Assembly: GCA_000998135.1 (NCBI GenBank)
Contig: LCCV01000002.1
Location: forward strand, 29,421-93,420
Origin: Parcubacteria group bacterium GW2011_GWA2_42_14
GTDB taxonomy: Bacteria > Patescibacteriota > Minisyncoccia > Sungbacterales > GWA2-42-14
Direction of reading: 5' to 3'
Length of the DNA: 64,000 nucleotides
In this document: piece by piece, positions 1-64,000 of the stretch
How the letters are laid out: every line of letters starts with the position of its first letter
Position numbering within the stretch: the first letter of the stretch is position 1
Translations under genes and position numbers: made by a program
The notes under the pieces: generated by a model
What the model was told of the DNA's origin: nothing
The model's input: only the letters and a program-made list of their open reading frames with translations
Database searches by the model: none

Positions 1-672
1 ATTTGCCAAAAAAAGATAGGTCCAGAAATAAAAATAGGCATAAAAAGAAAGGCCTAGAAAAACCGCGCAAAAAAATAAATATCTTATTTGGGATGATTTC
101 AAAAGACGGTATAAACTCAAAAGATACCCAAAAAGCAAAAGCGAACTAAACGCGGGATTGAGCGGGCGCGCGTATCTCAAAAACTCAAGGTTTTTTATTT
201 CCCACGAAAATACTGAACGCATATCGCTTGACGACAACAAAGACGGCGCAAGCAAGGTTAAGGCAGACGACATGAGTGCTAAATATTTATCGCCGAATAA
301 TTCCAAAACAAAAAAATAAAGCAAAAAAGAAAGTAAGAAACCGAAAAAGAATTTTGCAAATATATTAATTTGAACGGCATTCATGCCTAAAATTTTTCCC
401 AAATACGCGGTTGCTATTTCCAGAAACGGCGGCGGCAAATATGGCTGATTTTTCCCCTCCCAAAAATAAGTTGAACCAAGAAACAAATGGCCGTCATAAA
501 CCTCCTGAACCCGCGCTACGTAATGAGTTTCGGCGTCAGAACCAAGAACATCAACTCCCCGAAAAAAACCGCGGTCAATGGTTCTTAAATAAACGTGAGG
601 AAAAACAAAAATAAAACCGATTGCCGCGGACAATATTATTATGACCCAATGCTGTTTTAAAAAAGATTTCAT
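1..672 (-). CDS. Integral membrane protein, 5' part only (N-terminal 224 aa). It runs off the window start. Probably another polytopic glycosyltransferase or polymerase of the envelope cluster.
   Basis: Manual reverse-complement translation of 1-672 gives an uninterrupted frame with ATG at 670-672, beginning MKSFLKQHWVIIILSAAIGFIFVF and ending YAYFYFWTYLFLAN at the window edge. It is hydrophobic and rich in helices. Its ATG overlaps the stop of the upstream methyltransferase gene (ATGA overlap). The ORF track lacks it because it runs off the window edge. The + strand ORF 411..614 is its antisense shadow. Confidence 0.5.
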   Translation of the reverse strand, partial: MKSFLKQHWVIIILSAAIGFIFVFPHVYLRTIDRGFFRGVDVLGSDAETHYVARVQEVYDGHLFLGSTYFWEGKNQPYLPPPFLEIATAYLGKILGMNAVQINIFAKFFFGFLLSFLLYFFVLELFGDKYLALMSSALTLLAPSLLSSSDMRSVFSWEIKNLEFLRYARPLNPAFSSLLLFGYLLSLYRLLKSSQIRYLFFCAVFLGLSFYAYFYFWTYLFLAN

Positions 673-1445
673 TTTTTTCTCACAATAACAAAAATAGAAA
701 TGCCAAAAGGAAAAGCGATATAACGAAGAAAAAATCGTTCTAAAGAAAATATCCAGAAAAACACGGCATTCAAAAAAACATTCGGCGTTTTTACCTCGGC
801 CCCGACCAATTGCCGGGGTTCCCATATTTTAGAGGCAAGCTTTACTAAAACAATAGGCAGAAAAAGAAACGTGTTAAAATAAGTTACATTCATAGTCATA
901 AACCCTGTTTGTAAAAGAAGCTCAATAAATTGTTTTCTGCTATAACGCCGGAAATGATGCGCTCTCACGTCACTTTCGTTCCAAAGCCATTGATGCGCCG
1001 GTACGCTGAAAAATCCCATTCCACCGCTCTTAAGCGCGCGAAAGGCCTCATGTACGGCAATTTTATCATCAGCGGTATGCTCAATAACATCCATGGCAAA
1101 AACAGCATCAAACCATTCATCCGGAAAAGGAATTTTTTCAGCCGAACCGAGCAAAACCCGATTATTGCCGCCATTATTTCCGTGATGCGAAACCACTTCC
1201 TCGATAGGGTCAACTCCGAATACTTCCCCGTAATTTTTAAGCATCAGAAGCTCACTGCCAATACCGCACCCTATGGACAAAAGGCGCCTATTACCGTCCG
1301 AAGAAAGAAAATCGCCGGCGAATTGTTTAAGAATTTCCAATCTCCCGCGATACCACCAATGATTAGAGGCGCTATCCTTTAATATATGATATAACGCTTG
1401 TTCCATGTTATGATAACCAGTTATCTTTCCAAAAATGAAAGGCAA
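669..1445 (-). CDS. Class I SAM-dependent methyltransferase (Methyltransf_11-like).
   Basis: Motif I LLSIGCGIGSELLML and post-I acidic motif VFGVDPIEE, with a typical MTase size. The true start is possibly the internal Met (MEQALYHIL) at about 1406, which would remove the overlap with asnB. Confidence 0.75.
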   Translation of the reverse strand: MPFIFGKITGYHNMEQALYHILKDSASNHWWYRGRLEILKQFAGDFLSSDGNRRLLSIGCGIGSELLMLKNYGEVFGVDPIEEVVSHHGNNGGNNRVLLGSAEKIPFPDEWFDAVFAMDVIEHTADDKIAVHEAFRALKSGGMGFFSVPAHQWLWNESDVRAHHFRRYSRKQFIELLLQTGFMTMNVTYFNTFLFLPIVLVKLASKIWEPRQLVGAEVKTPNVFLNAVFFWIFSLERFFLRYIAFPFGISIFVIVRKK

Positions 1446-3288
1446 TTAACGCCCATAAAGGTTTCCGATTGTCTTTTTTACCCTGAAGATGCTCGTCAAT
1501 CAATCGCCTCACCGCCGGATAATGAAAAATGGCGCCACGGTCAATCTTTTCTTTGGATAGACAATCCAGCATAATTTCTTTCAATTCGCCGCGTAGCAGG
1601 CGGGCGGTTGGGATATTGCCCCCCCTTTTTTTGGCTGAAAGAATTTTTTGGGGAAGACGATTCTCCATCAATTTCCTGATAATGTATTTTCCGGTAAAAC
1701 CGCGCATTTTGAATCTTGGCGGCAAGGAATTAGCAAAATCAACAATGGTGTAATCAAGAAGCGGAGAACGAACCTCCAGAGAAACCGCCATGCTAGCCCT
1801 GTCAAAATACGGAAGTATATTTTCCATCATATAAAACTTCTGATAAAAATAAATCGAACGGTCAAGCGGGGACAGATTCTTAACTTCTTTAACTATGCGG
1901 TCAACCGCGGAAAAATCTTCTGTCATACCAAGTTTTATCCTTACATCTTCGGTATATAATTGGCGTTTTTCTTCGGGAGTAAACGCGCCTATCCAGATGG
2001 CATCGCGATAATCAGCGGAATATTCAAGTCCGGCGAAAAACCGCTTTATCTTATAGTCCAAACTTACTTTTCCTAAAGAAGTTGGGAAAAGATTAACTAG
2101 CGGACGAACAATGTTTCGCCGTAAAACTCCGGGGATGGCTGACGCATAGGGAACCAATCGGCCGGCTTGAAAGGTCTGATAACCCATAAAAAGTTCGTCC
2201 CCTCCCGAGCCGCTCAGGGCAACCGTAACGATATTACGAGCAAACTTTGATACGGCATAAATCAAGAAAAGGCCGGTATCAGCAATCGGCTCATCAATGT
2301 GTTTCGCCAATTCAAAAACCATATCTTTAATCTCGTTTGATAAAAGTCGTTTTTCATGATGAACCGTTCCTATCCGGGAAGCGGTAAGACGCGCATCCGC
2401 CATCTCGTCAAAATCCTTATCGGAAAACCCTATGGAAAAAGAATTAAGAGGGCGGCTTGAGAGTTCTTGGGCATAAGAACAAACCGTGCTTGAATCAAGG
2501 CCCCCGCTTAAAAATAGTCCCAAGGGAACATCAGAAACAAGCCGCAGTTTCACTGCCTCTCGAAGCTTTTCATCAAACATTTTAAGACATTCTTCAATGG
2601 TGCCGCGGGAGGGAGGTAACGCAAAAGCTTCTTCCTGGCGATAATATCGGCTTGTTTTAATTTCATCATTTTTAAAAATCAAATAGGTTGCCGGCTCAAT
2701 TTTAAAAATTCCTTGAAATATCGTGCGGGGAGACGGAACGCACTCATGAATTAAATAAAGGTTAAGCGATTCAAGGTCAAGTTCTCTTTTAACCAAGGAA
2801 TGCGATAAAACCGCTTTAAGTTCGGAACCAAAAATCAACGTCCCGCCGAAAATAGCGTAATAAAGGGGCTTTTTTCCGAAACGGTCCCGCGCCAAAATCA
2901 GTTTCTTTTTACGAACATCCCAAATGGCTATAGCAAACATGCCGTTTAATTTTTCAAACATCTTCTCGCCTTCTTCTTCATAAAGATGGACTAATACTTC
3001 CGTATCGGTTCGGGTAGTAAAACGGTGTCTGGGTTCCAAATTTTTCCTTAACTCGCGATAGTTGTAAATTTCTCCGTTGAAAATAATTGCTACGGTTTTA
3101 TCCTCGTTAAAAATCGGTTGATTCCCGGTCTTTAAATCAATTATGGAAAGCCGGCGAAAACCCAAGCCGACTTCATCAGGAACAAAAAAATAACCCTCGT
3201 CATCAGGGCCTCTATGCTTTAGGGTAGCGGCCATGCTCTCAAGTTCTTCACGCGTACCCTTACCCGCGAAACCGGTTATACCACACAA
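1408..3288 (-). CDS. asnB: Asparagine synthetase (glutamine-hydrolysing), AsnB-type.
   Basis: N-terminal Ntn amidotransferase signature LCGITGF (catalytic Cys must be residue 2). PP-loop SGGLDSS is present. Length is about 625 aa. The ORF-track start at 3384 is upstream of the catalytic Cys. The likely real start is TTG at 3286-3288 immediately preceding the Cys codon. Confidence 0.85.
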   Translation of the reverse strand: MCGITGFAGKGTREELESMAATLKHRGPDDEGYFFVPDEVGLGFRRLSIIDLKTGNQPIFNEDKTVAIIFNGEIYNYRELRKNLEPRHRFTTRTDTEVLVHLYEEEGEKMFEKLNGMFAIAIWDVRKKKLILARDRFGKKPLYYAIFGGTLIFGSELKAVLSHSLVKRELDLESLNLYLIHECVPSPRTIFQGIFKIEPATYLIFKNDEIKTSRYYRQEEAFALPPSRGTIEECLKMFDEKLREAVKLRLVSDVPLGLFLSGGLDSSTVCSYAQELSSRPLNSFSIGFSDKDFDEMADARLTASRIGTVHHEKRLLSNEIKDMVFELAKHIDEPIADTGLFLIYAVSKFARNIVTVALSGSGGDELFMGYQTFQAGRLVPYASAIPGVLRRNIVRPLVNLFPTSLGKVSLDYKIKRFFAGLEYSADYRDAIWIGAFTPEEKRQLYTEDVRIKLGMTEDFSAVDRIVKEVKNLSPLDRSIYFYQKFYMMENILPYFDRASMAVSLEVRSPLLDYTIVDFANSLPPRFKMRGFTGKYIIRKLMENRLPQKILSAKKRGGNIPTARLLRGELKEIMLDCLSKEKIDRGAIFHYPAVRRLIDEHLQGKKDNRKPLWALIAFHFWKDNWLS

Positions 3289-3293
3289 GAAAT

Positions 3294-3962
3294 TTAGCGC
3301 ACGCGGTCCTGTTCCTGTTCCTGTCGGAGCTTTAAAATGGTTTCCGATGGAACAAAACCGCGAAGCAACATATTGGGATAACAATAAACTTTTTTTCCAA
3401 GAAATGTAGCCGGCTGGGTTACGGTATTGCAGCCAAGGGAACTGTCGTCGCCGATAATCACGCCAAATTTTTCCAATCCGGTTTTCACTCCGGCAATTAC
3501 AACCTCGCTTCCGGTAACTTTAAAATTGGAAATCTTTGTTCCCGCTCCCAGATTTACTTTATTTCCCAAAATACTATGTCCTACAAACGCAAAATGCGGA
3601 GCTCTCGCGCCGTCCAAAAAAACAGAATTGCCCACTTCGCTAGCGTGTCCAATTACCACATTATTTCCGGCAATTACGTTCGCGCCCACAAAAGCGCCGT
3701 GGCGAATTTCACAATTCTCGCCTATAATAGCGGGCCCCATAATCCAGGCACCGGGCTGAACAACAGTTCCCTTACCCAAAAAAACTTTTTCTCCGACAAA
3801 CGCCCCCGGCATAACAACCCCTTCTGTAGCCGGTTTTAAATTTTTTTCTAAATATTCGGGAAGAAATTTCAAAAAATCAAAAATATAACCGCATCTTTCA
3901 AATAAGCTCTTGTGGGCAAATCGCGATAAATCAAAATAATATGAAAAATCTTTTATTTCCAT
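3294..3962 (-). CDS. Left-handed beta-helix (hexapeptide repeat) transferase, GlmU C-terminal-like (acetyl/acyltransferase).
   Basis: Multiple [LIV]-G-x-x-x-x hexapeptide repeats (GAFVGEKVFLGKGTVV, GPAIIGENCEI, GAFVGANVIAGNNVVIG, and others). Confidence 0.6.
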   Translation of the reverse strand: MEIKDFSYYFDLSRFAHKSLFERCGYIFDFLKFLPEYLEKNLKPATEGVVMPGAFVGEKVFLGKGTVVQPGAWIMGPAIIGENCEIRHGAFVGANVIAGNNVVIGHASEVGNSVFLDGARAPHFAFVGHSILGNKVNLGAGTKISNFKVTGSEVVIAGVKTGLEKFGVIIGDDSSLGCNTVTQPATFLGKKVYCYPNMLLRGFVPSETILKLRQEQEQDRVR

Positions 3963-4528
3963 AAATGTTTATATAATTTTTTAAAATCACGCAAAGCGTT
4001 TTCTTGGCTGTCAAAAGCCAGCTTGGGCAGGCGGCGGACATCAAACCATTTGCTTTCGGAAACATCGTCATAAGCTCCGGCTTTTACGCTATCAACACGC
4101 AACACATAAACAATATTCAATATATGAAATGGGTCAAATTTGGCCGGATATGTACCCGGATATATTCCAAATAATCTTTCAACTTTAGCCGAAAGCCCCG
4201 TTTCCTCCTTAATCTCGCGAAGAATCGTTTTTTGCGGATTTTCGCCTCTTTCCACAAAACCTCCGGGCAAGTCCCACCATCCTTTAAACGGCTCGCGCGC
4301 CCTTTTTGTTAAAAGAATCCTTCTGCCGTTTAAAATAAAAGCGCCGGTGGTCGGACGAGGGTTCCGATAATTAACAAAAGGACACCTTTCACACGCCAAA
4401 TTAATACCCTTATTAACCAGTTTGCTTCCGCACACTGAACAGAATCCATACCGAACCAAAGGATTTTGCTTACCATTCTTTGCGTTCTTTTGGCTATTTT
4501 TCACCGTTAATTTCTTCATAGTATTCAA
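3953..4528 (-). CDS. NUDIX hydrolase with N-terminal zinc ribbon.
   Basis: Nudix box GGFVERGENPQKTILREIKEETGL (Gx5Ex7REUxEExGU). N-terminal CxxC...CxxC (CSVCGSK...CERC). Confidence 0.8.
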   Translation of the reverse strand: MNTMKKLTVKNSQKNAKNGKQNPLVRYGFCSVCGSKLVNKGINLACERCPFVNYRNPRPTTGAFILNGRRILLTKRAREPFKGWWDLPGGFVERGENPQKTILREIKEETGLSAKVERLFGIYPGTYPAKFDPFHILNIVYVLRVDSVKAGAYDDVSESKWFDVRRLPKLAFDSQENALRDFKKLYKHLWK

Positions 4529-5459
4529 CTTCCCGCGGGGTATGGCGTATAATCAACTCTGCCAAAAGCCCCATAAGGATAAACTGGAATCCTACCATAA
4601 TAAATATGCCTATAAGAACCGGCAAGGGAGTTTTAATAAAATCAGCGTACTTTATGAATTTCAAATAAACCATCCAGCCGAATAAAAGAAAAGCTATAAA
4701 AAATGACCAAAAACCGACCGCACCAAAAAAATGCATAGGGCGCCTGCCGTACTTATAAAAAAAGTGAAAAGTTATTACGTCAAAAAATACCCGGAAAGTG
4801 CGAAGAAGCCCGTAATTGGATTTTCCGAAGGGCCTTGGTTTGAACCCTATGGGAATTTCAGTAACTTTGGCGCCCTCCTTAGACGCGTAAGCGGCAATCA
4901 TACGCTGCATATAAATACCGAGTTCGAGCCTCTCAAGAATCTGGCGGCGATATGCCTTCATGTTGCATCCGTAATCATTAAGGTAAACTCCGGTCACCCA
5001 AGAAATAAATTTATTAGCGGCCAGCGACGGAATGCGGCGCGTAAAAAATTCCCCCTCCCAGCGGTTTTTTCTCCACCCGCATACCACGTCAAAACCCTCG
5101 CCCAATTTGCCGATAAGTTTTAAAATATCTTCCGGGTCATTCTCAAGGTCGCCGTCCATGGTCACCACGATTTCTCCATGAGCTTTTCTGATGCCCGTGG
5201 CCATAGCCGTAAACTGGCCGTAATTCCGGTTTAAAAGAATAGAACGCGCCCTTAAGGTGCGTATAATTTCTCTTGTTTTGTCGGTGGAGCCGTCATCAAC
5301 CAAAATAATCTCAAACGTTTTTCCGGTTCTACTAAGAGTTTCCCGTAATTTTTGAGTTAGCGCCTGAACTGATTTTTCCTCGTTGAAAACAGGCACGACC
5401 ACCGAAATTTCAATTCTTTCCATAATCAAAATCGTACCATAAGACAAGGGTTGAGTCAA
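4494..5459 (-). CDS. GT2 polyprenyl-phosphate glycosyltransferase (GtrB/ArnC/DPM1-like) with a C-terminal TM pair.
   Basis: ISVVVPVFNEE...ILVDDGSTDKT...DGDLENDPE motifs typical of GT2 lipid-phosphate sugar transferases. Two C-terminal hydrophobic helices. Confidence 0.8.
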   Translation of the reverse strand: MTQPLSYGTILIMERIEISVVVPVFNEEKSVQALTQKLRETLSRTGKTFEIILVDDGSTDKTREIIRTLRARSILLNRNYGQFTAMATGIRKAHGEIVVTMDGDLENDPEDILKLIGKLGEGFDVVCGWRKNRWEGEFFTRRIPSLAANKFISWVTGVYLNDYGCNMKAYRRQILERLELGIYMQRMIAAYASKEGAKVTEIPIGFKPRPFGKSNYGLLRTFRVFFDVITFHFFYKYGRRPMHFFGAVGFWSFFIAFLLFGWMVYLKFIKYADFIKTPLPVLIGIFIMVGFQFILMGLLAELIIRHTPREVEYYEEINGEK

Positions 5460-5534
5460 AAAAAGTAAGGCCCCCTTGCTCCTAAATTAAGTACAAATCC
5501 TAAAAATAGAGCCGTACTGAATTAGAATAATAGA

Positions 5535-6062
5535 TTAAGAATTTGTTGTGTTATCATCCTTTGGTGTGCAGAGTGTTGGAGTAAAATATTTCTCCACCAT
5601 CACGTCAAATTTATCCAAAAGTTCTTGGAAAATACAGAACTGTTCTAAATTTTTTATCGGCTCCATTTCGCCAAAAGGATGTTTAGAAAATCTAAAATAA
5701 GGTTTTTCTTTGCAGCTTACAACCGCTATAATAACTTCCTGCCAACTATTTTTAAGCAACCAAAGCATTTTATAGTCATTATCATGCCATTTGGAATCCC
5801 ATCTAAACTTAACTTCAACCAAATAAGGACTGCCGGTTTTATCAATAACAAAGAAGTCGGGAATAGACCTTATTTTTTCACCAACTTCACTATTGCGCTT
5901 AAAAGATTCCTGAATACGAGCAAGACCCGGAAGTATTGCTTCATATCCAATTCTAAATACTTCATTTCCGGATTCTTTCAACAAATCATAAACCAAAGAT
6001 TCGGCCATACGGCCCTTTAAACTTGTTTCACGCCATTCTTGTTTTTTAGGTTGAATATCCAT
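5535..6062 (-). CDS. Hypothetical protein with a PD-(D/E)xK nuclease-fold motif (YraN/UPF0102-like).
   Basis: IPDFFVIDKTGSPYLVEVKFR contains PD...EVK spaced as in restriction-endonuclease-fold proteins. There is no other recognisable domain. Its start codon and first 9 codons lie inside repeat module R1, which is duplicated at 6554-6592. Confidence 0.4.
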   Translation of the reverse strand: MDIQPKKQEWRETSLKGRMAESLVYDLLKESGNEVFRIGYEAILPGLARIQESFKRNSEVGEKIRSIPDFFVIDKTGSPYLVEVKFRWDSKWHDNDYKMLWLLKNSWQEVIIAVVSCKEKPYFRFSKHPFGEMEPIKNLEQFCIFQELLDKFDVMVEKYFTPTLCTPKDDNTTNS

Positions 6063-6139
6063 AAATTTGTTTTATAACATACCAACATTCTCAAGTTTGT
6101 AAGGATGTTGTAAATATGTTGTTATGCTATATGCGACTA

Positions 6140-6424
6140 TTAGATGCGCTGGAATGATTTCAAAAAACTAACAAACGTTTTGCCGTACGGAGACAGAGTA
6201 TGCTCCACAAATTTACCACGATATTTTTTGTTGATAAGCCCCGCTTGATAAAGGCGCCTGGTATGTTCGCCTAAGGTTTTCTCATTTGCTCCGAGTGCCT
6301 CAACAATATCCTCAAGGGTTATACCTTCACTCCCCGCAATCAAAAGCAATATCTCAATGCGGTAATGATTCGACATTCCCTTAAGATGCCGCTCCATTTG
6401 TTTTGCCGTCTTCATTTTCATCAT
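6140..6424 (-). CDS. ArsR/SmtB-like winged-HTH transcriptional regulator (small, about 95 aa).
   Basis: HYRIEILLLIAG...LEDIVEALGANEKTLGEHTRRLYQAGLI is a classic HTH_20 layout. The ORF is open to 6559, but that N-terminal extension overlaps a palindromic repeat. The start is more likely the internal MMKMK at about 6424. It is a paralog of 33158..33427. Confidence 0.6.
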   Translation of the reverse strand: MMKMKTAKQMERHLKGMSNHYRIEILLLIAGSEGITLEDIVEALGANEKTLGEHTRRLYQAGLINKKYRGKFVEHTLSPYGKTFVSFLKSFQRI

Positions 6425-6598
6425 ATTTGTATTACACAACATCCTTATATTCTCAAGTTTGTAAGGATGTTGTGGATGTGTTGTAATATTGTATGCTACT
6501 ATCTTAAATTTGTTAGTGTATTGTTTTGATTTTGTTGCGCCAACCCGGTCCCGCTTCATTCTTGTTTTTTAGCTTGAGTATCCATAAATTTATTTAAT

Positions 6599-7756
6599 TT
6601 AAGCCAGCGCCAACTTTACATGCCCAACAATATAATCCAGTTCGGATTCTGTTAGGTCAGGAAAAAGCGGAAGGGTTATGACGCTTTTGGAAAGTTTTTC
6701 GGTTGCCGGAAGGGACTTGACCGGAAAATTCTTTTTATAAAAAGTTTGTAAATGCACCGGAGGGTCAAAGTGAACGCTTGCGCTGATCCCATTTTCCCGC
6801 AGTTTTAAAACAAGGCCGTCCCGTACTTCCGGCTTAACTTTAATAACATACATTTGCCAGACCGACTCGGCTCCGGGAAATTCACGCGGCAACTCTATCA
6901 ATCCTTCCGTTTCAAGTGAATTCAAAGATGAATTAAGATATTCCGCGTGCTTTTTTCTTTTGGCATTCAAACCCGACAGCTTCTTCATCTGCGCTACTCC
7001 GATCGCGGCCGGTATATCCCCCATCCGATAATTTACTCCGGCCATAACCGAATCGCGTTCCCATGGCCTTTCCAGTTTTTGCCGTTCATGGGTGTCGCGC
7101 GATATTCCGTGCGACATAAATGTCCGCACACGCTCGGCAAATGAATGGTCATTAGTAATAATCACCCCGCCTTCACCGGTAGTAATATTCTTGGTTGCCC
7201 AAAAAGAAAAGCATCCGGCACTTCCGAATGTTCCCGCGAATTTTCCATTCCATTTACCGCCAATACACTCCGCGGAATCCTCAATTACGTAAAGATTATG
7301 TTTTTTAGCGATTGCCGCTATCGCATCCATATCGCACGGAAACCCAGCAAAATGTACCGGCATAATGACCTCCGTTTTTTTTGTAATAAGCCCTTCAATT
7401 AAAGAAGCGTCCATATTGCCGGTCTTCCATTCAACATCACAAAAAACCGGTGTGGCACCGGCGCGAACAACCGCGTTTGCTGTCGCGGACATGGTAAAAC
7501 TCGGAATTATCACTTCCCCCCTTATGCCAAGCCCTACCAATGCCGCCTCAAGAGCCGAAGCGCAGGAATTAAGCAGAATCACTTCTTTTACTCCAAAAAA
7601 ATCAGCAAGAAGTTTTTCAAATTCTTTATTTTTGGGCCCATGCGCCACCCAGCCCGAAGCAAGCACACCCCTAACTTCTTCAAGCTCCGAACCATCAAAA
7701 GATGGCCGGCAAAGCGGAATATTCACCCCGTTAGATATTTTAAGCCGCTTTAGCAT
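6599..7756 (-). CDS. DegT/DnrJ/EryC1/StrS-family PLP-dependent sugar aminotransferase.
   Basis: Length about 385 aa. N-terminal ELEEVRGVLASGWV and the fold-type I aminotransferase pattern. Sits in a sugar-modification context. Confidence 0.85.
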   Translation of the reverse strand: MLKRLKISNGVNIPLCRPSFDGSELEEVRGVLASGWVAHGPKNKEFEKLLADFFGVKEVILLNSCASALEAALVGLGIRGEVIIPSFTMSATANAVVRAGATPVFCDVEWKTGNMDASLIEGLITKKTEVIMPVHFAGFPCDMDAIAAIAKKHNLYVIEDSAECIGGKWNGKFAGTFGSAGCFSFWATKNITTGEGGVIITNDHSFAERVRTFMSHGISRDTHERQKLERPWERDSVMAGVNYRMGDIPAAIGVAQMKKLSGLNAKRKKHAEYLNSSLNSLETEGLIELPREFPGAESVWQMYVIKVKPEVRDGLVLKLRENGISASVHFDPPVHLQTFYKKNFPVKSLPATEKLSKSVITLPLFPDLTESELDYIVGHVKLALA

Positions 7757-7840
7757 TTTATATACTAAAATCCCATTACAACATCTTTGCTTTAATTTCT
7801 AACACAATTACGATATCTAACGGGGTTCTTATTTTGTTTT

Positions 7841-8839
7841 TTATGAGTCATTTAAACTATGTATATCTTTAAGAAAATCCACGTAGCGATTAATGCCTTC
7901 TTCAAGAGAATACCGCGGTTTATATCCCAATAAGTTCCTCGCGCGCGAGATATCCAAAGCGCCTCTGGACGGTCTTTGTTCTCCTTCCGGAATTTCTTTA
8001 TACACAATTTTAGTTTTAGGAAAATGCTGTTTTACGATTTCAGCCAACTCCTCAAGAGTCCTTCCCTGGCCATATGTAATATTAAAGGTTTCATTAGCGC
8101 CTTTTTCTTCTTTGGTTGCGAGAAAAATTCCTTGAGCGGCATCATCCACAAAAGTAAAGTCAAGCTCCGATTTACCTCCACCATGAAGAACAATGGGCTC
8201 CCCCTTAATGGCGTTCTCCAAAAAAAGCTGCGTTACTCTGCGATTGCAATCGGTGGGACCATAAATTGCCGAGGGGCGAACAATGGCATAAGAAAATTTA
8301 TAACGCCTGCTATAGGTTTTGGTAAGAATTTCAGAGCCAAGCTTGGTTGAACCATAAATCCCTTTTGGCTCGGTTGAGTGCGATTCATCGCAGGGCTTAT
8401 ATTTAAAATCCCCGTAAATCATGCTTGAAGAAATCAAAACAAAACGCTTGAGCCCTAAATTTTTTGATGCCTCTAAGATATTATGCGCGCCGTTATAAGT
8501 TACGGCAACGGCTTCATGCGGGTATTTATCGGAAAGGTCGGCTATGGGAAACGCGGCGGCATGTATAATGCGGTCGGGTTTCGCGTTTCTAACCGAATCG
8601 TTAAGCAATACGTAATCCCGCACGTCCCCGTGAACTACTTCCACCTTATTTTCCAATCCTTCGTACCGTTTCTTAAAATACAGCGAATAGTTTTGGTCAA
8701 TTAAGGGCGACAAATAACTCCGAAAAGCGTCATAAACCACCACCCTGTCTCCGGCTTCAAGAAATTTACGGCAAAGCATCGCGCCCACAAATCCAAGGCC
8801 GCCGGTAATAAAAATTGTTTCTTGTTTATTTTGAACCAT
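7841..8839 (-). CDS. NAD-dependent sugar epimerase/dehydratase (extended SDR).
   Basis: Rossmann motif IFITGGLGFVGAML and catalytic YGSTK (YxxxK). Confidence 0.8.
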   Translation of the reverse strand: MVQNKQETIFITGGLGFVGAMLCRKFLEAGDRVVVYDAFRSYLSPLIDQNYSLYFKKRYEGLENKVEVVHGDVRDYVLLNDSVRNAKPDRIIHAAAFPIADLSDKYPHEAVAVTYNGAHNILEASKNLGLKRFVLISSSMIYGDFKYKPCDESHSTEPKGIYGSTKLGSEILTKTYSRRYKFSYAIVRPSAIYGPTDCNRRVTQLFLENAIKGEPIVLHGGGKSELDFTFVDDAAQGIFLATKEEKGANETFNITYGQGRTLEELAEIVKQHFPKTKIVYKEIPEGEQRPSRGALDISRARNLLGYKPRYSLEEGINRYVDFLKDIHSLNDS

Positions 8840-8851
8840 AAAATTGAAAAA

Positions 8852-9292
8852 TTATTTAAGCATATAGCGCAAAGCGAAAAACGGCCTGATTTCGTCTTTA
8901 GAATGAAAACCGCATTTGATATAAAACTTTTTAGCGTCCTCGCGCCTTGTAAAAACATCCACGAACTCCGCACTAAGCTCTTTTGCCCTTGATAGCAGGG
9001 CTTCCGTAAGCTTGTGCCCTATTCCGCTGCCCCTTAATCCTTTAGACACCACCACATCTTCTATAATAAAAACTTTTCCTCCGAGTTTTTGATACCAAGC
9101 AAGCGACGCGGTTCCCACAACGCGCTTTTCCAATTCTGCCACAAATATATCAACGCCTTCGTCATCAAGCAAACCTTCAAATATATTGGCGGATAATGGC
9201 GGATTATTGGGATAAAGCTCAAGAAGTAAATTCTTAATTTCTTCAAAAGCGGATTCATCGCCAGCGCCAATTCTCCTGATAGAAATATCCAT
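8852..9292 (-). CDS. GNAT-family N-acetyltransferase.
   Basis: Acetyl-CoA binding motif RGSGIGHKL. Size 146 aa. Confidence 0.75.
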   Translation of the reverse strand: MDISIRRIGAGDESAFEEIKNLLLELYPNNPPLSANIFEGLLDDEGVDIFVAELEKRVVGTASLAWYQKLGGKVFIIEDVVVSKGLRGSGIGHKLTEALLSRAKELSAEFVDVFTRREDAKKFYIKCGFHSKDEIRPFFALRYMLK

Positions 9293-9498
9293 AATTTCAA
9301 TAGATTATCATATTATATAATAAATAGCAAGTTTTTGACTAGAAACTGTTAAATAATTGCCAAAAAGTTATTTCCTGAGCCCGTCGAAGGATAACTTTTT
9401 AGCTTATTAAGGTAAACCCTTCGACTCGCTTCGCTCGCTCAGGGAATAATTCAAAAGGCTCGACTATTACTAATATCTGTTGTATTCTAAAAAAATCT

Positions 9499-10587
9499 AT
9501 GAAAAAAGAAATAAAAATAGAACCCAATATTTGTAACGTCTGCCAAGAACCCAGGTTACAATATGCTTTCTCCGCCCACGATTATATCACGGACGAAAAT
9601 TTTGAGTTATGGCTATGTCCCGATTGCCAAGCCATGGCAACCATGCCGCGATTAAATGACGAGGAACTGCAAAAATATTATCAAGGCGTATATTATGGCA
9701 GAAGAAAATCATTCGTTGACCAATTTATTAATAACGAAAGGGTTTGGACCATTAAAAAACTTTACAAAACTTATCTCAAAAATTACTCTTTCGGTCATTC
9801 TGCCGCCAGAGGCGAGCCTCGCCTTCGGCGGGAGCGAGGCGAAGAATCTCATGATACTCTATCAAGCGATAAACCTGAGATCCTTCACTTCGTTCAGGAC
9901 GACAATATGTCGATTTTAGATATCGGCTGCGGGAACGGTTTATTTCTAAATGGCCTTAAAAAAATAGGATGGAAAATTGCCGGAACAGAACTCGCGCCGG
10001 AAAGCCATGTGCATCCTGATATATCGCCATTCGTCTGCAACAAGCCGGTTAACGAATGTACTTTTACCGGAGAATCATTTGACATCATTACCATGTGGCA
10101 TACATTGGAACATTTCATAAATCCGTCTCTGTATCTTCGTGATGCTAACAGAATTTTAAAAAGAAGCGGAGTTTTAATTATTGAAGTTCCCAACTTCAAA
10201 TCATGGCAATTTTTGATAACAGGCAAACACTGGTTTCCACTGGAAATTCCCCGACACCGCACACATTTTTCTCCCCAAGCCATTAAAATAATTTTGGAAA
10301 AAACCGAATTTCAGATAGTGCGGATATCCTACGGAAACTTTTTTTATGATGTTTTTGGGTTCACGCAAAGCATATTAAACTCCTTGTGCCGGCAAAAAAA
10401 TATCCTTTTTAATATCTTAAACGGAAAACTTTCTGCTTCTATCAACGGAGTACGAAGCGTATTTGATGTTTTTATAACAGTAGTACTCACTCCCCCGCTT
10501 TCAATTATCGGCATAATATTGTTTTTTATAGAAATCGCGACAAAACACGGAGGAACTATGCGGATTTATTCCAAAAAAACATCATAG
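9499..10587 (+). CDS. Class I SAM methyltransferase with N-terminal Zn-ribbon. Carries an in-frame repeat-derived insert.
   Basis: CxxC...CxxC N-terminus and motif I ILDIGCGNGLF. Nucleotides about 9797-9910 (peptide GHSAARGEPRLRRERGEESHDTLSSDKPEILHFVQDD) match repeat families found elsewhere in the window. Confidence 0.7.
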   Translation: MKKEIKIEPNICNVCQEPRLQYAFSAHDYITDENFELWLCPDCQAMATMPRLNDEELQKYYQGVYYGRRKSFVDQFINNERVWTIKKLYKTYLKNYSFGHSAARGEPRLRRERGEESHDTLSSDKPEILHFVQDDNMSILDIGCGNGLFLNGLKKIGWKIAGTELAPESHVHPDISPFVCNKPVNECTFTGESFDIITMWHTLEHFINPSLYLRDANRILKRSGVLIIEVPNFKSWQFLITGKHWFPLEIPRHRTHFSPQAIKIILEKTEFQIVRISYGNFFYDVFGFTQSILNSLCRQKNILFNILNGKLSASINGVRSVFDVFITVVLTPPLSIIGIILFFIEIATKHGGTMRIYSKKTS

Positions 10588-10640
10588 CAACACCGAGTGT
10601 TGCTAAACCCATTAAGCAACACTCAGTGTTGCTTACGGCT
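10588..10640. terminator. Two tandem perfect hairpins between convergent genes (candidate bidirectional terminator).
   Basis: agcaacaccgagtgttgct and agcaacactcagtgttgct each form 7-8 bp stems. There are no strong T-tracts. The same caacaccgagtg palindrome recurs inside CDS 35352..39356. Confidence 0.35.
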
Positions 10641-12221
10641 AATTAAAAATTTTATTTTAGAAAATACAAAAACTACTCCGGTAGCTACAAAAATGAAATA
10701 AAACGGCGCAAAAGGAACACGATAACGGGCGTTTAGGGCCGCTGAAACAGGCAAGGAAACCAAAACCGTTAAAAATATCAAAGCGATGAGAAAATAAGCC
10801 ATCGCTTTTTGGTTATAAACGCCGTTTCTAACTAAAACCCAAGCTCCCAAAACCGATAAAACCCAAAAAACCAACCAAACAACGCGCATGGCATAAGGTA
10901 TAAGATACTGCCCCTTAAGATACGGCAACATATCGCGCCAGGCCGATGGCCCTTTTTGGAGTAAAAGCAAAGATAGCGGTATTGGAGGGCGCTTGGCATC
11001 GGGCAATAAACGGGAATGATTCAAAATATAAAGCAAATCATCCTGTGTAAATAACGTCTGAACCGAATTCAATTGCACCAAAATAGTTTCTTTGGGATGC
11101 TCTTTTAATATTTCAATCGTGCGCTCTTTTAAAAGCGGAATAAATTTAACATCAAATAATTCATGCTCATCGGCGCGGGAAATATACCCTTCGTTTTTTA
11201 ACTGATTCATCAGGTTCTCCAAACTTTGAATATATGACTTCTGGCTGACTGTTGCATTAACCATGGCCGCCATTCTTGTATACATATTATACCAACCGAG
11301 CGTGGAAAGAGTAAATTGTCCGGAGACCTGTTTATTCCGGTACATCCAAGGAACGACCAAGGCCAAAGCTATAAATAAAAAACAAAGTGCCGGTGCCATC
11401 ATTCTGCCGCCAGAGGCGAGCCTCGCTTTCAGCGGGAGCAATGCTAAAAATCCGGCGTCCGTTGTCGCCCTGAACGCAATGAAGGGTCTAAATAATAAAT
11501 TAAAGACCCTTCGGGCTAAACCCTCAGGATGACGTACCGCGCCAGTTCCTTCGCTAACGCCCAAGATGACGCCGTTTCGACGAACCGAAGATATTACCAA
11601 AAAAATAAAAATAAGCGGAAACGCGTAATAAAAAAACGGGCGAGTTAAGGCGGCGAATCCCGACAAAAAACCTATAACGGCGGCTTTTTTAAAACTAGGC
11701 GTTTCAATATATTGATATATTAAAACAACAGCCAGGACCGTAATAAAAACAAAAATACTTTCGGTATTAAGGGTAAGAGTATGAACCGCTATGTGATAGT
11801 CAAAAACTGTTAAAAATCCCGCTATAGCAGATGTTTTTAAATTATCCGTAATCCTTAAGCATAACCAAAATATAAAAACCGGAACAAATGAATTTAAAAC
11901 GGCCTCAAACAAAGAAGCGGGCCAATAAACGCCGAATAAATAATAAAATAATGAAAGAAAAACAGGATAGCCGGGAGTGCGAAGGGTATGCGGTTCAAAA
12001 GGCAACGAATCGCTTAAAGAAAAACCGTTTCCAAGCGATAAATTCCTGGCCAAGGCCATATAATTATTGGCGTCAATCCAGGCCAAACCGCTCCATTCGC
12101 CTAAACGGAAAAATAAAATACCAAATATAAAAAGACGGACGCCAAGCGCCGTTATAAAAATGACCAGTGCGAGACGAAAATATTTTTTGTCAGAAAAAAG
12201 ATATGAAAAAAGTCCGTTCAC
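10623..12221 (-). CDS. Polytopic membrane glycosyltransferase, ArnT/PMT-like (GT39/GT83 family). Carries an in-frame repeat insert.
   Basis: N-terminal multi-TM region with GYPVFLSLFYYLFG-type loop typical of the lipid-carrier-dependent GT-C fold. Residues GTGAVRHPEGLARRV...LASGG are encoded by repeat sequence 11395-11560. Confidence 0.6.
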   Translation of the reverse strand: MNGLFSYLFSDKKYFRLALVIFITALGVRLFIFGILFFRLGEWSGLAWIDANNYMALARNLSLGNGFSLSDSLPFEPHTLRTPGYPVFLSLFYYLFGVYWPASLFEAVLNSFVPVFIFWLCLRITDNLKTSAIAGFLTVFDYHIAVHTLTLNTESIFVFITVLAVVLIYQYIETPSFKKAAVIGFLSGFAALTRPFFYYAFPLIFIFLVISSVRRNGVILGVSEGTGAVRHPEGLARRVFNLLFRPFIAFRATTDAGFLALLPLKARLASGGRMMAPALCFLFIALALVVPWMYRNKQVSGQFTLSTLGWYNMYTRMAAMVNATVSQKSYIQSLENLMNQLKNEGYISRADEHELFDVKFIPLLKERTIEILKEHPKETILVQLNSVQTLFTQDDLLYILNHSRLLPDAKRPPIPLSLLLLQKGPSAWRDMLPYLKGQYLIPYAMRVVWLVFWVLSVLGAWVLVRNGVYNQKAMAYFLIALIFLTVLVSLPVSAALNARYRVPFAPFYFIFVATGVVFVFSKIKFLISRKQH

Positions 12222-12332
12222 TCAAGCCGTTATTGTCCGAGCTTGTCGAGGACTTTACATTTTACATTAATGTTAACTTCTCGACTCGGCTCGAAGAATA
12301 ACCATATTACGCTCGTTTTCGCAGACAAACAG

Positions 12333-13343
12333 TTAAAATAACCTATCTTTCCAAGTAGACGGCGTTTTATCATTTATTATTTCCAGAGCCATGTGATACC
12401 TGAATGGGCGCGCCCCTCTTTCTTTAATCCAATCAATCATTTCCGACAGGCCGCGGTCAAGCGTATAAGTTGTTTTATAATCCAAAAGGCGACGGGATTT
12501 TTCCGCGGAACAAGTGGCGTACTTAACCTCCATCGGCCTATCACCCACATAAACAGGTTTCAGGGATTTAAAATCCATAAGGACTGCTATTCTTTGAGCA
12601 AGTTCGTTGACGCTTACATATTCTTCATCAGGACCGACATTTATCGCCTCACCTACGACATTCGGCTGAAACCCCATTTTTACCAGAGGGTCAACTACGT
12701 CATTCACAAAAGAAAAACCTCGCTTCTGCTCTCCATCGCCATAAATAATGGGCTGCCTCCCTTGTAGCATCAAATTAATCATAATGGACGCCACATTGCG
12801 ATATGGGTCATCATATTTCTGACGGGGACCGATAATGTTATGGGGAATAGCATGCACATATTCCAAACCATGCGCCCTGCACAAACTCTCGGTAACAAGT
12901 TCAGCCGCGTATTTGGCCACGCCATAAGGGTCTTTGGGTTTGGGTGCCATGTCTTCGGTAAAGGGCAAACGCTCCTGCTCGCCGTATCTGGCCATGCTTG
13001 AACAAAAAACAACCCGTTTGACGGAATTGATAACTGCGGCGCTTACCGTGGCCACCGTAGAATTATAAGTATGCTCGGTGATAATATTAGGCGAAAATAC
13101 GGAAAGGCCCTCATGCGGAGCGGCGGCGCAGTGATACACAATATCAACCCCCTTAGTAAGGGATTTCATTTTATCAAAATCGCGGGAATCATCTTTATAA
13201 AATTCCACGTCATTGGAAACATTATCCTCATATCCGCCCAAAAGATTATCCACTCCTACAACTTTATGGCCATCGCGAATAAGCCAATCCGCAAGGTGAC
13301 TCCCTAAAAAACCGGCAACGCCTGTTATAAGAATTTTAGACAT
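12333..13343 (-). CDS. NAD-dependent sugar epimerase/dehydratase (GalE/UXS-like).
   Basis: ILITGVAGFLGSHLADWL Rossmann motif. PYGVAKYAAE (YxxxK). Confidence 0.8.
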   Translation of the reverse strand: MSKILITGVAGFLGSHLADWLIRDGHKVVGVDNLLGGYEDNVSNDVEFYKDDSRDFDKMKSLTKGVDIVYHCAAAPHEGLSVFSPNIITEHTYNSTVATVSAAVINSVKRVVFCSSMARYGEQERLPFTEDMAPKPKDPYGVAKYAAELVTESLCRAHGLEYVHAIPHNIIGPRQKYDDPYRNVASIMINLMLQGRQPIIYGDGEQKRGFSFVNDVVDPLVKMGFQPNVVGEAINVGPDEEYVSVNELAQRIAVLMDFKSLKPVYVGDRPMEVKYATCSAEKSRRLLDYKTTYTLDRGLSEMIDWIKERGARPFRYHMALEIINDKTPSTWKDRLF

Positions 13344-13385
13344 ATCTCTAAAAGATTAACGAAATATAAACAAATAGTCAATAGT

Positions 13386-13415
13386 TTGACAAATTAATAC
13401 TAAAAATGTTATAAT
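13386..13415 (+). promoter_or_regulatory. Sigma70-like promoter (TTGACA - 18 bp - TGtTATAAT, extended -10) for the downstream + strand gene.
   Basis: Perfect -35 TTGACA at 13386-13391 and TATAAT at 13410-13415 with TG at -15/-14. It lies 58 bp upstream of ATG 13474. Confidence 0.45.
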
Positions 13416-13473
13416 TTAAATAAGGTACTTGAAACTGCAATCATTCCACCAACCACAGAAGAAAGGCGGCTAA

Positions 13474-14013
13474 ATGAAGCCAACTGCGGTGTATGTACCG
13501 TCGCTCTGCCTTACCCATGATGGCTCACGCCTTACGGCGATGAATGAAACGGCTACAAGAAAAGCTGCAAAACTTGTCCGAGACGGTCAGGCAACTCACC
13601 TTATCTTCTCAACTGCTTACGATACGTGGAAACGAGAAGCTGAACTAAAAAAAGATATTGCGGTATCTCTCGATGTCAAACCCAGCGCCATACACATCAT
13701 TCCGTCTGCCACAACAACATATAACGAAACTGCTCAATTGGCAAAATTGATTAATACCCTCGGCATCAATTCACTCATACTCGTTACAGACAAATGGCAC
13801 ATGCCTCGGGCGTCCCTCGCAATACGGATAGTAGTTCCCAAGGTCCAACTCGAAAAAGTATCAATAACAACTCCGTATTATGAACGAACTCACCATCCGG
13901 CAGGAATTATTCCGCAAATTAAAAGTATCCGAGATAGTTCTATGCCATTTTGGATCTTATTTAACTTGTTCTTTTTTATTATCACGCCGATTATGATGCG
14001 GCGGCAAAAATAA
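13474..14013 (+). CDS. DUF218 (YdcF/ElyC/SanA-like) domain protein.
   Basis: LIFSTAYDTWKRE...LVTDKWHMPRA pattern resembles the DUF218 fold (HxxRA). Confidence 0.5.
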   Translation: MKPTAVYVPSLCLTHDGSRLTAMNETATRKAAKLVRDGQATHLIFSTAYDTWKREAELKKDIAVSLDVKPSAIHIIPSATTTYNETAQLAKLINTLGINSLILVTDKWHMPRASLAIRIVVPKVQLEKVSITTPYYERTHHPAGIIPQIKSIRDSSMPFWILFNLFFFIITPIMMRRQK

Positions 14014-14056
14014 TTAAACGGGGTACCAAAAACGGTACCCCGAAACTATTTATTCG

Positions 14057-14833
14057 CTACACACCATATTTTCCTAAAATATATTTAGCCATTATTCCCA
14101 AAACGTGAAACCCATATTGAATCGGCTTGACGTGGCTTACTTCATCGGCATATTGAGTAGGGATGGGAATTTCCTTGACGCGCAGTCCTTTTTTTGCGCC
14201 GACAAAAAGCATTTCACCGTCAAAATGAAAAGTATTGGAAAATTTTTGAAATGGGATTGTTTCCAATGCTTTTCGCGAATAAAGCATATAACCGGAATGA
14301 TATTCGGCAAAGTTAAGGCCATAAACAAAATTTTCAAGTGTACTTAAACCGACATTAGCAATGAATTTATAAATCGGCATTCCGCCCCTAAGAGCGGCTT
14401 TTTTATCCATCATGCGCGAGCCCTGAACAATATCCGCGGTTTCCCCCTCAAGCGGTTTAAGAAGCTCTGGAAGCATTTCCGGAGCGTACTGGCAATCAGA
14501 ATGGAGCAATATGGCGATATCCGCTCCTTCAGCAAGCGCCCTTAAAAACCCGTCCTTTTGCGCCTTGGCATATCCTTCGTTTTTTGGTTTATCAATAACC
14601 TGAATTTCCGGCCAACGGCTTTGGATTTCTTTTATTTTTTTTGCCGTATCGTCATTACTACCATCATTAACAATAATAACCACAGGAGACTTTTTCCAAA
14701 TTTCTTGAGGAATTCTTTCAAAAACCGAAACAATTTTTGAAGCGGCATTATAGGCGGGAACGATTATATATATGTTCATTATTGAATTTAGAAGCAATAA
14801 TAAACGCAAACGACTACGCAACATTAGACGCAA
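14057..14833 (-). CDS. GT2 family glycosyltransferase.
   Basis: IYIIVPAYNAASKI...VVIIVNDGSNDDT...DxD region. The likely start is the internal Met MNIYIIV. Confidence 0.8.
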   Translation of the reverse strand: MRLMLRSRLRLLLLLNSIMNIYIIVPAYNAASKIVSVFERIPQEIWKKSPVVIIVNDGSNDDTAKKIKEIQSRWPEIQVIDKPKNEGYAKAQKDGFLRALAEGADIAILLHSDCQYAPEMLPELLKPLEGETADIVQGSRMMDKKAALRGGMPIYKFIANVGLSTLENFVYGLNFAEYHSGYMLYSRKALETIPFQKFSNTFHFDGEMLFVGAKKGLRVKEIPIPTQYADEVSHVKPIQYGFHVLGIMAKYILGKYGV

Positions 14834-14841
14834 TCCTGCGT

Positions 14842-16266
14842 TTAATTTTGCGTTATAATCTTGCGTATAATTTTGCTTCTACTTAACCCAACCACTGCCG
14901 CGAGCATAATCAAGGGCTCAATCGGATATCTTACGCGCCCTTCAATTCCGAATCCGGCTCCAAAAGCCATCACGGTATAATAAACAAAAATAAGGCCGGC
15001 AAGTACCGCAAATGACTTTTGAGAATAATCGCCCGATTTATACAAGGTCCAAATTCCTAAAACGGCGGACATCGCCAAAATAAGGCGCAAAATCTTTCCG
15101 CCCAAAGAAACGAGATAATACGGAGCAGCTATAAACTTAAGCGTTCCATAAAAAGCTTCGCCGATTTTTCCCTGAAACAAAAGCTGGGTTGGCGGAATAA
15201 TATAGACAGGTTTTTCCAACACCGTAAAAAAATAGGTAAGGAAATATGAGTAATTATGAGATGACCAAAAACTTATGGTAGTAAGAATGGCAAGCTTCAT
15301 GGTACTTCCCAAATTTTGCACGGCAAATTCAACGCCCTTTTTTTGCATCACCTCGGCCAAGTTCAAATTGCTTGCCACAACAATGATATCAGTACCGGTT
15401 TCCTCTTTCCATGAATCAATTCTTATTTTCTTTCCCTCTTCGTAGCTTATGCCATCCCGCAATGAAAGGATTGAGGCGCCGTCATAAACATAAAGATTAT
15501 ATGCCTCATGAGAACTCATCTGCCAAAGACCGAAGTGATAATAATTTCTTAAAAACCAGGGGAAAATCATAGCTATAAAAACAGAAAGAAAAATGACGGC
15601 AGCCGTAAAAACCTTCTTTGTATCTGCCCTAATCAACCGCAAATAAAATATAATCGCGGCCAGATACAAAAATACCAAATAATTGGAAACTTTCACATAC
15701 GCCGCCAGCCCCAATGAAATACTTGATAACAAAATATTTGCCGTAAGACCGCTTTTCATTATTCTTGCAAAAAATAAAACGCCGGCCATAAACAAAAACC
15801 CATAAAGCGCTTCGGTCATATAAACAATGCTAAAAATTACCAAATGCGGTTCAAGAGCGCTAAGCAGCGCGCCAGCTAAATTTATTTTGGGGGAAAATTC
15901 CAAAATACGACCGATTCTTAAAATAATTACTGAAACCAGCGACGACAAAAAAATCTGCGCTATTAAAGCAGGCCAAAAACTACCGAACAAAAACATGGAT
16001 ACTGCAAGAAAAAACGGATAACCGGGAACAAAAAGCACATGCGGAGTTAATCCGCCATCACGGCTAAAACCCATTCCCGAAACAATGGAACGCGCCATAT
16101 CAATAAAACCGCCGGAATCGCTCAAATACAAAATTCCTTCGCCATGATTATAAAGGGCAAGAAATAAAGCTATCAGCCTTACTGAAAGCGCAATTCCAAA
16201 AATAATAATTTCTATTTTGTATTTCTGAAAAAAATCCTGTGAAAATGATGCCATAAGAAAAATCAT
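14842..16266 (-). CDS. Polytopic membrane glycosyltransferase, ArnT/PMT-like (GT39/GT83).
   Basis: More than 10 predicted TM helices and an N-terminal loop FVPGYPFFLAVSMFLFG. Adjacent to a GT2 lipid-sugar synthase gene. Confidence 0.6.
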   Translation of the reverse strand: MIFLMASFSQDFFQKYKIEIIIFGIALSVRLIALFLALYNHGEGILYLSDSGGFIDMARSIVSGMGFSRDGGLTPHVLFVPGYPFFLAVSMFLFGSFWPALIAQIFLSSLVSVIILRIGRILEFSPKINLAGALLSALEPHLVIFSIVYMTEALYGFLFMAGVLFFARIMKSGLTANILLSSISLGLAAYVKVSNYLVFLYLAAIIFYLRLIRADTKKVFTAAVIFLSVFIAMIFPWFLRNYYHFGLWQMSSHEAYNLYVYDGASILSLRDGISYEEGKKIRIDSWKEETGTDIIVVASNLNLAEVMQKKGVEFAVQNLGSTMKLAILTTISFWSSHNYSYFLTYFFTVLEKPVYIIPPTQLLFQGKIGEAFYGTLKFIAAPYYLVSLGGKILRLILAMSAVLGIWTLYKSGDYSQKSFAVLAGLIFVYYTVMAFGAGFGIEGRVRYPIEPLIMLAAVVGLSRSKIIRKIITQN

Positions 16267-16323
16267 ACCACAAAATAATGTTTTTACAATGAAAAAAGCC
16301 CATATTATGGGCTTTAAAATGGC

Positions 16324-16707
16324 TTAAATATGCGGATTTATCCACCAAACAAAGAAAACTGCCCCGGCAAGGTCGGCAAAAAGGTCGCCGGCCGAGTCCC
16401 CCAAAAATTCTTTAATTCGGAAATTCGCGCCAAAAACATTAAAATCATGATAAAACTGATATACTTCCCACAAAAAACCGATGGTTAAAACCATGCCGAT
16501 AATCAGCCGCGCGTCTTTAAAAAAAACCGAGAGAAGAAGGGCTATAAAAATTGACATTAAAATGTGAAAGACCTTATCAATATTGGATGATTCCGAAAAT
16601 TTATCTCCAAGCCGCCAGGAAATAAAGAATAAAATCAAAACACCGAGCAGGAATGCAAGTATTCTCAACCGGCACCTCTTTAAACTTAACCAACGCCCAT
16701 CCTGCAA
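16324..16707 (-). CDS. VanZ-like small membrane protein.
   Basis: WEVYQ...R...GDSAGDLFADLAGAVFF matches the VanZ family conserved E-x-x-Q / R / D...D...G pattern. Has 3-4 TM helices. Confidence 0.4.
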   Translation of the reverse strand: MQDGRWLSLKRCRLRILAFLLGVLILFFISWRLGDKFSESSNIDKVFHILMSIFIALLLSVFFKDARLIIGMVLTIGFLWEVYQFYHDFNVFGANFRIKEFLGDSAGDLFADLAGAVFFVWWINPHI

Positions 16708-16843
16708 GAATAGCGCCGGAAACCGATAAAGTCAAAACAAGCATTAGGCAATAGGGCCAAACTTCATTTTTAAAAAATATCCCTCTTATGCGCTTAAGCG
16801 CTTAAAAGGGATAAAATCAAAAAGGCAGAATATTAACGCTTAT

Positions 16844-18331
16844 TTATATCAAGCCGCTGATTTTTTCAAAGATTCTATCAAAATTCCTGACGACATCAAA
16901 AATGGTATTGCCGAAAAGAATGATGAAAACTAAAAATAAAATTTTAAGATTTTTATATTGACCATTTTTAATAAATTTTATAGCTTCCATAATACCTACT
17001 CCGGCAAAAATCGCGAAAAAAGCGTAAGAAGGATAACGATAGCGAGTCTCAACCACAATAAAAACAACCGGCAAAACTACGGCGGCCAGAAACGCTAATA
17101 ACCACATCTTGTTTGTGGTGAAAAACGTGTATGGTAAATCCTTCGACTTCGCTTCGCTGCGCTCAGGAAATAATTTATTGCCTGAACCTGTCGAAGGCAT
17201 ACCTTTCTTTGAACTCCAGATTGCTTCTACAATTCCGTAGAAACCGAAGGTAAAAATAATTACCGACCATAAGGAGGAAAGCGACAAAACGACCGCCTGC
17301 CAAGGACTTCCAAAAAGATACGGCCACCAGCCGGTGGGACGCGCAAAACTAAAATACATGGAAATTCTGAAAAAAGTTATTTTTATGAATTCCAGCGGAT
17401 TAAAAAGTATGAAAATGATAGCTTCTTTTGCCGCCAAACGATCCCCGGTAACCATGTCATAATCATTATATTTAGCGGTAAATTGTATGCGCGAATCGTC
17501 AAGTTCTCCGGACGAGCCGGGGTGATTTCCGGATAAAAGGTCGTCCCCAAACGTTAAACTTGTCGGAATAAAAGCGCCATACACCTTGAAATTGCGGATT
17601 GTCCAAGGAGTCATCACCGCCAGAATGACCGCCGTAAAAATCGCCAAACTGATAAACAATTTCTTTTTGTAAAAAAAATAAATAAAGGGCAAAAAAATCA
17701 AAAGCAAAGGAGTTCTCACAAGAACAGACGCGGCAAAAACAAAACCGAGAAGCGCGGCCAATTTAATGCCCGATTTATCAAGTATGCGAAAAAAAATAAA
17801 AATGGATAACAGCATTAAAAAAATAGCGAGGGTTTCGGCAAGAAGCATGGAACTGCCGATTATTAAATCGGGGTAAAAACCGAATATAACAGCCGCAATT
17901 AAAGCGGCGGCACGCACGTTTAAGGTCGGACCTTCCGCGGAAGGTCCGACCTTTCGCATAATCAAAAAAACCAAAAGAACTGACAAAGCGTGAAATATCG
18001 CCTGCAAGAACCAAACTACCTCATAATGATGCCCAAAAATAAAATAAACCCCCACCAGAAAAAATTCATAGCCCGGGCCTACCCTGCCGATAGAATTATC
18101 TTTTTCAAACGGAAGGTCAAAATTTTGGCGATAACCATGACCATTTAATATATTCACGGCAATACGGTCATAAGCTCCGGCATCAACCGAAGGTTCAATC
18201 TGAAAATAAAAAGAATGGGTCAAAGACAGCAAAAAAGAGGCAAATACAATGCCCCAAAGCAACTTTTTCCAATTCGCATTAACAAAATTCAAAGCACAAA
18301 GCACCAAATCCCAAATAAATTCAAACTTCAA
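16844..18331 (-). CDS. Polytopic membrane glycosyltransferase, ArnT/PMT-like (GT39/GT83). Carries an in-frame repeat insert.
   Basis: N-terminal ...DAGAYDRIAVNILNGHGY... loop and many TM helices. Residues MPSTGSGNKLFPERSEAKSKDLPYT are encoded by palindromic repeat 17130-17215. The annotated N-terminus (MKFEFIWDLVL) lies inside the intergenic IR element 18291-18406, so the real start is probably downstream. Confidence 0.6.
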   Translation of the reverse strand: MKFEFIWDLVLCALNFVNANWKKLLWGIVFASFLLSLTHSFYFQIEPSVDAGAYDRIAVNILNGHGYRQNFDLPFEKDNSIGRVGPGYEFFLVGVYFIFGHHYEVVWFLQAIFHALSVLLVFLIMRKVGPSAEGPTLNVRAAALIAAVIFGFYPDLIIGSSMLLAETLAIFLMLLSIFIFFRILDKSGIKLAALLGFVFAASVLVRTPLLLIFLPFIYFFYKKKLFISLAIFTAVILAVMTPWTIRNFKVYGAFIPTSLTFGDDLLSGNHPGSSGELDDSRIQFTAKYNDYDMVTGDRLAAKEAIIFILFNPLEFIKITFFRISMYFSFARPTGWWPYLFGSPWQAVVLSLSSLWSVIIFTFGFYGIVEAIWSSKKGMPSTGSGNKLFPERSEAKSKDLPYTFFTTNKMWLLAFLAAVVLPVVFIVVETRYRYPSYAFFAIFAGVGIMEAIKFIKNGQYKNLKILFLVFIILFGNTIFDVVRNFDRIFEKISGLI

Positions 18332-18406
18332 AATTCAGATATTAAAACTTATGTATTTTAAGCATTTGGATTTTGATATTATTTGGGATTTGGGATTTTA
18401 AAATTG
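18291..18406. repeat. Intergenic inverted-repeat element (family ccaaatcccaaat...ttcaaaattcaa / ttgRattttgRtattatttgggatttg), copy 1 of 4.
   Basis: Other copies are at 22511-22666, 50333-50457 and 59438-59556. Each lies between the stop of one minus-strand gene and the start of the next. Confidence 0.6.
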
Positions 18407-18413
18407 TGATTTA

Positions 18414-19109
18414 TCAACTAAATAGGTTGAATCGGATTATATGCCAAATTGCCGCTACTCCGTCTTTCCAATTTATTTTTTTTCCTTCTTCATAAGTTCT
18501 TCCGGAATAAGAAATGCCTACTTCGTAAACCCGCCATTTCTTTTTGGCGACTCGCGCGGTTAATTCAACCTCGATTCCGAATCTGTCAGACTGCAATTTG
18601 GGCAAAATTGAATCAATAACTTCTTTCCGGAACGCCTTATATCCGGTTTCAATGTCAGAAAGGTTTAAGTTGGTAAAAATATTGGAAAGAAAAGTTATAA
18701 AAATATTAGCGATATAATGATGAAAGAGAAGTACACGCCTCGGCTGATTGGTAACAAAGCGCGAACCATATACCGCATCCGCCTTGCCGTCTAAAATCGG
18801 TTTAAGCAGGATCGGGTAATCTTTAGGGTCGTATTCCAAATCGGCATCCTGAATTAAAACAATATCTCCGCCTGCCTTTTTAAAACCTGTTTTTAAAGCC
18901 GCTCCCTTTCCCTTGTTCCTCCAATGTTTTTCAACAATAATTCCGATTTCACTTTCAAGCACTTCTTTGGTTGAATCGGTTGAAGCGTCGTCCACAACAA
19001 TAATTTCCTTATCCAAACCCAAAGAATCGGCGGTTTTTACACGTTTAATAATTTCGGAAATAGTTGATGATTCGTTATAGACGGGGATAATTATAGAAAG
19101 TTTATTCAT
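18414..19109 (-). CDS. GT2 family glycosyltransferase.
   Basis: [14 protein letters not shown]...[12 protein letters not shown]...QDADLEYDP. Confidence 0.8.
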
Positions 19110-19178
19110 ATCCCCTACGAATTACGAATGTATTCGAATTACGAATTCGTAATTCGGTTTTATTCGTAATTCGTAGGA

Positions 19179-19943
19179 TTATTTTTTAAATATAAACACC
19201 GTAATCACCCCTAATCTATTCAGAAACGGAATTTTTTCCATTACAGCATTAAAAATATTAGAAAAAACAGGAATATACTTGGGGAACGGCAAATGGTATG
19301 ACATTTGCCTTAAAGATAATCCTGAATCTCGGCAAATCTCAATTAGTTCCTTAATAGAAATCCTTTCGTGCGGGCCTTCGGGCATTTTTAATTTCAATTT
19401 TTCGGCTAAATCCAGAATCGGCTCCCATAAAGGATTGGCCATGGATACAATAACTTTTGTACTGTCGGAAGCAAGTTTTGCGATATTTCGCACACTCATT
19501 CTAACATCATCCAGATGCTCAATTACATCTGCCAAAATTATATAATCAAATTTTTCTTCGGTTCGAAAATCAGCCGCCGTTGATTGAAAAAACGTTAAAT
19601 TTTTAAAATTGGCATATTTTTCTTGCGCCCTTTTTATCATTTCTCCGCTTACATCAACGCCAATCCCCAATGACGGCCTAAGTTCGGCTAAAATTTCTCC
19701 GGTACCACAGCCAATTTCCAAAACCCTTGAACCAGCCGGAATAGAACTTTTATAAATTTTTTTGACGGCATCATAATAATACCAATTCTTCCTTTTCCAA
19801 TAGTCGTAAGAAGGGGCTATTTCGTCAAAATGTTTTTGTACTTCGTCCATGCCAATTTTCTCAGCGAGGCAAGCAAGATTGCTTGCCACAGCCGAGATGT
19901 TAGAAAATTGAGCAGTTTTGTTGCTAAAATTGACAATTTTCAA
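19179..19943 (-). CDS. Class I SAM methyltransferase (paralog of the N-terminal domain of 20040..21446).
   Basis: Motif I VLEIGCGTGEILAEL. The N-terminal YDYWKRKNWYYYD... segment is shared with the neighbouring fused gene. Confidence 0.7.
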   Translation of the reverse strand: MKIVNFSNKTAQFSNISAVASNLACLAEKIGMDEVQKHFDEIAPSYDYWKRKNWYYYDAVKKIYKSSIPAGSRVLEIGCGTGEILAELRPSLGIGVDVSGEMIKRAQEKYANFKNLTFFQSTAADFRTEEKFDYIILADVIEHLDDVRMSVRNIAKLASDSTKVIVSMANPLWEPILDLAEKLKLKMPEGPHERISIKELIEICRDSGLSLRQMSYHLPFPKYIPVFSNIFNAVMEKIPFLNRLGVITVFIFKK

Positions 19944-20029
19944 TTGTCATCCTGAACGAAGTGAAGGATCTATATATCTTTTGAGATTCTTCGCCTAGCT
20001 CAGAATGACAGCACGGCTGTCAATTTTAG
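19924..20029. mobile_element. About 105-bp MITE-like palindromic element with terminal inverted repeats (ctaaaattgacaa ... ttgtcaattttag).
   Basis: TIRs plus an internal inverted pair gtcatcctgaacgaagtgaaggatc / gattcttcgcctagctcagaatgac. The core recurs inverted inside CDS at 9877-9905 and partially at 52030-52075. Confidence 0.55.
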
Positions 20030-20039
20030 ACAAAGCCCT

Positions 20040-21446
20040 TTATATAAATTTAATCTTCCTCATGGCAAAAACGACCATCTCGAGCAAAAGCCAGCCGTGC
20101 TTCCAGCGCTGAATATTGGTCTTGCCGTAAGTTCGTGCATGATACCGAACCGGCAATTCCACTATTTTTAAATTCAATTTAGCCGCTCCGAAAAGCAAAT
20201 CAAAATCGCCAAAAGGGTCAAAATCACCAAAATATGAACGCCCGGCGGCTATTTTTTCGTAATCTTTTTTAAATAAAACTTTTGTTCCGCAAAGCGTATC
20301 TTTAATGCGCTGGCCTAAAAGCCAAGAAAACATAATGCTAAAAAACTTATTTCCCAATATATTAAGAAATCTCATGGCTTGTTTTTCCATAGGATAAACC
20401 AGACGGGAACCATTTATAAACTCTCCTCTTCCCGAACGCATCGCCTCATAAAACTTAGGCAAATCTTCGGGAGCAACCGTAAGGTCGGCATCCAGTATCA
20501 TTAGTATATCGCCCTTAGCCACGGAAAAACCCTTTCTTACGGCATCTCCCTTGCTCCTCCCTTCCTGCGCCAACCAGCGAATATTTCTTTTGCCAGCATA
20601 CTTTTCTGAAACTTTTTTAATCTCGTCCAGTGTGCCGTCGCTTGAATGGCCCTCAACAAAAATTATCTCATTATAAAAGCCGAAGTGGGGCAGGCGCAAA
20701 ATTACCTGTTCTATATTACCTTTTTCATTTCTTGCCGGAATTATTATAGAAATAGAATATTCACGAGACTCGCTTGGAATTGGACGGGCAACAAAATATT
20801 GGACCAGGCATAAACGATTTAGCAAAGGAAAATTAGCGATAAAACGATTTATAAACGCAGAAATTAAAGGAATATAAATAGGAAAAATAATTTTTTTTCC
20901 GCGCTTTATAATTTCAAAACCTGCTAAATAGAGCAAATTTTCAATATCTTTCTCCGACAACCAGTGCTGAAGGGGTTGACGGAATTTCAAACCGAGAACT
21001 TCCGCCAATCTTAATATCGGCTCCCATAAATAATTAAAATAAGTGATTACCACGCGCGTTTGATCATGACTTATATTTTTCAAATTATAAAAGACCTTTT
21101 CAACATCAAAAAAATACCCAAGAACATCCGAAAGAATTATATAGTCAAATCTTTCGCCCAACCTCATTTCTTCGGCATCCATCAATACCCATTCATGTTG
21201 CGGATATTTTTTTTGGGCCAACTCCACCATTTTTGGACTTATGTCAATTCCAACACCGCGCTTAGGATTTACATGCATAAGCAAATCGCCCATTCCAGAA
21301 CCTATTTCAAGCACTGTTTCTCCCGCGGGCACCAAAAAACCAACGAGTTTCTCAATGGTTTTATGATAATACCAGTTTCGCTTTTTCCAATAATCACGGC
21401 TTTCTGCCTGCTTGTTTAGATATGCAATTAATTGTTCTTTATTCAA
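20040..21446 (-). CDS. Bifunctional protein: N-terminal class I SAM methyltransferase fused to a C-terminal GT2 glycosyltransferase.
   Basis: N-terminal VLEIGSGMGDLLMHV (motif I). C-terminal SISIIIPARNEKGNI...ILDADLTV (GT2). Confidence 0.7.
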   Translation of the reverse strand: MNKEQLIAYLNKQAESRDYWKKRNWYYHKTIEKLVGFLVPAGETVLEIGSGMGDLLMHVNPKRGVGIDISPKMVELAQKKYPQHEWVLMDAEEMRLGERFDYIILSDVLGYFFDVEKVFYNLKNISHDQTRVVITYFNYLWEPILRLAEVLGLKFRQPLQHWLSEKDIENLLYLAGFEIIKRGKKIIFPIYIPLISAFINRFIANFPLLNRLCLVQYFVARPIPSESREYSISIIIPARNEKGNIEQVILRLPHFGFYNEIIFVEGHSSDGTLDEIKKVSEKYAGKRNIRWLAQEGRSKGDAVRKGFSVAKGDILMILDADLTVAPEDLPKFYEAMRSGRGEFINGSRLVYPMEKQAMRFLNILGNKFFSIMFSWLLGQRIKDTLCGTKVLFKKDYEKIAAGRSYFGDFDPFGDFDLLFGAAKLNLKIVELPVRYHARTYGKTNIQRWKHGWLLLEMVVFAMRKIKFI

Positions 21447-21524
21447 AATAAGATTTAAGATAAGATTTAATACTTATGATTTAAGATTTAAGAATATTTT
21501 TAAAATTTTAAAACATAAAAACTT

Positions 21525-22481
<957 letters not shown>

Positions 22482-22662
22482 TTAATAAATCCTTAATCCA
22501 ATTCCAAAAAACCCCAAATTCAAAATCCCAAATTCCAAATATCAAAATTCAAATAATAAATACAAAATATATTACTGTTTGAATTTTGAAATTTTCCGCC
22601 GAAGGCGGATCCGCCTCTGGCGGAGAATTTATTTGGGATTTGGTGCTTTGGATTTTGAATTT

Positions 22663-23652
22663 TCAAACCAATCCCTTCAATCCGTTTTTCTTCATATCAC
22701 TATCCAGCATTTTTTTCACAAGCTCTTTAAATCTTACCTTCGGCTCCCAACCAAGTTCTTTTTTGGCTTTAGAATAATCGCCCTGCAATATATCGGCCTC
22801 GGTGGGTCGATAATGCTTTTCGTCAATCTCCACATATTTTTTCCAATCAAGGCCGGCAAGCCCGAATGCTTCTTCAACAAATTCTTTTACCGAGTGGGTT
22901 TCCCCCGTAGCCACTACAAAATCATCCGGACGAGAATGCTGCATCATGAGCCACATGGCTTCCACATAATCGGGGGCATAGCCCCAATCGCGCTTGGCAT
23001 CCATATTCCCCAAAATTAATTTATCTTTTTTCCCGGCAACAATATCCGCCACTCCTCTGGTGATTTTTCTGGTCACAAATGCTTCGCCCCTCCTCTCTGA
23101 TTCATGATTAAAAAGTATGCCGTTCACAATAAACATATTATAGGCCTCGCGGTAATTTTTAGAAATCCAGTAACCAAAAACCTTAGAAACGGCATAAGGA
23201 GAACGGGGATAAAACGGCGTTGTTTCTTTTTGGGGCACTTCCTGGGCCTTGCCGAACATTTCTGAAGAAGAAGCATTATAAAATTTAATAGAGTCCATCC
23301 CGGCATCTCTGATTGCCTCAAGTAATCGCAAAACCCCCAAACCGGTAACATTGGCCGTAAATTCCGGCGTATCAAAACTTAACCGCACATGGCTTTGCGC
23401 CCCCAAATGATACAATTCATCCGGCTTGACTCTCCGTATCAAATAATTTACGGAGCTTGCATCAGTCAAGTCCCCGTAATGCAGGAAAAAACGCTCATAT
23501 TTAGGATGCTTTTGCATATGGTCAATTCTTTCGGTATTGGTGGAACTGGAACGGCGTATAAGCCCATGAACTTCATAATCCTTGGAAAGCAAAAACTCGG
23601 CCAAATATGAGCCGTCTTGTCCGGTTATGCCTGTAATTAAGGCCTTCTTCAT
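22663..23652 (-). CDS. gmd: GDP-mannose 4,6-dehydratase.
   Basis: [43 protein letters not shown] is the canonical Gmd N-terminus. Confidence 0.9.
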
Positions 23653-23714
23653 AATTAACTATTTTACCATTTTAATTTAAAAAATCAATATCTTAAAGTA
23701 CGACTTCCAAAATA

Positions 23715-24869
23715 CTATGGAAGTCGGACTTCCGTAGTTATAGACGATATTATTTTTTTTGCCCTCTTTTCCCAAGTATAATTTTCAACATCACGTTTTG
23801 CTTCTTCAACTAATAATTTGGCAGTGCTCGGATTTTCAAAAATATACGCAATTCCGTCAGCCAGCGCTCTTTCATCATCCGGTTGAACGAGCCATGAGTT
23901 TTTTTTATGAACTAACACCTCTTGAATGGCGCTCGTTCCCGAAGCCACTATCGGCCTGCCTGATGCCATATACTCAAAAAGCTTCAGGGGAGAGGTAAAA
24001 TAATTGGAATGCTCGTCTTTAGCGGTCCCGGTAATAACAAGACAATCAGCCGCTTTAAGATAAAACGGAATCTCCGAATATTTTTTCTGGCCGATTAATA
24101 TTATGTTTTCAGGAAGTTTCTCTTTAAGAAGCGTGGAATCTTCGGGGGTGCCGCCGCCAACCAGCAAAACTGTTATATCTTTTGGCAAAAGGGCGGCCGC
24201 TTTAATTAATGTATCAATCCCCTTCCAGCTGTAAAAATGCCCCGTATATACCACATAACGTCCTTTAACAGCCAAACCGAGTTTACGGCGAGCATCTTCT
24301 TTGGTTATCGAAAGAGCAAAATCCTCAATGGAAACTCCATCCGGAGCCCAAACAACTTTGTCTTTCATGCCTTTTATGGACTGATATATTTCTTTAGCCG
24401 AGCGGTTGATGGCTACGGCCAATTTCAGCCGCGGAAAAAATCTCTGATATTTCTTTTCAGCAAGAAAATGAAACTCGCTAATCAGTTTTTTCTTACAGAA
24501 AATGAAAAACCAAAAAAGTATGGAGTCATGGCGAAAATATAAAAAATCATGACTATGGGTCATACTATGAAACGCCGCGGACAATGAAAAAGTAACGCTA
24601 ATCAGCCAATAAGGAATAGGGCCTAAAAAATAAAGGTAAGGAATTAAATCCAAACAAGCAAGTTTTTTAAGCTTAAAAACCCTTTCAACTTTATAATAAT
24701 CAAAAGGGTCCTCATTCATTGCTTCTGTTTTTCGCCGCGGAATAACAAGTTCAAGTTCCACGCCGTTTTTGGCCATGGCCTCGCAGGTTTTCATAATCTG
24801 CAAACCGTTGGCCCTGTCGGTGGGTATTCTTTCGTTAGCTATATATAATAATTTTATTTTTTCGCGCAT
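23715..24869 (-). CDS. GT4 family (GT-B, retaining) glycosyltransferase.
   Basis: C-terminal Glycos_transf_1 pattern (GGGTPEDST...ADCLVITG...FEYMASGRPIVAS). Confidence 0.7.
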   Translation of the reverse strand: MREKIKLLYIANERIPTDRANGLQIMKTCEAMAKNGVELELVIPRRKTEAMNEDPFDYYKVERVFKLKKLACLDLIPYLYFLGPIPYWLISVTFSLSAAFHSMTHSHDFLYFRHDSILFWFFIFCKKKLISEFHFLAEKKYQRFFPRLKLAVAINRSAKEIYQSIKGMKDKVVWAPDGVSIEDFALSITKEDARRKLGLAVKGRYVVYTGHFYSWKGIDTLIKAAALLPKDITVLLVGGGTPEDSTLLKEKLPENIILIGQKKYSEIPFYLKAADCLVITGTAKDEHSNYFTSPLKLFEYMASGRPIVASGTSAIQEVLVHKKNSWLVQPDDERALADGIAYIFENPSTAKLLVEEAKRDVENYTWEKRAKKIISSITTEVRLP

Positions 24870-26146
24870 GATTCAAAACCGGCTTTCATTTTTAATAAAT
24901 ATTCTTCCTTGGACGGCATTGAAAAAAAACTGGCAAAATCATTCACATTTTGTTTCATGTTATTATACAAATCATCTTCCGAAAATACTTTGATAAGTTC
25001 CGACGCCAAATTTTTAGGACTTATACCGACCGGTAAAATTTTGCCGGTTTTACCGTCCTTAATTACCTCGCTTGCAATACCGACATCCGTAGAAAAAACA
25101 GGAAGACCGCTGGCCAAAGCTTCAATAATTGTCCTGCCGTATCCTTCATAATTTGAGGTTAACAAAAAAAGGTCTGCGGTTTTGTAATACGAAACAAGCA
25201 TTTCGTAAGAAACTGCGTCCTCAAAAATAATATTCGAATATTTGGAAGACTGTCCGAGAACGTCATTGCGAGGGAGCGAAGCGACCGAAGCAATCTCTAA
25301 ATAAGCCGTTTTTGGATTGCTTCCCGCCACGCTCCCCTCGGTCGCTCGCGGTCGCAATGACGGAAACGACGGTTTTCGTACGTTCTGCCCCAAATTTTCG
25401 TATTTTTCTTTAAGTGTTTTTTTTAACGGCCCTTCGCCAACAATTACCAGCAAAGATTTGGAATGAACCTTTACCACTTCACCAAAAGCAAGGCACGCGG
25501 TTTCTATGTTTTTCTCCCTCGTAAGACGCGAGGCCATAAGAACAATAAAATCATGTTCAGGATATTTTTTATGAAGGTTGTATGTTACCGGCGTTTTTTT
25601 TATTTTTTCCGCGTCAATGAAAATCGGCAAAACCGAAATTTTTGAATCATAAATCTTAAGAATTGAAACAATCGAACTTTTTATTCGTTCCGAAACAACG
25701 CGAACGCAATCGGCTTTTTTTATTGTTCGGGGATAAAGCAAATAACGGATATAATTTTTCCATGATTCGCTTTTAAAAAATGGCGACAAAAAATCGGTAT
25801 GAATTTGCGCCTGAAGGGACAGGCCAAATTTCTTTTTCAAAAAAAAGGCGACAATATTGGTAAAAGCGTCTTGAGAAGTAATTAGTGAATTATGAATTAT
25901 GAATGATGAATTACGGATTATACGTTTGGCGATGCGATAGGCATTAAAAAAATAAAACAGTTTAAAAACTGTATTTGTCGGATAAACCCACGCATTTTCC
26001 GAAATTTTTCTCTCTTTAAATCCTGTATCGGTATAAACTATTATATGCAATTCTTCAGCAATACTGCCGTATTCTTTCATCCTTTCCTGCGCCTCGCTCC
26101 CGTCCCGTAAAATAGATTTATCAATGCTTAACATTATTATTTTCAT
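24854..26146 (-). CDS. GT4 family glycosyltransferase carrying an in-frame palindromic repeat insert.
   Basis: LLVIVGEGPLK...ADLFLLTSNYEGYGRTIIEALASGLPV (GT4 EX7E region). Residues PSFPSLRPRATEGSVAGSNPKTAYLEIASVASLPRNDVL are encoded by the cgtcattgcgaggg...ggtcgcaatgacgg palindrome at 25255-25385. Confidence 0.65.
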   Translation of the reverse strand: MKIIMLSIDKSILRDGSEAQERMKEYGSIAEELHIIVYTDTGFKERKISENAWVYPTNTVFKLFYFFNAYRIAKRIIRNSSFIIHNSLITSQDAFTNIVAFFLKKKFGLSLQAQIHTDFLSPFFKSESWKNYIRYLLYPRTIKKADCVRVVSERIKSSIVSILKIYDSKISVLPIFIDAEKIKKTPVTYNLHKKYPEHDFIVLMASRLTREKNIETACLAFGEVVKVHSKSLLVIVGEGPLKKTLKEKYENLGQNVRKPSFPSLRPRATEGSVAGSNPKTAYLEIASVASLPRNDVLGQSSKYSNIIFEDAVSYEMLVSYYKTADLFLLTSNYEGYGRTIIEALASGLPVFSTDVGIASEVIKDGKTGKILPVGISPKNLASELIKVFSEDDLYNNMKQNVNDFASFFSMPSKEEYLLKMKAGFESCAKK

Positions 26147-26176
26147 AATATCTCTTGTAAATTTTACTTAAACAAA

Positions 26177-27610
26177 TCAAGACCGTTGACCGGACGAATA
26201 TGCTTGCGCTACCCCCTTCTCAAGGTATTCAACCGCAAATTCCGCCTTATCGCCGACGAACTTAACCTTAATTTCTTTTAAATTTGTTTTCACGTCCGGA
26301 CCAATAACGCGCGCGTTTAATATTTTCGATAGCTTTTGGCCCATACCCTCTCTAAACCCCGTTTCGCATGAATTTAGAATGATAGTCGGATTTTTTTCAA
26401 AATACCTGCTCTTGTTTTTTGCGCGCTTGTCAATCAAATCGGATATTTTCAGACGATGCTTCGCTTCCGAACCGCCAAATTGGATACAATCCGGAGCGCC
26501 ATGTCCGCCGATAATAGCAAATTGAATCTTATGGCTTTTGCCGTATTTCCTGTCAAGCCGATGCAGCATTTTTACAATATCAATCTTGCTGTCTCCCTCA
26601 ACAACACGAAGAGCGTATTTCCCCGCTGTCTGCGAAAATAAATTCCCAAAAACATGATTTGTGCCATAAAAAGCTCCATTATGGTCATTCTTCGGATAAA
26701 ATATAACTCCATAGGGCATGGCTGTGTCTTCATATTCGTCATATTGTTTTATGAGCATGCCAGGCGGGTATCTCCCAAAGTCATATATGCCAAACTCTGA
26801 ATTTAAAAACAGCGCGATACCGGGACGTTGTCCTTCCAAATATTCCAAAGAACGCAGATTAAAAGACATGGTAGGCCCCCAAAAACTCTTTTTATCGCTT
26901 ATACTCCACGCGTCTAAAAATTTTTTGCTGTCAAGGCCATACCGGCCAATCTTTTCTTCCATTATGGACTCCGCAAACTTCCGCATGTCGGAATTAAAAC
27001 TCCGCAGACATTCACCGAGAATATGATAATCTTCTTCATTTCTCACGTAATCATGTAAAATCGAAAGAGCTTTTTTAACGTCTTCCGGCGCGCCGTTTTC
27101 AGCCACGGCTTCAATAACGTAAACATACGCGCTGCCGTGTCCCTCCCTCATATTTAAATCAATATCTTGAAAATGGCGGACAAGAAAATCAACGCCCTGT
27201 TTTTTTTGAATAGCAGTGCCGTAATCAATAAGAGAAACAGCTGCATTAAACACTTGATTATTTAGATTCCTCCGCTTGGACTCTATTTTGCCCTCAAGAA
27301 AATCAAGATTTCTGGAAAGCGCGTCTGCGGCCAATTCAGACACTTCAACAGTATTTGGGGCAGGAACCGCGAGTTCTCTTAAAAGATAGAAAGCATCGTC
27401 AAAATAGTCCTTTTCCCTAAGGCCGTCTTCAATGATATCAAGATTTTCTTCAACCGCTTTTGCCAATTCTCCCGCCTCTTCGGCGCTTAATTCTTTAGAA
27501 TTTACGAGCCTGATTATTCTCTTGATTGCCTTATTCCACCGCGCATGGTTAAATTCATCTTTTTTTTCAGAAGTTATGCGCTCTTTTTCGTTATGTGAAT
27601 ACTCGGCCAT
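26177..27610 (-). CDS. Hypothetical protein: helical N-terminal region plus a C-terminal segment with a caspase-fold-like His/Cys dyad (speculative clan CD peptidase-like).
   Basis: ...QFAIIGGHGAPD... followed 45 residues later by ...PTIILNSCETG... This beta-strand/HG and beta-strand/xSCxxG spacing resembles caspase/legumain/CHAT dyads. No other motif was recognised. Confidence 0.35.
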   Translation of the reverse strand: MAEYSHNEKERITSEKKDEFNHARWNKAIKRIIRLVNSKELSAEEAGELAKAVEENLDIIEDGLREKDYFDDAFYLLRELAVPAPNTVEVSELAADALSRNLDFLEGKIESKRRNLNNQVFNAAVSLIDYGTAIQKKQGVDFLVRHFQDIDLNMREGHGSAYVYVIEAVAENGAPEDVKKALSILHDYVRNEEDYHILGECLRSFNSDMRKFAESIMEEKIGRYGLDSKKFLDAWSISDKKSFWGPTMSFNLRSLEYLEGQRPGIALFLNSEFGIYDFGRYPPGMLIKQYDEYEDTAMPYGVIFYPKNDHNGAFYGTNHVFGNLFSQTAGKYALRVVEGDSKIDIVKMLHRLDRKYGKSHKIQFAIIGGHGAPDCIQFGGSEAKHRLKISDLIDKRAKNKSRYFEKNPTIILNSCETGFREGMGQKLSKILNARVIGPDVKTNLKEIKVKFVGDKAEFAVEYLEKGVAQAYSSGQRS

Positions 27611-27619
27611 TGCTTTATT

Positions 27620-28351
27620 CTACGACGAAAAAAACTTAATTGCCTTCTCAAGCCGTTCAAATGTCCCGCAATCAAAAAATCGGCCATCGTGTTTATAGCC
27701 CAAAAGCAGTTTCGCTTGAGCTAATTTGGGAAATAAATCTTTCTCAATCATTAAAAATTTTGAATTTCCGGACGTAGCAACGCGGGAAAAGGATTCGGGA
27801 GAAATCAGATAAAGCCCGCCGGATATGAAAGAAGACGGCGGATTTTCCGGCTTTTCCAAAAATTCCGTTATTCTTTCATTTTGCATAATGGCAACGCCAT
27901 AATCCGAAGGATTGTCAACCTTCATCAGGGCGAGTGTGGCCAAACCGGAATTTTCAACATGAAAATCATGCATTCCCGCGAGGTCAACCTCTTTTAATTC
28001 ATCGGCATTGCTCATAAAAAACGGCTCATTCCCTATCCAGTCGCGAAGATGATGATAAACGTAGCCCAAAGTGCCCATGGGTTCTTTTTCCACTTCAAAA
28101 GTAATGGAGCGCAAATCAAATCTGGTTTCATACCTTTTTCTCCACCAAAAAAAATCCTCTTTATCTGCCTCTTTAATGATTATTTTTACCTCCCGAATGC
28201 CGTATTTTTTAAAAATATCCAACAAATAATTAATAATCGGCTGTTTTTTCACGGTCAATAACGGCTTGGGAATTTCAAGCGTTATGGGGTGCAGGCGCGT
28301 ACCCTTTCCTCCGGCAAGTATTATTGCTTTTTTGGGCATTGTAGAAGCCAT
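27620..28351 (-). CDS. Sugar-1-phosphate nucleotidyltransferase (NTP_transferase domain, for example mannose-1-P guanylyl- or glucose-1-P thymidylyltransferase).
   Basis: KAIILAGGKGTRLHPITLEIPKPLL is the G-x-G-T-R-L signature of sugar nucleotidyltransferases. Confidence 0.75.
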   Translation of the reverse strand: MASTMPKKAIILAGGKGTRLHPITLEIPKPLLTVKKQPIINYLLDIFKKYGIREVKIIIKEADKEDFFWWRKRYETRFDLRSITFEVEKEPMGTLGYVYHHLRDWIGNEPFFMSNADELKEVDLAGMHDFHVENSGLATLALMKVDNPSDYGVAIMQNERITEFLEKPENPPSSFISGGLYLISPESFSRVATSGNSKFLMIEKDLFPKLAQAKLLLGYKHDGRFFDCGTFERLEKAIKFFSS

Positions 28352-28378
28352 ATTAAACGCAAACGATTTAACGCAAAA

Positions 28379-30844
28379 TTAAACGCTAATAAATTTAATT
28401 AATTCATCTATCATCCTTTTCTTAGTAAATTGTTTGGCGGTTTTTATGCCGTTTTCGCTTAATTTTGAATAAAGTCCGGAATCGGTCAACAATATTTCAA
28501 TTGCCCCTTTTATATCATTTTTACCGTTATACGCAACAAGCAAGCCGTTTTCCTTGTCCTGAATAATTTCCGCGTTGCCGCCGCAAGCCGTAGTAATAAC
28601 GGGAATTCCCGCGCCTAACGCTTCCACCAGCTGATGGGAAAAACCCTCATAAGCGGTATTTAAAATGAAAATATCGGATGCCCTTAAATATTTAAAAATT
28701 TCTTCGTGATTGATTTTTCCGAGCAAAGCAATGTGGTTTCCCAATCCCGAACCGCCGATTTTTAATTCCAAATTCCCGCGTTCGGGGCCGTCTCCTATAA
28801 TAATCAACTTCAATTGCGGCCGGTTTTTTATCAATCCGGAAAAAATATCAATTACCGCTCCAAACCCTTTCCATTTTACTATTCTACCTATAGAAATAAT
28901 TATTTTCTCTTCGGGCAAAATTTTCAATTCTCTCCTTAAAACATCCTTATTTTTATTAATCGCGTTCGCGCCAACGGAATTATATATGACCGTAATTTTG
29001 CTGTATCGGGCTCCCCAGCCGACCGCCAGATTTTTTAAATAATGGGACGGTACGATTATTTTATCGGAATGCCTCGCGATAAATGCCTGCAAGGCCCGTA
29101 AAAATTCAACGGCAATGCCGTATTTTTGCGCCTGAAACAAATCAATAGCGTCATCAACGCCGAATCTGGCCATTCCCTGTTCCCATGCATAATCCCCGGT
29201 AATTTTCAAAAAAAAATTTTTTCTTAAAAAAATGCTCGCGGCATAAGCCGGGAAACCGGCAGAAATAACGTCTTGAGCATAAAAAATATCAGTATTAAAA
29301 CCATTTTTTAAGCATTGGCAAAAATAAATAAAATGTCTCAACCCCTTAGGAATTCTTCTTGATACGGTAATAAGTTTATAGCCCGCCGTGTTTGGAATTT
29401 GCTTGCCCTCCGTAGCTTTTCCGGCCTTCGTAGCCGAGGATACTTCGGCGGAGTAGGCAGCGAAGGAGGGGGATTTCAAATCATCCGCATAAGTAATAAC
29501 CTTAATTATAAAATTGCGCTTGGCTAATTCCTCGGCGATTGTCTTTGTGTAGGTAGCCGGTCCTCCGATATCAGAAGGAAAAATTCCGGTAGCAAGCAAA
29601 ATGAGCGGCTTGGAAAATCTGTCAATCTGGGTTAAAAATAATTTTGAGAAATTTTGAGAAATTTTTTCCCAATCATATTTTTCAATTACAAGTTTTTTAG
29701 CCGCCGAAATTACTTCATTTTTATTTATTTCTCCTTTTATGACTGAAAGAATTTTTTGTGAAAGGTCGTCGGGGTCATCCACTTTCGCAAAAAAACCGGT
29801 TTTTTGGTCTTTAAGAAAATCAGGAATTCCTCCGACCGGCGTCGCGATTACCGGAATTTCCGCGGCCATGGCTTCTATGAAAGAATTTCCAAACCCCTCG
29901 GAGCGCGCCGGCCTGACAAACACATCGGCTAATTTAAGATATTTTAATAAATTTTTATGGGAAAATTCTCCGGCAAATATAATATCATCCAAAACTCCCA
30001 GAGAACGCGCCAAATCCTTTAAATTATGGGCTTCCGGCCCTACCCCCAAAATCAAAAATTTAACAGGCAATTTTTTCTCTTTTTTTCTGATTATAGCCAA
30101 GGCCCTGATAACCGTATCCAGGCCGTTTTTGGACACAAGGCGGGAAGTGGTAATAATTATTTTTTCATTGCCCTTAAGGGCAAGATGGCCCCTAACCTCT
30201 TCAATTTCTTCCGCGTTTATTTCTTTCATAAAATTGGATAAATCTACGCCGTTCGGCAACACCTTACCCATCCCTTGATAATTAAAACGATGCGCGACAT
30301 CCAAAAGATACGCGGAAATAGCCGTTACAAAATCGCACATTTTAAAAGCGTAACGAAACCCGAGAATGTTTACGAGATAAAATCTGGATTTTCTCAAATG
30401 CTCTTCGGTATCCCCTTCCTGCAATGTAAGGATATAAGGAACTTTCGGAAAAAATAATTTAAGGGTGCTTGCGGCAATGGAACCGTAAGAAGCCATGACT
30501 ACCCAAAGCACGCGGGGACGGGAGCGGAAATGAGCAAGGAGGAAACAGGAATAAAAAAAACAGGTTATTGGCAGTAAAAATTTATCCCACGGCTTGCCGA
30601 AGCCCAGCCGGATAATTCTGGCTCCTTCTTTAAATTCACGGCGGGGCAGTTCTTTCCTAAAGCGGGCAGTAAGAATAAAAAAATCAAACTCACCCTGCAT
30701 ACGCTTAACATTTTCAAGTATGGCAATTTCAGCCCCTCCGATAAACGGGTCATAGGCCGTGGTAAATACCAAAACAATGGGTTTTTTATTGTTATTTTCA
30801 GCAGTCAATAACACGATTTTAACACAATTTTCATAATTTTCCAA
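28379..30844 (-). CDS. Tandem double GT4 glycosyltransferase (821 aa) with an in-frame repeat insert.
   Basis: Two Glycos_transf_1-like C-terminal halves (...ADVFVRPARSEGFGNSFIEAMAAEIPVIAT... and ...SDIFILNTAYEGFSHQLVEALGAGIPVIT...). Residues SAEVSSATKAGKATEGK are encoded by palindrome 29395-29465. Confidence 0.7.
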   Translation of the reverse strand: MENYENCVKIVLLTAENNNKKPIVLVFTTAYDPFIGGAEIAILENVKRMQGEFDFFILTARFRKELPRREFKEGARIIRLGFGKPWDKFLLPITCFFYSCFLLAHFRSRPRVLWVVMASYGSIAASTLKLFFPKVPYILTLQEGDTEEHLRKSRFYLVNILGFRYAFKMCDFVTAISAYLLDVAHRFNYQGMGKVLPNGVDLSNFMKEINAEEIEEVRGHLALKGNEKIIITTSRLVSKNGLDTVIRALAIIRKKEKKLPVKFLILGVGPEAHNLKDLARSLGVLDDIIFAGEFSHKNLLKYLKLADVFVRPARSEGFGNSFIEAMAAEIPVIATPVGGIPDFLKDQKTGFFAKVDDPDDLSQKILSVIKGEINKNEVISAAKKLVIEKYDWEKISQNFSKLFLTQIDRFSKPLILLATGIFPSDIGGPATYTKTIAEELAKRNFIIKVITYADDLKSPSFAAYSAEVSSATKAGKATEGKQIPNTAGYKLITVSRRIPKGLRHFIYFCQCLKNGFNTDIFYAQDVISAGFPAYAASIFLRKNFFLKITGDYAWEQGMARFGVDDAIDLFQAQKYGIAVEFLRALQAFIARHSDKIIVPSHYLKNLAVGWGARYSKITVIYNSVGANAINKNKDVLRRELKILPEEKIIISIGRIVKWKGFGAVIDIFSGLIKNRPQLKLIIIGDGPERGNLELKIGGSGLGNHIALLGKINHEEIFKYLRASDIFILNTAYEGFSHQLVEALGAGIPVITTACGGNAEIIQDKENGLLVAYNGKNDIKGAIEILLTDSGLYSKLSENGIKTAKQFTKKRMIDELIKFISV

Positions 30845-30901
30845 TAAAATACCGCAACGCTTAAAAAAATCGCCTAATTAATAAGCGATTAATTTATACA
30901 A

Positions 30902-32029
30902 TTATCTCTTTTTCGCAAGGGATGCGGTAGAATATCCTTCTATGCCGGTTACTTCCCGAAGCGGATAAAAAAACGGAGGAATTTCAACCGGTTCATTTTT
31001 ATCAATCAATTCTATTTCAAGAATAGCCAACCCCTTAAGACGTTCCGGTTTTTCAAAAATATCCAGTTCAAAATATTGATTTTTCCACAAAAAATAATGC
31101 CGTCTTTTATGAATGACATTACGCGTTTCATCGCGTTCATTTTCAAAAAAATCATTGTATTCTTTGCCATTGATCCGCGATTCATCCTCTATTGCCGCGC
31201 CGGCTTCCAAACCGCTTTTTTGAGTATGGTAATACAAACTAAAACCGCCACACACACGTTTTCTTATTCTTGACATGGGTTTACCGACCTCATGTTTAAG
31301 GTAAACCTGCTCCATAAAAACCTTAACCACTTTGACATTATACGGAGCTTCAACCACCACCATGTCGGAATAACCTAAATATCCCAGTAAAAATCTGCGC
31401 TCAATCTCAAGGGACCGCGGGATTCCCGCAAAGTGCCGTATCGCTTTTAATGTATTGAGAATTTTTTCTTCAAAATCAGCGCGGCTTTCTATCACCCGTA
31501 AATGCGGACAACCAATCCATGTTTCCCGGGTTCTCCCATCAAGAGAGGCGGCTTTTTCCGGTGATTCTGTTCTTGCGGTATTATTGGCCGTAGTATAAGA
31601 ATTTTCAGCGCCGATAGCGGCGGTAACCAAATGTATTACGCCGTCATTGATATCGCGCAATTCTGATACACTAATTCCCAATTTGCGTATCATGGCTTCA
31701 AGTTGCCCGGGAGGAAGGTAAGCAGAACCGCTCATAGTGCTACGGTCTTTAAGCAAAATAACAATTTTTTTGTTTTTATACCGCTCTGCTATTCTTCTAT
31801 ACCACCTTTCTTTCTCAATTTGCATAAACAGGATATGCATTTGAAATTCTTCATTAGAAAGTCCGTACTTACCGCCAGGAGAAACTCCGGCATTAAAAAC
31901 TTCAGTAGCGGTTTCCGGCACAATAATAATGCCCACATCTTCACTCTCAAGCTCCCTGGCGCGCTTTAAAACAGAGGATTTTCCGGCACCCGGACCGCCG
32001 TCAACAACAATTTCAACAATTCTGTTCAT
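30902..32029 (-). CDS. P-loop kinase/ATPase (AAA_28/NadR-kinase-like) fused to a CYTH (CyaB/ThTPase) triphosphate-tunnel domain.
   Basis: Walker A VVDGGPGAGKSSV at the N-terminus. The C-terminal domain opens with the CYTH hallmark EIERRFLL (ExExK-type) and downstream acidic and Arg/Lys residues. Confidence 0.6.
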   Translation of the reverse strand: MNRIVEIVVDGGPGAGKSSVLKRARELESEDVGIIIVPETATEVFNAGVSPGGKYGLSNEEFQMHILFMQIEKERWYRRIAERYKNKKIVILLKDRSTMSGSAYLPPGQLEAMIRKLGISVSELRDINDGVIHLVTAAIGAENSYTTANNTARTESPEKAASLDGRTRETWIGCPHLRVIESRADFEEKILNTLKAIRHFAGIPRSLEIERRFLLGYLGYSDMVVVEAPYNVKVVKVFMEQVYLKHEVGKPMSRIRKRVCGGFSLYYHTQKSGLEAGAAIEDESRINGKEYNDFFENERDETRNVIHKRRHYFLWKNQYFELDIFEKPERLKGLAILEIELIDKNEPVEIPPFFYPLREVTGIEGYSTASLAKKR

Positions 32030-32101
32030 CCCTATCCTTTATTTTTACAAAGAACGATAATCTATAAGTATCAGAAAAAATACAAAAGTAAAACCCTCGC
32101 A

Positions 32102-32758
32102 CTATCGAAGGTTTCGGCCATGGCCAAATTCATTATTAATCGGAATGCCGCTTTCACAAAACGGGCACTCACTTTTGTCAAAATCTTCAAAACGTTTTTC
32201 AAACAGGGAAAAAAGCGGAATTCCTCCAAGATCGCCCGAAGTAACTCCACCGCGATTCCATAAGCACCCCAAACCAACAACATTCGCTCCGTAACGGTTT
32301 GCGAGCTCCGTTAATTCGTAAAATGTGCTTCCGGAAGTTAAAATATCATCAATCAAAAACACTTTCTTTCCGGAAATATGCTTTATAAAGGCCCGCGGCA
32401 AAACAAATTTTCTTAAACCGTTATCGCCGTACTGTTTCTTCGCCCACAAAGAAATCCGTTTTCCCCCGAATCGGTCCAAATGTTCTTTTAAAAATCGGGA
32501 CAATATTATGCCGCCTCCTTCCGGGCCTAAAACAACCTCAATTTCACAACCAAGCGATAAATCATATATGTCCTCAGCCATAAACCGGCACATTTGGGAA
32601 ACGGCTTTTAAAACGGTATAAATCGCGTGATGGTCAATATAAACACTGCCGTGCCTTCCAGAAACGTAAACAAAATGGCTATTTTCAATAATCGCTCCGG
32701 CTTCCTTAAAAGAACGCCAAACAAACATCCTCGTCAATTCCTTTTTGCGCGCGCTCAT
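32102..32758 (-). CDS. Type I phosphoribosyltransferase (PyrE/Hpt-like).
   Basis: PRPP-binding motif KKVFLIDDILTSGST. Confidence 0.7.
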   Translation of the reverse strand: MSARKKELTRMFVWRSFKEAGAIIENSHFVYVSGRHGSVYIDHHAIYTVLKAVSQMCRFMAEDIYDLSLGCEIEVVLGPEGGGIILSRFLKEHLDRFGGKRISLWAKKQYGDNGLRKFVLPRAFIKHISGKKVFLIDDILTSGSTFYELTELANRYGANVVGLGCLWNRGGVTSGDLGGIPLFSLFEKRFEDFDKSECPFCESGIPINNEFGHGRNLR

Positions 32759-33072
32759 TTTTCCTCCCTCTTTCTTTTTTTAAAATAAAATCGCCAGCCG
32801 GTTTTTTTATAGATGATAATACGGCTGTTCCTAATCAATTTTCTGAAAAATTTTATCTTCCTAAACAGGCGCAAATGAAACGCGACAATTGTCCTCATCC
32901 ACGGCACATCACCGAGGATTATAATTAACCCGGGAAGCCAAAAAATGAACCCTCCGGGACCCGGAAGCAATCCTACTAAAATACCGATTATGAGCAAAAA
33001 AACGCCGGAAATAATCCTTATCATCCGCAATTGCCAAAGCCGTTTCAGCACATTTATCGCCTTTATTTTCAA
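32755..33072 (-). CDS. Small hypothetical membrane protein.
   Basis: Two hydrophobic helices (ISGVFLLIIGILVGLLPGPGGFIFWLPGLIIILG). Its 3' end overlaps the PRTase start by 4 nt. Confidence 0.3.
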   Translation of the reverse strand: MKIKAINVLKRLWQLRMIRIISGVFLLIIGILVGLLPGPGGFIFWLPGLIIILGDVPWMRTIVAFHLRLFRKIKFFRKLIRNSRIIIYKKTGWRFYFKKRKREEK

Positions 33073-33157
33073 AGAACCTACAAAATCTTACTTAAATTCG
33101 TTGCATAAATTTTGGAAAAAATCAATAAAAAAGAATCTTTATTCTTCATCAAAAACC

Positions 33158-33427
33158 TTATTCCAATGTTCTTAAGAACTTGAGAATAATCCTGCCTGTC
33201 GGGCTTAAGGCATGGCGCACGGCCGCTCCCTGATTTCTTTTTAAAACCAAACCGACTAAAGCAAGACGCCTGATATGCTCGGAAGCGGTTTTGAAATTTA
33301 TACCAAGTTCATCGGCAATCTCCATAACCGAAAGTTCCGGCATTTTATCCAAAAGAGCCATTATCTCTATCCGCCTATGATTAGAAAAACCCCTTACTAT
33401 TTTTTCCAAATATCTTGGTTTTTGCAT
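33158..33427 (-). CDS. ArsR/SmtB-like winged-HTH regulator (paralog of 6140..6424).
   Basis: FSNHRRIEIMALL...VMEIADELGINFKTASEHIRRLALVGLV aligns with the 6140 paralog. The ORF-track start (TTG at 33508) is probably too far upstream. The Met at about 33427 gives an 89-aa ArsR-size protein. Confidence 0.55.
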   Translation of the reverse strand: MQKPRYLEKIVRGFSNHRRIEIMALLDKMPELSVMEIADELGINFKTASEHIRRLALVGLVLKRNQGAAVRHALSPTGRIILKFLRTLE

Positions 33428-33512
33428 AAAATTAAACTGATTAAAATTTCTATAATTAACTCTGTGCTCATACACCATGACCAATATTATATTACTATTT
33501 TTATTCAACCCC

Positions 33513-33544
33513 GCCTTATTCTAATGTTCTTGAGAACATTAGAA
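33513..33544. promoter_or_regulatory. Perfect 14-4-14 palindrome TTATTCTAATGTTC-ttga-GAACATTAGAATAA upstream of the ArsR-like gene. Candidate autoregulatory operator.
   Basis: Read directly. The arms are exact reverse complements. A degenerate copy (cttattccaatgttcttaagaacttgagaataa) lies at the 3' flank of the same gene (33148-33182). Confidence 0.5.
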
Positions 33545-33567
33545 TAACACAAAGGGATTAAAAAAAA

Positions 33568-35289
33568 TTAAAGACGGCCCAGTGAACGCAGGATAAAAAA
33601 TCCGACCGCGCCAAGAATGCCGACTAAAATGCTTGCCCCCAAAAGAAGTTTTGAATTTATTAAAAATCGACTTTGGCTGTTTAAAACAATCGGAGCGGCG
33701 GTTTGAGAATCCGGCAACTGTTCTGACACCACAATTGAAACATCCGGCATTTTTTCTTCTTTAGCCGTATCTTTAGCTGTGATGTTTCCGATTAGCAAAG
33801 AACTGTCTTTTAATTCTGACGATTCCGGTTTAACCTCTTTTGTTTTGATAACAACTTCCGTTTTAACGCTTAATTCTTTACGGCCCGAATCATCCGCTAA
33901 ACTTTGCTGAACAATTTTTGTATTTAAATTTCCCGGCGAAGGGGCGGATATTTTTATAAATTCGCTGCCTTCTCGCGCAAAACTTTCTTCAACATCCAAT
34001 ACACCTTCAAAATGCGCCGAATCAACAACTCTGCCGTTTGAAGTAACCAGCGTTAAATCGGCGGTTTTGTAGAAAATTTGCATTATGGCATTGGGAAAAA
34101 CAAGCAAGGCGTTTTTGTCCAAAATAGTTGATTGGGGTACGGAAAAAACGCCTCCTGACGCGTCTTTTATAATTAGTCCCCCGATATCAAGTTTCTGGCC
34201 GGTTTCATTTTGAAGTTCAATAAAACCGTCCTGCCCCGGCTTGGCTTCGGAAATTATAATTTTAGGAGTTAAAACTTCAACGTTAAGATAATCAGCGTGA
34301 GATTCTTCGGCAATACTGGCATTAAGGTTCACAATATATTTTCCGGGAAATAAAAAAGTGTGAGATGTAACGCGAATGCCGCTTGTTGAACCATCGCCAA
34401 AATTCCATAAAAATCTGGCATTATCAATTTGTTTGCCTTTTAGATCGGCTACTTTTCCTGAAAACACGGTTTCCTGCCCCGCAAGAACCGTTTTGTCCTC
34501 TCCGGCATAAACTTTAAATGTCTCGGGCATGGCAGATGATGATTGCGAAGGCAGATTTGAAAGCTCGTTTGTTTCCGAAGTTGTATGACCCTCCTGATTT
34601 GGCGGCGGAGGCGACGGTGGAACGTTATTAGAACCGGAAACATAAACACTGTTTTCCGACTTGGGAGTGCCGTTGATTGAATTTCCCGCCGCGTTTTTGC
34701 CGTTTATTTTTTGACCGTTATTTGTTGCCCAATTTGAAGCAATAGAACCATCAGCCAAAGGACTGATTCTTTCCATGGATGTTTCAGGACTAACTAAACC
34801 AGCACACCATTTGTTATCGCAAAGCTCCGGCGAGCTATCAACCACACTGCTATTATCAGCCAATCTTAAAATCATACCCGAATCAACCAGACCGGTTCCA
34901 AAAGCGGTAAAAATATCTGCGGCCACATCCGAAATGGTAGTGTCATCGGTTCGTTCAATAAGATAATAGCCGCCGGAAAAAATTGTGCCGGAAAGAGAAA
35001 TAATTTTTGAAGGAGAGGTTGTGGCCGGTTTGAAAAAAGACAAAGTCCAGCCGGTTAAATCAACTGCCGATGCTGAAGCATTATAAAGCTCAACCCACTC
35101 GTCAGAAGCGCTGACCACGGTACCCATCCAGCCAATTTCATTAATCACAACACCGGCAGCATGAGCCGTAAAAGAAATAGAAAAGAAAATGATTAAAATA
35201 AGAATAAAGCTTTTTCGCATACAATATCTGTTGCAAATCACAAAAAATCTGTCAATCTCAATCAATAGATACCTTATAAGTTTCAACAT
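33568..35289 (-). CDS. Secreted/surface protein with two lamin-tail domains (LTD) and a C-terminal TM anchor.
   Basis: Signal/TM at the N-terminus. LTD signatures VINEIGWMG...DEWVELYN...DLTGWTLS, and a second copy IIISEAKPG...FIELQN...GGLIIKD. C-terminal LLLGASILVGILGAVGFFIL. Confidence 0.65.
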   Translation of the reverse strand: MLKLIRYLLIEIDRFFVICNRYCMRKSFILILIIFFSISFTAHAAGVVINEIGWMGTVVSASDEWVELYNASASAVDLTGWTLSFFKPATTSPSKIISLSGTIFSGGYYLIERTDDTTISDVAADIFTAFGTGLVDSGMILRLADNSSVVDSSPELCDNKWCAGLVSPETSMERISPLADGSIASNWATNNGQKINGKNAAGNSINGTPKSENSVYVSGSNNVPPSPPPPNQEGHTTSETNELSNLPSQSSSAMPETFKVYAGEDKTVLAGQETVFSGKVADLKGKQIDNARFLWNFGDGSTSGIRVTSHTFLFPGKYIVNLNASIAEESHADYLNVEVLTPKIIISEAKPGQDGFIELQNETGQKLDIGGLIIKDASGGVFSVPQSTILDKNALLVFPNAIMQIFYKTADLTLVTSNGRVVDSAHFEGVLDVEESFAREGSEFIKISAPSPGNLNTKIVQQSLADDSGRKELSVKTEVVIKTKEVKPESSELKDSSLLIGNITAKDTAKEEKMPDVSIVVSEQLPDSQTAAPIVLNSQSRFLINSKLLLGASILVGILGAVGFFILRSLGRL

Positions 35290-35301
35290 TATAAAAATAT
35301 A

Positions 35302-35327
35302 AATTAATTAACGATCGTTAATTAATT
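35302..35327. promoter_or_regulatory. 26-bp palindromic operator-like motif AATTAATTAACGATCGTTAATTAATT, 13-38 bp upstream of the LTD-protein start.
   Basis: Perfect palindrome. Near-identical copies are at 57699-57724 and 58424-58449, each upstream of a minus-strand gene. Confidence 0.5.
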
Positions 35328-35351
35328 TTTCACTTTAAATATGGCCATATA

Positions 35352-38300
35352 CTACGGCAATAAATCCGGCGGAATGGTTTTTATGACATTGGAATCATCA
35401 TAAAAGTCAATGCCGCCGTTGTTTATGAGGTGATGCGAACTATCCACAGCCATGCCGACGCCGTTGTCGCGAAAAATCAAATTGCTTATAGTAGTGGTTG
35501 CGCTGCCGGAAATAACCAAAGCGTAATATTGCTTGCCGGGCAATAAATTGTCCCGAAAAATCGTATCCGTAACGGTGCTTGAGGCATTACTCGCGAGCCA
35601 AACGCCCTTAAACTTATTTTTTTCAATCACGGAATTTTTAATGGTAAGCGGCTCATTGCCGCCGGCCTTGATTCCGGCAAGATTATACCGCTCTTCTTCT
35701 CCTCCGGCGTATCTTATAACGGCGCCGTCAAAAACCGCTTCTCCAGAACCCCAAAAATCAATGCCCCGCCAATGCCCCAAAATCGGCTGGCTGGAAGTGG
35801 CGTCATTATTGGTATCCCCGCCGTATTCATCATCATAAAATGATGTAAAAACAACCGGCTCCTCGAGGGTGCCATTAGCCGAAAAAGCTCCGGCAATGGT
35901 CAAACCGGTATTAGGCATAAATTTAAACACCGCGCCCTTTTCCGCGGAAATATTTCCCGCAAACGTGTAATTTCCCCAATCAATAATATAAGGCAAGTCC
36001 TTGGCAAAAACATGATCATTGCCCGCGTTATTCCTGATAATAATTCCTTTAACGCCGGGGCTGTCGGAAATAACAGTGTTTCCTCCGAATAACGGCGGAG
36101 AACTTTCCGCAATGATAACATTTCCATTTTTATCAAAAGTGTTGTTGCGAACTTCTCCGCCATGTATGTCGGAGGAAAAAATTCCTCCGCCATTTTCCAA
36201 AAATGTATTATTTAAAACTTTTGGAGCAGAACCGGCTATTATCAATGCCTCAAGAGCGTTTTTATAAAATACGCTATTTTCTATGTTCGCATTGCAGTTT
36301 ATACAAGACAAACCCCTAAGCAAAGAGTGCTCAAGGCGTGAATTTTTAAACGAAAGAGCCGCGCTTGTGATATAAATCATGGCCCTTCTTTTAAACGGCA
36401 AATTATTATCCATATTTCCACCGTATCTGAAAAACGTGTTTAAAAATTCCGAACCGGAGCTTTCCAAATTAAAAGTGAATTGCCTCCAATTGCCTGCTTG
36501 AGGGCATATCGCGGTTGAAGAAGCGTTTAACGGGTCGCAAACGCCATCTTTATTGGTATCTCCGCCGTATTCATCATCATAAATGCCGGTAAAAACAATT
36601 GGCTCTTCGGGCGCGCCTCGCGAAAAGATTTTTCCGTAAACATTAATAATTGCCCAATAATCATTAGGCGGCATAATCTTTATAACCACGCCCGGCTCAA
36701 TATTAAGAACAGCGCCGTCTCTTATAGTTAAACCCGCTCTTCGGATAAGGTAAGGAGAATTTTCTTTGGTCAGAATTCTATCACCAGTCAAATTTCCGTC
36801 AACGGCAATCAAATAATTAACGCTGTTTCTGGCTTTGGGAGTACCATAAACCGGCCCGTCCTCGGCGTTTTTGTTAATATTGACTATTTCCTCTTCAAAA
36901 TAAGTCCCCCAGTTTGCCTGCGTTTCACCCGGAGCGTCCGGGTCAATTCTTTCCATAGAAAATCTTGCTAACAAAATACCTGCGCACCAGCCGGTAGGGC
37001 GCGAGCGATCCCATGGACAAAGTTCCGGGGTTCTATCAATGGTTCGGCTTGGCTCACCACTGGCGGTCGTAGAACCTTTTTCCAGTTTTAAAATCATTCC
37101 GTTGTCATCAAGCCCCGCGCCGAACGAAGCGATAAAATCGGCCTTAATAATTGATACGGCGTTATCATCATCACGCTCAATCAAATAATAACTTTTGGGC
37201 GCGATTTTACCGGAAAGATTGATTATTATTTTTGGCTCGGGCTCGCCGGGCTTAAAAAATTTCAACTGCCAACCGGTTAAATCAATTTCGGCTTCAGAAC
37301 GGCTCTTTAACTCAATCCATTCATCTTCACTGGTGGTTGCCGAATTGCCGGTTCCCGCCCAGGCGATTTCGTTTATAATGACCGGCATTTGATTTATTTC
37401 TAAGATTTTTACAATTTCAGCCGATTCATTTCCGGTTTTATCTTTGGCTTTAGCGCGAAATTCATAAAAAGTGTTTGGGGAAGCAGTAAAAATAAATGAT
37501 GTCGCAAACGGCGCGGTTGACGACGCCGTTGAGGTCGAACCTCCCATGGGAGGTTCGACCTCTATAAATTTCAGAAAATCGTCGCAATCTTGCCACGGCT
37601 GGCTTGTTTTTTGACGATAAGCGCAATTTAGGAAAAAGGACGCAATATCTTCGCTATTGGACTCCAAAAAAATCGTAAGAGTGGTTGTAGCAATAACGCA
37701 ATCAGTTTGAGAAAAACTGTCAGAACATTCCTGAATGTTCAAAGAAATGTCCGGCGGAGTAGTATCGGTCGTTGTAGTAGCAACACCGAGTGCTGCTGAC
37801 GCTTCAGCATCACTCGGTGTTGAAGCTTGAACCGGCGCAACATATTCCCCGCCCGCGCCAGCTATAAAATCACCCAAAGCATAAGGAGGAGGCGGAGGCG
37901 GAGTTGAAGTAGCAACACCGAGTGTTGGCATTGGTAGAAAAACACTCGGTGTTGAAGTGGCTGCAGGAGCCAAATCTAAAGTTTCAGAATCTATGGAGGT
38001 TGAACCTCCATAGATTTGAGGAACGGGCTCAATATCGGAGGTTTCCGAAATGGTTCGACTCGACTCACCATAAAAAGAGCCGAAATTCGCGATTTCGTCA
38101 TCAGCAACACCGAGTGCTGCCGACGCATCGGCATCACTCGGTGTTGACAACTCCGTTGTCGACTCCGTACTCGTAATAATCGCCGCTGTGTAAGAAGTGT
38201 TACTGTCTGAGCTTGCTTGCCCGTCCAAGTTTTCCGCAGAAAAGTTGGTCAGGGTCGAGAACAAACTACTTGTCCAATTCCACGCTTTCTGCCACCACGA

Positions 38301-39356
38301 GCGGTTTTTAAACCATAATTCCTTTGTTTGCTTTTCCTTTTCCACTTCGTCAAAAAAGAGCTTAACCACCCCGGCGCCGTTAATAACCGCCTGTTTTGAC
38401 AGCAAATTCCAGTAGTCGGTGAGGATGAGGTTGTCGTCGTCAGCAATAGAAAACTTGTTTTTGTTGTCTTTAGGATTCAACAAGTAATACCATCCAAAAG
38501 ATACATCCGACATTACAATATGATATTTTTTATCACTCAAAATACGATAACCAAATAATACGGATAACCCATTTGATAACTGTTCTTCTTCATAAAAACT
38601 TACATCTGGTTTAATAAATAAATCTGAAAAAATAGTATCTTTACTAAAAAAATTATTATTTGAATAGTTTGCCGTTGCATCAAAATAACTACTGATATTT
38701 GATAAAACATATGGTTTTTTACCGCTTTCTATAAGCTCGGCAACCGTATTTAAATTTTCCGGAGAAAATTTTCTGGTCCAATCTTCATAAGGACTTGAGT
38801 TTAAAACTTGAGAATGTTCAAACAGGCCAGCATGACCATCATTACGGGTATGTTCAGGCACAGTTGCGTCTTCCAAAAGATGTAATGTATGCCCCAATGA
38901 CTCCAATCCCCTATTTTTATCTACCCAGGCATAATCGTAAATCGCCCTTTCCCATGAATAATCCGAAGGCGATGAAAATAGGTCAAAAATTGAACCATAA
39001 GTTTTGTCGCGAAACACTCCGTCTTCCTGGGCTTGAGCCAAGGTGTTTTGCGACCAGTCTTTTGAGCTTTCCCAGCTCTCGCCAAGTATAGTAAGACCGC
39101 GATTATAAATCGGGTCGTAAAAATGGTGAAGCCATCTTGTCTCTTCGTCTTCATCAATGCTTCCATTCATTAAAATCGCAATCTCTTCGCTATTTAAGGC
39201 CTTTTCCTGATAATTGTGATTAAAAAAACGGCCGATTTCTTTGGTTAAAGCCGGATGAGTGGTTTGATCGTCATAGGCAAAAACAAGAATGGGCAGAAAT
39301 AAAACAAATACTGCCGCCCCAATCGCTGATATTGTGTGGGAATACTTCGATTGCAT
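35352..39356 (-). CDS. Very large (1334 aa) secreted surface protein with a lamin-tail domain, right-handed beta-helix/pectate-lyase-like repeats and Ala/Ser-rich repeated linkers.
   Basis: N-terminal signal peptide. LTD motif VIINEIAWAGTG...DEWIELKS...DLTGWQLK. Repeated NNTF-type beta-helix segments. Three repeats of PSDA[ED]ASAALGVA. Confidence 0.65.
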   Translation of the reverse strand: MQSKYSHTISAIGAAVFVLFLPILVFAYDDQTTHPALTKEIGRFFNHNYQEKALNSEEIAILMNGSIDEDEETRWLHHFYDPIYNRGLTILGESWESSKDWSQNTLAQAQEDGVFRDKTYGSIFDLFSSPSDYSWERAIYDYAWVDKNRGLESLGHTLHLLEDATVPEHTRNDGHAGLFEHSQVLNSSPYEDWTRKFSPENLNTVAELIESGKKPYVLSNISSYFDATANYSNNNFFSKDTIFSDLFIKPDVSFYEEEQLSNGLSVLFGYRILSDKKYHIVMSDVSFGWYYLLNPKDNKNKFSIADDDNLILTDYWNLLSKQAVINGAGVVKLFFDEVEKEKQTKELWFKNRSWWQKAWNWTSSLFSTLTNFSAENLDGQASSDSNTSYTAAIITSTESTTELSTPSDADASAALGVADDEIANFGSFYGESSRTISETSDIEPVPQIYGGSTSIDSETLDLAPAATSTPSVFLPMPTLGVATSTPPPPPPYALGDFIAGAGGEYVAPVQASTPSDAEASAALGVATTTTDTTPPDISLNIQECSDSFSQTDCVIATTTLTIFLESNSEDIASFFLNCAYRQKTSQPWQDCDDFLKFIEVEPPMGGSTSTASSTAPFATSFIFTASPNTFYEFRAKAKDKTGNESAEIVKILEINQMPVIINEIAWAGTGNSATTSEDEWIELKSRSEAEIDLTGWQLKFFKPGEPEPKIIINLSGKIAPKSYYLIERDDDNAVSIIKADFIASFGAGLDDNGMILKLEKGSTTASGEPSRTIDRTPELCPWDRSRPTGWCAGILLARFSMERIDPDAPGETQANWGTYFEEEIVNINKNAEDGPVYGTPKARNSVNYLIAVDGNLTGDRILTKENSPYLIRRAGLTIRDGAVLNIEPGVVIKIMPPNDYWAIINVYGKIFSRGAPEEPIVFTGIYDDEYGGDTNKDGVCDPLNASSTAICPQAGNWRQFTFNLESSGSEFLNTFFRYGGNMDNNLPFKRRAMIYITSAALSFKNSRLEHSLLRGLSCINCNANIENSVFYKNALEALIIAGSAPKVLNNTFLENGGGIFSSDIHGGEVRNNTFDKNGNVIIAESSPPLFGGNTVISDSPGVKGIIIRNNAGNDHVFAKDLPYIIDWGNYTFAGNISAEKGAVFKFMPNTGLTIAGAFSANGTLEEPVVFTSFYDDEYGGDTNNDATSSQPILGHWRGIDFWGSGEAVFDGAVIRYAGGEEERYNLAGIKAGGNEPLTIKNSVIEKNKFKGVWLASNASSTVTDTIFRDNLLPGKQYYALVISGSATTTISNLIFRDNGVGMAVDSSHHLINNGGIDFYDDSNVIKTIPPDLLP

Positions 39357-39505
39357 AAATTTATAAGTAGCAAAACACCACTAAAACGGCAAGGCCGGGC
39401 CTTTATAACGAAATCCGCTCTGCAAGCGGATTTAAGTTTAAAGATTTTGTGTCTGCGTATGTCTGCATTCTGTCTACGCCGGTCAGCGATGCGTGAAGCG
39501 CATAT

Positions 39506-39976
39506 TTATAAATCTAAAATTTTCCATTTATTGTTTACATTTTTAGCAACTAAAATTGTTAAGGCAACTTGTTTTTGGTCATTAGCAATACTAAAAGACA
39601 CCTGCCCATCAGAAATATCATTTTTATATTTCTTACGTTCTAAATCAAATGTCATTTCGGTAATTTTATTAGCGCTCTTAACATTATTTAAATTCCCTCT
39701 CCACTCCTCCTGCTTGTCCAGCACAAAGTATTTAGAGGCCAAATCAATGTCGCCGGTTTTCAGGGCCGAAATAAAAAGCTCAAGGGTTTCTTCGGGCGTG
39801 TCTCCGCCGTAAGTGTCGGCCATGTAGCGCTCTTTTTGGGCCAAAAGGTCCTGATATTTGTGGTATTCAGGCGAGGTTCTATAGCGATAATATCCTATGC
39901 CAAAGAAAATCCCGGCGCCGATAAGCACTATGACCAAAAACTGTAAAAAGTATTTAATTATGAGTTTTTTGTTCAT
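39506..39976 (-). CDS. Hypothetical membrane-anchored small protein.
   Basis: N-terminal TM helix (FLQFLVIVLIGAGIFFGIGYY), then a soluble domain with no recognised motif. Confidence 0.35.
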   Translation of the reverse strand: MNKKLIIKYFLQFLVIVLIGAGIFFGIGYYRYRTSPEYHKYQDLLAQKERYMADTYGGDTPEETLELFISALKTGDIDLASKYFVLDKQEEWRGNLNNVKSANKITEMTFDLERKKYKNDISDGQVSFSIANDQKQVALTILVAKNVNNKWKILDL

Positions 39977-40217
39977 AATATCAAATTATTATAATTGACT
40001 CAATTACTCTAAGTTACTCTGATTAAAACCAAAAGTCAAATGTCTTGTGTCTTGTGTAACTGTTGAATAATTGCCAAAAAGTTACCTCCTGAACTTTTCG
40101 CAAGACAACTTTTTGGCTTTAAATAAGGTAACCCCTCGACTCTGCTCGGGGGGTAAGAGGATTATTAATAACCTCTGTGGATAACTTTCGGTTTATTTTC
40201 GGTATTAAGGTGTTAAT

Positions 40218-41687
40218 ATGAAAATGATGCTAACTTTACGGCAAAAACAAATACTGGATTTTGTTGCCACCTACGCGCATAAACGGAAAATTGCCCCCTC
40301 GCTTGAAGAAATCAAAAGGCATTTTCGGCTAAAATCGGTTTCAAATATCCATCAGCACCTCAATGCTTTAGCGGCCAAGGGCTATTTAAACAGGTTCAAA
40401 AACCGGAAACGCGGCATTGAGCTCCCCCAATCCGAACGTCTCGTAAAAATACCGCTCTTGGGAGAAATTGCCGCAGGCAAACCGATAGAAGCAATAGAAC
40501 ATAAAGAGTTTATCGCGGTCCCCGAGTCAAAATTGGCTTCAGGCGGGGAAATTTACGCCCTTCGCGTAAAAGGAGACAGCATGATTGACGAACATATAAA
40601 TAACGGGGACACAATTTTAATAAAAAGGCAGAATGTCGCCGAAAACGGCCAAAAAGTGGTAGCGCTCCTTAACGGAAATGAAGCAACGCTTAAAACTTTT
40701 TACAAAGAAAGGGGGCAGATAAGATTGGAGCCGGCCAATAAAAATTATCAACCCCTCATAATAAAAAGGGGGCAGGAGTTTTCTTTGCAGGGCGTTTTAC
40801 TTGATGTAATAAAAACAAATGAGGATGAATGGCAAACAAAACCTTTTACATTGCCAGCCGAAGAAGGAAAAGGGCGACAAACTATTACTTTTCAAAAAAT
40901 CCCTCCTTATTTTGAAGAACGAAATTTTATTTTATATCATGGAGATTGTGTCGGCGTTCTTGCACAACTGCCGCCAGAATCGGTTGATATGATTTTTGCC
41001 GATCCTCCATACAATCTTTCCAATGATGGATTTTCGCTTCACGCCGGCAAAAGAGTTAGTGTAAATAAAGGAAACTGGGATAAGAGCAAGGGGTTTAAAG
41101 ATGACTACGATTTTCATTATCGCTGGCTCAATGCCTGCAAAAATATTCTAAAGCCCAACGGCACTCTTTGGGTAAGCGGAACATACCACTCAATTTATCA
41201 ATGCGGCTACGCGCTGCAATCTCTTGGTTATCACATATTAAATGATATTTCATGGTTCAAACCAAACGGCTCGCCGAATTTGAGCTGCCGTTATTTTACG
41301 GCCTCACACGAAACTTTGCTCTGGGCGCGAAAAGACAAAAAAGCGAAACATTTTTTCAACTATAATTTAATGAAAAAAGGGAATTGGCCGGAAGATTTTA
41401 TTAAAAAACCAAACCTGCAAATGCGTTCGGTTTGGGCGATTTATCCGCCTAAAAAGCCGGAAAAAACTTTTGGCAAACACCCAACGCAGAAGCCGCTAGA
41501 ATTATTAAAGAGAATTATCCTTGCATCAACAAACCCCGGCGCCGTCATTCTTGACCCGTTCACCGGAAGTTCCACAACGGGAATTGCCTCGGAAATAATA
41601 GGAAAAAGAAAGTTTATCGGAATTGATACTGATAAAAAATATCTCGAACTATCCGTAAAACGCTTTAAAGAGATTATGACGACATAA
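40218..41687 (+). CDS. Fusion protein: complete LexA-type repressor (wHTH plus S24 autopeptidase) fused to a beta-class (DPPY...FxGxG) N6-adenine/N4-cytosine DNA methyltransferase.
   Basis: N-terminal 200 aa: LTLRQKQILDFV... wHTH, cleavage-site region LLGEIAAGKPIEA, catalytic Ser in VKGDSMIDE and Lys in GNEATLKTFYK. C-terminal 270 aa: motif IV MIFADPPYN (41001-41012), then ...WVSGTY..., and C-terminal motif I ILDPFTGSSTTGIA. This is a single uninterrupted 489-codon ORF. Confidence 0.8.
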   Translation: MKMMLTLRQKQILDFVATYAHKRKIAPSLEEIKRHFRLKSVSNIHQHLNALAAKGYLNRFKNRKRGIELPQSERLVKIPLLGEIAAGKPIEAIEHKEFIAVPESKLASGGEIYALRVKGDSMIDEHINNGDTILIKRQNVAENGQKVVALLNGNEATLKTFYKERGQIRLEPANKNYQPLIIKRGQEFSLQGVLLDVIKTNEDEWQTKPFTLPAEEGKGRQTITFQKIPPYFEERNFILYHGDCVGVLAQLPPESVDMIFADPPYNLSNDGFSLHAGKRVSVNKGNWDKSKGFKDDYDFHYRWLNACKNILKPNGTLWVSGTYHSIYQCGYALQSLGYHILNDISWFKPNGSPNLSCRYFTASHETLLWARKDKKAKHFFNYNLMKKGNWPEDFIKKPNLQMRSVWAIYPPKKPEKTFGKHPTQKPLELLKRIILASTNPGAVILDPFTGSSTTGIASEIIGKRKFIGIDTDKKYLELSVKRFKEIMTT

Positions 41688-41703
41688 GCAATCTCTACAA
41701 ACC

Positions 41704-42279
41704 CTATCTTCTAAGGGGTAGGGCCGACTCTAACACTTCTGTATAGTGTTTTTTGCCGTCAATGTAGTCCCTTAATGTAAAGAGGAGATTTCGGAACATA
41801 TATGCACCCGGAGTCGCTTTTTCGTTTTTGGAAAAAAGTTCAATGACCGTAGCCACATAATCAAGCGAAAGGGTATAATTCTGCTCAATATGGGCATAAC
41901 GTTTGGTAATTTCTTCCACCGTTTCAAGTTTTAAATCATCTCGCTTCTTAACGGTAGTGAAAGGCGTGACACGGTCATAATAATCGATGTAATATTGTAT
42001 GATTTCTCGAACTTCTTTTCTATATTCCGGAATCTTAAGAAGTAAATCAACCACCCAATATGTATGCGGCGGGAGTACGGGTTTTTTATCGAGACCGGGC
42101 ACTAACACCTTAAGCTTAAAATCCAGTTTCGGATTCGCCCCGCGGCTACCTTGAAAAAGGGCGACAAGCGTCCCATCTTTTATTTTATATGTCTTGAACG
42201 CGCGCTCTTTGGGCGATAATTGCCAAAGATGCGTGCCGTCATAATATTTAAGATTATAAACAAGAGGAGTTTGCGGCAT
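41704..42279 (-). CDS. Hypothetical protein (191 aa), convergent with the LexA-MTase gene.
   Basis: ORF with good coding appearance. No recognised motif. It has a weak D...E-x-K-like segment (VVDLLLKIPEYRK). Confidence 0.35.
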   Translation of the reverse strand: MPQTPLVYNLKYYDGTHLWQLSPKERAFKTYKIKDGTLVALFQGSRGANPKLDFKLKVLVPGLDKKPVLPPHTYWVVDLLLKIPEYRKEVREIIQYYIDYYDRVTPFTTVKKRDDLKLETVEEITKRYAHIEQNYTLSLDYVATVIELFSKNEKATPGAYMFRNLLFTLRDYIDGKKHYTEVLESALPLRR

Positions 42280-42357
42280 AACCTCTCTAGTGTAATCTTT
42301 TCAAACGAAATGATCAACCGCCTCTCCGCTCCCTTGCTCGTTGCTCGCCCCGAATAT

Positions 42358-43176
42358 TTAGAAGACCGGCGATAAAGTAGGGAAAGTTTCAAAAAGACTT
42401 TTAATTTTGGGTAGCGGTGATCGGTTGAATGGCGGATAAGCAAAAGCGAAAAAAAATTTTGCAAGAGAACGGCGGTTTAATAAAACCGCAACCAAATTAG
42501 CAAAAGTAAGCAGGGTATTTATTCTTCCGTAATCACCCTCTGCATTCTCATGGCCCATGGTATGCATTTTTACATCTTCATTTAACGCCAAAACGTCTAA
42601 AAAATACAAATACACATCTATAGGAATGCCCTCAATTTCTGGCAATCTTTTTTTGAGAACAGCTAAGGAAATTTTCGGAGGCACATATCTCCATTTATTC
42701 TCCTTATTTTTCATATGGTCTAACATAAAAGCCATTCGATAAATCAACATTCCAAAAATTTCTAAGCCGAAGATGTCGGCGCGCATAAGATGCCCTATTT
42801 GCTCAAACATATCTCCAAACGTTAAATCCTTACCAATCTTAACTCCTGCTTGCATGATAAAAGGATTCATATCATTTTTATTATTTGTGATTTTACCTGT
42901 TTTATAATGCTTACGTTTAAAATCGGGGGCCGCTTCTTTTCCCGGCTTGCCAACAGCAACAACAAAATCATGGCTCTTATAAATCTCCGTTGTTATTCTA
43001 TGCGCCTGGTCTTTGCCCCTCGGCCATCCTATTGCCTCTTGCAGCATTTCTATTCGAAGGGGCCTGGCAGTTGAGCTTAATTTATTAAGAGTAATTAAAC
43101 AAAGTTCTTTATTAATTGCCAAAATGGTTTCTTCCGGTATGCCGAGAGCTAAATAATATTCTTCGGTTATTTTCAT
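42358..43176 (-). CDS. Hypothetical protein (272 aa).
   Basis: ORF only. No recognised domain. It has a possible Rx6H segment (RMAFMLDH) but nothing diagnostic. Confidence 0.35.
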   Translation of the reverse strand: MKITEEYYLALGIPEETILAINKELCLITLNKLSSTARPLRIEMLQEAIGWPRGKDQAHRITTEIYKSHDFVVAVGKPGKEAAPDFKRKHYKTGKITNNKNDMNPFIMQAGVKIGKDLTFGDMFEQIGHLMRADIFGLEIFGMLIYRMAFMLDHMKNKENKWRYVPPKISLAVLKKRLPEIEGIPIDVYLYFLDVLALNEDVKMHTMGHENAEGDYGRINTLLTFANLVAVLLNRRSLAKFFFAFAYPPFNRSPLPKIKSLFETFPTLSPVF

Positions 43177-43180
43177 ATTT

Positions 43181-44041
43181 TTATTTTTTTAGCGCGTCAA
43201 TCTCTGCTGCGACTGCCTTATTATGGGGGTCTAAAGCAAGGACTTTTTGGTAATACTCAAGGGCTTTGGGGAAATTGCCCTGTTCTTTATAAAAACGGGC
43301 GAGGTAGCTTAAAAGGGTTTGGTTGTCGGGGTTGGCGGCGAGACCGGATTCAATTATTTTTATAATTTTGTTGCTTCTCGACTCGCCTGCGGGTTCGCTC
43401 GAAGAATATAAATCGGCAAGGGCTGTATATGGATAAATATCGCCCGGAGCATTCTCTATGGCCTTCTTATAGCTTAATTCGGCCTTAGGATAGTCCTTAA
43501 GATATAAAGCGTATAATCCACCCAGATTAGCAAAAGAGGTGGAATTTTGGGGCCTGATGAGTGAGGCATACTCCCAGGCGTCCCGCGCTCCCAAATAATC
43601 GCCGAAAAATTTCTTAATTACCCCGGCTCTTAACCAATTATCAAGATTATCCGGGCTTTCGGAAACGAATTTGGCAATGTCCAAAAGTTCATTTCTTAGC
43701 TTGGTTTTGACATCTTCAGGATAAGCTAAAACGACGCTTTTATCTTCGTTTACGGTTCCGATTGGGGCGCCATTGTATTGAGGAAGCGTAGGTAATTCTG
43801 TTGGTTTTACAACTTCACCGGACAAGTCACGACCTTCTTTGCGGACAAGGTCGGGACTTGATTGACCGACAAGACCCGGTCTTTTTTCCTCAAGGTCGGG
43901 CCTTAAAACGTCACCGAAAAAATAATAGCCGGAGGCGATAAAGGCCAAAAATAATAAAATAACGAGGTCGCGGAGGAGTAGATTTTTTGTTGAATTGGAC
44001 ATGTTTTTATTAATAGGTATGACTTCGACGAAATCAGGCAA
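43181..44041 (-). CDS. TPR-repeat protein with N-terminal TM anchor.
   Basis: N-terminal hydrophobic helix. C-terminal TPR-like repeats (WEYASLIRPQNSTSFANLGGLYALYLKDYPKAELSYKKAIE...ALEYYQKVLALDPHNKAV). Confidence 0.6.
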   Translation of the reverse strand: MPDFVEVIPINKNMSNSTKNLLLRDLVILLFLAFIASGYYFFGDVLRPDLEEKRPGLVGQSSPDLVRKEGRDLSGEVVKPTELPTLPQYNGAPIGTVNEDKSVVLAYPEDVKTKLRNELLDIAKFVSESPDNLDNWLRAGVIKKFFGDYLGARDAWEYASLIRPQNSTSFANLGGLYALYLKDYPKAELSYKKAIENAPGDIYPYTALADLYSSSEPAGESRSNKIIKIIESGLAANPDNQTLLSYLARFYKEQGNFPKALEYYQKVLALDPHNKAVAAEIDALKK

Positions 44042-44384
44042 TAAAATGATACTCCCTAAGCGAGCCCTGCGAGTCGAAGGGTTTCCTTGAATGTATGCCT
44101 TCGACCCGCTTCGCCAAAGCTTCAGCGAGGCGAGTCAGCGAGGCGAGCAAGCTCGAAGAATAAGCAGAGATTACTTCGTCGGTACGCCTCCTCGCAATGA
44201 CGCCGGAATAGTACCTTATAAAAATTATCATTAATAAAGAGATAAATCAATGGTCGTCATCATATATTGCCTGAACTTGTTGAAGGCATACCTTAATGGT
44301 AAACCCTTCGACTCGGCTCAGGGAATAATATTTATAAACAGACCGTCCGAAAACTATAGAACTTCAAAAAACTCGAACAATAAT

Positions 44385-44416
44385 AAAACCAGCCCCGAAA
44401 GGGGGCTGGTTTTATT
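44385..44416 (-). terminator. Rho-independent terminator downstream of the 1205-aa surface-protein gene.
   Basis: ccagcccc-gaaa-gggggctgg makes an 8-9 bp GC-rich stem, flanked by an A-tract on + and a T-tract on - (ggttttattattgttcgagtttttt in the gene sense). It lies 45 bp past the stop. Confidence 0.6.
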
Positions 44417-44460
44417 AGAATCGTCTAGAGAGGCCACAAGACTCTTAAGACGTTCAGAGG

Positions 44461-47400
44461 TTAGTAGGAAACAACTTCAGCTGCCATGTTCGTCGCGGGC
44501 AGACCTACCACGCCAAATCCATTGGTCCAGTCCTTGCTGGAAAGCGCAGCGGTAGTCGTAGCGTTTGGAGACCAGATTAAGTCATTATGGGTTTGATCAG
44601 CTATACCCGCAGTTGAAGGAGTAGTTGATGCCTGACCCATAATCGGGTTGGTAGCAGACGGTGTTCCGGGTATCAATCCAGGATATGCTCCATCACCTTC
44701 AAGTTGTGTTGATACGGATGAGTTGGTGGAAACCGAGGAAACGGTTGCCACAACATCAAAGTATCTGGTTGCGCCCGCGGGAACTTGAATAACATCTGTA
44801 GGTACTCCTAGAACACTTCCTGACTGAGTTACCGGGTCAAAGTAGACGCTAAACTGGTTACCACCGCCATACAAAACGTTATCCTCAGTTCCAGCGCTAA
44901 ACCATTCTTTCTTATTTTGAACCGGAATCGCGGTATTGTTCAACAAACCGGAATTGGCATAAGCCGCGATTGAGAAGAGAATATCGCTATAACCATACAC
45001 ACGCAAATTCTGCACAGTTGCCGAAGTCGTTGACATCACAAAGGTGAATTTAGCCAATCCTATATCGCCGTGGGAATCCGCGGTTACCTTGAACCTCAAC
45101 AAACTGACAGTACCTGCGGCGAGTTTATTCGTCGACAAGGAAACTTTAGCAAATGTCGGGTAGGACTTGAACATCCTTACGCCGTTGGAAGCTGTGCTTG
45201 AAACCGCGGCAGTATCAGCGGTCTTTGTCTGAATGGTAGAACCGGATGATTGCCCAACGCCTTCCGTTCCCCTGCTGCCTCCGTCAAAATCAACTACAAC
45301 CAAAGCTCCTTCAGTTCCAACCTGCGAAGTGCCGATTGCGCTCAAATCGCCTTTTACGGTCAGAGTCTTATCCCCATCTTTGGGAATCACGAAATCGGCC
45401 GTAAGGGTTGAAGTTGAATAATCGGTACCGGTAAACAAACCTTCTCCGACCTTGGTTGAACCGTCCCACAAAGTATATTTCACAATATCCGCGGGAGCGT
45501 TATTGGTCGTGGAAGAAAGTTTCAATGCAAGTTTTTGAAGCGTAATGGCTTCGTTGGTCGCGTGTAAGTTGAGTAACGCCAACGGAACATCCGTAGTGTT
45601 TCCGGCAACTATCGCGTAAGTCGGACTTGAAGCGCTAAGCGATACGGACAATGAGCCACCTGCAACCAAAGTCATTTCATTCTGATCGTCGGTGGAAGCG
45701 AGATGAGTTACGGTTGCCGCTTGCCCTGATGTAACACCAGTCGCGGAAAGAGTACTTGCCGCAATCTGCCATTCTGCCTGATTACTAGCAGTCAAGTTTG
45801 CAGGAATATTGCACTTGATGGCCAAGGTCTTGGTTGTTCCTTTGGGAATAATCAAGTGGCTATCAAGCGTAAAGGTTTTTGCTCCTTCAGTAGCTATATC
45901 AACAACATTGGTGCCGGTATTCAGGGCGGTTGCTCCGTCCCAAACTTGGCAACCAGTCAAATCTGTCGTATCTGCTCCGGTATCATCCGCAAACGTAAAG
46001 CTAAGGGTGGTAAAACGAATATCCTCGCCGGAAGCCGTTGCGTCAAACACCGGCTTGGCAAAGGTAAATCCTTGTATACCCATAACTACGTTTTGCGCGG
46101 GCGGGTCGGAAGACAAAGTAACAGTAACAACCGCGCTTTTTACAGTCATAGTATTTCCGGTAACTTGTCCAGCTGGAGTCGGGGTAACCGCTGTTCCGGT
46201 AACGGCACCGGTTCCGTTCCTCCAATCCGTTCCCGGAGTGGTGGAAGCGATAATAGTGTCATTATTTTCAAAACCGGAAGTCGCGGCTAATTTGCCCTTT
46301 AAGGTATAAAGGCCTTTTCCAATGGGGAAAGTAATGGAATCGGTAAAGGTTACATATCCATGAGCAACTAAGCTGTTTACGGTATTTCCCGCTTGTCCGT
46401 CAACAGGACCGGCAACAACCGCTCCTGACGGGCCAACCAATACTATATTGTCAATGTCGTCAACATCAATTTCCGCTCCTCCGTCAGAATCAGAAAGAGT
46501 AAAGCGGAAAGAAGTTTCTGGAATCGTTACCGCCTCTCCCTTTACTTCCACATCAAATCCACCCAAGGGCTGGTCAGCAAGAGTTACAGCAACATTTTGC
46601 GATGCTACCGCTGTTGATTTGGATACAACTATGGAGCCAGCGCCGATATTAATGGCATTGGCATTATAAGCCGGGCTAGCTGAATCAAATCCAGCTGTGC
46701 CAGTATCGGCAGGCAATAAGCCATATCCATACTGGGCTCCGACTACATAAAGGTCGTCATGGCGGTAAATGTCAAAATCAACTGTTCTCGCGGAACCGGA
46801 AACAATATCGCCTTTTACGTAAATTTCAGCGGTATTGCCTTTCAAAACTTTGACTCCAGTTCCAAAAACAGAGGTGTAATATTTTCCATCAGAACTTACG
46901 GTCGTGTCATAAGCAGTTCCGGCAACATAAACCTTGACATTAGCAAGGTCGGCCGTGGCCGCGGAACCGGATTGGTTGAATTTGACTGATTTAATCCAGA
47001 TGTCCTCCCCTGCTCCTGCTGTTCCTTTAATAGAAGAGAACACATAACCGGTTGTTCCAACTTCTTTGGTAATACCGGTTGTTGAAGGATCAAGCGGACC
47101 CCTGATAAGGTCAAATCCACCTACAAGGCCTGATGTTTCGTTCATGGTCTGACCGGTGCCTGCAACCGGAAGTCCGGTAACTGTGGCTGAACCAGCGCTC
47201 ACCGCCACAACTGTCAAGCGGATAACCTGTCCGGAATAACCGGTGGTTGCTCCGCGATTAGCGGCAATAGTCATGGTTTTAGAAGTTCCTGCTTTTACGG
47301 TGAAGGGCTCGGTCAAGACCGCCTGATGAAGGGAATTCAAGGTCTTGGAAAGACCTAATTGAAGTCCGTCTTCACCAAGAATAACGATTCCGGAAAGAGC

Positions 47401-48078
47401 CGCATCCTGTCCAATGCCCTGACGTTCAACTGTTACGGAGCTGACAGTTACATCACCGTCAGAACCGGCAGTAAACACTACACTGGTAAATGGAACGCGA
47501 GTTACACTCAACGGAACCAAGGCCGCGGCAGGCTGTGCACCTGCTGATACGCTAAGACCTGTTCCTGATGGAACTGTTGGCGTTGTTGGTGTTTCTGTGG
47601 TTGGCGTTGTTGGTGTTTCTGTGGTTGGCGTTGTTGGAGTTGTTGGAGTTGTTGGAGTTACCGGAGCCACTGCCATTGAATTATACTTTGCCTGGGAAAT
47701 TGGACCAAAGTATCCGACGGCCGGAGAAACCCCGTTTGCCGCCTGCCAAGCAGCTACTGCCGCTTGAGTGACAGAACCGAAATATCCGGTGGCACCCCCC
47801 GCATAAGTGAAGTGACCTGTTGAAGTTAAATAATTCTGCAAGCATGTTACAGCATCCCCTCTTGAACCGACTGTAAGAGCGCTAGTGAAACCGCAAGCGG
47901 CTCCGCCGCCACCTCCTCCGCCGGAAAGGGCGACGAGTTGTGCTTGAAGGGCCGTGATTTGAGCTTGCAACTGGGCAATGAGATCTGCCGTTGACTGTTG
48001 CGCCAATGACGCGACAGGGGTCAGAACCAAAGCTCCGGTAAGCCAAACCGCGGCTGAGGTTGAAATAAATTTATTCAT
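44461..48078 (-). CDS. Giant (1205 aa) secreted cell-surface protein with an N-terminal peptidoglycan-binding-like domain, a PTT-repeat linker and long Thr/Gly/Val-rich beta-repeats.
   Basis: Signal peptide MNKFISTSAAVWLTGALVLTPVASLAQ. A Gly run. PG_binding_1-like GSRGDAVTCLQNYLTSTGHF...GYFGSVTQAAVAAWQAANGV. (PTTPTTETPTT)n linker. The remainder is Ig-like beta-rich. Confidence 0.65.
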   Translation of the reverse strand: MNKFISTSAAVWLTGALVLTPVASLAQQSTADLIAQLQAQITALQAQLVALSGGGGGGGAACGFTSALTVGSRGDAVTCLQNYLTSTGHFTYAGGATGYFGSVTQAAVAAWQAANGVSPAVGYFGPISQAKYNSMAVAPVTPTTPTTPTTPTTETPTTPTTETPTTPTVPSGTGLSVSAGAQPAAALVPLSVTRVPFTSVVFTAGSDGDVTVSSVTVERQGIGQDAALSGIVILGEDGLQLGLSKTLNSLHQAVLTEPFTVKAGTSKTMTIAANRGATTGYSGQVIRLTVVAVSAGSATVTGLPVAGTGQTMNETSGLVGGFDLIRGPLDPSTTGITKEVGTTGYVFSSIKGTAGAGEDIWIKSVKFNQSGSAATADLANVKVYVAGTAYDTTVSSDGKYYTSVFGTGVKVLKGNTAEIYVKGDIVSGSARTVDFDIYRHDDLYVVGAQYGYGLLPADTGTAGFDSASPAYNANAINIGAGSIVVSKSTAVASQNVAVTLADQPLGGFDVEVKGEAVTIPETSFRFTLSDSDGGAEIDVDDIDNIVLVGPSGAVVAGPVDGQAGNTVNSLVAHGYVTFTDSITFPIGKGLYTLKGKLAATSGFENNDTIIASTTPGTDWRNGTGAVTGTAVTPTPAGQVTGNTMTVKSAVVTVTLSSDPPAQNVVMGIQGFTFAKPVFDATASGEDIRFTTLSFTFADDTGADTTDLTGCQVWDGATALNTGTNVVDIATEGAKTFTLDSHLIIPKGTTKTLAIKCNIPANLTASNQAEWQIAASTLSATGVTSGQAATVTHLASTDDQNEMTLVAGGSLSVSLSASSPTYAIVAGNTTDVPLALLNLHATNEAITLQKLALKLSSTTNNAPADIVKYTLWDGSTKVGEGLFTGTDYSTSTLTADFVIPKDGDKTLTVKGDLSAIGTSQVGTEGALVVVDFDGGSRGTEGVGQSSGSTIQTKTADTAAVSSTASNGVRMFKSYPTFAKVSLSTNKLAAGTVSLLRFKVTADSHGDIGLAKFTFVMSTTSATVQNLRVYGYSDILFSIAAYANSGLLNNTAIPVQNKKEWFSAGTEDNVLYGGGNQFSVYFDPVTQSGSVLGVPTDVIQVPAGATRYFDVVATVSSVSTNSSVSTQLEGDGAYPGLIPGTPSATNPIMGQASTTPSTAGIADQTHNDLIWSPNATTTAALSSKDWTNGFGVVGLPATNMAAEVVSY

Positions 48079-48079
48079 A

Positions 48080-49453
48080 ATTTTTTATCTAAGTTAATTA
48101 TAACTTTTCCAAAAATTTTTTCCGTGGTTCGATAAACTCACCACGAGAAGAAAAAGATGGAAAAGAAATTTACAATCACGATTCATAACCTCTTCGACTT
48201 TACCCGATATTCCAAAGGAAAATTTAGGGTAAAAAAGATTTAAATCGTGAATAACAAAATCAAATTAATAATAATCAATGTTTTGGAGTCAAGTCACCCT
48301 CATGCGTCTTGAATCATGAATCTTGAAACTTGAAACATGAATTACGAAACATGAGATGGTCCGCTCCATCTTGTCATATTTAAATATTTTAATATTTAAA
48401 TATTCAAAGCGGGAGGGTCGACCGGACTTTAAAACTCCTAAATCAAAAACAAATTAAGAATTTACTAATTTTTTCTTTTGCATCCGAACCTAAACCAAAA
48501 CCATCATCAAACAGAAAAGTAATTTTTAATTATCAAGGTTCTTGCCGTTCAGAATCATGAAACATGAAACATGAAATTTCAATCGTTTACAACCAAATTT
48601 CGAAATTAAAGCAACCAAGTTATACTATCAATTCCGAAATTTAATTGCAAATTATATTGTGAATAATGGTGGTTCGATAAACTTACCATAAATTCGGTTT
48701 GCTCACCGCAAGTGTTAAATAACTACAAACAAGCCAAAAATTGGCTCATTTAATTTAAAAAAATTAAGTCATAACTATCTTAAATTATTATATATCTCCG
48801 CAAATGGTTCAACTCTGCTTACCACAAGTATATTATAAACCCACTAAAAATCACTTGCAAATAGGCATTGTGGATAAGTGCTACAGCTTCAAAACCAAAA
48901 TATAGTACTTATATTGCTTAATTTTCAAGCATTTTTGCCATTTCGGCAATAACAGCAATTTAACGGCAAAAAACCAACTTATCTGATATCTGATATTATT
49001 ATTATAAATCATATAAAAAAGCAAATAAACTCTGTTGTGGATAAGTTAATTCTATACAAAAATGGCATAAAAAACCCCATTTGCAACTATCCTTTTTACC
49101 TTTCACGGCATTCAAAGCTCATAGGAGCAGATTTCACGCGAATATTAACACTGATTAACGCGGAAATAAATAACCGGGAATGGCCAAAATCTATCTTAAA
49201 GCCTTAAAAAATAGCTTATTTTATTAAAATTAACCTAATTATTCTGATAAATTCACCTAATTCCTAATTACCTAATTCACCTAATAAAATTTCTAATGCA
49301 CTAATACTTAATTCTTAATTTAAAATTTTGGAATTTGGTTATTTTATTAGAAATTAGGTGAATTAGACAATTAGAAATTCTTTAAGCAAACTCAAAAATC
49401 AGCAAAATTTATCCTTCGACAAGCTCAGGCAATAACCATTTTTGATATGGGTT
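48080..49453. other. 1.37-kb gene-free AT-rich region with short tandem repeats, two perfect DnaA-box nonamers and two covarying hairpins.
   Basis: No ORF of 60 aa or more on either strand. tgtggataa occurs at 48869-48877 and 49036-49044. ggttcgataaact loops sit at about 48125-48150 and 48668-48695 with different stems. catgaaa heptad repeats are present. Confidence 0.5.
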
Positions 49454-50323
49454 CTAAACAATGCTCTCCAAATGTTCTCTAAAACCTTTTTTCACTTCCG
49501 GATGACGAAGACCGAAATCCACGACAGCCTTAAGGAGGCCGAGTTTATCTCCGCAATCATATCTGATTCCTTTGAATTCATAACCGTATAAATTTTCACC
49601 TTTGGCAAGCATTCTTTCAAAAGCATCAGTTAAAAATAATTCCTTACCGGGTTCATATTTTACTTTGGCAAGTTCGTCAAATACCGCGGGCGTCAAAATA
49701 TATTTTCCAACGATTGACAGATTAGACGGAGCCTCCTCTATTGTAGGTTTCTCAATTATTTTCTCTACTTCGTATGTCCTTGATGAAATTTTTTTGCCGC
49801 CAATAACACCGTATTTGTAAACCATTTCTTTGGGAACCCGTTCTAAAGCAAATACCGGCTTATTAAATTTTTCAAAAACGACAGCAAGCTGTTTAAGACA
49901 TGGTATCTTTGAATATACGACATCATCTCCATAAAGGACAGCGACAGGTTCATCGCCAATTAAATGACGGGCCTGCAACAAAGCGTCACCAACCCCAAGC
50001 GGTTCTTTCTGACGGACAAAAGCAAAACGAGCAAGTGATGAAATTTTTCTTATTTCTTTAGCCAAACCATGTTTACCTTTCTTTGTCAGAAAAAATTCCA
50101 GCTCTCCGGCATGGTCAAAATGATCCTCAATAGCGCGCTTGCCCCTGCCGGTAACAAATATGATTTCCTTTATTCCGGAATCAACAGCTTCCTCAACCAA
50201 ATACTGAATAACCGGCTTATCCACAATAGGAAGCATTTCTTTTGGCTGGGCTTTGGTGGCAGGAAGAAAGCGGGTGCCGAAACCAGCTACAGGGATGATG
50301 ACTTTTTTGATTTTAGAAACCAT
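49454..50323 (-). CDS. galU: UTP--glucose-1-phosphate uridylyltransferase.
   Basis: KKVIIPVAGFGTRFLPATKAQPKEMLPIVDKPVIQYLVEEA is the canonical GalU N-terminus. Confidence 0.85.
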   Translation of the reverse strand: MVSKIKKVIIPVAGFGTRFLPATKAQPKEMLPIVDKPVIQYLVEEAVDSGIKEIIFVTGRGKRAIEDHFDHAGELEFFLTKKGKHGLAKEIRKISSLARFAFVRQKEPLGVGDALLQARHLIGDEPVAVLYGDDVVYSKIPCLKQLAVVFEKFNKPVFALERVPKEMVYKYGVIGGKKISSRTYEVEKIIEKPTIEEAPSNLSIVGKYILTPAVFDELAKVKYEPGKELFLTDAFERMLAKGENLYGYEFKGIRYDCGDKLGLLKAVVDFGLRHPEVKKGFREHLESIV

Positions 50324-50520
50324 TTAAATCTAATAAATCCAAATCTCAAAATCCCAAATAAATTCAAACTTCAAAATTCAAGTATAAAAACTTAATTCTT
50401 TAACAATTTGGATTTTGGTATTATTTGGGATTTGATGCTTTGGATTTTGAATTTTTAAACCCGGTTTGTCGCTTATAAACGACACCTGAAATGTCGCTTA
50501 TAATAATGTCGTTTATAAAT

Positions 50521-51375
50521 CTATGCCTTAATTTTATATATTGCCCATCTCTTATCACCCCGTCTTTCAATCGTATTATTACCCATAAGAGCGGCCAGGT
50601 CGCGCTGTAAAGTTTTAATGCTGAATTTGTTGGAAAAAATCTGGGACAAATCAACTGATTTTACCGCTTGATTTTGACGTATGTAATCAAGAATAGTTTG
50701 CCGTCTTTCATTAAAACCGTTTGTTTCTTTATTGACAATACTTTTATGGTTATTTTGCTCAATTCCGTTACCATACCCATTGGAAAGACTATTGCCATTA
50801 CCATTACCGTTTCCATTTCCATTTTCCAAAGATACCTTTTGGCTGTTCACTCCGTTAGAAGTCCACTTTGCAAAAGTATGCATACTATTTGAATGCCCTG
50901 TATAATTACCGTTTCCAACAACATGATTATTATTTTTACTTCTAACGGGGTAAATTATGCTTCTTTCCACTTTGGGCTTGCGGATATTTTTGATGGAAGT
51001 GGAAGCGGTCTGGATTTGAGGAATTGACTTATTCTTTTCCTCTTCTTCTGCTATTTTTTCCGTAAAACACGCCAACTCTCTCTCAAAAAAATTAGCAAAA
51101 AATTCATATTCTCTGTCCAAAACTGCCGTATTAACGGCTTTTACCAGATTACTGAAACGCGCGACTCCAAAATAAGTGCGGATTGCCTGAATTTTTGCAA
51201 GCAGAAACCTGGCATTATTTTCCCCTATTTTTCTGTCATATTCGCAAACCGAAGACAATATTTCATTCGCTTTTTCGCGTATTTGGCGTTTAAGCACTTC
51301 ATCCTTAGGGAATATATCTGTAACACGATATACTGCGAGAGTCAATTCAAATATTTTTTTGTTTAATTCTCCCAT
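50521..51375 (-). CDS. Hypothetical regulator: N-terminal four-helix-bundle (Avd/23S-IVS-protein-like) domain, low-complexity NG repeats, and a C-terminal DeoR-type HTH.
   Basis: IFELTLAVYRVTDIFPKDEVLKRQIREKANEIL resembles four-helix-bundle family proteins. (NG)n run. C-terminal VDLSQIFSNKFSIKTLQRDLAALMGNNTIER is HTH-like. Confidence 0.4.
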   Translation of the reverse strand: MGELNKKIFELTLAVYRVTDIFPKDEVLKRQIREKANEILSSVCEYDRKIGENNARFLLAKIQAIRTYFGVARFSNLVKAVNTAVLDREYEFFANFFERELACFTEKIAEEEEKNKSIPQIQTASTSIKNIRKPKVERSIIYPVRSKNNNHVVGNGNYTGHSNSMHTFAKWTSNGVNSQKVSLENGNGNGNGNGNSLSNGYGNGIEQNNHKSIVNKETNGFNERRQTILDYIRQNQAVKSVDLSQIFSNKFSIKTLQRDLAALMGNNTIERRGDKRWAIYKIKA

Positions 51376-51552
51376 TTAAAGGCGACTCCAATATACGAAT
51401 TTCACTCTAATGACTCTAATAAATTCGGGGCATTCGAGTGTTTGATTTGAATCATTCGAGTCGCATTATAACAACCTTATTGAATGTACAAAATCCAACA
51501 ACCGCTTGTCAACAAAAAACTATTAACAGTAGTAAATATCAAAAGCTGACAT

Positions 51553-51578
51553 AAAAAAACGCGCGGTAAACCGCGCGA
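51553..51578 (-). terminator. Rho-independent terminator after the small secreted-protein gene.
   Basis: cgcgcgg-taaa-ccgcgcg stem-loop, followed in the gene sense by ttttttt. Confidence 0.55.
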
Positions 51579-51597
51579 TTATTATTACATTGAAGAT

Positions 51598-51867
51598 TTA
51601 ATTATCGCCCAAAACAACACCAGCTTTACATAATTCATAATCCGAACGGGCGTCTCTGGCTTTTTGGGAAAACCAAAATAAGTTAGGAAAAGTAATTGAG
51701 TATCTCTTTTCAGCTTCATACGCATATAGAGCAGCGTTTTTATAAAATCTTTCATCAAAAATATATTTTTCACAATCCTGCGAGCCAGCATTATTTACGT
51801 TTTCGTGAGCAAAAACTGGCGTAATCAAGAAAAAACCTAAAATCAATACTGCTGAAAAAATCTTCAT
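51598..51867 (-). CDS. Small secreted hypothetical protein (89 aa).
   Basis: Signal peptide MKIFSAVLILGFFLITPVFAHE. Cys-containing mature part. Confidence 0.4.
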   Translation of the reverse strand: MKIFSAVLILGFFLITPVFAHENVNNAGSQDCEKYIFDERFYKNAALYAYEAEKRYSITFPNLFWFSQKARDARSDYELCKAGVVLGDN

Positions 51868-52076
51868 ACTTTCTTATCCTTTTAGGTTTTCAAAAAACCG
51901 TATTTTATCGGTTGCACATCTTAGAATCTATGTCAAGACCTCAAAAACCCCCATCGGTTTACAATGGGAATTTTTTTCTTTCTTTTACTTATTTTTAATT
52001 AAAAGAGATACTTCATGTAGTTTACCTTGAGATTCTTCACAAAGTTAAGAATGACAATCAAAAGGATCAAAATGAC

Positions 52077-54773
52077 TTAAGCCCTAATAGCCTCCCGCCC
52101 CCTTACTCCATTAAAAACTTTGTTTCTGGCCGGAAAGGAAAACACCACCTGCCCCTCTTTAACATCAACCGTTAATTCGTCTCCGGCTTTAATGCGCCCG
52201 GCAATTAATTCTTCCGCTAATTTATTCAGCAAATACGACTGTATGGCCCGTTTTATAGGCCTGGCTCCGTAATGCTCATTATAACCTTTTTCCATTATAT
52301 ATTTTTTGAGAGAATCGCCGAAAACAATGGAAATTTCCTTTTCAGCCATTCTCTGTTTAACTTTTTCCAGCTGCTGTTCCACAATTTTTACAATAACTTT
52401 TTGGGTCAGGCTGTTGAAAATAATCACTTCGTCCAGTCGGTTTAAAAATTCCGGCCGGAAATGACGCTCCAGGGCCTTGCGGATTTTTTCTTTCAAATCC
52501 TCTTCTTTTTTTTCACGAGATTCTTCGGCTTCGCTGGAAAAACCGAGGTCAGCCATCTCCTGCATAAATTCGCTTCCAATATTGGAAGTCATTATTATAA
52601 TGGTATTTTTAAAATTTACTGTCCTGCCTTTGGCATCAGTAAGGCGACCGTTATCAAAAATCTGGAGCATTATATTGAAAATTTCAGGATGAGCTTTTTC
52701 AATCTCGTCAAAAAGAATCACCGAATAAGGACGGTGTTTTATTTTCTCGGTCAATTGCCCTCCTTCTTCATAGCCCACATAGCCGGCAGGAGAGCCGATG
52801 AGTTTGGAAACAGTATGCCGTTCCATATATTCTGACATATCATAACGAACAAGGGCTTTATCGTCATTAAACATAAATTCGGCAAGTGTTTTGGCCAATT
52901 CAGTTTTTCCAACCCCTGTCGGCCCCAAAAACATAAAAGAAGCAATGGGACGATCTTCATCCTGAATGCCGGCGCGGGAACGCCTGACCGCATTGGCAAC
53001 TTTAGAAATCGCTTCATCCTGCCCTATAACGCGACGGGTTAAAACCTCTTCGAGTTTCATCAGTTTTTGCGATTCTGATTCAAGCATTTTGGTTACCGGG
53101 ATATTAGTCCAGCGCGCCACCACCTGGGCAATTTCTTCCTCACCGACTTCCTCCTTAAGCAGTTTTCTTGATGACTGGAGATTTTTTAACCCAGCTTCGG
53201 CTTCGCGCAATTTATTTTCGTTTTGCGGCAAAAGTCCGTATCTTATTTCAGCCACCCTCTCAAAATTTCCTTCCCTTTCAACTTTATCGGCTTCCTGCGC
53301 CAAATCATTCATTTGTTTTTTAAATTCTCCTATCTGATTGATTAAGCCGCGTTCTTCTTTCCACTTAGTGTTCAATTTTTCAAACTTATCTTTAGCTTTA
53401 ACGATTGTTTTTTCAAGAATTTTTAGCCGATTTTTTTGTTTCTTATGCAAAGCCAAATTGCTTTCCGGCTCCTTTTTTAACACCTCTTTCTCAATTTCCA
53501 GCCGAGAAAGTTCTTTCTTTGTCTCATCCACGTCTTTAGGCAAAGAATCCATATCAATTCTCAAAGAAGAAGCGGCCTCGTCAATAAGGTCAATGGCTTT
53601 ATCTGGCAAAAATCTATCGGCTATATAGCGCGAAGAAAGCTGGGCCGCGGCAATCAAAGACGCGTCCGTAATTCTGACGGCGTGGTAAAGTTCGTATTTA
53701 TGTTTCAATCCCCGCAAAATAGCAATAGTTTCCTCAACAGTCGGCTCATCAATATAAACCGGCTGAAAACGCCTAGCCAAAGCCGGGTCCTTTTCTATAT
53801 ATTTATGATATTCTTTCAGGGTTGTGGCCCCGATTGCCCTTAACTCCCCTCTTGCCAAAGCCGGTTTTAACATATTAGAAGCATCAATAGCGCCTTCCGC
53901 GGCCCCGGCTCCTACAATAGTATGAAGTTCATCAATAAAAATCATAAACCTGCCCTTGGCTCTTTCTATTTCACGCAAAATCGCCTTAAGCCGGTCTTCA
54001 AATTCACCTCTATATTTTGTTCCCGCCACAATAGCGCCTATATCAATAGAAATGAGTTCCTTTTCTTTTAATGGTTCAGGTACTTCACCAGAAACAATTC
54101 TTTGGGCAAGACCTTCAGCAATGGCTGTTTTCCCCACACCTGCCTCCCCTATTAAAACAGGATTATTTTTTGTGCGGCGCGATAAAACCTGCATAACCCT
54201 GCGGATTTCGTCATCCCTGCCTATAACCGGGTCAAGTTTTTCCTCGCGAGCCAGTTTAGTTAGATTGCGGGCATATTTTTCCAATACATTATATTTATGT
54301 TCCGGCTCGGGGTCGGTTACTCTTTGCGAACCGCGTAGTCCGGCCAGGGCTTTTAATATATTCTCATGTCCAATATTAATTTCCACCAATACATCTTTGG
54401 CTCTTGAAGGCACTTCGGAAAGCGCTAAAAACAAATGCTCGGTTGAGATAAATTCGTCTTTTAACTGCCCAGCTTCTCTTTGCGCCTGTTCCATAACGCG
54501 CGCCAAATCCTGAGATAAATAAAGGGAAATAACCGGAGAAAGGACGTTTACGCGCGGCAAACCATCCAGTTTTTGAAGCAGTTTATCAACCAAAGAAGAA
54601 ACATTGATTTCAAGCTTTTCCAAAATCGCTTCCACTGTTCCGCCCTCCTGCAAAACCAGGGCGGTAAGCAAATGCAGGGGCTCAATTTGCTGATGAGACC
54701 GCTCAATTGCCAAGTCATGGGCTTTTTTAAGCGCTTCCTGCGCTTTAATTGTGAAGTTGTTGAATGGAGTCAT
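52077..54773 (-). CDS. clpB: ATP-dependent chaperone ClpB.
   Basis: Clp_N repeats, two AAA+ modules ([15 protein letters not shown] and [15 protein letters not shown] Walker A motifs), a long coiled-coil M-domain. Length 898 aa. Confidence 0.9.
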
Positions 54774-55168
54774 TTTTTAGACGCAGTTTTAAACGCAAAC
54801 TATTACGCAATTTTAAACGCAATTTGCGTATAATTTTGCATTTTACTTAGCGTTTAGTTTTGCTTCTACTTAAAATTATAGCAAAATTTTTGAAAGAAAT
54901 CAAACAAAAGAAAAAGCCGTAGAAATTACGACAGTATCTTCATTTTTAAAATCTTCAAAGGATTATCAAACAGCCAATTTAATTCTTTCCAGCAATGTTA
55001 TTTTATTGTGCCTTGATAGTATGTTCTATCGTCTTTTTTCGCGCGGAACAAACACATAAACAACCGCTAAATTAGTAAATTTTTCATTTTCACGCATTGC
55101 AACTGTGTACAAAAGAACCATTTTACGCTCCTGTGCAATCTGATATACTATAACTATACACTATTTTT

Positions 55169-57181
55169 ATGAAAAAAGCAAATTTAATAGCAATCTTAAT
55201 ACTTTCCTTCCAATTTATTCTAATGCTTGCTTCTTCATGGAACGATTCGGCCATTATGGACGAACTGGCGCATATTCCGGCGGCTTACTCTTATGTTTCC
55301 AAAATGGATTACCGGCTAAATCCAGAACATCCTCCGCTAATAAAAGACCTCTCGGCTCTTCCTCTTCTTTTTTTCAGGCCTAATTTTCCTACAGATGTCA
55401 AATCCTGGACAAGGGATAATAACGGCCAATGGACACAGGGCGCGATTTTTCTTTACGAATCAGGAAACAATCCCGATAAAATTATTTTTTGGTCGCGCCT
55501 GCCGATAATGCTTTTATCTGTATTCATGGGCTGGCTGATTTTTTCATTCATCAAAAAAAGATATAACGATAAAATAGCCCTGATGACCCTTGTTTTGTTC
55601 GCTTTTTCCCCGACTTTTCTCGCGCATTCCCGTTTTGTCACCACCGACTTGGCGGCCGCTTTCGGATTTTTCATAGGCATTATCGGCCTCATAATGTTTC
55701 TTGAAAAACCAACTTTGAAAATGACTATGATTGCGGGAATATTTTTTGGCGTCGCCCAACTTCTTAAATTTTCTTTAATACTGCTTATCCCGATTTTTTT
55801 AATAATTATTTTAATTTGGTTCTTCGTTGAAAAATCATATTATCGCGGAATTATCAAATTTCCTTTTTTTATCATACAAATTCTTGGAAAAACTGTTTTA
55901 ATATTTGCCGTTGGCGGCGTGGTTATTTATGGAGTATACGCAATTCATGTAATAAATTATCCGGCTTCCTCAATTGAACCGGATGGGAGGATTTGGACCA
56001 AAAAAGAATTAACCGAGGTTGTGCGATTACCGGAACCGCAAAGAACAGAAAAAATCGCAACCGTTCCACTTTCCCAAATGCGCGATACCGTTTATATATT
56101 GTCATCTTTTGCCGGAGGACCGGATCCGGAAGAATTTGCCTGCGACCCCAAATCAAACGCCGACCTAAAACGAAGAATAAGGTGCCTTGCGGAATTTACC
56201 ATCTGGGCAACGGATAAACCCCTTTTCCGACCCATGGCCCAATTCCTTCTCGGAATAGAAATGGTAATGCAGCGCTCTTCAGGAGGAAATACCGCATACT
56301 TCTTGGGTAAAGTTTCAGCCGGAGGGTGGAAACACTACTTCCCGGTTCTATATATATTGAAAGAGCCGTTAGCGCTTCATATCTTAACCTTAACCGCCCT
56401 GCTTTTTGCAACTTGGCGGGTTTTCAAAGGAAACAAATCATTACGGACGCTTAAAGAATGGATTCATGAAAACTTTTTTGAATTTGTTTCCTTGTTTTTT
56501 ATCGCGTTTTACTGGCTGTATTCAATTCAAAGCCCTTTGAATATCGGAATAAGGCACGTTCTTCCCACATTTCCCTTTATTTATTTTTTGGTGTCCAAAG
56601 AAATTTTTAGATGGCTCTCACTTCAAAAAAATGCCTCTCCTGAAACATGGTTTGAATGGCTCATTACAATTTATAAAAAATATATTGCCTCAATTCCAAA
56701 ATATATTTTTATTTCAACAATGCTTTTATGGCTGGTTTTTGACACTGTTTTTGCCTTCCCTAATTATCTTTCTTATTTTAATGAATTAGCCGGTTCTTGG
56801 AGTTCCAAAAAGATTACCCTGAACATCAAAACAGCCATTGCCAATGGACACGAAATTGCCGTTGATTCCAATTACGATTGGGGACAAGATTTAAAACGGC
56901 TGGCAAAATACGCCGAAGACCACCGCATAAAAAAAATCGCCTTGGATTATTTTGGCGGAGGTTCTCCACGATATTATTTAGGAGATAAATTTGAACCGTG
57001 GTGGTCTGCCAAAGGGCAATCGCACGGCTATTTCGCGATTTCAGCAACATTTTTACAGGGAGCGCACGGAAAACCAGCCAACGGATTTATCCGCAACCCG
57101 CAAGATTCCTACGAATGGCTAAGGCCCTTCCGGCCGATTGACCGAGCGGGAGAGTCAATATTTATTTATAAATTACCTTAA
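55169..57181 (+). CDS. Polytopic membrane glycosyltransferase, PMT/ArnT-like (GT39/GT83).
   Basis: N-terminal loop with DELAHIPAAYSY (DE motif of GT-C enzymes). More than 10 TM helices and a large C-terminal soluble domain. Confidence 0.65.
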   Translation: MKKANLIAILILSFQFILMLASSWNDSAIMDELAHIPAAYSYVSKMDYRLNPEHPPLIKDLSALPLLFFRPNFPTDVKSWTRDNNGQWTQGAIFLYESGNNPDKIIFWSRLPIMLLSVFMGWLIFSFIKKRYNDKIALMTLVLFAFSPTFLAHSRFVTTDLAAAFGFFIGIIGLIMFLEKPTLKMTMIAGIFFGVAQLLKFSLILLIPIFLIIILIWFFVEKSYYRGIIKFPFFIIQILGKTVLIFAVGGVVIYGVYAIHVINYPASSIEPDGRIWTKKELTEVVRLPEPQRTEKIATVPLSQMRDTVYILSSFAGGPDPEEFACDPKSNADLKRRIRCLAEFTIWATDKPLFRPMAQFLLGIEMVMQRSSGGNTAYFLGKVSAGGWKHYFPVLYILKEPLALHILTLTALLFATWRVFKGNKSLRTLKEWIHENFFEFVSLFFIAFYWLYSIQSPLNIGIRHVLPTFPFIYFLVSKEIFRWLSLQKNASPETWFEWLITIYKKYIASIPKYIFISTMLLWLVFDTVFAFPNYLSYFNELAGSWSSKKITLNIKTAIANGHEIAVDSNYDWGQDLKRLAKYAEDHRIKKIALDYFGGGSPRYYLGDKFEPWWSAKGQSHGYFAISATFLQGAHGKPANGFIRNPQDSYEWLRPFRPIDRAGESIFIYKLP

Positions 57182-57221
57182 TAATTTTTTTACCTGAGTT
57201 AATCCTATATGAATGCAACTG

Positions 57222-57247
57222 TTATGATGTTTTGAAACATCATAACA
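57222..57247. terminator. Perfect 11-bp stem / 4-nt loop hairpin between convergent genes (candidate bidirectional terminator).
   Basis: gttatgatgtt-ttga-aacatcataac. Only weak T-tracts flank it. Confidence 0.35.
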
Positions 57248-57305
57248 ATAATAAATTATTAAATCATAAAAACAAAAACTACCCGGCTATGGGCAGTATA
57301 TTTTT

Positions 57306-57614
57306 TTATCCGGATTCTCCGCCTTCGTCATTAGAACCATCAAGTTCTTTGGGTTCTTCTTGTTGAACAATAAGTTCACGGGGGTCACAATCTTCCACTC
57401 GCGCAATTTCGCGTAAATTATCCACCATCATAGATTTGTAAGGATGAACCAATTTTTTAATTGCCGCAACAACTTGCCTTGGGGTAAGACCGTCAGGCAT
57501 CAAGCAAATTTCGTCAGGTTTTGGGTGCCGTTCTAACCACCGTGCCCAAGCCGCAATAATTTCTTCGTCCGTTCGCTCAACGTAGGCCATGTTGCATCTC
57601 TCCCTTATTTTCAA
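57306..57614 (-). CDS. Small hypothetical protein.
   Basis: ORF only. The likely start is the internal MAYVERTDEE. Palindromic motif 57699-57724 is upstream. Confidence 0.35.
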   Translation of the reverse strand: MKIRERCNMAYVERTDEEIIAAWARWLERHPKPDEICLMPDGLTPRQVVAAIKKLVHPYKSMMVDNLREIARVEDCDPRELIVQQEEPKELDGSNDEGGESG

Positions 57615-57698
57615 AGATACTCTTCAAACATAAGATTGAGAAATAAAAAAGTCAAACACCTAACCCAAAAGAAAAGTGTTTTAAACATTTTTTAAAAA

Positions 57699-57724
57699 AA
57701 TTAATTGACGATCGTTAATTAATT
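57699..57724. promoter_or_regulatory. 26-bp palindromic operator-like motif AATTAATTGACGATCGTTAATTAATT.
   Basis: Copy 2 of the motif family (see 35302 and 58424). Confidence 0.5.
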
Positions 57725-57779
57725 TTTAAATATCTCCATATACATATACCGATTAACTCACACCATCAAACCGCTATTA

Positions 57780-58406
57780 TCAAACCAGCAAACCGAAAAA
57801 TTTACGGACTTTTATTTCGCTAAAACCAAGATCATCACTTACAACATATTGAACATATCTTTCAACATCAAAAAAGCGAGTTACAAAATCAATTTCATCC
57901 CGGCATTCATAAGGAAGCACAAATACGCTTTTTTGCAAAGGATAAAAACCAAGTTTAGACATTTTTTCGCGCAAAGCATTGCGGCTTTTCTTGTTTTTTT
58001 CCGGGATATCAAAAAAAACTATATGCCATCTCTCATTCCATTTCTCCGGCTTCAGAATTTTAATATCCTCGATATCAAATCTGCGAAGCGCGGATTTTCC
58101 TTCCTTCGTAATAACAATAAAAGTTTCTTTGCCGCGTTCTAAATACTTAACCAACCGCCGTTGGCGAAGACGTTCAACCGCCAAACGAAGTTTTCTCTGC
58201 TCTACTTCCCATTCTCTTTTGTCCCTATCCTCAAAATATTCAAGAAGCGGTTTTAGGGCTATGGGGAGACCAGGAACAACCACAAAGACGGCCAACGCGA
58301 CACCGGTCGCCGCGCATCCGGCAATAATCTTTAAAGCATGATAAGCGGGCGAGCCAAAAACCACGCTTCCGGCCTTTCTTCCTTTTTTATTCGCTGGTTT
58401 ATGCAT
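57780..58406 (-). CDS. Membrane-anchored winged-helix protein. Its C-terminal region has a Cas2/PaaX_C-like beta-alpha pattern (speculative).
   Basis: N-terminal TM helix. RRLVKYLERGKETFIVITKEGKSALRRF is wHTH-like. HIVFFDIPEKNKKSRNALREKMSKLGFYPLQKSVFV resembles the Cas2/PaaX C-domain core. Palindromic motif lies 18-43 bp upstream. Confidence 0.35.
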   Translation of the reverse strand: MHKPANKKGRKAGSVVFGSPAYHALKIIAGCAATGVALAVFVVVPGLPIALKPLLEYFEDRDKREWEVEQRKLRLAVERLRQRRLVKYLERGKETFIVITKEGKSALRRFDIEDIKILKPEKWNERWHIVFFDIPEKNKKSRNALREKMSKLGFYPLQKSVFVLPYECRDEIDFVTRFFDVERYVQYVVSDDLGFSEIKVRKFFGLLV

Positions 58407-58423
58407 TAATAAGCATTATAAAA

Positions 58424-58449
58424 AATTAAAAGACGATCGTCAATTAATT
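58424..58449. promoter_or_regulatory. 26-bp palindromic operator-like motif AATTAAAAGACGATCGTCAATTAATT.
   Basis: Copy 3 of the motif family. Confidence 0.5.
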
Positions 58450-58494
58450 TATAAAACGAAATACACTTAAAATTCAGAACAGAAAATTTAAAAA

Positions 58495-59385
58495 CTATCG
58501 TTTGAATTTATAGAAAATCTTGCTTCCGAAACGTAAATCAACGTAATCCAAATCGCCGATACGGGTTTTTATTTTAGAATCAATTATGGTTTTCAAATTA
58601 GCAGACCAGTCGGACGGCAAAACGTCCCTTGGCACAATTAAAAACCACCCGAAATTCGTTCCCAATATATAATCTTTGGAAATATCTTTGGAAATCGTAA
58701 GCGAAGACAAAGTAAATCCGGTTTTTTCCTTAAGAGCGGAATTCGCCTCTTCAAAAAAATTCAAAACCTCGCGGGATATAGCGGGCTTCCCCACCACAAA
58801 ATCCATATCCTCGTCATTTTCAATAATCGGAAAAACAGTTCCGGCAAAACTTATTGATAATTCAAAAATTACTCCCCCGCGATCAATATAAAAGCATTTG
58901 GAGCCGCTCTTTGTTTCAATAGCCGCCTCTTCTGCCAGAGCGATTGTGGTAGAACCCTTATTAACCGCGGGACAATAAATAGCAAAAACCTTTCTTTCTT
59001 CAACAACCACCGTTAAAATATCCGGAAATTTTTTTTCAACGCTTACCTGGCCGATTTTGGCAAATTTATTTTTAACGTGTTCGGAAATTTCCTCTTCGGG
59101 AAGAAAAAAATACTGACTTTTGGGAATGAACTTCCAAATATATCCGTCAAGCGGTTCCTGGATAGCCGCATATAATTCATCCTGCTCAATAATTTCAAAG
59201 CCGGTTACGGAAATATTCTTAATCTGCCAATAAGGCATATTGGCAAGTGAAAAAATGCCGTAGGCGATTACGGCAACGCCGATTAAAACTGCCAGAGAAA
59301 TTAAAATTACGGGGCGGAAATTCCTCCGTTTCTTTTTTTTATACAATAAACGGCTTTTAAAATATGTATCTACCATTGGTTTCAA
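58495..59385 (-). CDS. FtsQ/DivIB-like cell division protein (TM plus POTRA).
   Basis: Basic N-terminus, single TM helix, then IKNISVTGFEII typical of an FtsQ POTRA start. Confidence 0.45.
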   Translation of the reverse strand: MKPMVDTYFKSRLLYKKKKRRNFRPVILISLAVLIGVAVIAYGIFSLANMPYWQIKNISVTGFEIIEQDELYAAIQEPLDGYIWKFIPKSQYFFLPEEEISEHVKNKFAKIGQVSVEKKFPDILTVVVEERKVFAIYCPAVNKGSTTIALAEEAAIETKSGSKCFYIDRGGVIFELSISFAGTVFPIIENDEDMDFVVGKPAISREVLNFFEEANSALKEKTGFTLSSLTISKDISKDYILGTNFGWFLIVPRDVLPSDWSANLKTIIDSKIKTRIGDLDYVDLRFGSKIFYKFKR

Positions 59386-59553
59386 TATAACACAGGTAGA
59401 AAACTAAAAAAATAAGCCTAGTTATAAAGGCTAAAACAAATTCCAAATCCCAAGCACCAAATCCCAAATTCAAACTTCAAAATTCAAATCTAAAAAATTT
59501 TTAACATTTAAATTTTGATACTATTTGGGATTTAAGATTTTGAAATTGGGATT

Positions 59554-60600
59554 TTAAAGACTTATTATTTCCTCCCACGGCAGTCCCTCTTTGCCGAAAT
59601 GGCCGTAAGAAGCGGTTTGAAAATAAATGGGACGCCTTAAATTCAATTTTTCAATAATTGCCTGCGGACGGAAATCAAATGCCACTTTGACAAATCCACT
59701 TAAATCTTTACCTTTTTCATCTTCAGCATAAACCATCAACGGCTCGGCTCTGCCTATGGCATAAGCTACGGAAACCAAGCAATTTTTGGCGAATCCATTG
59801 GCAACCAGATTTTTTGCAACGAAACGAGACATATACGCGGCCGAGCGGTCCACTTTGGTCGGGTCTTTGCCGGAAAAAGCTCCTCCGCCATGCGGAAACA
59901 TTCCTCCATAAGTATCAACCATTATTTTTCTGCCGGTGAGTCCGGTATCGGAAGCAAACCCGCCGATAACAAATTTACCGGTGGGATTTACCAAAATTTC
60001 CACTTCTTCTAAATTACCGACTACGGGGCCAATAAGTTTTTTAATCAAATAATCTTTAATTTCCGGCTGGGCTATTTTTTCGTCATGCTGACAGGAAACC
60101 AGAACGGTATTAATTCTTCCGTCATGAATTGTAACCTGGGCCTTACCGTCGGGCCCAAGCCAATAAAAATCTTTATCGTTCCTGCGGAGATTTTCCAATC
60201 CTTTAGTAAGTTTATGAACCAACGAAACAGCCAAGGGTAAAAATTCTTTAGTTTCATCGGTCGCGTAACCGTACATAATTCCCTGGTCTCCCGCCCCGCC
60301 GGTATCCACCCCCTGCGCGATATCGGGAGATTGCTGGACAATATTGGTAATAATATTAAGATTATCCGAATATCCGATATCTTTATAAACGTTTCTCGCG
60401 ATTTCTCCCGCGTCAATTTTTCCTTTGGAAGTTACCTCCCCGCCCACAACCAAAAGATTATGAGAACCGAAAGTTTCCACGGCAACGCGCGAATAAGGGT
60501 CCTTTTCCAGATAAGCGTCAAGAATCGCGTCACTAATTTCGTCGCAAACTTTGTCCGGATGACCGGAGGTGACAGATTCGGCTGTGTAAGTATTATTCAT
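59554..60600 (-). CDS. metK: S-adenosylmethionine synthetase.
   Basis: TAESVTSGHPDK, GGGAFSGKDPTKVDRSAAY and other MetK signatures. The start is probably the Met of MNNTYTAESV (about 60600), not the ORF-track start at 60627. Confidence 0.9.
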   Translation of the reverse strand: MNNTYTAESVTSGHPDKVCDEISDAILDAYLEKDPYSRVAVETFGSHNLLVVGGEVTSKGKIDAGEIARNVYKDIGYSDNLNIITNIVQQSPDIAQGVDTGGAGDQGIMYGYATDETKEFLPLAVSLVHKLTKGLENLRRNDKDFYWLGPDGKAQVTIHDGRINTVLVSCQHDEKIAQPEIKDYLIKKLIGPVVGNLEEVEILVNPTGKFVIGGFASDTGLTGRKIMVDTYGGMFPHGGGAFSGKDPTKVDRSAAYMSRFVAKNLVANGFAKNCLVSVAYAIGRAEPLMVYAEDEKGKDLSGFVKVAFDFRPQAIIEKLNLRRPIYFQTASYGHFGKEGLPWEEIISL

Positions 60601-60665
60601 ATGCATGAAACATGGAACATGCAACATGGAACATGAAAACTATAAACATGCCACTTGCCGCACGC

Positions 60666-60842
60666 CGCTTGTTATTAAAAACACCGCTTATGAGCGGGTC
60701 TTAGATAAAATATTTTATCTTTCCCCGTTCGGTCTTCCTTCGCACGAAGCTTCGGAGGACGAGGATGGATTTAGCACCACATTAACACCTTTTGTTAATA
60801 GGCTGCTGGCGGTTCATTGAGCCAAAACTCTCCCCGCGCTCT
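60666..60842 (-). ncRNA. SAM-I (S-box) riboswitch with terminator in the metK leader.
   Basis: Minus-strand sequence: tttatcaagag (P1 5') ... ggggagagttttggctcaatgaacc ... gtggtgctaaatcc (conserved GUGCUAAAUCC) ... cgaagcttcgtgcgaagg (P4 hairpin) ... aaagataaa (P1 3'). It is followed by hairpin cccgct-cata-agcgg plus a T-tract. Confidence 0.6.
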
Positions 60843-61181
60843 TGATAAATTATTCAATTTTTATAAAACCATCATACTATGAAACGCGAAATGCGCAAGA
60901 AAAGTTATCCACCCCGTTAGAAGTTCGAAAATACACATTGATTTAAAAAATGACACAAAGCGAAAGCGGCTTACCCCGTTAGAAATCCAGCAACATGTCA
61001 ATTACGGCATAACGACGCGGAGCGAAACGGCTCCGCCTTACGTCTTTCTGAATAAAATAAGCTTTTTAAAGATTTCTAACGGGGCTTACGCCTTATGCCT
61101 GTGTCTGAATATGGCCACCCTTAAACCTCTAACGGAGTAAACAAAAACAAAAGGCCCCGAAATGAGGCCCAAGACAAATTA

Positions 61182-62120
61182 TTATACCAAACGAAGCTTA
61201 GCCAAAAACCGGCTTTCGGTCCTAACACGGTAACGAACAGTTGCTAAAAAGAAATCCGTACAATCAAGGACGGCGTAAAACAAGGTACGGTGCTCTCCGC
61301 TTTCAAATTCGGGAAATTCGTTATCAAGAATCAAGATAAGCCGATGAGCCGAAAAAGGAAGATTATTTAAACGCCGAAAATATTTTTCCCAAACAGATAG
61401 CGCCCGGCACAAACGCTCAAAATACAACCGGGGTTTTGGATTTTTACCGTCCTTAACATCTCTGATTATATTTCTGTAAATCTTTACCAAACTTTCTTTC
61501 TTGGGTAATTCGTTAACATTTGTTTCAGAAATTTCCGGCTGTCTTAGAACCAACCCTCCGGATTCAACACTCTCATCCAGTTCCAAGTGAACTTGTTCGT
61601 TCAAGAGAATAAAATTGTTTGCCTCTCTCAAACCACGGGGAATTTTATCATAAACAATTACAGATACGCGTTTACCCGCTTCTTTTAATCCGTTTACGAT
61701 TTTAGGAAAAGGATCCTGTCCGTCGCCGGAGCACAAAAATACTTCTTCAACTTCCGCATCTTCTTTGGTTTCACGCGCCAATTTTTCAAGCAGAAAATCA
61801 GCCGCGTTATAGGAAGAAGATTTAACCATAACTTCAAAACCGTTATCAACGAAAACCTGTATCACATCCGCCATATCTTTTCTAACCCTATACTTTCCGC
61901 TTTCGTCAATATCGGGGTTTGATGAAACATGCGGCAAAGAAACAGCCCCGAGCAAGTACTTAAGCCGGCCCCTTCCTCCAGCAAATTTAAGAATAATTCC
62001 ACACAACACCTCAGCAATATCCTTGGCTCCCGCCCTAACATTCTTATTTTTCAAATCTTTTCTGACGGCTATAAATAAATTTTCAATGTCCAGAAGAACA
62101 GCGGATTTCAGCGCTTCCAT
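61182..62120 (-). CDS. NYN/LabA-like (PIN-fold) domain protein.
   Basis: VLLDIENLFIAV...AADFLL...LCSGDGQDPF matches the LabA/NYN pattern D-x-E-N ... D ... SGDxD. Confidence 0.55.
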   Translation of the reverse strand: MEALKSAVLLDIENLFIAVRKDLKNKNVRAGAKDIAEVLCGIILKFAGGRGRLKYLLGAVSLPHVSSNPDIDESGKYRVRKDMADVIQVFVDNGFEVMVKSSSYNAADFLLEKLARETKEDAEVEEVFLCSGDGQDPFPKIVNGLKEAGKRVSVIVYDKIPRGLREANNFILLNEQVHLELDESVESGGLVLRQPEISETNVNELPKKESLVKIYRNIIRDVKDGKNPKPRLYFERLCRALSVWEKYFRRLNNLPFSAHRLILILDNEFPEFESGEHRTLFYAVLDCTDFFLATVRYRVRTESRFLAKLRLV

Positions 62121-62325
62121 TAGCAGAAAACCACCTTTCTACCGCTTCGGGCGGGCGCCTTCCTAGATCGTTCGTGCGCGAACACACGGACTAGCTAGGT
62201 GCCTTAGCTTCTTTTAAGCGGTTATTTATATAATAACATAATATCTAAAAATATGCAAATTTGACATAAAAACTATTATTTGATACCATTTAGAAAGCTC
62301 CCGAACAACCAAAAAAGAGAAAAAT

Positions 62326-63411
62326 ATGGCCTTTTTAATCAGCGCCGTAATTCTCGTTGTGTTGATTTTCCTCCTCAAATACCTGCCGGTAAAATCCGGG
62401 GTACTCATTGAGGGTGTTTTCAAAAAAATGGAATGCGGCAGTGATTTCAACGGAAGAGAATCAACCGCCTACTGGTTTGAAAACTACTGCAAAGATTGTT
62501 TTGAACGCAGAAATTTTGAAAATAATTCAATCTACGGCAAGTGCCTGGCAACGGTCCCGACGCGCGCCTGGAATAGAAGCACTTTTATTCCCGAGGCGGG
62601 AGATTCCATAAAAATCATTGCCCGGAAAAACATTTTTGGCACGATTAAAATATACAAAATCGTAAAAACCGATTTTCTTGAAACATACAGACCCAAACAG
62701 CGGGCTCTATACGAAGAACATTTCAGGAAACTTGGAGAGGCCCTAGACAAAAGAGGGGCTTTAGAAAAAGGCATGAGCGTTGAAGAATACCGCGAATCCA
62801 AAAGAGAAGAAACCATCCGCTATGCCATGGAAGAACTTGGGATGTCCAGAGAGGAAGTCATCAAAAATGGTATGCATGAATGGGGATATGGATCTATTCA
62901 TAACGAAGCGCGAAGACGGAAATTAATCGCAGAATTAGGCAGAGAAGCAACTCACGAGGACGTCTTGGAAGAAGACAGAAAGATAATGCAGAAAGTAGCA
63001 TCAAATTATCCCAACCAGGAATGTCTTGAACCTTATGAGATTGAGGAATACGGAGAAACAGGCACTCTTCCCGAGAACAGACTATTACATCTTAATGGAT
63101 GTACCAGTTGCTATATTCAAGCATCCATTAATAGAAACAATTGGGTTCTAACCCACACTCCGCCCGGACCGGAATGTTTTTCAAAAAATGAACTCCATAT
63201 TATTCACGAAACCGGAACACTTCCAAAAGAAAGACTCGAACACACAAAGAACTGCAAAAAATGCAAGTACGATTTTGATGTAAACAAAACCACTTATCTT
63301 GAACGCGTTGCGCCAATACCCCGCGAACATTGTCCCAGCATTGTTTTTACGCTTGACCCAAAGGATATTAAGGCGTTTTACGCCAGAAAGGCCGAACTGT
63401 TAAAGTTATAA
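62326..63411 (+). CDS. Hypothetical membrane-anchored Cys-rich protein with an internal repeat.
   Basis: N-terminal TM helix. Duplicated ETGTLP[EK]xRLxHxxxCxxCxY segments. No known domain was recognised. Confidence 0.35.
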   Translation: MAFLISAVILVVLIFLLKYLPVKSGVLIEGVFKKMECGSDFNGRESTAYWFENYCKDCFERRNFENNSIYGKCLATVPTRAWNRSTFIPEAGDSIKIIARKNIFGTIKIYKIVKTDFLETYRPKQRALYEEHFRKLGEALDKRGALEKGMSVEEYRESKREETIRYAMEELGMSREEVIKNGMHEWGYGSIHNEARRRKLIAELGREATHEDVLEEDRKIMQKVASNYPNQECLEPYEIEEYGETGTLPENRLLHLNGCTSCYIQASINRNNWVLTHTPPGPECFSKNELHIIHETGTLPKERLEHTKNCKKCKYDFDVNKTTYLERVAPIPREHCPSIVFTLDPKDIKAFYARKAELLKL

Positions 63412-63540
63412 ATTAAAAATTGCCGCCGGATTTAGCCCCGCGGTTTTTTTATACAAAGTACTTTATAATTTTGTGGCGTGAACAAAAACATTCTAATATT
63501 CTCCTTCCAGAGGCGGGCAGGCAAGAATATTAGAATGTTT

Positions 63541-64000
63541 TTAGGAACTTTTTTTGAAGCGTGGAAACCGAAAGGATGATGGACACAATTTGCTCAAAGG
63601 GCATAAATCACAACGAGGGTCTTTGGCGGTACAAATAGCGCGGCCGTGGTCAATCAAACGATAAGTTGTTTTGAACCATTCTGATTTTGGCAAAAGTTTC
63701 ATTAAATCCTGTTCAATTTTTACGGGGTCATCTTTTTCAGTCAGACCGAGCCGTTGGGAAAGACGGCGAACATGAGTATCAACAGCAATCCCCTCAACCA
63801 CGCCGTAGGCGTTTCCCAAAACCACATTAGCGGTTTTTCGCGCAACCCCTTTCAGAGTTAACATTTCCGGCATGGTGCGCGGGAGTTTACCGCCAAATTT
63901 ATCACGGATAATTTTTGCCGTTTCCAGAATATTTTTTGCTTTGGCGCGATAAAACCCAGTTGACCTAATCATTTTTTCAAATTTTTTCAAGGGAAGCGCG
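63541..64000 (-). CDS. nth: Endonuclease III (Nth), 3' part only. The gene continues past the window end.
   Basis: HhH-GPD region LPGVGRKTANVVL-like (LKGVARKTANVVLGNAYG) and C-terminal [4Fe-4S] loop CTAKDPRCDLCPLSKLC. The reading frame is open to position 64000 with no start in the window. Confidence 0.8.
   Translation of the reverse strand, partial: ALPLKKFEKMIRSTGFYRAKAKNILETAKIIRDKFGGKLPRTMPEMLTLKGVARKTANVVLGNAYGVVEGIAVDTHVRRLSQRLGLTEKDDPVKIEQDLMKLLPKSEWFKTTYRLIDHGRAICTAKDPRCDLCPLSKLCPSSFRFPRFKKSS

What the first reader, a model, noticed from the sequence alone, without database searches (positions are those of the whole stretch)
35352..39356. Giant LTD/beta-helix surface protein gene riddled with perfect palindromes
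Inside the CDS are a perfect 32-bp palindrome gaggtcgaacctcccatgggaggttcgacctc (about 37534-37565) and a 23-bp palindrome ctatggaggttgaacctccatag (about 37992-38014). There are three compound hairpins of the form agcaacaccgagtg...cactcggtgttga (37783-37830, 37908-37958, 38100-38148). Each of those encodes the repeated peptide PSDA[ED]ASAALGVA. The same caacaccgagtgttg palindrome forms the intergenic double hairpin at 10588-10640. So coding sequence of a surface protein has recruited mobile palindromes to build repeat linkers, or the palindromes mediate recombinational variation of the surface protein.
Basis: seen in the sequence. Interest (0 to 1): 0.5.

Follow-up and report, generated by a model that had tools for sequence, protein, structure and literature searches.

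The report
Tiny palindromic insertions inside genes
The palindromes in this surface-protein gene are copies of two families of very small (about 30-45 base) self-complementary DNA elements that sit in frame inside many genes, including essential ones, of Patescibacteria (CPR bacteria). I found no description of them in the searchable literature.

Summary
The LTD/beta-helix gene (35352..39356, minus strand) of a Candidatus Sungbacteria genome carries five perfect or near-perfect hairpin palindromes within 620 bp. Shuffles that keep the protein and its codon usage almost never produce one.

The palindromes are not special to this gene. They belong to two repeat families, both built the same way: a 13-nt unit that is itself a palindrome, a short spacer, then the inverted unit.
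- Family A unit: N-AGGTC-S-GACCT-N'.
- Family B unit: AACAC-YSR-GTGTT.

Other copies in the window lie in a GT39 membrane glycosyltransferase, a TPR protein and an intergenic gap.

Collection scans found family B in 84 genome loci. Of the 80 listed with names, 41 are Patescibacteria, often with several copies per genome. Family A gave more than 119 metagenome loci. More than half of all copies lie in frame inside long ORFs, including PheT, IF-2, TsaD, LigA, ArgS, TopA, Tgt, enolase and UvrB.

Orthologues show filled and empty sites. One identical element occupies different sites in related hydrogenase genes. Arms co-vary two-way and four-way. No target-site duplication is seen.

Best reading: translation-tolerant, probably selfish, mobile mini-palindromes that pile up in a permissive linker. 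The mobilising mechanism is unknown. Recombinational variation of the protein is not supported.

The parts
35352..39356 (-). Host gene: 1334-aa protein with an N-terminal domain, low-complexity linker, LTD and beta-helix. It is identical to the NCBI protein named 'hypothetical protein A3G49_04995 [Candidatus Sungbacteria bacterium RIFCSPLOWO2_12_FULL_41...]'.
   Evidence: ORF list. Pfam finds LTD, Beta_helix and NosD. 100% identity to P0090. All five elements lie at aa 404-610, in the hypervariable linker and in one insertion within the Cys-rich domain.
37531..37562 (.). Family A element: a 32-bp perfect palindrome, AGGTCGAACCT + CCCATGGG + AGGTTCGACCT with one extra pair on each side. It encodes (I)EVEPPMGGSTS.
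   Evidence: It matches the pattern that retrieved more than 119 metagenome loci; similar short-spacer copies there encode EVGPPYGGPTS and EVEPPYRGSTL. It lies in an insertion absent from most homologues.
37988..38016 (.). A 29-bp perfect palindrome centred on a single family-A-like unit (AGGTTGAACCT). It encodes QIYGGSTSIDS.
37779..37823 (.). Family B element, copy 3 in gene order: 45 nt = 15 codons, encoding STPSDAEASAALGVA. It has a 12-bp outer stem and a 6-bp inner stem (TGCTGA/TCAGCA).
37911..37955 (.). Family B element, copy 2: 45 nt with a 14-bp stem and a 14-nt loop. It encodes STPSVFLPMPTLGVA.
38103..38147 (.). Family B element, copy 1: 45 nt, encoding STPSDADASAALGVA. Its inner stem TGCCGA/TCGGCA differs from copy 3 by a compensated pair.
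10585..10635 (.). Intergenic family B element between two convergent genes: GCAACAC-CGA-GTGTTGC, a 12-nt spacer, then GCAACAC-TCA-GTGTTGC.
17922..17953 (.). Family A element: a 32-bp perfect palindrome inside the GT39-like membrane glycosyltransferase gene 16844..18331(-). It encodes KVGPSAEGPTL in a loop between hydrophobic segments.
   Evidence: It is present at the same site in orthologues with compensated changes. Distant homologues lack about 6 residues there.
17140..17197 (.). A second in-frame insertion in the same GT39 gene: a compound hairpin CCTTCGAC...TCAGGCAATAAATTATTTCCTGA...GCGAAGC...GTCGAAGG. It appears to belong to a different repeat family.
43824..43859 (.). Slightly decayed family A element in the TPR gene 43181..44041(-): AAGTCCCGACCTT + 10 nt + AAGGTCGTGACTT, with 1 mismatch. 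It encodes SPDLVRKEGRDL.
43871..43904 (.). Decayed family-A-like element in the same TPR gene, encoding LRPDLEEKRPGL. Compare RSDLEEFLRSDL in an ArgS gene (locus L171).
   Evidence: the L171 peptide is.

Best explanation
The palindromes are copies of two related families of ultra-small repeat elements, about 30-45 nt long, dispersed in Patescibacteria genomes. Each element is a doublet: a 13-nt unit that is itself a palindrome, a 4-18 nt spacer, then the same unit inverted. The two units differ only at the central base(s). Family A uses N-AGGTC-S-GACCT-N'; family B uses AACAC-YSR-GTGTT.

The arms have no stop codon in any of the six frames. A copy that lands in a tolerant loop or linker, with a total added length divisible by three, is simply translated and adds about 10-15 residues.

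The low-complexity linker of the LTD protein tolerates almost anything. It has accumulated five copies, three of them exact 15-codon units with unrelated flanks.

Shown here: family membership, dispersal to unrelated genes and genomes, filled versus empty orthologous sites, in-frame position, preservation of self-complementarity, and absence of target-site duplications.

Inferred: the elements are selfish or neutral rather than useful. They move through a hairpin-recognising, TSD-free mechanism, in the style of REPIN/RAYT or IS200/IS605. The arms are kept complementary either by arm-to-arm templated correction or by replacement with other family members.
For: 1. Same architecture and near-identical arms occur in different genes of the window: the LTD, GT39 and TPR genes and one intergenic site.

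2. Family B pattern in GTDB genomes: 84 loci. Of the 80 listed with names, 41 are Patescibacteria lineages, often with 4-6 loci per genome. My own estimate of the chance expectation is about 7. Viral contigs gave 1 and 0 hits.

3. 77 of 130 family A copies and 38 of 87 family B copies lie inside ORFs of >=150 aa with >=30 aa on each side. All three codon phases are used. NCBIfam confirms the hosts as PheT, IF-2, TsaD, LigA, ArgS, TopA, Tgt, enolase, NiFe hydrogenase and UvrB.

4. Presence and absence:
- The TopA site is empty in L091, holds A in L190 and L124, and holds B in L088.
- An identical 36-39 nt B element sits at site 1 of the hydrogenase gene in L079 and at site 3 in L086. Each site is empty in the other genome.
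- The element-coded residues are extra relative to solved enolase structures and to distant GT39 homologues.

5. Self-complementarity is preserved.
- The GT39 orthologous palindrome differs from the window copy by three symmetric double changes in L001 and is still perfect.
- In 128 distinct family A copies, the free central base pairs Watson-Crick 126 times, G-T twice and A-C never.
- The stem is exactly 13 bp with sharp edges: the outermost pair is 96% Watson-Crick, the next pair out only 37%.
- 106 of 128 copies show four-way symmetry.

6. There is no excess of flanking direct repeats.

7. The three B units in the LTD gene are exactly 45 nt and have unrelated flanks.
Against: - No mobilising enzyme was identified, and no transposase was seen among the 15 window ORFs scanned with Pfam.
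- The palindromic core length is usually not a multiple of three. In several filled-versus-empty comparisons the net gain is only about 6 residues, roughly half an element. True insertion boundaries are therefore undefined, and part of the palindrome could derive from host sequence.
- Different elements recur at the same loop position in orthologues: the TopA site, TsaD, and hydrogenase site 2. This could mean site-specific turnover or selection rather than random insertion.
- Four-way covariation, together with arms conserved across phyla, could equally indicate a protein-binding or structural function.
- No population-level insertion polymorphism was observed.
Confidence: 0.6

Rival explanations
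1. The elements are dispersed, but they are kept because they do something. The 13-nt palindromic unit might be a binding site for a dimeric protein. It might be a DNA-uptake-signal-like tag in these presumably competence-dependent bacteria. Or the hairpin might act in the mRNA, for example pausing the ribosome at domain boundaries or controlling mRNA stability.
For: - Unit sequences are conserved across CPR phyla, with discrete 'dialects': AGGTCGGACCT, AGATCGGATCT, AAGTCGGACTT; ACACCGAGTGT, ACACCCGATGT, ACGCCAGGCGT.
- Four-way covariation keeps both the mini-hairpins and the long hairpin.
- Positions are often inter-domain linkers or loops.
- The mRNA is strongly structured, z = -12.45.
- One orthologue has a U-G pair on the sense strand.
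Against: - The spacers are conserved along with the units, and the copies are clearly extra residues. Uptake signals, by contrast, arise by point mutation.
- Copies occur in all codon phases, and the loop is found in both orientations relative to conserved flanks.
- They lie in many unrelated genes with no common theme.
- Non-Watson-Crick pairs are almost absent, unlike typical selected RNA helices, where G-U is common.
- Decayed copies exist.
Confidence: 0.22
2. There is no mobility. The palindromes arise locally and repeatedly through replication template switching (fold-back or quasi-palindrome correction) in low-complexity, weakly constrained coding sequence.
For: - The palindromes are perfect.
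- The net length gain in several comparisons is about one arm, roughly 6 aa.
- The 'empty' TopA site in L091 contains a unit-like GGTCTAGAC.
- The arms are direct as well as inverted repeats, so slippage can create or delete doublets.
Against: - Local generation cannot explain the same arms and the same spacers in unrelated genes and contigs. TGGGGATTCAAAA occurs in both IF-2 and TsaD. TGTCAGTAAACA occurs in three different ORFs. An identical 36-nt element sits at two hydrogenase sites.
- It also cannot explain the hundreds of copies of two specific 11-13-mers.
Confidence: 0.08
3. One reading: the repeats mediate recombination (inversion, deletion or duplication) that varies the surface protein.
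For: - Units 1 and 3 are 42-nt inverted repeats, 86% complementary, 282 nt apart.
- The three units are also direct repeats spaced 132 and 192 nt apart. Both spacings are multiples of three, so slippage would give in-frame length variants.
Against: - Identical DNA in two independent assemblies, and the same protein on 7 contigs.
- The orthologues carry no such units.
- The plus-strand ORF listing suggests the segment between units 1 and 3 is not open when inverted; this is inferred from the listing, not tested.
- The same elements occur singly in housekeeping genes, where variation would be harmful.
Confidence: 0.05
4. Assembly or amplification artefact, such as chimeric fold-back reads.
For: Perfect palindromes are a known artefact class.
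Against: - Identical sequence in independent NCBI and JGI assemblies.
- The palindrome is conserved at the orthologous site, with compensated differences, in three other metagenomes.
- Hundreds of in-frame copies occur in unrelated data sets.
Confidence: 0.01

Closest known systems
Rickettsia palindromic elements (RPE; Ogata et al. 2000, recalled from memory; mentioned in PMC1779305)
   Same: Palindromic repeats inserted in frame into protein-coding genes, including essential ones, of a reduced-genome bacterium. They are translated as extra surface peptides. The mobilisation mechanism is unknown.
   Different: RPEs are about 100-150 bp and restricted to Rickettsia. The elements here are 30-45 nt and built as a doublet of a 13-nt palindromic unit. 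They are unrelated in sequence and are found across Patescibacteria phyla.
REP / REPIN elements mobilised by RAYT transposases (PMC3116915, PMC3733652)
   Same: A short palindromic unit; a doublet of inverted units forming a longer hairpin as the apparent replicative form; solo units as remnants; no target-site duplication; lineage-specific sequence variants.
   Different: REPs are 20-40 bp imperfect palindromes with a GTAG or CGTC tag and are by definition extragenic. Here the unit is 13 nt with no tag, more than half the copies are intragenic and in frame, and no RAYT gene was found or searched for exhaustively.
Small dispersed repeats (SDR) of cyanobacteria (Elhai et al. 2008, recalled from memory)
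   Same: Very small (21-27 nt) hairpin-forming, apparently mobile repeats that can nest inside one another.
   Different: A different phylum and different sequences. SDRs are not known to me as systematic in-frame residents of housekeeping genes.
Mitochondrial hairpin elements: double-hairpin elements, sponge RHE (PMC2800124), yeast GC clusters (PMC4478555), and coding palindromes of Nematomorpha (PMC6649704)
   Same: Short hairpin or double-hairpin repeats that invade compact genomes, sometimes their coding regions. Perfect inverted repeats are kept inside translated genes.
   Different: These are organellar. The Nematomorpha palindromes are long (up to 284 bp) and encode conserved protein regions on both arms rather than extra loop residues.
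PARCEL palindromic amphipathic repeat coding elements of Mollicutes (PMC2996958)
   Same: Palindromic DNA that encodes repeated peptide modules in surface proteins of minimal-genome bacteria.
   Different: PARCELs are tandem repeat domains of specific surface proteins. They are not dispersed single insertions in housekeeping genes.
DNA uptake sequences (Neisseria DUS, Pasteurellaceae USS; recalled from memory)
   Same: About 10-12-nt motifs, very abundant, often as inverted pairs, tolerated in permissive coding positions, with lineage 'dialects'.
   Different: DUS and USS arise by point mutation and do not add residues or carry conserved spacers. No uptake data exist for CPR bacteria.

Membership tests
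Rickettsia palindromic elements (RPE) | Sequence homology to the RPE-1..8 consensus; length about 100-150 bp | tested here: not met
   The elements are 28-45 nt. No RPE comparison is possible beyond length. Rfam gathering-threshold search of the window found only a SAM riboswitch.
Rickettsia palindromic elements (RPE) | In-frame insertion in protein-coding genes with the ORF preserved | tested here: met
REP / REPIN (RAYT-associated) | Doublet of inverted palindromic units forming a hairpin; no target-site duplication | tested here: met
   Architecture. Flanking direct repeats occur at chance level.
REP / REPIN (RAYT-associated) | Conserved GTAG or CGTC tetranucleotide at the REP 5' end; unit length 20-40 bp | tested here: not met
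   The unit is 13 nt. The flanks show only a symmetric depletion of G (left) and C (right), with no tag.
REP / REPIN (RAYT-associated) | Extragenic location | tested here: not met
   59% of family A copies and 44% of family B copies lie inside long ORFs.
REP / REPIN (RAYT-associated) | A cognate RAYT (Y1 HUH transposase) gene in the genome | not tested
   Only 64 kb of this genome was available. Fifteen window ORFs scanned with Pfam show no transposase.
MITE (DDE-transposase derived) | Terminal inverted repeats flanked by a target-site duplication | tested here: not met
   Inverted termini are present, but there is no TSD for k = 1-5.
DNA uptake sequences | A short motif created by substitution, without added sequence; biased uptake of DNA that carries it | tested here: not met
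   The copies are insertions with conserved spacers. Uptake bias is not testable here.
Intrinsic terminators | GC-rich hairpin followed by a T run, located downstream of genes | tested here: not met
   The gene-internal copies lack T runs. Some family-B-pattern hits in Chloroflexi do look like bidirectional terminators, with A-run/T-run flanks.

The most novel reading that the evidence does not exclude
Patescibacteria carry a previously undescribed superfamily of the smallest known coding-compatible mobile elements. These are 30-45-nt doublets of a 13-nt palindromic unit that spread without target-site duplication into loops of essential proteins across several CPR phyla. They evolve in discrete four-way-symmetric 'dialects', which implies an unknown unit-recognising enzyme or a hairpin-templated copying mechanism.
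Probability: 0.45. Interest if true: 0.85.

Novelty: new variant of a known kind. Interest (0 to 1): 0.7.

Why it matters
- If these are mobile elements, they would be far smaller than RPEs, REPINs or MITEs. They would show that even about 1-Mb, streamlined CPR genomes tolerate selfish DNA inside essential genes.
- They would account for at least some of the unexplained short insertions and low-complexity linkers in CPR proteins. These complicate alignment, phylogeny and structure prediction.
- The strict two-way and four-way covariation offers a clean system for studying how palindromes are maintained: templated correction versus selection.
- The unit 'dialects' could serve as lineage markers.
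- Practically, gene callers and homology tools should expect 10-15-residue palindrome-encoded inserts in CPR proteins.

Tried and rejected
- Genome-wide excess of mini-hairpins with CGA/TCG loops: there is none beyond the elements themselves.
- tRNA, tmRNA and Rfam families: no tRNA was found, and the only Rfam hit is an unrelated SAM riboswitch.
- Close orthologues of the LTD gene for a direct empty-site test: none exist in the database. The best are 46% and 43% identical and the linker cannot be aligned. I used the GT39 gene and housekeeping genes instead.
- Target-site duplications: none.
- Phage origin: the patterns are essentially absent from IMG/VR.
- Literature: eight full-text searches found no description for CPR bacteria.
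- A requirement that the palindromic core be a multiple of three: not met. The insertion boundaries therefore remain undefined.
- The idea that the conserved flanks GGCGGGAAA|core|TGAGGAGCC are a target site: rejected, because they occur in unrelated genes. The same module GAGGAGC-GAA-GCGGGAAA is the loop of family B copies in L079 and L076. Whether this reflects nesting or circular permutation is unexplained.
- A search for a RAYT-type or IS200-type transposase was not attempted at scale.


Full report
**1. Observation**

The gene at 35352..39356 (minus strand) encodes a 1334-aa protein. It has an N-terminal domain, a low-complexity linker, a lamin-tail domain and right-handed beta-helix repeats. 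It is 100% identical to a protein that NCBI names 'hypothetical protein A3G49_04995 [Candidatus Sungbacteria bacterium RIFCSPLOWO2_12_FULL_41...]'.

- a 32-bp perfect palindrome at 37531-37562;
- a 29-bp palindrome (14+1+14), not 23 bp, at 37988-38016;
- three 45-nt units at 37779-37823, 37911-37955 and 38103-38147, each with the outer stem CAACACCGAGTG/CACTCGGTGTTG.

Only the first and third units encode STPSDA[DE]ASAALGVA. The middle one encodes STPSVFLPMPTLGVA. The intergenic double hairpin at 10585-10635 shares the 15-mer CAACACCGAGTGTTG.

The excess over chance is large.
- Synonymous-codon shuffles that keep the protein give on average 0.01 hairpins with stem >=12, against 5 observed.
- The mRNA segment folds with z = -12.45.
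- The DNA is identical in independent NCBI and JGI assemblies, and the exact protein is on 7 contigs. This rules out an artefact, and no length polymorphism was seen.

**2. The palindromes are not specific to this gene**

A scan of the whole window for perfect hairpins found a second 32-bp perfect palindrome at 17922-17953. It lies inside a different gene, a GT39/PMT_2-like membrane glycosyltransferase at 16844..18331.

Its sequence is AAGGTCGGACCTTCCGCGGAAGGTCCGACCTT. It has the same layout as the LTD copy GAGGTCGAACCTCCCATGGGAGGTTCGACCTC, and every difference between the two is symmetric.

Each half is itself a small palindrome (X-CGR-X'). The whole is therefore a doublet of a palindromic unit, and the two arms are at once inverted and near-direct repeats. 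The CAACAC-CGA-GTGTTG ... CAACAC-TCG-GTGTTG hairpins have the same logic.

I call the AGGTC-S-GACCT type family A and the AACAC-YSR-GTGTT type family B. Two further family-A-like copies, slightly to strongly decayed, lie in the N-terminal linker of a TPR protein at 43824-43859 and 43871-43904. The GT39 gene also has a second in-frame compound-hairpin insertion of another type at 17140-17197.

**3. Orthologues of the GT39 gene**

The gene has close orthologues at 84%, 73% and 64% identity, and I fetched their DNA. The palindrome is at the same codon position in two of them.
- L001 has AAGATCGGATCTCCCGCGGGAGATCCGATCTT. It is again a perfect 32-mer and differs from the window copy by three symmetric double substitutions. 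Two of those substitutions are also mutually compensatory within each unit, which is a four-way change.
- L005 has one compensated change plus one uncompensated C-to-T, which gives U-G on the sense strand.

More distant Patescibacteria homologues, about 45% identical, lack roughly 6 residues at this loop. The hairpin is therefore a lineage-specific addition whose self-complementarity has been maintained while its sequence drifted.

**4. Orthologues of the LTD gene**

The family is widespread in Parcubacteria, but the closest relatives are only 46% and 43% identical. The elements lie in the hypervariable linker (aa about 385-530) and in an insertion in the Cys-rich domain that only the 46% homologue shares.

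Neither homologue has a family B unit. The 46% homologue has its own family-A-type doublet, GAAGTCGGACTTC-N9-GAAGTCCGACTTC, at a different linker position. The three B units in the window gene have unrelated flanks and are exactly 15 codons long. That fits separate insertions better than a segmental repeat.

**5. Collection scans**

The family B pattern ACACCGAGTG-N12-24-CACTCGGTGT hit 84 loci in one-genome-per-species GTDB contigs.
- Of the 80 listed with names, 41 belong to Patescibacteria lineages: Saccharibacteria, Vogelbacteria, Paceibacterota, Zambryskibacteria, Gracilibacteria and Parcubacteria.
- There are often 4-6 loci per roughly 1-Mb genome.
- My own estimate of the chance expectation is about 7 hits.
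- Thirteen hits are in Chloroflexi, where many have A-run/T-run flanks and look like terminators.
- Scattered single hits in other phyla are compatible with chance.

Both patterns are essentially absent from viral contigs.

**6. Coding context**

77 of 130 family A copies and 38 of 87 family B copies lie inside ORFs of at least 150 aa, with at least 30 aa on each side. All three codon phases are used.

The host ORFs are ordinary housekeeping genes: PheT, IF-2, TsaD, LigA, ArgS, TopA, Tgt, Fmt, Def, GatA, trigger factor, CopA-type ATPase, enolase, cysteine desulfurase, NiFe hydrogenase, UvrB, MnmA, pyruvate kinase and DnaE. NCBIfam confirmed ten of them.

Typical encoded peptides are RSDLKNSKRSDL, KVGPWDPLRSDL, QGRTLGIQKGPTF and EVGPPRGGPTS for family A, and TPSVKDAQHSVL for family B. 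The window's EVEPPMGGSTS and KVGPSAEGPTL are ordinary members of the short-spacer family A subtype.

**7. Evidence for dispersal**

- Identical spacers occur in unrelated genes. TGGGGATTCAAAA is in both IF-2 and TsaD. TGTCAGTAAACA is in three different ORFs.
- In three closely related NiFe hydrogenase genes, an identical 36-39-nt B element sits at site 1 in L079 and at site 3 in L086. Each site is empty in the other genome.
- The TopA inter-domain site is empty in L091, holds family A in L190 and L124, and holds family B in L088.
- Against solved enolase structures, the element-coded residues are extra loop residues at the linker after the N-terminal domain.

**8. Anatomy from 128 distinct family A copies**

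- The one base left free in the search pattern pairs Watson-Crick in 126 copies, G-T in 2 and A-C in none.
- The stem is exactly 13 bp. The first pair outside the fixed 11-mer is 96% Watson-Crick and variable in identity; the next pair out is 37%.
- 106 of 128 copies show four-way symmetry, so the unit N-AGGTC-S-GACCT-N' is itself palindromic.
- The loop is mostly 10-11 unpaired nt, and the core is 36-37 nt.
- Flanking direct repeats occur at chance level, so there is no target-site duplication.
- The core length is not constrained to multiples of three. In several comparisons the net gain is only about 6 residues. The exact insertion boundaries are therefore unresolved.

Hydrogenase site 2 carries three different units in three orthologues, all self-complementary and four-way symmetric: ACACCGAGTGT, ACACCCGATGT and ACGCCAGGCGT. 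The second of these also occurs in a GT39 insertion in L006. This points to discrete 'dialects' and to replacement or conversion at a site, not only to stepwise compensatory mutation.

**9. Interpretation**

The best-supported reading is that these are translation-tolerant, probably selfish, mobile mini-palindromes. They resemble Rickettsia palindromic elements in lifestyle and REPIN doublets in architecture, but they are far smaller, intragenic and specific to CPR bacteria. The LTD linker is a permissive sink that has collected five copies.

How they move is inferred, not shown. The absence of target-site duplications and the hairpin architecture fit a single-strand, hairpin-recognising enzyme of the HUH/RAYT or IS200/IS605 style. 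None was identified.

How the arms stay complementary is also inferred. The candidates are arm-to-arm templated correction (the quasi-palindrome correction known from E. coli, recalled from general knowledge), replacement by other copies, or selection.

A functional role cannot be excluded. The options are a protein-binding unit, an uptake tag or an mRNA structure, and I give this about 0.2. Purely local template-switch origin is contradicted by the shared arms and spacers. The recombinational-variation idea has no support. Artefact is excluded.

**10. Novelty**

Eight full-text searches found no description of such elements in CPR bacteria or Patescibacteria. The closest literature covers RPEs, REP/REPIN, PARCELs, mitochondrial hairpin elements and the coding palindromes of Nematomorpha.

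I classify the finding as a new variant of a known kind: in-frame palindromic repeat elements. The library is incomplete, so a prior description cannot be ruled out.

**11. Unexplained**

- The module GAGGAGC-GAA-GCGGGAAA contains the GCGAAGC mini-hairpin motif. It forms the loop of family B copies in L079 and L076. It also appears split, as flanks GGCGGGAAA|A-core|TGAGGAGCC, in about 15 family A copies in unrelated genes.
- The family A loop occurs in both orientations relative to these flanks.
- Different families recur at the same loop positions of orthologous proteins.

Noticed in passing
window 35301-35328 and 57696-57727: A 28-bp perfect palindrome, AAATTAATTAACGATCGTTAATTAATTT, lies between the two LTD genes. 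It recurs nearly unchanged upstream of 57306..57614(-). This may be a shared operator or promoter element.
   Followed up: no
window 19114-19177: Nested palindromes built from CGAATTACGAAT units (16-bp outer stem) lie in the gap between a GT2-like gene and a methyltransferase gene.
   Followed up: no
window 40218-41687 (+): A single ORF fuses a LexA DNA-binding domain and S24 peptidase to an N6/N4 DNA methyltransferase (Pfam). This is an unusual architecture directly upstream of the LTD gene cluster.
   Followed up: partly
window 60712-60851 (-): A SAM riboswitch (RF00162, 63.6 bits) is the only Rfam family above its gathering threshold in the window.
   Followed up: no
window 6435-6474: A 13-bp-stem hairpin, CACAACATCCTTA...TAAGGATGTTGTG, lies inside the ArsR/MarR-like gene 6140..6559(-). 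It is unrelated in sequence to families A and B.
   Followed up: no
window 33516-33547 and 63484-63542: Two long intergenic hairpins share TTCTAAT(A/G)TTCT-type arms. They may be a terminator-like repeat family.
   Followed up: no
L166/L196 (TsaD), L155/L137 (CopA-type ATPase), L140 (trigger factor), L188 (LigA): Other recurrent insert peptides occupy the same loop positions as family A/B elements in orthologues. Examples are LRGVSQTDGPRGSA.RAR.DSDPE, GPVR.REGSQRPS and PSPSQGEGVG...PLLKGEGV. These are probably further repeat families in CPR coding regions.
   Followed up: no
L079 1178-2467, L076, and about 15 family A loci (e.g. L169, L111, L108, L124): The module GAGGAGC-GAA-GCGGGAAA is the loop of family B copies. 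It also appears split as the flanks of family A cores in unrelated genes. The cause could be nesting or circular permutation and is not understood.
   Followed up: partly
L036, L048, L062, L063, L066, L071, L072 (Chloroflexi genomes): The same ACACCGAGTG...CACTCGGTGT stem occurs several times per genome with A-run/T-run flanks. These look like a repeated bidirectional terminator family. Their relationship to the CPR elements is unknown.
   Followed up: no
L006 3002-3916: A DDE transposase (DDE_Tnp_1/DDE_Tnp_4) lies just downstream of the GT39 orthologue, which carries an extra 50-aa palindrome-containing insertion.
   Followed up: no

What the first reader, a model, noticed from the sequence alone, without database searches (positions are those of the whole stretch)
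40218..41687. Full-length LexA repressor fused in-frame to a DPPY-type DNA methyltransferase
A single 489-codon ORF encodes a complete LexA. It has the wHTH, the Ala-Gly cleavage region, the catalytic Ser of GDSM and the Lys of TLK. A linker of about 25 aa follows, then a complete beta-class amino-MTase with motif IV DPPY before motif I FxGSSTTG. A C-protein or simple HTH fused to an MTase is known. An MTase tethered to an SOS-type, RecA-activated self-cleaving repressor is not something I recognise as described. It would couple DNA methylation, or release of a free MTase, to DNA damage or phage induction. The fused HTH could also autoregulate or target the MTase to specific loci. Neighbours are two convergent uncharacterised genes (41704..42279 and 42358..43176) and a TPR protein. 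They could be the cognate nuclease or effector of an SOS-controlled R-M or defence module. A MITE and a DnaA-box-like tgtggataa sit in the upstream leader.
Basis: partly seen in the sequence, partly recalled or inferred. Interest (0 to 1): 0.82.

Follow-up and report, generated by a model that had tools for sequence, protein, structure and literature searches.

The report
LexA repressor fused to restriction-system methylase
A single gene in this candidate-phyla-radiation (Patescibacteria) bacterium joins a complete, apparently self-cleaving SOS repressor (LexA) to the protective DNA methylase of a restriction-modification cassette; it is one member of a large undescribed family, which suggests these bacteria tie self-DNA methylation to the RecA/single-stranded-DNA alarm signal.

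Summary
ORF 40218..41687 encodes 489 aa: a full LexA (above NCBI's LexA equivalog cut-off; Ala86-Gly87, Ser121 and Lys159 invariant) fused to a beta-class N6_N4 methylase (DPPY, then FxGSSTTG).

It is not an artefact. More than 120 90%-identity clusters share the architecture. At least 27 50%-identity clusters carry the same LexA module (45-58% identical) on very different methylases (DPPY, SPPY, DPPF, D12).

The methylase belongs to a Type II restriction-modification family. Its best annotated relative is LlaDCHIB of the GATC system on pSRQ700 (53.5%, against 42-44% for CcrM-type enzymes). Sibling loci carry MutH/Sau3AI-like or other small partner genes. The closest standalone LexA heads a DpnI-family gene. 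GATC is strongly avoided (O/E 0.22).

An 11-bp-period direct repeat (40187..40203) abuts the -10 and covaries with the LexA recognition helix, so it is the likely operator. A DnaA-box-like 9-mer (40176..40184) is conserved at these promoters.

The neighbours g191 and g272 travel with the fusion as a cassette but have no recognisable nuclease fold. Self-cleavage would detach only the DNA-binding domain; the methylase would stay attached to the S24 domain.

No description was found in the literature I could search. One subscription paper could not be read.

The parts
40218..41687 (+). LexA-methylase fusion gene (489 aa)
   Evidence: ORF. Three Pfam domains. LexA equivalog above cut-off. More than 120 homologous clusters with the same architecture.
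40230..40415 (+). LexA winged-helix DNA-binding domain (aa 5-66); recognition helix S-V-S-N-I-H-Q-H
   Evidence: PF01726. The helix type covaries with the operator half-site.
40473..40478 (+). Ala86-Gly87, the predicted self-cleavage site
   Evidence: Invariant in 27 sequences. Aligns with solved LexA structures.
40452..40799 (+). Peptidase S24 domain (aa 79-194) with Ser121 (40578..40580) and Lys159 (40692..40694)
   Evidence: PF00717. The Ser/Lys dyad is invariant.
40815..40922 (+). Variable linker (about aa 200-235)
   Evidence: The only poorly conserved stretch in alignment A1.
40983..41657 (+). Beta-class N6_N4 DNA methylase domain (aa 256-480); DPPY at 41001..41012, FxGSSTTG at 41559..41582
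   Evidence: PF01555. Closest solved structure is CcrM 6PBD, residues 16-261. Best annotated relative is LlaDCHIB of pSRQ700, 53.5% identity.
40187..40203 (+). Direct repeat TTCGGT-N5-TTCGGT (11-bp period), the predicted LexA operator; it abuts the -10-like TATTAA at 40203..40208
   Evidence: Unique exact match in the window. Present at all fusion promoters and at lexA-dpnI promoters. Half-site covaries with the recognition helix, 12/12 against 6/6.
40176..40184 (+). DnaA-box-like TGTGGATAA
   Evidence: Present with at most 1 mismatch upstream of 16/16 fused genes and 5/7 standalone lexA genes, against 16/66 methylase-only genes. Orientation and distance vary.
41704..42279 (-). g191: conserved partner gene of unknown fold, convergent with the fusion
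42358..43176 (-). g272: conserved partner gene of unknown fold, upstream of g191
40132..40151 (.). GC-rich palindrome in the leader (REP-like); probably not part of the system
   Evidence: Recurs with 3 mismatches at 44304..44323.

Best explanation
The gene encodes the modification methylase of a Type II restriction-modification cassette, most likely GATC-specific and of the DpnA/LlaDCHIB type. Its N-terminus has been replaced or extended by a complete LexA repressor.

Proposed mechanism:
1. The fusion dimerises through the S24 domain. Its two winged-helix domains bind the 11-bp-period direct repeat that fills the -35/-10 spacer of its own promoter, so the protein represses its own synthesis. 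This matches the known N-terminal-HTH methylases of Type II systems. (Inferred from covariation and position.)
2. RecA filaments form on single-stranded DNA after DNA damage, self-restriction breaks or uptake of transforming DNA. The S24 domain then cuts at Ala86-Gly87. The DNA-binding domain is lost, the promoter is derepressed, and an untethered S24-methylase dimer remains. (Inferred from intact catalytic residues.)
3. The net effect is methylase output gated by SOS and single-stranded DNA. In sibling cassettes where the nuclease gene follows in the same operon, nuclease output is gated too. Unmethylated repair or recombination products would then be protected from the cell's own nuclease. 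This is a LexA-based counterpart of the competence induction of DpnA in pneumococcus. (Hypothesis.)

In the window the partner genes are g191 and g272. They are transcribed convergently and are not visibly under the operator. Their biochemical roles are unknown.
For: Shown:
- Intact LexA and methylase halves under purifying selection.
- The methylase family is nearly always followed by a small partner gene of one of several unrelated families: 173 aa in 33 loci, MutH/Sau3AI family PF02976 in 20, DUF6996/6997 in 12, 204 aa in 3. This is typical of Type II R-M.
- The best annotated relative is the second methylase of the LlaDCHI system on pSRQ700, at 53.5% identity over 100% of the domain. It is flanked there by a D12 methylase and a DpnII-family nuclease. 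LlaDCHI is a GATC system related to DpnII (PMC4132740).
- The closest standalone LexA (58% identical) sits 14 nt upstream of a DpnI-family gene and has the same promoter cassette.
- GATC O/E is 0.22 in the window, uniformly across it, and below 1 in all 26 related loci examined. GANTC is about 0.9.
- The operator is unique in the window, lies only at lexA or fusion promoters in 1.2 Mb, and abuts the -10. Its half-site partitions perfectly with the recognition-helix type, including four loci examined after the prediction was made. In L016 the same half-site appears as an inverted repeat.
- Patescibacteria LexA is cited in the literature as a direct-repeat binder (PMC7739468).
- Autorepression by N-terminal-HTH methylases is an established mode of R-M regulation (PMC3874152).
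- DpnA is a stress/competence-induced ssDNA methylase that protects incoming DNA (PMC3573125).
- Twenty-seven of 27 long LexA-headed 50%-identity clusters are methylase fusions. The LexA halves are conserved and the methylase cargoes diverse, which argues that the fusion itself is selected.
Against: - No biochemical evidence exists for cleavage, DNA binding or methylation specificity.
- By solved structure and NCBIfam model the nearest named enzyme is CcrM (GANTC), so GATC is an inference.
- In the window itself no recognisable nuclease is present. g191 and g272 have no nuclease fold or profile link.
- The stability of the S24-methylase fragment is unknown. If it is degraded, as LexA fragments are in E. 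coli, induction could lower methylase activity rather than raise it.
- Whether this LexA also runs a genome-wide SOS regulon could not be tested, because no SOS genes are present in any DNA held.
- The covariation counts ignore phylogenetic non-independence.
Confidence: 0.55

Rival explanations
1. The fusion is simply the cell's one global SOS repressor, whose gene happens to have captured a methylase. LexA works as usual on a genome-wide regulon, and the methylase is a passenger made in fixed proportion to LexA, as an SOS-regulon member by fusion. This overlaps with the best explanation and differs mainly in scope.
For: - The LexA half passes the LexA equivalog cut-off.
- Upstream synteny (g1334-g156-fusion) is shared by the window and L012 while the downstream cargo differs, as expected for a resident lexA locus acting as an insertion hotspot.
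- More divergent standalone lexA genes with the same TTATCCACA box lie directly upstream of the methylase gene in L017, L023 and L030.
- Patescibacteria LexA is reported to bind a direct repeat (PMC7739468).
Against: - The operator is found only at its own promoter in 1.2 Mb of related DNA.
- A Woesebacteria fusion and a Liptonbacteria fusion are 84% identical in the LexA half and 87% in the methylase half. That fits horizontal transfer of the whole gene better than vertical inheritance of a housekeeping regulator.
- The cassette sits in unrelated contexts, for example between dnaK and dnaJ in L084.
Confidence: 0.3
2. Damage-triggered suicide (abortive-infection logic). RecA-stimulated cleavage marks the S24-methylase fragment for proteolysis. 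Protective methylation falls while the nuclease persists, and the cell restricts its own or the replicating phage DNA.
For: - The cleavage site and dyad are intact.
- R-M systems behave as toxin-antitoxin-like addiction modules and induce SOS when unbalanced (PMC3874152).
- In the window the partner genes are not under the LexA operator, so derepression would not raise them in step.
Against: - Cleavage also derepresses the promoter, which should replenish the methylase.
- In operon-type siblings the nuclease is co-transcribed with the fusion.
- L014 encodes S24 plus methylase without the wHTH as a natural stand-alone protein, which suggests that this fragment is stable and functional.
Confidence: 0.1
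3. The LexA part is only a dimerising, DNA-binding autorepressor, a large 'C-protein'. It is never cleaved in vivo, so there is no link to DNA damage.
For: - N-terminal-HTH methylases and C proteins already do this job without any protease (PMC3874152).
- Operator position and covariation support repression but say nothing about cleavage.
Against: Ala-Gly, Ser and Lys are invariant across 27 sequences at 60-73% identity, and the S24 domain is retained in all 27 distant fusion clusters. A dimerisation-only role would not preserve the catalytic dyad and the scissile bond.
Confidence: 0.12
4. An orphan, CcrM-like (GANTC) epigenetic or cell-cycle methylase, tied to replication through the DnaA box and to damage through LexA. 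Not an R-M component.
For: - The closest solved structure and the best NCBIfam model are CcrM.
- A DnaA-box-like 9-mer is conserved at the promoter.
- No recognisable nuclease is present in the window.
Against: - It scores 240 bits against the CcrM equivalog cut-off of 830 and lacks the CcrM C-terminal domain.
- It is more similar to LlaDCHIB (53.5%) than to alphaproteobacterial CcrM-type enzymes (42-44%).
- 65 of 82 related loci have an immediately adjacent nuclease-like partner.
- GANTC is not unusual (O/E 0.93), while GATC is strongly avoided.
Confidence: 0.07
5. A prophage or mobile-element CI-like repressor fused to a phage methylase.
For: - S24 repressors and methylases are both common in temperate phages.
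- Serine recombinases lie near several related cassettes.
- Methylase-only relatives occur on viral contigs.
Against: - None of 50,697 phage genomes and no IMG/VR contig carries the full fusion.
- There are no phage structural or replication genes around it in the window or in related loci.
- The N-terminal half is LexA-type, not CI-type.
Confidence: 0.04

Closest known systems
LexA, the SOS repressor (TIGR00498; structures 3K2Z, 1JHH, 3JSO)
   Same: The full-length wHTH plus S24 architecture, the Ala-Gly site and the Ser/Lys dyad. It scores above the equivalog cut-off. A predicted operator lies in its own promoter. It appears to recognise a direct repeat, as reported for Alphaproteobacteria, Balneolaeota and Patescibacteria LexA.
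   Different: It carries a 290-aa C-terminal extension containing a DNA methylase. The only target seen is its own promoter. At least some members appear to be horizontally transferred together with an R-M cassette.
Type II modification methylases with an N-terminal autoregulatory HTH (SsoII, EcoRII, MspI, Ecl18kI type; review PMC3874152)
   Same: A DNA-binding domain is fused to the N-terminus of the methylase, and the operator overlaps the methylase promoter. The logic of autorepression is the same.
   Different: In those enzymes the regulatory domain is a simple HTH of about 70 aa with no protease. Here it is a complete LexA of about 200 aa, predicted to be inactivated by RecA-stimulated self-cleavage.
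DpnII / LlaDCHI GATC systems and their second methylase DpnA/LlaDCHIB (PMC3573125, PMC4132740)
   Same: The methylase domain is 53.5% identical to LlaDCHIB. Some sibling loci also carry a D12 (Dam-like) methylase. Alternative cassettes headed by the same LexA carry a DpnI-family gene, which mirrors the DpnI/DpnII dichotomy. DpnA is induced by a stress and DNA-uptake regulon, which is conceptually what a LexA fusion would achieve.
   Different: Induction there runs through ComX and a cin-box, not LexA, and there is no fusion. The partner nucleases here are MutH-like, or of unknown families, rather than DpnII-family. ssDNA activity is untested.
CcrM (Caulobacter, 6PBD) / M.HinfI
   Same: The same beta-class fold. 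CcrM is the best structural template (E 8e-58).
   Different: The CcrM C-terminal domain is absent, the score is below the equivalog cut-off, the enzyme is not an orphan, and the likely target differs.
C-protein-controlled R-M systems (e.g. PvuII; PMC2175313)
   Same: A dedicated transcription factor times the expression of an R-M cassette.
   Different: C proteins are separate small HTH activator/repressors that bind palindromic C-boxes upstream of the C and R genes. They are not fused, not self-cleaving and not of LexA type.

Membership tests
LexA (S24 self-cleaving SOS repressor) | N-terminal LexA-type winged helix-turn-helix | tested here: met
   PF01726, residues 5-66, E 1e-15.
LexA (S24 self-cleaving SOS repressor) | S24 domain with Ser/Lys dyad and Ala-Gly scissile bond | tested here: met
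   PF00717, residues 79-194. A86-G87, S121 and K159 are invariant in 27 sequences.
LexA (S24 self-cleaving SOS repressor) | Score above the curated equivalog cut-off | tested here: met
   TIGR00498: 176.5 bits against 110.95.
LexA (S24 self-cleaving SOS repressor) | RecA-stimulated self-cleavage | not testable with these tools
   Needs biochemistry.
LexA (S24 self-cleaving SOS repressor) | Represses a regulon of DNA-repair genes as well as itself | tested here: inconclusive
   The operator was inferred at its own promoter only. No SOS genes are present in any DNA held.
Beta-class N6/N4 DNA methylase (PF01555) | Motif IV (DPPY) precedes motif I (FxGxG); Pfam score above cut-off | tested here: met
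   DPPY at 262-265, FxGSSTTG at 448-455. 192.7 bits against 26.7.
CcrM / HinfI (GANTC) family | Equivalog-level similarity to CcrM | tested here: not met
   NF050803: 240 bits against a cut-off of 830.
CcrM / HinfI (GANTC) family | C-terminal non-specific DNA-binding domain | tested here: not met
   Aligns only to residues 16-261 of the 366 in 6PBD. The protein ends 3 aa after the aligned region.
DpnII-type GATC R-M, second (DpnA/LlaDCHIB-like) methylase | Closest characterised relative is a DpnA/LlaDCHIB-type enzyme | tested here: met
   53.5% identity over 100% of the domain to the pSRQ700 second methylase, against 42-44% to CcrM-type enzymes.
DpnII-type GATC R-M, second (DpnA/LlaDCHIB-like) methylase | Adjacent GATC-type nuclease (DpnII or MutH/Sau3AI family) | tested here: inconclusive
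   A MutH-family gene lies immediately downstream in 20-22 sibling loci and in L087 and L089. In the window the partners are g191 and g272, of unknown fold.
DpnII-type GATC R-M, second (DpnA/LlaDCHIB-like) methylase | Companion D12 (Dam-like) methylase | tested here: not met
   Present in 5 sibling loci but not near the fusion in the window.
DpnII-type GATC R-M, second (DpnA/LlaDCHIB-like) methylase | Methylates GATC (including ssDNA) | not testable with these tools
   The only indirect evidence is GATC O/E of 0.22 in the window and below 1 in 26/26 loci.
Type II methylases with N-terminal autoregulatory DNA-binding domain | DNA-binding domain fused N-terminally to the methylase | tested here: met
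Type II methylases with N-terminal autoregulatory DNA-binding domain | Operator overlapping the methylase promoter | tested here: met
   In silico only. The direct repeat lies between the -35 and the -10 and covaries with the recognition helix.
C-protein-controlled R-M | Separate small C gene with C-boxes upstream of the nuclease gene | tested here: not met
   There is no small HTH gene, and no intergenic space or motif upstream of g272.

The most novel reading that the evidence does not exclude
Patescibacteria have turned LexA into a portable, RecA-responsive controller that is physically fused to the methylases of many different restriction-modification systems. The same signal that reports DNA damage or incoming transforming DNA (RecA on single-stranded DNA) would then switch on the cell's self-marking enzyme. 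Through docking of the S24 domain to the RecA filament, it might even deliver that enzyme to the DNA. This would be an SOS-gated 'programmed protection' that reconciles restriction with recombination and natural competence in these ultra-small, DNA-scavenging bacteria. g191 and g272 would be a new, structurally unprecedented restriction or effector pair.
Probability: 0.3. Interest if true: 0.85.

Novelty: new variant of a known kind. Interest (0 to 1): 0.72.

Why it matters
R-M systems must balance killing foreign DNA against not killing the host during repair, recombination and DNA uptake. The known solutions are C proteins, HTH-methylases, ClpXP-mediated restriction alleviation and competence-induced DpnA.

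A LexA-methylase fusion would be a fifth solution, and the most direct. The damage/ssDNA sensor and the protective enzyme are one polypeptide. The idea is immediately testable with purified protein (self-cleavage, EMSA on a 17-bp operator, a methylation assay).

It is widespread in the candidate phyla radiation, a group whose regulation is almost unknown and which relies on DNA uptake. It also shows LexA acting as a modular domain fused to enzymes, which is unusual for this repressor. Finally, it flags two conserved protein families (g191, g272) with confident but unmatched folds as candidate new R-M components.

Tried and rejected
- **Same neighbours in L001?** The 191/255-aa pair beside the fusion in L001 is not homologous to the window's 191/272-aa pair, so the size match is coincidental.
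- **CcrM-type GANTC orphan.** Rejected on the equivalog cut-off, the missing C-terminal domain, the higher identity to LlaDCHIB and the k-mer statistics.
- **oriC near 48-49.5 kb** as an explanation for the DnaA-like boxes. There is no GC-skew switch and no dnaA gene.
- **Operator elsewhere in the window or in 1.2 Mb of loci.** Only background-level degenerate matches were found.
- **Restriction-site avoidance by partner type.** GATC is modestly low in every group, so this does not discriminate between partner families.
- **recA in the held DNA**, to test the regulon. None was found in Patescibacteria loci.
- **Phage or plasmid origin of the fusion.** No full-length hit.
- **Sanchez-Osuna et al. 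2017** (Patescibacteria SOS network) could not be read because it is not held. Whether it mentions the fusion is unknown.
Full report
**Observation.** The window contains one uninterrupted ORF at 40218..41687 (+) of 489 codons.
- Pfam finds LexA_DNA_bind (residues 5-66), Peptidase_S24 (79-194) and N6_N4_Mtase (256-480), all far above threshold.
- NCBI's LexA equivalog model TIGR00498 scores 176.5 bits against a cut-off of 110.95, over residues 4-201.
- The LexA half aligns end to end with solved LexA structures. The methylase half aligns with residues 16-261 of Caulobacter CcrM (6PBD).

**The fusion is real and selected.**
- A search of 5.8 billion proteins returned at least 120 clusters (90% identity level) with all three domains, at 60-97% identity and 99% coverage. 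The named ones come from Parcubacteria and Woesebacteria MAGs.
- In an alignment of 27 of them (60-73% identical), the following are invariant: the scissile Ala86-Gly87, Gly119-x-Ser121-Met122, Thr157-Leu158-Lys159, DPPY and FxGSSTTG. Only residues about 200-235 vary.

**What the methylase is.**
- A scan of one genome per GTDB species found at least 579 loci encoding a close relative, essentially all Patescibacteria.
- I classified the 83 loci held at that point (80 from this scan plus L001-L003). About 15 are fused. In L017, L023, L030 and L037 a separate lexA lies directly upstream of the methylase gene, with gaps of 10-30 nt in the first three. The rest encode the methylase alone, at 68-76% identity.
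- I then clustered all ORFs within 4.5 kb, without prior assumptions. The methylase is almost always followed at once, on the same strand, by one of several mutually unrelated small proteins:
  - a 173-aa family with weak PD-(D/E)XK signals, in 33 loci;
  - a MutH/Sau3AI-family protein (PF02976), in 20 loci;
  - a DUF6996+DUF6997 protein, in 12 loci;
  - a 204-aa family, in 3 loci.
- Five loci add a D12 (Dam-like) methylase.
- One conserved methylase with interchangeable, non-homologous partners is the hallmark of a Type II restriction-modification family.

**Likely specificity.**
- The best annotated relative of the methylase domain is the second methylase of pSRQ700 (53.5% identity over 100% of the domain). 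Alphaproteobacterial CcrM-type genes reach only 42-44%.
- On pSRQ700 that gene sits between a D12 methylase and a DpnII-family endonuclease. This is the LlaDCHI system, which acts on GATC and is related to DpnII (PMC4132740).
- MutH/Sau3AI-type partners are also associated with GATC; that statement rests on general knowledge of the family.
- GATC is the most avoided palindromic tetramer in the window (34 observed, 154 expected; O/E 0.22). The avoidance is uniform along the 64 kb and holds in all 26 related loci examined. GANTC is near expectation.
- The CcrM equivalog cut-off is missed by a wide margin, and the CcrM C-terminal domain is absent.
- I therefore favour GATC (about 0.7) over GANTC.

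**The LexA module is a general front end for restriction cassettes.**
- An exhaustive HMMER search of 1.8 billion representatives found many more LexA-headed long proteins at 36-45% overall identity.
- All 27 that I examined are LexA_DNA_bind + Peptidase_S24 + a DNA methylase.
- Their LexA halves are uniformly 45-58% identical to the window's. Their methylase halves range from 71% to unalignable: 213 of 378 pairs have no alignment, and the motif IV types are DPPY, SPPY, DPPF or D12-class.
- The closest standalone LexA (P0175, 58%) lies 14 nt upstream of a DpnI-family gene (PF06044 + PF17726), the methyl-dependent counterpart of DpnII.
- A Woesebacteria fusion and a Liptonbacteria fusion are 84% (LexA half) and 87% (methylase half) identical, which suggests that the whole gene moves horizontally.
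- Public annotation calls these proteins either 'LexA' or 'DNA methyltransferase'.
- No sequenced phage and no IMG/VR contig carries the fusion.

**Promoter and operator.**
- Upstream of every fusion gene there is a DnaA-box-like TGTGGATAA(C/G)T, in either orientation and at variable distance.
- There is also an 11-bp-period direct repeat whose 3' copy abuts a -10-like hexamer. In the window these are 40176..40184, 40187..40203 (TTCGGTTTATTTTCGGT) and TATTAA at 40203..40208.
- The exact repeat is unique in the window. In 1.2 Mb of related DNA, clean copies occur only at lexA or fusion promoters, including the lexA-dpnI loci.
- The half-site covaries with the recognition helix:
  - S-T-[IV]-H-[QE]-H goes with TTTCGG(T/G) in 12 of 12 loci;
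  - S-T-[AI]-H-[FY]-[HY] goes with TTTCTA or TTTCGA in 6 of 6 loci.
- Four of those loci (L087-L090) were fetched after the rule had been formulated.
- In L016 the same half-site forms an inverted repeat. That is expected for a dimer with flexibly linked DNA-binding domains.
- An open paper lists Patescibacteria among the lineages where LexA evolved direct-repeat recognition (PMC7739468). The primary paper is not held.
- I conclude that the repeat is the operator of the fused LexA domain and that the gene is autorepressed. This is an in-silico inference.
- The TGTGGATAA box tracks lexA (16/16 fused, 5/7 standalone, 16/66 methylase-only, mostly imperfect). It is also about 7-fold enriched generally in these genomes. 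Its binding factor is unknown, and DnaA is the obvious candidate.

**The neighbours.**
- g191 (41704..42279, -) and g272 (42358..43176, -) each belong to compact, highly conserved, Patescibacteria-only families with no Pfam, NCBIfam or PADLOC hit.
- The arrangement g272 -> g191 -> <- fusion recurs in Harrisonbacteria, inserted between dnaK and dnaJ, and in L088. The three genes therefore form a cassette.
- g191 also occurs beside the methylase in 11 of 83 loci, usually together with a 173-aa or MutH-like partner. L027 has a g191-like domain fused to the C-terminus of the methylase.
- Their linkage is established and their function is not. The TPR gene is not conserved with the module.
- g272 has no upstream intergenic space or operator, so in this cassette type the partners are not visibly LexA-controlled. 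In operon-type siblings the nuclease gene overlaps or follows the fusion by 4 nt.

**Mechanism.** This is my best account; each step is marked.
1. Shown: an intact LexA and an intact methylase in one chain, an R-M family context, and an operator-like repeat in the core promoter.
2. Inferred: dimeric binding and autorepression, as for the N-terminal-HTH methylases reviewed in PMC3874152.
3. Inferred: RecA/ssDNA-stimulated cleavage at Ala86-Gly87, which removes the wHTH, derepresses the promoter and leaves S24 plus methylase in one piece.
4. Hypothesis: the result is induction of modification (and, in operon-type cassettes, of restriction) by damage or DNA uptake. That would protect unmethylated repair or recombination products.

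This parallels the competence induction of the ssDNA methylase DpnA (PMC3573125). L014 naturally encodes S24 plus methylase without a wHTH, which hints that this fragment is a functional entity.

The rivals are a purely global SOS LexA with a passenger methylase, damage-triggered suicide, a non-cleaving C-protein-like role, a CcrM-like orphan, and a prophage repressor. They are listed with their evidence in the Rival explanations section.

**Novelty.**
- I found no description of a LexA-methylase fusion, or of LexA-controlled restriction-modification, in six searches of the literature and three relevant open papers.
- The architecture is present but unremarked in public databases.
- The one paper most likely to mention it (Sanchez-Osuna et al. 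2017) could not be read.
- I rate it a new variant of a known kind: autoregulated R-M methylases and LexA are each well known, and the combination and its breadth are new.

Noticed in passing
window 48079..49453: A 1.4-kb ORF-free, AT-rich (GC 0.33) region with tandem CATGAAA/CTTGAAA-type repeats and TGTGGATAAG boxes at 48869 and 49036 (plus a one-mismatch copy at 48658). There is no dnaA gene nearby and no GC-skew switch, so it is not obviously oriC.
   Followed up: partly
window, whole: Besides GATC (O/E 0.22), AGNCT (0.26), CTAG (0.42) and TCGA (0.49) are strongly under-represented. This suggests exposure to several other restriction specificities. I know of no standard enzyme that targets AGNCT.
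   Followed up: no
L008:7968-9818, L011:5427-7265, L026:5461-6654, L047:8010-9182: An extra domain of about 125 aa follows the methylase ('LYRGIN...TSWTY...DDKEVLI', an R-S-E-like pattern reminiscent of ADP-ribosyltransferases). It has no Pfam hit. In L008 and L011 this gives LexA-methylase-X triple fusions.
   Followed up: partly
L027:516-1895: The methylase is fused at its C-terminus to a g191-like domain. This is a second 'Rosetta stone' linking g191 physically to the methylase.
   Followed up: partly
L014:7950-9200: A natural S24-plus-methylase protein without the wHTH. It starts 14 residues before the Ala-Gly site and lies directly after a hydrogenase gene. It resembles the predicted post-cleavage product.
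   Followed up: partly
L091:1125-2551, L092:743-2169: A lexA-dpnI operon: a 213-aa LexA, 58% identical to the fused domain, lies 14 nt upstream of a DpnI-family (methyl-dependent GATC) endonuclease and has the same promoter cassette.
   Followed up: yes
window 60712..60851 (-): A SAM riboswitch (RF00162, 63.6 bits) upstream of metK (59554..60627).
   Followed up: no
window 40132..40151 and 44304..44323: A GC-rich palindrome CCCCTCGACTCTGCTCGGGG occurs twice in the window (3 mismatches between copies).
   Followed up: partly
window 41001..41004: One of only 34 GATC sites in the window lies inside the DPPY catalytic-motif codons (GAT CCT) of the methylase gene itself.
   Followed up: no
window 1..32000, 35352..39356, 44461..48078: A large surface-glycan biosynthesis cluster (glycosyltransferases, sugar epimerases, a DegT aminotransferase) and two giant secreted or surface proteins (1334 and 1205 aa) flank the cassette. 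ClpB is at 52077..54773.
   Followed up: partly
Patescibacteria loci L001-L092: Perfect TGTGGATAA/TTATCCACA 9-mers are about 7-fold over-represented (57 against 8.3 expected in 1.09 Mb), and most are not at lexA promoters. The box is a general regulatory or replication element in these genomes.
   Followed up: partly
window 35352..40217 versus L012:1-1700: Upstream synteny (giant surface protein, 156-aa DUF4878-like gene, fusion) is shared by the window and L012, while the genes downstream of the fusion differ. This fits cargo exchange at a fixed lexA locus.
   Followed up: partly

What the first reader, a model, noticed from the sequence alone, without database searches (positions are those of the whole stretch)
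41704..44041. Three uncharacterised genes convergent with the LexA-MTase: possible restriction or defence partner
The MTase has no recognisable REase next to it. The two hypotheticals (191 and 272 aa) immediately downstream and convergent have no domain I can assign from sequence. One has a D...EYRK segment, the other an Rx6H segment. They end in an operon-like arrangement with a TPR protein (42358..43176 and 43181..44041 are 4 nt apart). If either is a nuclease, this is an SOS-linked R-M system. If not, the MTase is an orphan.
Basis: inference. Interest (0 to 1): 0.5.

Follow-up and report, generated by a model that had tools for sequence, protein, structure and literature searches.

The report
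Two novel GATC restriction-enzyme candidates
Two of the three unknown genes facing the LexA-methylase gene are most likely restriction enzymes of unrecognised protein families that cut unmethylated GATC, so the methylase is not an orphan; the third gene (TPR) is an unrelated neighbour.

Summary
The three ORFs exist exactly as described. No profile library or PDB search recognises the 191-aa and 272-aa proteins, although both AlphaFold models are confident.

Comparative genomics places both in GATC-specific restriction-modification (R-M) modules:
- The window's methyltransferase (MTase) domain is 49-68% identical to the N6_N4 MTases of bona fide DpnII cassettes.
- GATC is the most depleted of all 256 tetranucleotides in the window (34 observed, 160 expected).
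- The 272-aa family sits beside a DNA MTase in 22 of 24 non-redundant loci. The partners belong to at least four MTase families, across Patescibacteria, archaea, Bacillota and Prevotellaceae. It co-evolves with its usual partner, often behind a small HTH (controller-like) gene.
- The 191-aa family tracks this window's MTase type. Its distant relatives sit in GATC modules in Streptococcus, Peregrinibacteria and other bacteria. In some it is the only nuclease candidate, and once it is fused to a Dam-class MTase.
- Copies of either gene without a nearby MTase are truncated or altered.

Best reading: a composite, LexA-linked GATC type II system with one MTase and two unrelated endonuclease candidates. 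The TPR gene is not part of it. Nuclease activity is inferred, not shown. For the 191-aa protein a non-nuclease accessory role remains a real rival.

The parts
40218..41687 (+). LexA-S24-MTase fusion (489 aa). It is the modification enzyme of the module, a beta-class N6_N4 adenine MTase of the DpnA type, inferred to be GATC-specific. It is fused to a complete self-cleaving LexA.
   Evidence: Pfam finds LexA_DNA_bind, Peptidase_S24 and N6_N4_Mtase. PADLOC scores it as MTase_II at 8e-96. The MTase domain is 68%, 53%, 49% and 48% identical to the N6_N4 MTases of the GATC cassettes L127, L123, L119 and L122. The LexA part aligns over its full length to E. coli LexA, with the Ala-Gly cleavage site and the Ser and Lys of the catalytic dyad aligned.
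40218..40832 (+). LexA moiety of the fusion: winged-helix DNA-binding domain plus S24 autopeptidase.
   Evidence: (TIGR00498 lexA, 176 bits against a cut-off of 111).
40902..41687 (+). MTase domain of the fusion (called MTase B in the report).
41704..42279 (-). 191-aa protein. It is a candidate GATC restriction endonuclease of an unrecognised family, or alternatively a conserved accessory of GATC modules. It is the native partner of this window's MTase type. The superfamily-conserved residues are G44, D53, H72, W75, D78, K82, L148, E153 and K154.
42358..43176 (-). 272-aa protein. It is a candidate GATC restriction endonuclease of a second, unrelated and unrecognised family. It is present here without its usual MTase partner. 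Conserved core motifs: GK.GKE (76-81), NN..DM.P (98-105), E139, R147, DH (153-154), NED.K (199-203), GR.N (217-220).
43181..44041 (-). TPR protein (286 aa) with a hydrophobic N-terminal stretch. Judged not to be part of the module; it is only a local upstream neighbour and possibly co-transcribed.
   Evidence: TPR families. Found next to the 272-aa gene only in the near-identical relatives L011/L038 and in none of the other roughly 40 loci with a 272-aa homologue.

Best explanation
The locus is a composite GATC-specific type II restriction-modification module carried by a Patescibacteria (Parcubacteria-group) genome.

The LexA-fused MTase methylates the adenine of GATC and protects the chromosome. 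This step is inferred from homology and site avoidance.

The two convergent genes encode two unrelated endonucleases that cut unmethylated GATC in incoming DNA. This step is inferred from context only.

The 191-aa protein is the native partner of this DpnA-type MTase. The 272-aa protein is the endonuclease of a sister system that uses a different LexA-fused MTase. It survives here because the resident GATC methylation also protects against it. The composite probably arose by cassette recombination at this locus.

The LexA moiety is intact and should be RecA-cleavable. It is proposed to tie MTase expression to the SOS response: DNA breaks, including self-restriction, would cleave LexA, derepress the fusion gene and raise methylation. 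That regulatory loop is speculation.

The TPR gene is a bystander.
For: MTase specificity:
- The MTase domain is 68%, 53% and 49% identical to the N6_N4 MTases inside cassettes that also carry a D12 Dam-class MTase plus a DpnII-family or MutH-family nuclease.
- GATC is the lowest of all 256 tetranucleotides in the window: 34 observed against 160 expected, O/E 0.21. The depletion is uniform along the window, and GANTC is not depleted.
- The window contains no other R-M gene.

272-aa protein:
- It lies convergent and directly adjacent to a DNA MTase in 22 of 24 non-redundant genome loci. The two exceptions are 99-aa and 152-aa fragments.
- Its partners span at least four MTase families: MTase A fused to LexA, MTase A without LexA in DPANN archaea, a third family with an SPPF motif in other archaea, and a C5 MTase (plus a Vsr-like gene in L032) in Bacillota and Prevotellaceae.
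- An HTH_3 gene, placed like an R-M controller protein, sits directly upstream in L004, L005, L014, L016, L019, L044, L045 and L111.
- It co-evolves with MTase A (Mantel r = 0.80, p = 0.001) and is less conserved than that MTase (0.77 against 0.85).
- GATC is the most depleted palindrome in all three taxonomic groups of loci: 0.41, 0.54 and 0.45.
- The conserved core is rich in acidic and basic residues.

191-aa protein:
- Loci with an intact copy carry an MTase 70-87% identical to the window's, or another GATC-type MTase set.
- In at least 10 loci the pair is flanked by housekeeping genes such as Ddl, RarA and GreA.
- Remote relatives (18-42% identity) in Streptococcus, Peregrinibacteria and other bacteria all lie in GATC modules.
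- In L125/126 (D12 MTase, 191-like, N6_N4 MTase) and in L122 it is the only nuclease candidate, and GATC O/E there is 0.20-0.23.
- P0267 is a single-chain Dam-class MTase fused to a 191-like domain.
- The superfamily-conserved residues are D53, H72, D78, K82, E153 and K154, which look like a metal-site or catalytic set.
- Copies without an MTase are truncated (L108), or have lost the otherwise invariant C-terminus exactly where a methyl-dependent DpnI homologue replaced the MTase (L089, L092).

LexA:
- The cleavage site and the Ser/Lys dyad are conserved.
- A stand-alone LexA heads the L125 cassette.
Against: - The 191-aa protein often co-resides with a recognisable GATC nuclease (DpnII, MutH-like) or another nuclease candidate (the 173-aa F3 family, the 272-aa protein), sometimes with only one MTase.
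- The 191-aa protein is more conserved than its MTase (0.78 against 0.73) and shows no significant co-evolution with it (r = 0.22, p = 0.12). Both features are atypical for a cognate endonuclease.
- Loci with the 191-aa gene plus F3 show no GATC depletion (O/E 0.96).
- GATC depletion could come from other GATC systems elsewhere in these genomes.
- The specificity of MTase A is not established by homology.
- No LexA operator was found near the locus, so the SOS loop is untested.
Confidence: 0.62

Rival explanations
1. Only the 272-aa protein is an endonuclease. The 191-aa protein is a non-nuclease accessory of GATC methylation or restriction modules. It could be an activator or DNA-binding partner of small nucleases such as the MutH-like and F3 proteins. 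It could be a partner of DpnA-type MTases acting on single-stranded or hemimethylated GATC DNA. It could also be a regulator.
For: - It accompanies four or five different nuclease families and several MTase families.
- It is more conserved than its MTase and does not co-evolve with it.
- It has no nuclease fold.
- In Streptococcus it sits in an operon 15 nt behind a short MutH-like gene. MutH is known to need an activator; that point rests on my own knowledge.
- Loci with the 191-aa gene plus F3 lack GATC depletion.
- Decay in the DpnI-linked loci also fits a protein that is merely useless without GATC methylation.
Against: - In L125/126 two GATC-type MTases flank it with no other nuclease. 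The same holds for L122 and for at least 10 Patescibacteria loci flanked by housekeeping genes. GATC is strongly depleted in these loci, at O/E 0.20-0.50.
- The conserved residues are Asp, His, Asp, Lys, Glu and Lys rather than a basic binding surface.
- An HTH_3 gene precedes it directly in L056, and via the 103-aa F7 gene in L070-73, which is the slot usually held by the endonuclease.
Confidence: 0.25
2. Neither protein is a nuclease. The LexA-MTase is an orphan epigenetic or SOS regulator, and the two genes are unrelated passengers of a variable genomic island, for example other defence or toxin genes that merely cluster with MTases.
For: - No catalytic fold or family hit for either protein.
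- The loci lie in variable regions that also hold Fic, HARE-HTH and SRA-HNH genes and recombinases.
Against: - Adjacency to an MTase is near-universal, it persists across domains of life, and it holds across four MTase families for the 272-aa protein.
- The 272-aa protein and MTase A co-evolve tightly.
- Copies lacking an MTase are degraded.
- One 191-like domain is fused to a Dam-class MTase.
- GATC depletion tracks the genes.
Confidence: 0.08
3. The genes are conserved Patescibacteria housekeeping proteins. Their 65-75% identity across candidate phyla would reflect core cellular function.
For: Sequence conservation across Harrison-, Falkow-, Woese-, Lipton- and Niyogibacteria is very high.
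Against: - The taxonomic distribution is patchy and crosses domains: DPANN archaea, Methanosarcinales, Bacillota, Prevotellaceae and Streptococcus.
- The flanking genes vary from locus to locus.
- Only 27 loci were found among 185,579 species genomes for the 272-aa family.
- Truncated copies exist.
- The genes always travel with MTases.
Confidence: 0.02

Closest known systems
DpnII-type GATC restriction-modification cassettes (DpnM D12 MTase, DpnA N6_N4 MTase, DpnB/DpnII endonuclease) and the alternating DpnI cassette of Streptococcus pneumoniae
   Same: The inferred target is GATC. The window's MTase is 49-68% identical to the N6_N4 MTases of such cassettes. Relatives of the 191-aa gene sit inside or beside DpnII cassettes. 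At the same Patescibacteria locus the MTase can be replaced by a DpnI homologue, which echoes the pneumococcal cassette swap.
   Different: The window has no D12 MTase and no DpnII-family (PF04556) endonuclease. The endonuclease slot is held by proteins of unrecognised families. The MTase is fused to LexA.
Orthodox type IIP R-M systems with convergent R and M genes and a controller (C) protein, such as PvuII, BamHI and Esp1396I
   Same: The R and M genes are separate, adjacent and convergent. In many related loci a small HTH_3 gene lies directly upstream of the candidate endonuclease. The target is a palindromic 4-bp site that is depleted in the host genome.
   Different: No C gene is present in this window. 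There are two unrelated endonuclease candidates for a single MTase. Neither candidate has a known nuclease fold. Regulation is presumably through the LexA domain fused to the MTase.
MTases with N-terminal HTH autoregulatory domains (such as M.SsoII and M.EcoRII; from my own knowledge) and canonical LexA
   Same: A DNA-binding repressor domain is fused to the N-terminus of an R-M MTase. The LexA part has all the hallmarks of a self-cleaving SOS repressor.
   Different: A complete LexA, including the S24 autopeptidase, is fused, which would make repression DNA-damage-sensitive. I found no description of such fusions in the searchable literature.
R.PabI 'half-pipe' restriction DNA glycosylases

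Membership tests
Type II restriction-modification system | A DNA MTase gene lies adjacent to the candidate endonuclease gene. | tested here: met
   The N6_N4_Mtase domain lies 16 nt from the 191-aa gene. Adjacency holds in 22 of 24 loci for the 272-aa family and 39 of 42 for the 191-aa family (with L089 corrected by hand).
Type II restriction-modification system | The endonuclease gene cannot persist without a protecting MTase. | tested here: met
   The copies without a nearby MTase are fragments (L036, L037, L108) or have lost the invariant C-terminus (L089 and L092, next to DpnI). This is comparative evidence, not an experiment.
Type II restriction-modification system | The recognition site is depleted in the host genome. 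| tested here: met
   GATC O/E is 0.21 and is the lowest of 256 tetranucleotides. It is 0.41-0.54 in loci with the 272-aa gene, and 0.20-0.50 in loci where the 191-like gene is the sole candidate. It is not met in loci with the 191-aa gene plus F3 (0.96).
Type II restriction-modification system | The partner protein cleaves unmethylated target DNA. | not testable with these tools
   This needs enzymology or toxicity assays in dam-minus against dam-plus E. coli.
Known restriction-endonuclease folds (PD-(D/E)XK, HNH, GIY-YIG, PLD, half-pipe) | Sequence or structural similarity to one of these catalytic folds. | tested here: not met
DpnII-type GATC cassette | A DpnA-type N6_N4 MTase. | tested here: met
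   49-68% identity to the N6_N4 MTases of cassettes that contain D12 MTases plus DpnII or MutH-like nucleases.
DpnII-type GATC cassette | A D12-class Dam MTase and a DpnII-family (PF04556) endonuclease. | tested here: not met
   tblastn with Dam, DpnII, MutH-like, F3 and DpnI queries finds nothing in the 64-kb window.
C-protein-controlled R-M system | A small HTH controller gene lies upstream of the endonuclease gene. | tested here: not met
   It is absent from the window. It is present upstream of the 272-aa homologue in L004, L005, L014, L016, L019, L044, L045 and L111, and upstream of the 191-aa homologue in L056 and L070-73.
LexA / SOS regulon | LexA with an Ala-Gly cleavage site and a Ser-Lys dyad. 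| tested here: met
   32% identity to E. coli LexA over the full length, with AAG, G-x-S-M and the Lys aligned. TIGR00498 scores above its cut-off.
LexA / SOS regulon | A LexA operator in front of the regulated genes. | tested here: inconclusive
   No GAAC-N4-GTTC box lies in the promoter regions. Matches across the window are no more frequent than chance (15 found against 19.7 expected). No palindrome is enriched upstream of 37 LexA-MTase genes. The true Patescibacteria motif was not available to me.
TPR gene as a member of the module | Conserved synteny with the R-M genes. | tested here: not met
   The TPR homologue is found only in L011/L038, where the 272-aa homologue is 97% identical to the window's, and in none of the other loci.

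The most novel reading that the evidence does not exclude
Both proteins would be founding members of two new restriction-nuclease folds, additional to PD-(D/E)XK, HNH, GIY-YIG, PLD and half-pipe. The 191-like family would be the dedicated nuclease partner of DpnA-type MTases, possibly acting on single-stranded or hemimethylated GATC DNA. That would explain why it rides along with ordinary double-strand GATC enzymes. The complete LexA fused to, or encoded in an operon with, the MTase would form an SOS feedback loop: it would sense self-restriction damage and raise methylation. This would be a damage-responsive R-M system in ultra-small symbiotic bacteria that largely lack CRISPR.
Probability: 0.2. 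Interest if true: 0.85.

Novelty: new variant of a known kind. Interest (0 to 1): 0.62.

Why it matters
- **New enzyme families.** If confirmed, these are two widely distributed GATC-specific restriction enzymes with no recognisable nuclease fold. They occur in Patescibacteria, DPANN archaea, oral Streptococcus and gut or rumen Bacteroidota. That would add new catalytic architectures to a field dominated by five folds, and new reagents.
- **Better defence annotation.** It would re-annotate hundreds of apparently orphan MTases in candidate-phyla genomes as complete defence systems. Defence tools such as PADLOC currently miss them.
- **A testable SOS link.** LexA is repeatedly linked to these modules: by fusion to two MTase families, by fusion to a C5 MTase, and by operon linkage in L125. 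This gives a concrete, testable connection between the SOS response and control of restriction-modification.
- **An unusual arrangement.** The locus shows that several unrelated endonucleases can accumulate under one methylation specificity.

Tried and rejected
- **Profile libraries.** Pfam, PADLOC, NCBIfam and PHROGs gave nothing for either protein. Scanning all 46 superfamily members gave nothing either.
- **PDB by sequence.** The single-sequence hit to 28li_A (E = 0.008) vanished with the family profile. The Tako8 hits are repeat artefacts.
- **Relatedness of the two families.** Rejected: hhalign probability 0.1%.
- **GANTC (CcrM/HinfI) specificity.** This was suggested by the best NCBIfam and PDB hits. 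I rejected it in favour of GATC because GANTC is not depleted (O/E 0.85-1.19) and GATC is, and because of the cassette homology.
- **LexA operator.** The Gram-positive-type box and a de novo palindrome count both found nothing.
- **Plasmids and viral contigs.** No relatives of either family.
- **Literature.** Four searches found nothing on these families or on LexA-MTase fusions. The one relevant paper (Sanchez-Osuna et al. 2017, Environ Microbiol, on the Patescibacteria SOS network) is not held.
- **3D clustering of conserved residues.** Could not be checked because model coordinates are not exposed.
- **Promoter and terminator scan.** No better than shuffled sequence.
Full report
**1. The observation**

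The three minus-strand ORFs are present exactly as reported:
- 41704..42279, 191 aa.
- 42358..43176, 272 aa.
- 43181..44041, 286 aa with a TTG start, 4 nt from the previous gene.

They converge on the plus-strand gene 40218..41687. That gene encodes a LexA DNA-binding domain, an S24 peptidase and an N6_N4 DNA methyltransferase (MTase) in one 489-aa chain.

The 286-aa protein is a TPR protein with a hydrophobic N-terminal stretch.

The 191-aa and 272-aa proteins have no significant match in Pfam, PADLOC, NCBIfam or PHROGs, nor in PDB sequences. I rejected a weak single-sequence hit to 28li_A because it disappears with a family profile. I rejected the hits to the designed repeat protein Tako8 as repeat artefacts.

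**2. Both genes are real, conserved and mobile**

Each protein has more than 200 homologue clusters, mostly at 60-75% identity over the full length. They come from many Patescibacteria lineages. The nearest genome record is a Parcubacteria-group MAG, L011, whose 272-aa homologue is 97% identical.

The distribution is patchy and crosses domains of life:
- The 272-aa family also occurs in DPANN archaea, Methanosarcinales, a Bacillota MAG and Prevotellaceae.
- It has a gut/rumen branch of 61 clusters, none of them named.
- The 191-aa family has 139 clusters of remote relatives at 50% clustering. These include oral Streptococcus and Peregrinibacteria.

This rules out a housekeeping role.

**3. Structures**

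AlphaFold models built from 48-sequence alignments are confident:
- 272 aa: pLDDT 84, pTM 0.87.
- 191 aa: pLDDT 89.6, pTM 0.85.

The viral structure library gave nothing, and AFDB was unavailable. The two families are unrelated to each other (hhalign probability 0.1%).

**4. Synteny reveals two different R-M partnerships**

I fetched 27 genome loci for the 272-aa family and 80 metagenome loci for the 191-aa family, plus 10 loci found by exact look-up. I then mapped the window's proteins onto all of them and clustered every ORF.

Loci with only the 272-aa gene carry a convergent LexA-MTase fusion. Its LexA part is 52-66% identical to the window's, but its MTase domain is only 26-29% identical. 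I call this MTase A.

Most loci with the 191-aa gene carry an MTase 70-87% identical to the window's, with or without the LexA fusion. I call this MTase B. The rest carry a DpnII-type cassette, and two carry a DpnI homologue instead (section 6).

So the native partner of this window's MTase is the 191-aa gene. The window belongs to a recurrent composite class, 272 > 191 > < MTaseB-LexA. Other members are L009/10/42, L011/38, L041, L044/45 and L102. In L046/47 the 272-aa gene is truncated.

The TPR gene is syntenic only in L011/L038, so it is not part of the module.

**5. The 272-aa protein behaves like a restriction endonuclease**

- In 22 of 24 non-redundant loci it lies directly next to a DNA MTase. 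The two exceptions are fragments of 99 and 152 aa.
- The partner MTase changes family with taxon. It is MTase A fused to LexA in Patescibacteria. It is MTase A without LexA in DPANN archaea. It is a different MTase with DPFxGxGTT and SPPF motifs in other archaea. It is a C5-cytosine MTase in Bacillota and Prevotellaceae, with a Vsr-like gene as well in L032.
- An HTH_3 gene, placed like an R-M controller protein, often lies immediately upstream.
- It co-evolves with MTase A (Mantel r = 0.80, p = 0.001) and is less conserved than that MTase, as is usual for endonuclease/MTase pairs.
- Its family-wide invariant residues are mostly charged or polar: GK.GKE, NN..DM.P, E139, R147, DH, NED.K and GR.N.

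**6. The 191-aa protein is a cross-phylum companion of GATC modules**

In Patescibacteria it sits next to MTase B in several arrangements:
- Alone with MTase B, flanked by housekeeping genes such as Ddl, RarA and GreA.
- With a 173-aa protein that carries a PD...E-x-K motif (family F3).
- With a MutH-family protein.
- With a D12 Dam-class MTase.
- Upstream of a complete DpnII cassette.
- In two loci, next to a DpnI homologue that has replaced the MTase.

Remote relatives (18-42% identity) occupy similar places elsewhere:
- Streptococcus: D12 and N6_N4 MTases lie divergent from a MutH-like > 191-like operon.
- A 2.75-Mb genome: a 191-like gene lies convergent with an N6_N4 MTase, between housekeeping genes.
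- Two cassettes contain D12, DpnII, 191-like and N6_N4 genes in different orders.
- L125/126: an operon of LexA > 60 aa > D12 MTase > 191-like > N6_N4 MTase, with no other nuclease candidate.
- P0267: a single chain fusing a Dam-class MTase to a 191-like domain.

Superfamily-wide conservation reduces to G44, D53, H72, W75, D78, K82, L148, E153 and K154. That looks like a catalytic or metal-binding set.

Among about 80 copies the C-terminus HYTEVL..A.PG is invariant, apart from a few conservative substitutions. The exceptions are the two DpnI-linked loci, where it is replaced after HYT. Other truncated copies also exist (L108, L109, L111).

After correcting L089 by hand, 39 of 42 non-redundant loci with enough flank have an MTase nearby. 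The exceptions are L089, L092 and L108.

**7. The target is GATC**

- The window's MTase domain is 68%, 53%, 49% and 48% identical to the N6_N4 MTases of L127, L123, L119 and L122. Its best PDB and NCBIfam hits are to CcrM, a GANTC enzyme.
- GATC is the most depleted of all 256 tetranucleotides in the window: 34 observed against 160 expected, O/E 0.21, z about -12. The depletion is uniform along the window. GANTC is not depleted.
- The window holds no other R-M gene.
- GATC is also the most depleted palindrome in loci carrying the 272-aa gene, in bacteria (0.41), in archaea (0.54) and in Bacillota/Prevotellaceae (0.45). The same holds for loci with only the 191-aa gene and MTase B (0.50).
- In remote loci where the 191-like gene is the sole nuclease candidate, GATC O/E is 0.20-0.23.
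- It is not depleted in loci with the 191-aa gene plus F3 (0.96). It is only mildly depleted in the DpnII (0.81) and MutH-like (0.74) classes. Depletion is therefore supportive but not a strict marker.

**8. LexA**

The N-terminal 205 residues align with E. coli LexA over their whole length at 32% identity. The Ala-Gly cleavage site, the Ser and the Lys are all conserved.

LexA is linked to these modules in several ways:
- Fused to MTase A.
- Fused to MTase B.
- Fused to a C5 MTase in L004.
- As a stand-alone gene in L089 and L125.

I found no operator, so the proposed SOS feedback on methylation is a hypothesis.

**9. Interpretation**

The best-supported reading is a composite GATC type II R-M module. 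It has one DpnA-type MTase fused to LexA and two unrelated endonuclease candidates of unrecognised fold. The 272-aa gene is retained because resident GATC methylation protects against it too.

What is shown:
- The gene structures.
- The family distributions and the synteny statistics.
- The co-evolution of the 272-aa protein with MTase A.
- The GATC depletion.
- The MTase homology to GATC-cassette MTases.
- The integrity of LexA.
- The absence of a known fold for either protein.

What is inferred:
- Nuclease activity of either protein.
- GATC specificity of each protein.
- The recombination history of the composite locus.
- The SOS loop.

The main rival concerns only the 191-aa protein. It frequently co-resides with other nucleases, it is more conserved than its MTase, and it does not co-evolve with MTase B (r = 0.22). 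These features fit an accessory role. The loci where it is the sole nuclease candidate and the acidic conserved core argue for a nuclease.

My estimates are about 0.75 that the 272-aa protein is an endonuclease, about 0.6 for the 191-aa protein, and about 0.85 that at least one of them is, in which case the MTase is not an orphan.

**10. Novelty**

The system type, type II R-M acting on GATC, is well known. The two candidate endonuclease families, the complete LexA fused to the MTase and the one-MTase, two-endonuclease composite are not described in any library or paper I could search. I could not query REBASE. I therefore class it as a new variant of a known kind.

Noticed in passing
L004 15905-16828 (and neighbouring gene 15451-15921): A second LexA-S24 fusion in the same genome, this time to a C5 DNA_methylase (PF00145). 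It lies convergent with a PDDEXK_5 gene. LexA-MTase fusions therefore exist for at least three MTase families.
   Followed up: no
L089 1072-2590; L092: At the same locus the MTase domain is replaced by a stand-alone LexA (241 aa) followed by a full DpnI + DpnI_C homologue (274 bits), which is methyl-dependent. This resembles the DpnI/DpnII cassette alternation of pneumococci, here in Patescibacteria. The adjacent 191-aa homologue has lost its invariant C-terminus.
   Followed up: partly
L125 16-681: A stand-alone LexA heads an apparent operon: LexA > 60 aa > D12 MTase > 191-like > N6_N4 MTase. The organism was not identified. LexA linkage to GATC modules thus recurs without fusion.
   Followed up: partly
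L079 3162-3683 and 24 other loci (family F3): A 173-aa protein with a PD...E-x-K motif (weak PDDEXK_11 hit, E = 7e-4) recurs on either side of the 191-aa gene in 25 loci. These loci show no GATC depletion (O/E 0.96), which is unexplained.
   Followed up: partly
L070 1235-1546 (family F7); L069 2714-3751 (family f29): F7 is a 103-aa family of unknown function lying between an HTH_3 gene and the 191-aa gene in 7 loci. f29 is a protein that, from the sequence and my own knowledge, looks like two HARE-HTH repeats plus a nuclease-like C-terminus. It lies directly upstream of the 191-aa gene in 4 loci.
   Followed up: no
P0267 / L118 817-2205: A single 462-aa polypeptide with a D12 Dam-class MTase (residues 12-256) fused to a 191-like domain (residues 294-442). 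An HTH gene lies upstream.
   Followed up: partly
window 44461-48078 and 48001-52000: A 1205-aa Thr/Ala/Gly-rich protein that looks surface-exposed has GC 0.46-0.52, against about 0.40 for the background. It is followed by a low-GC stretch of 0.31-0.36. This may be an island boundary or a compositionally odd gene.
   Followed up: no
window, whole: Besides GATC, the palindromes CTAG (O/E 0.42) and TCGA (O/E 0.49) are also clearly depleted. This hints at further restriction pressures in this lineage, although no matching genes lie in the window.
   Followed up: no
L119 2451-3314: In Streptococcus an SRA_ScoMcrA + HNH gene, of the type IV methyl-dependent kind, lies beside the GATC module that contains the 333-aa 191-like protein.
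   Followed up: no
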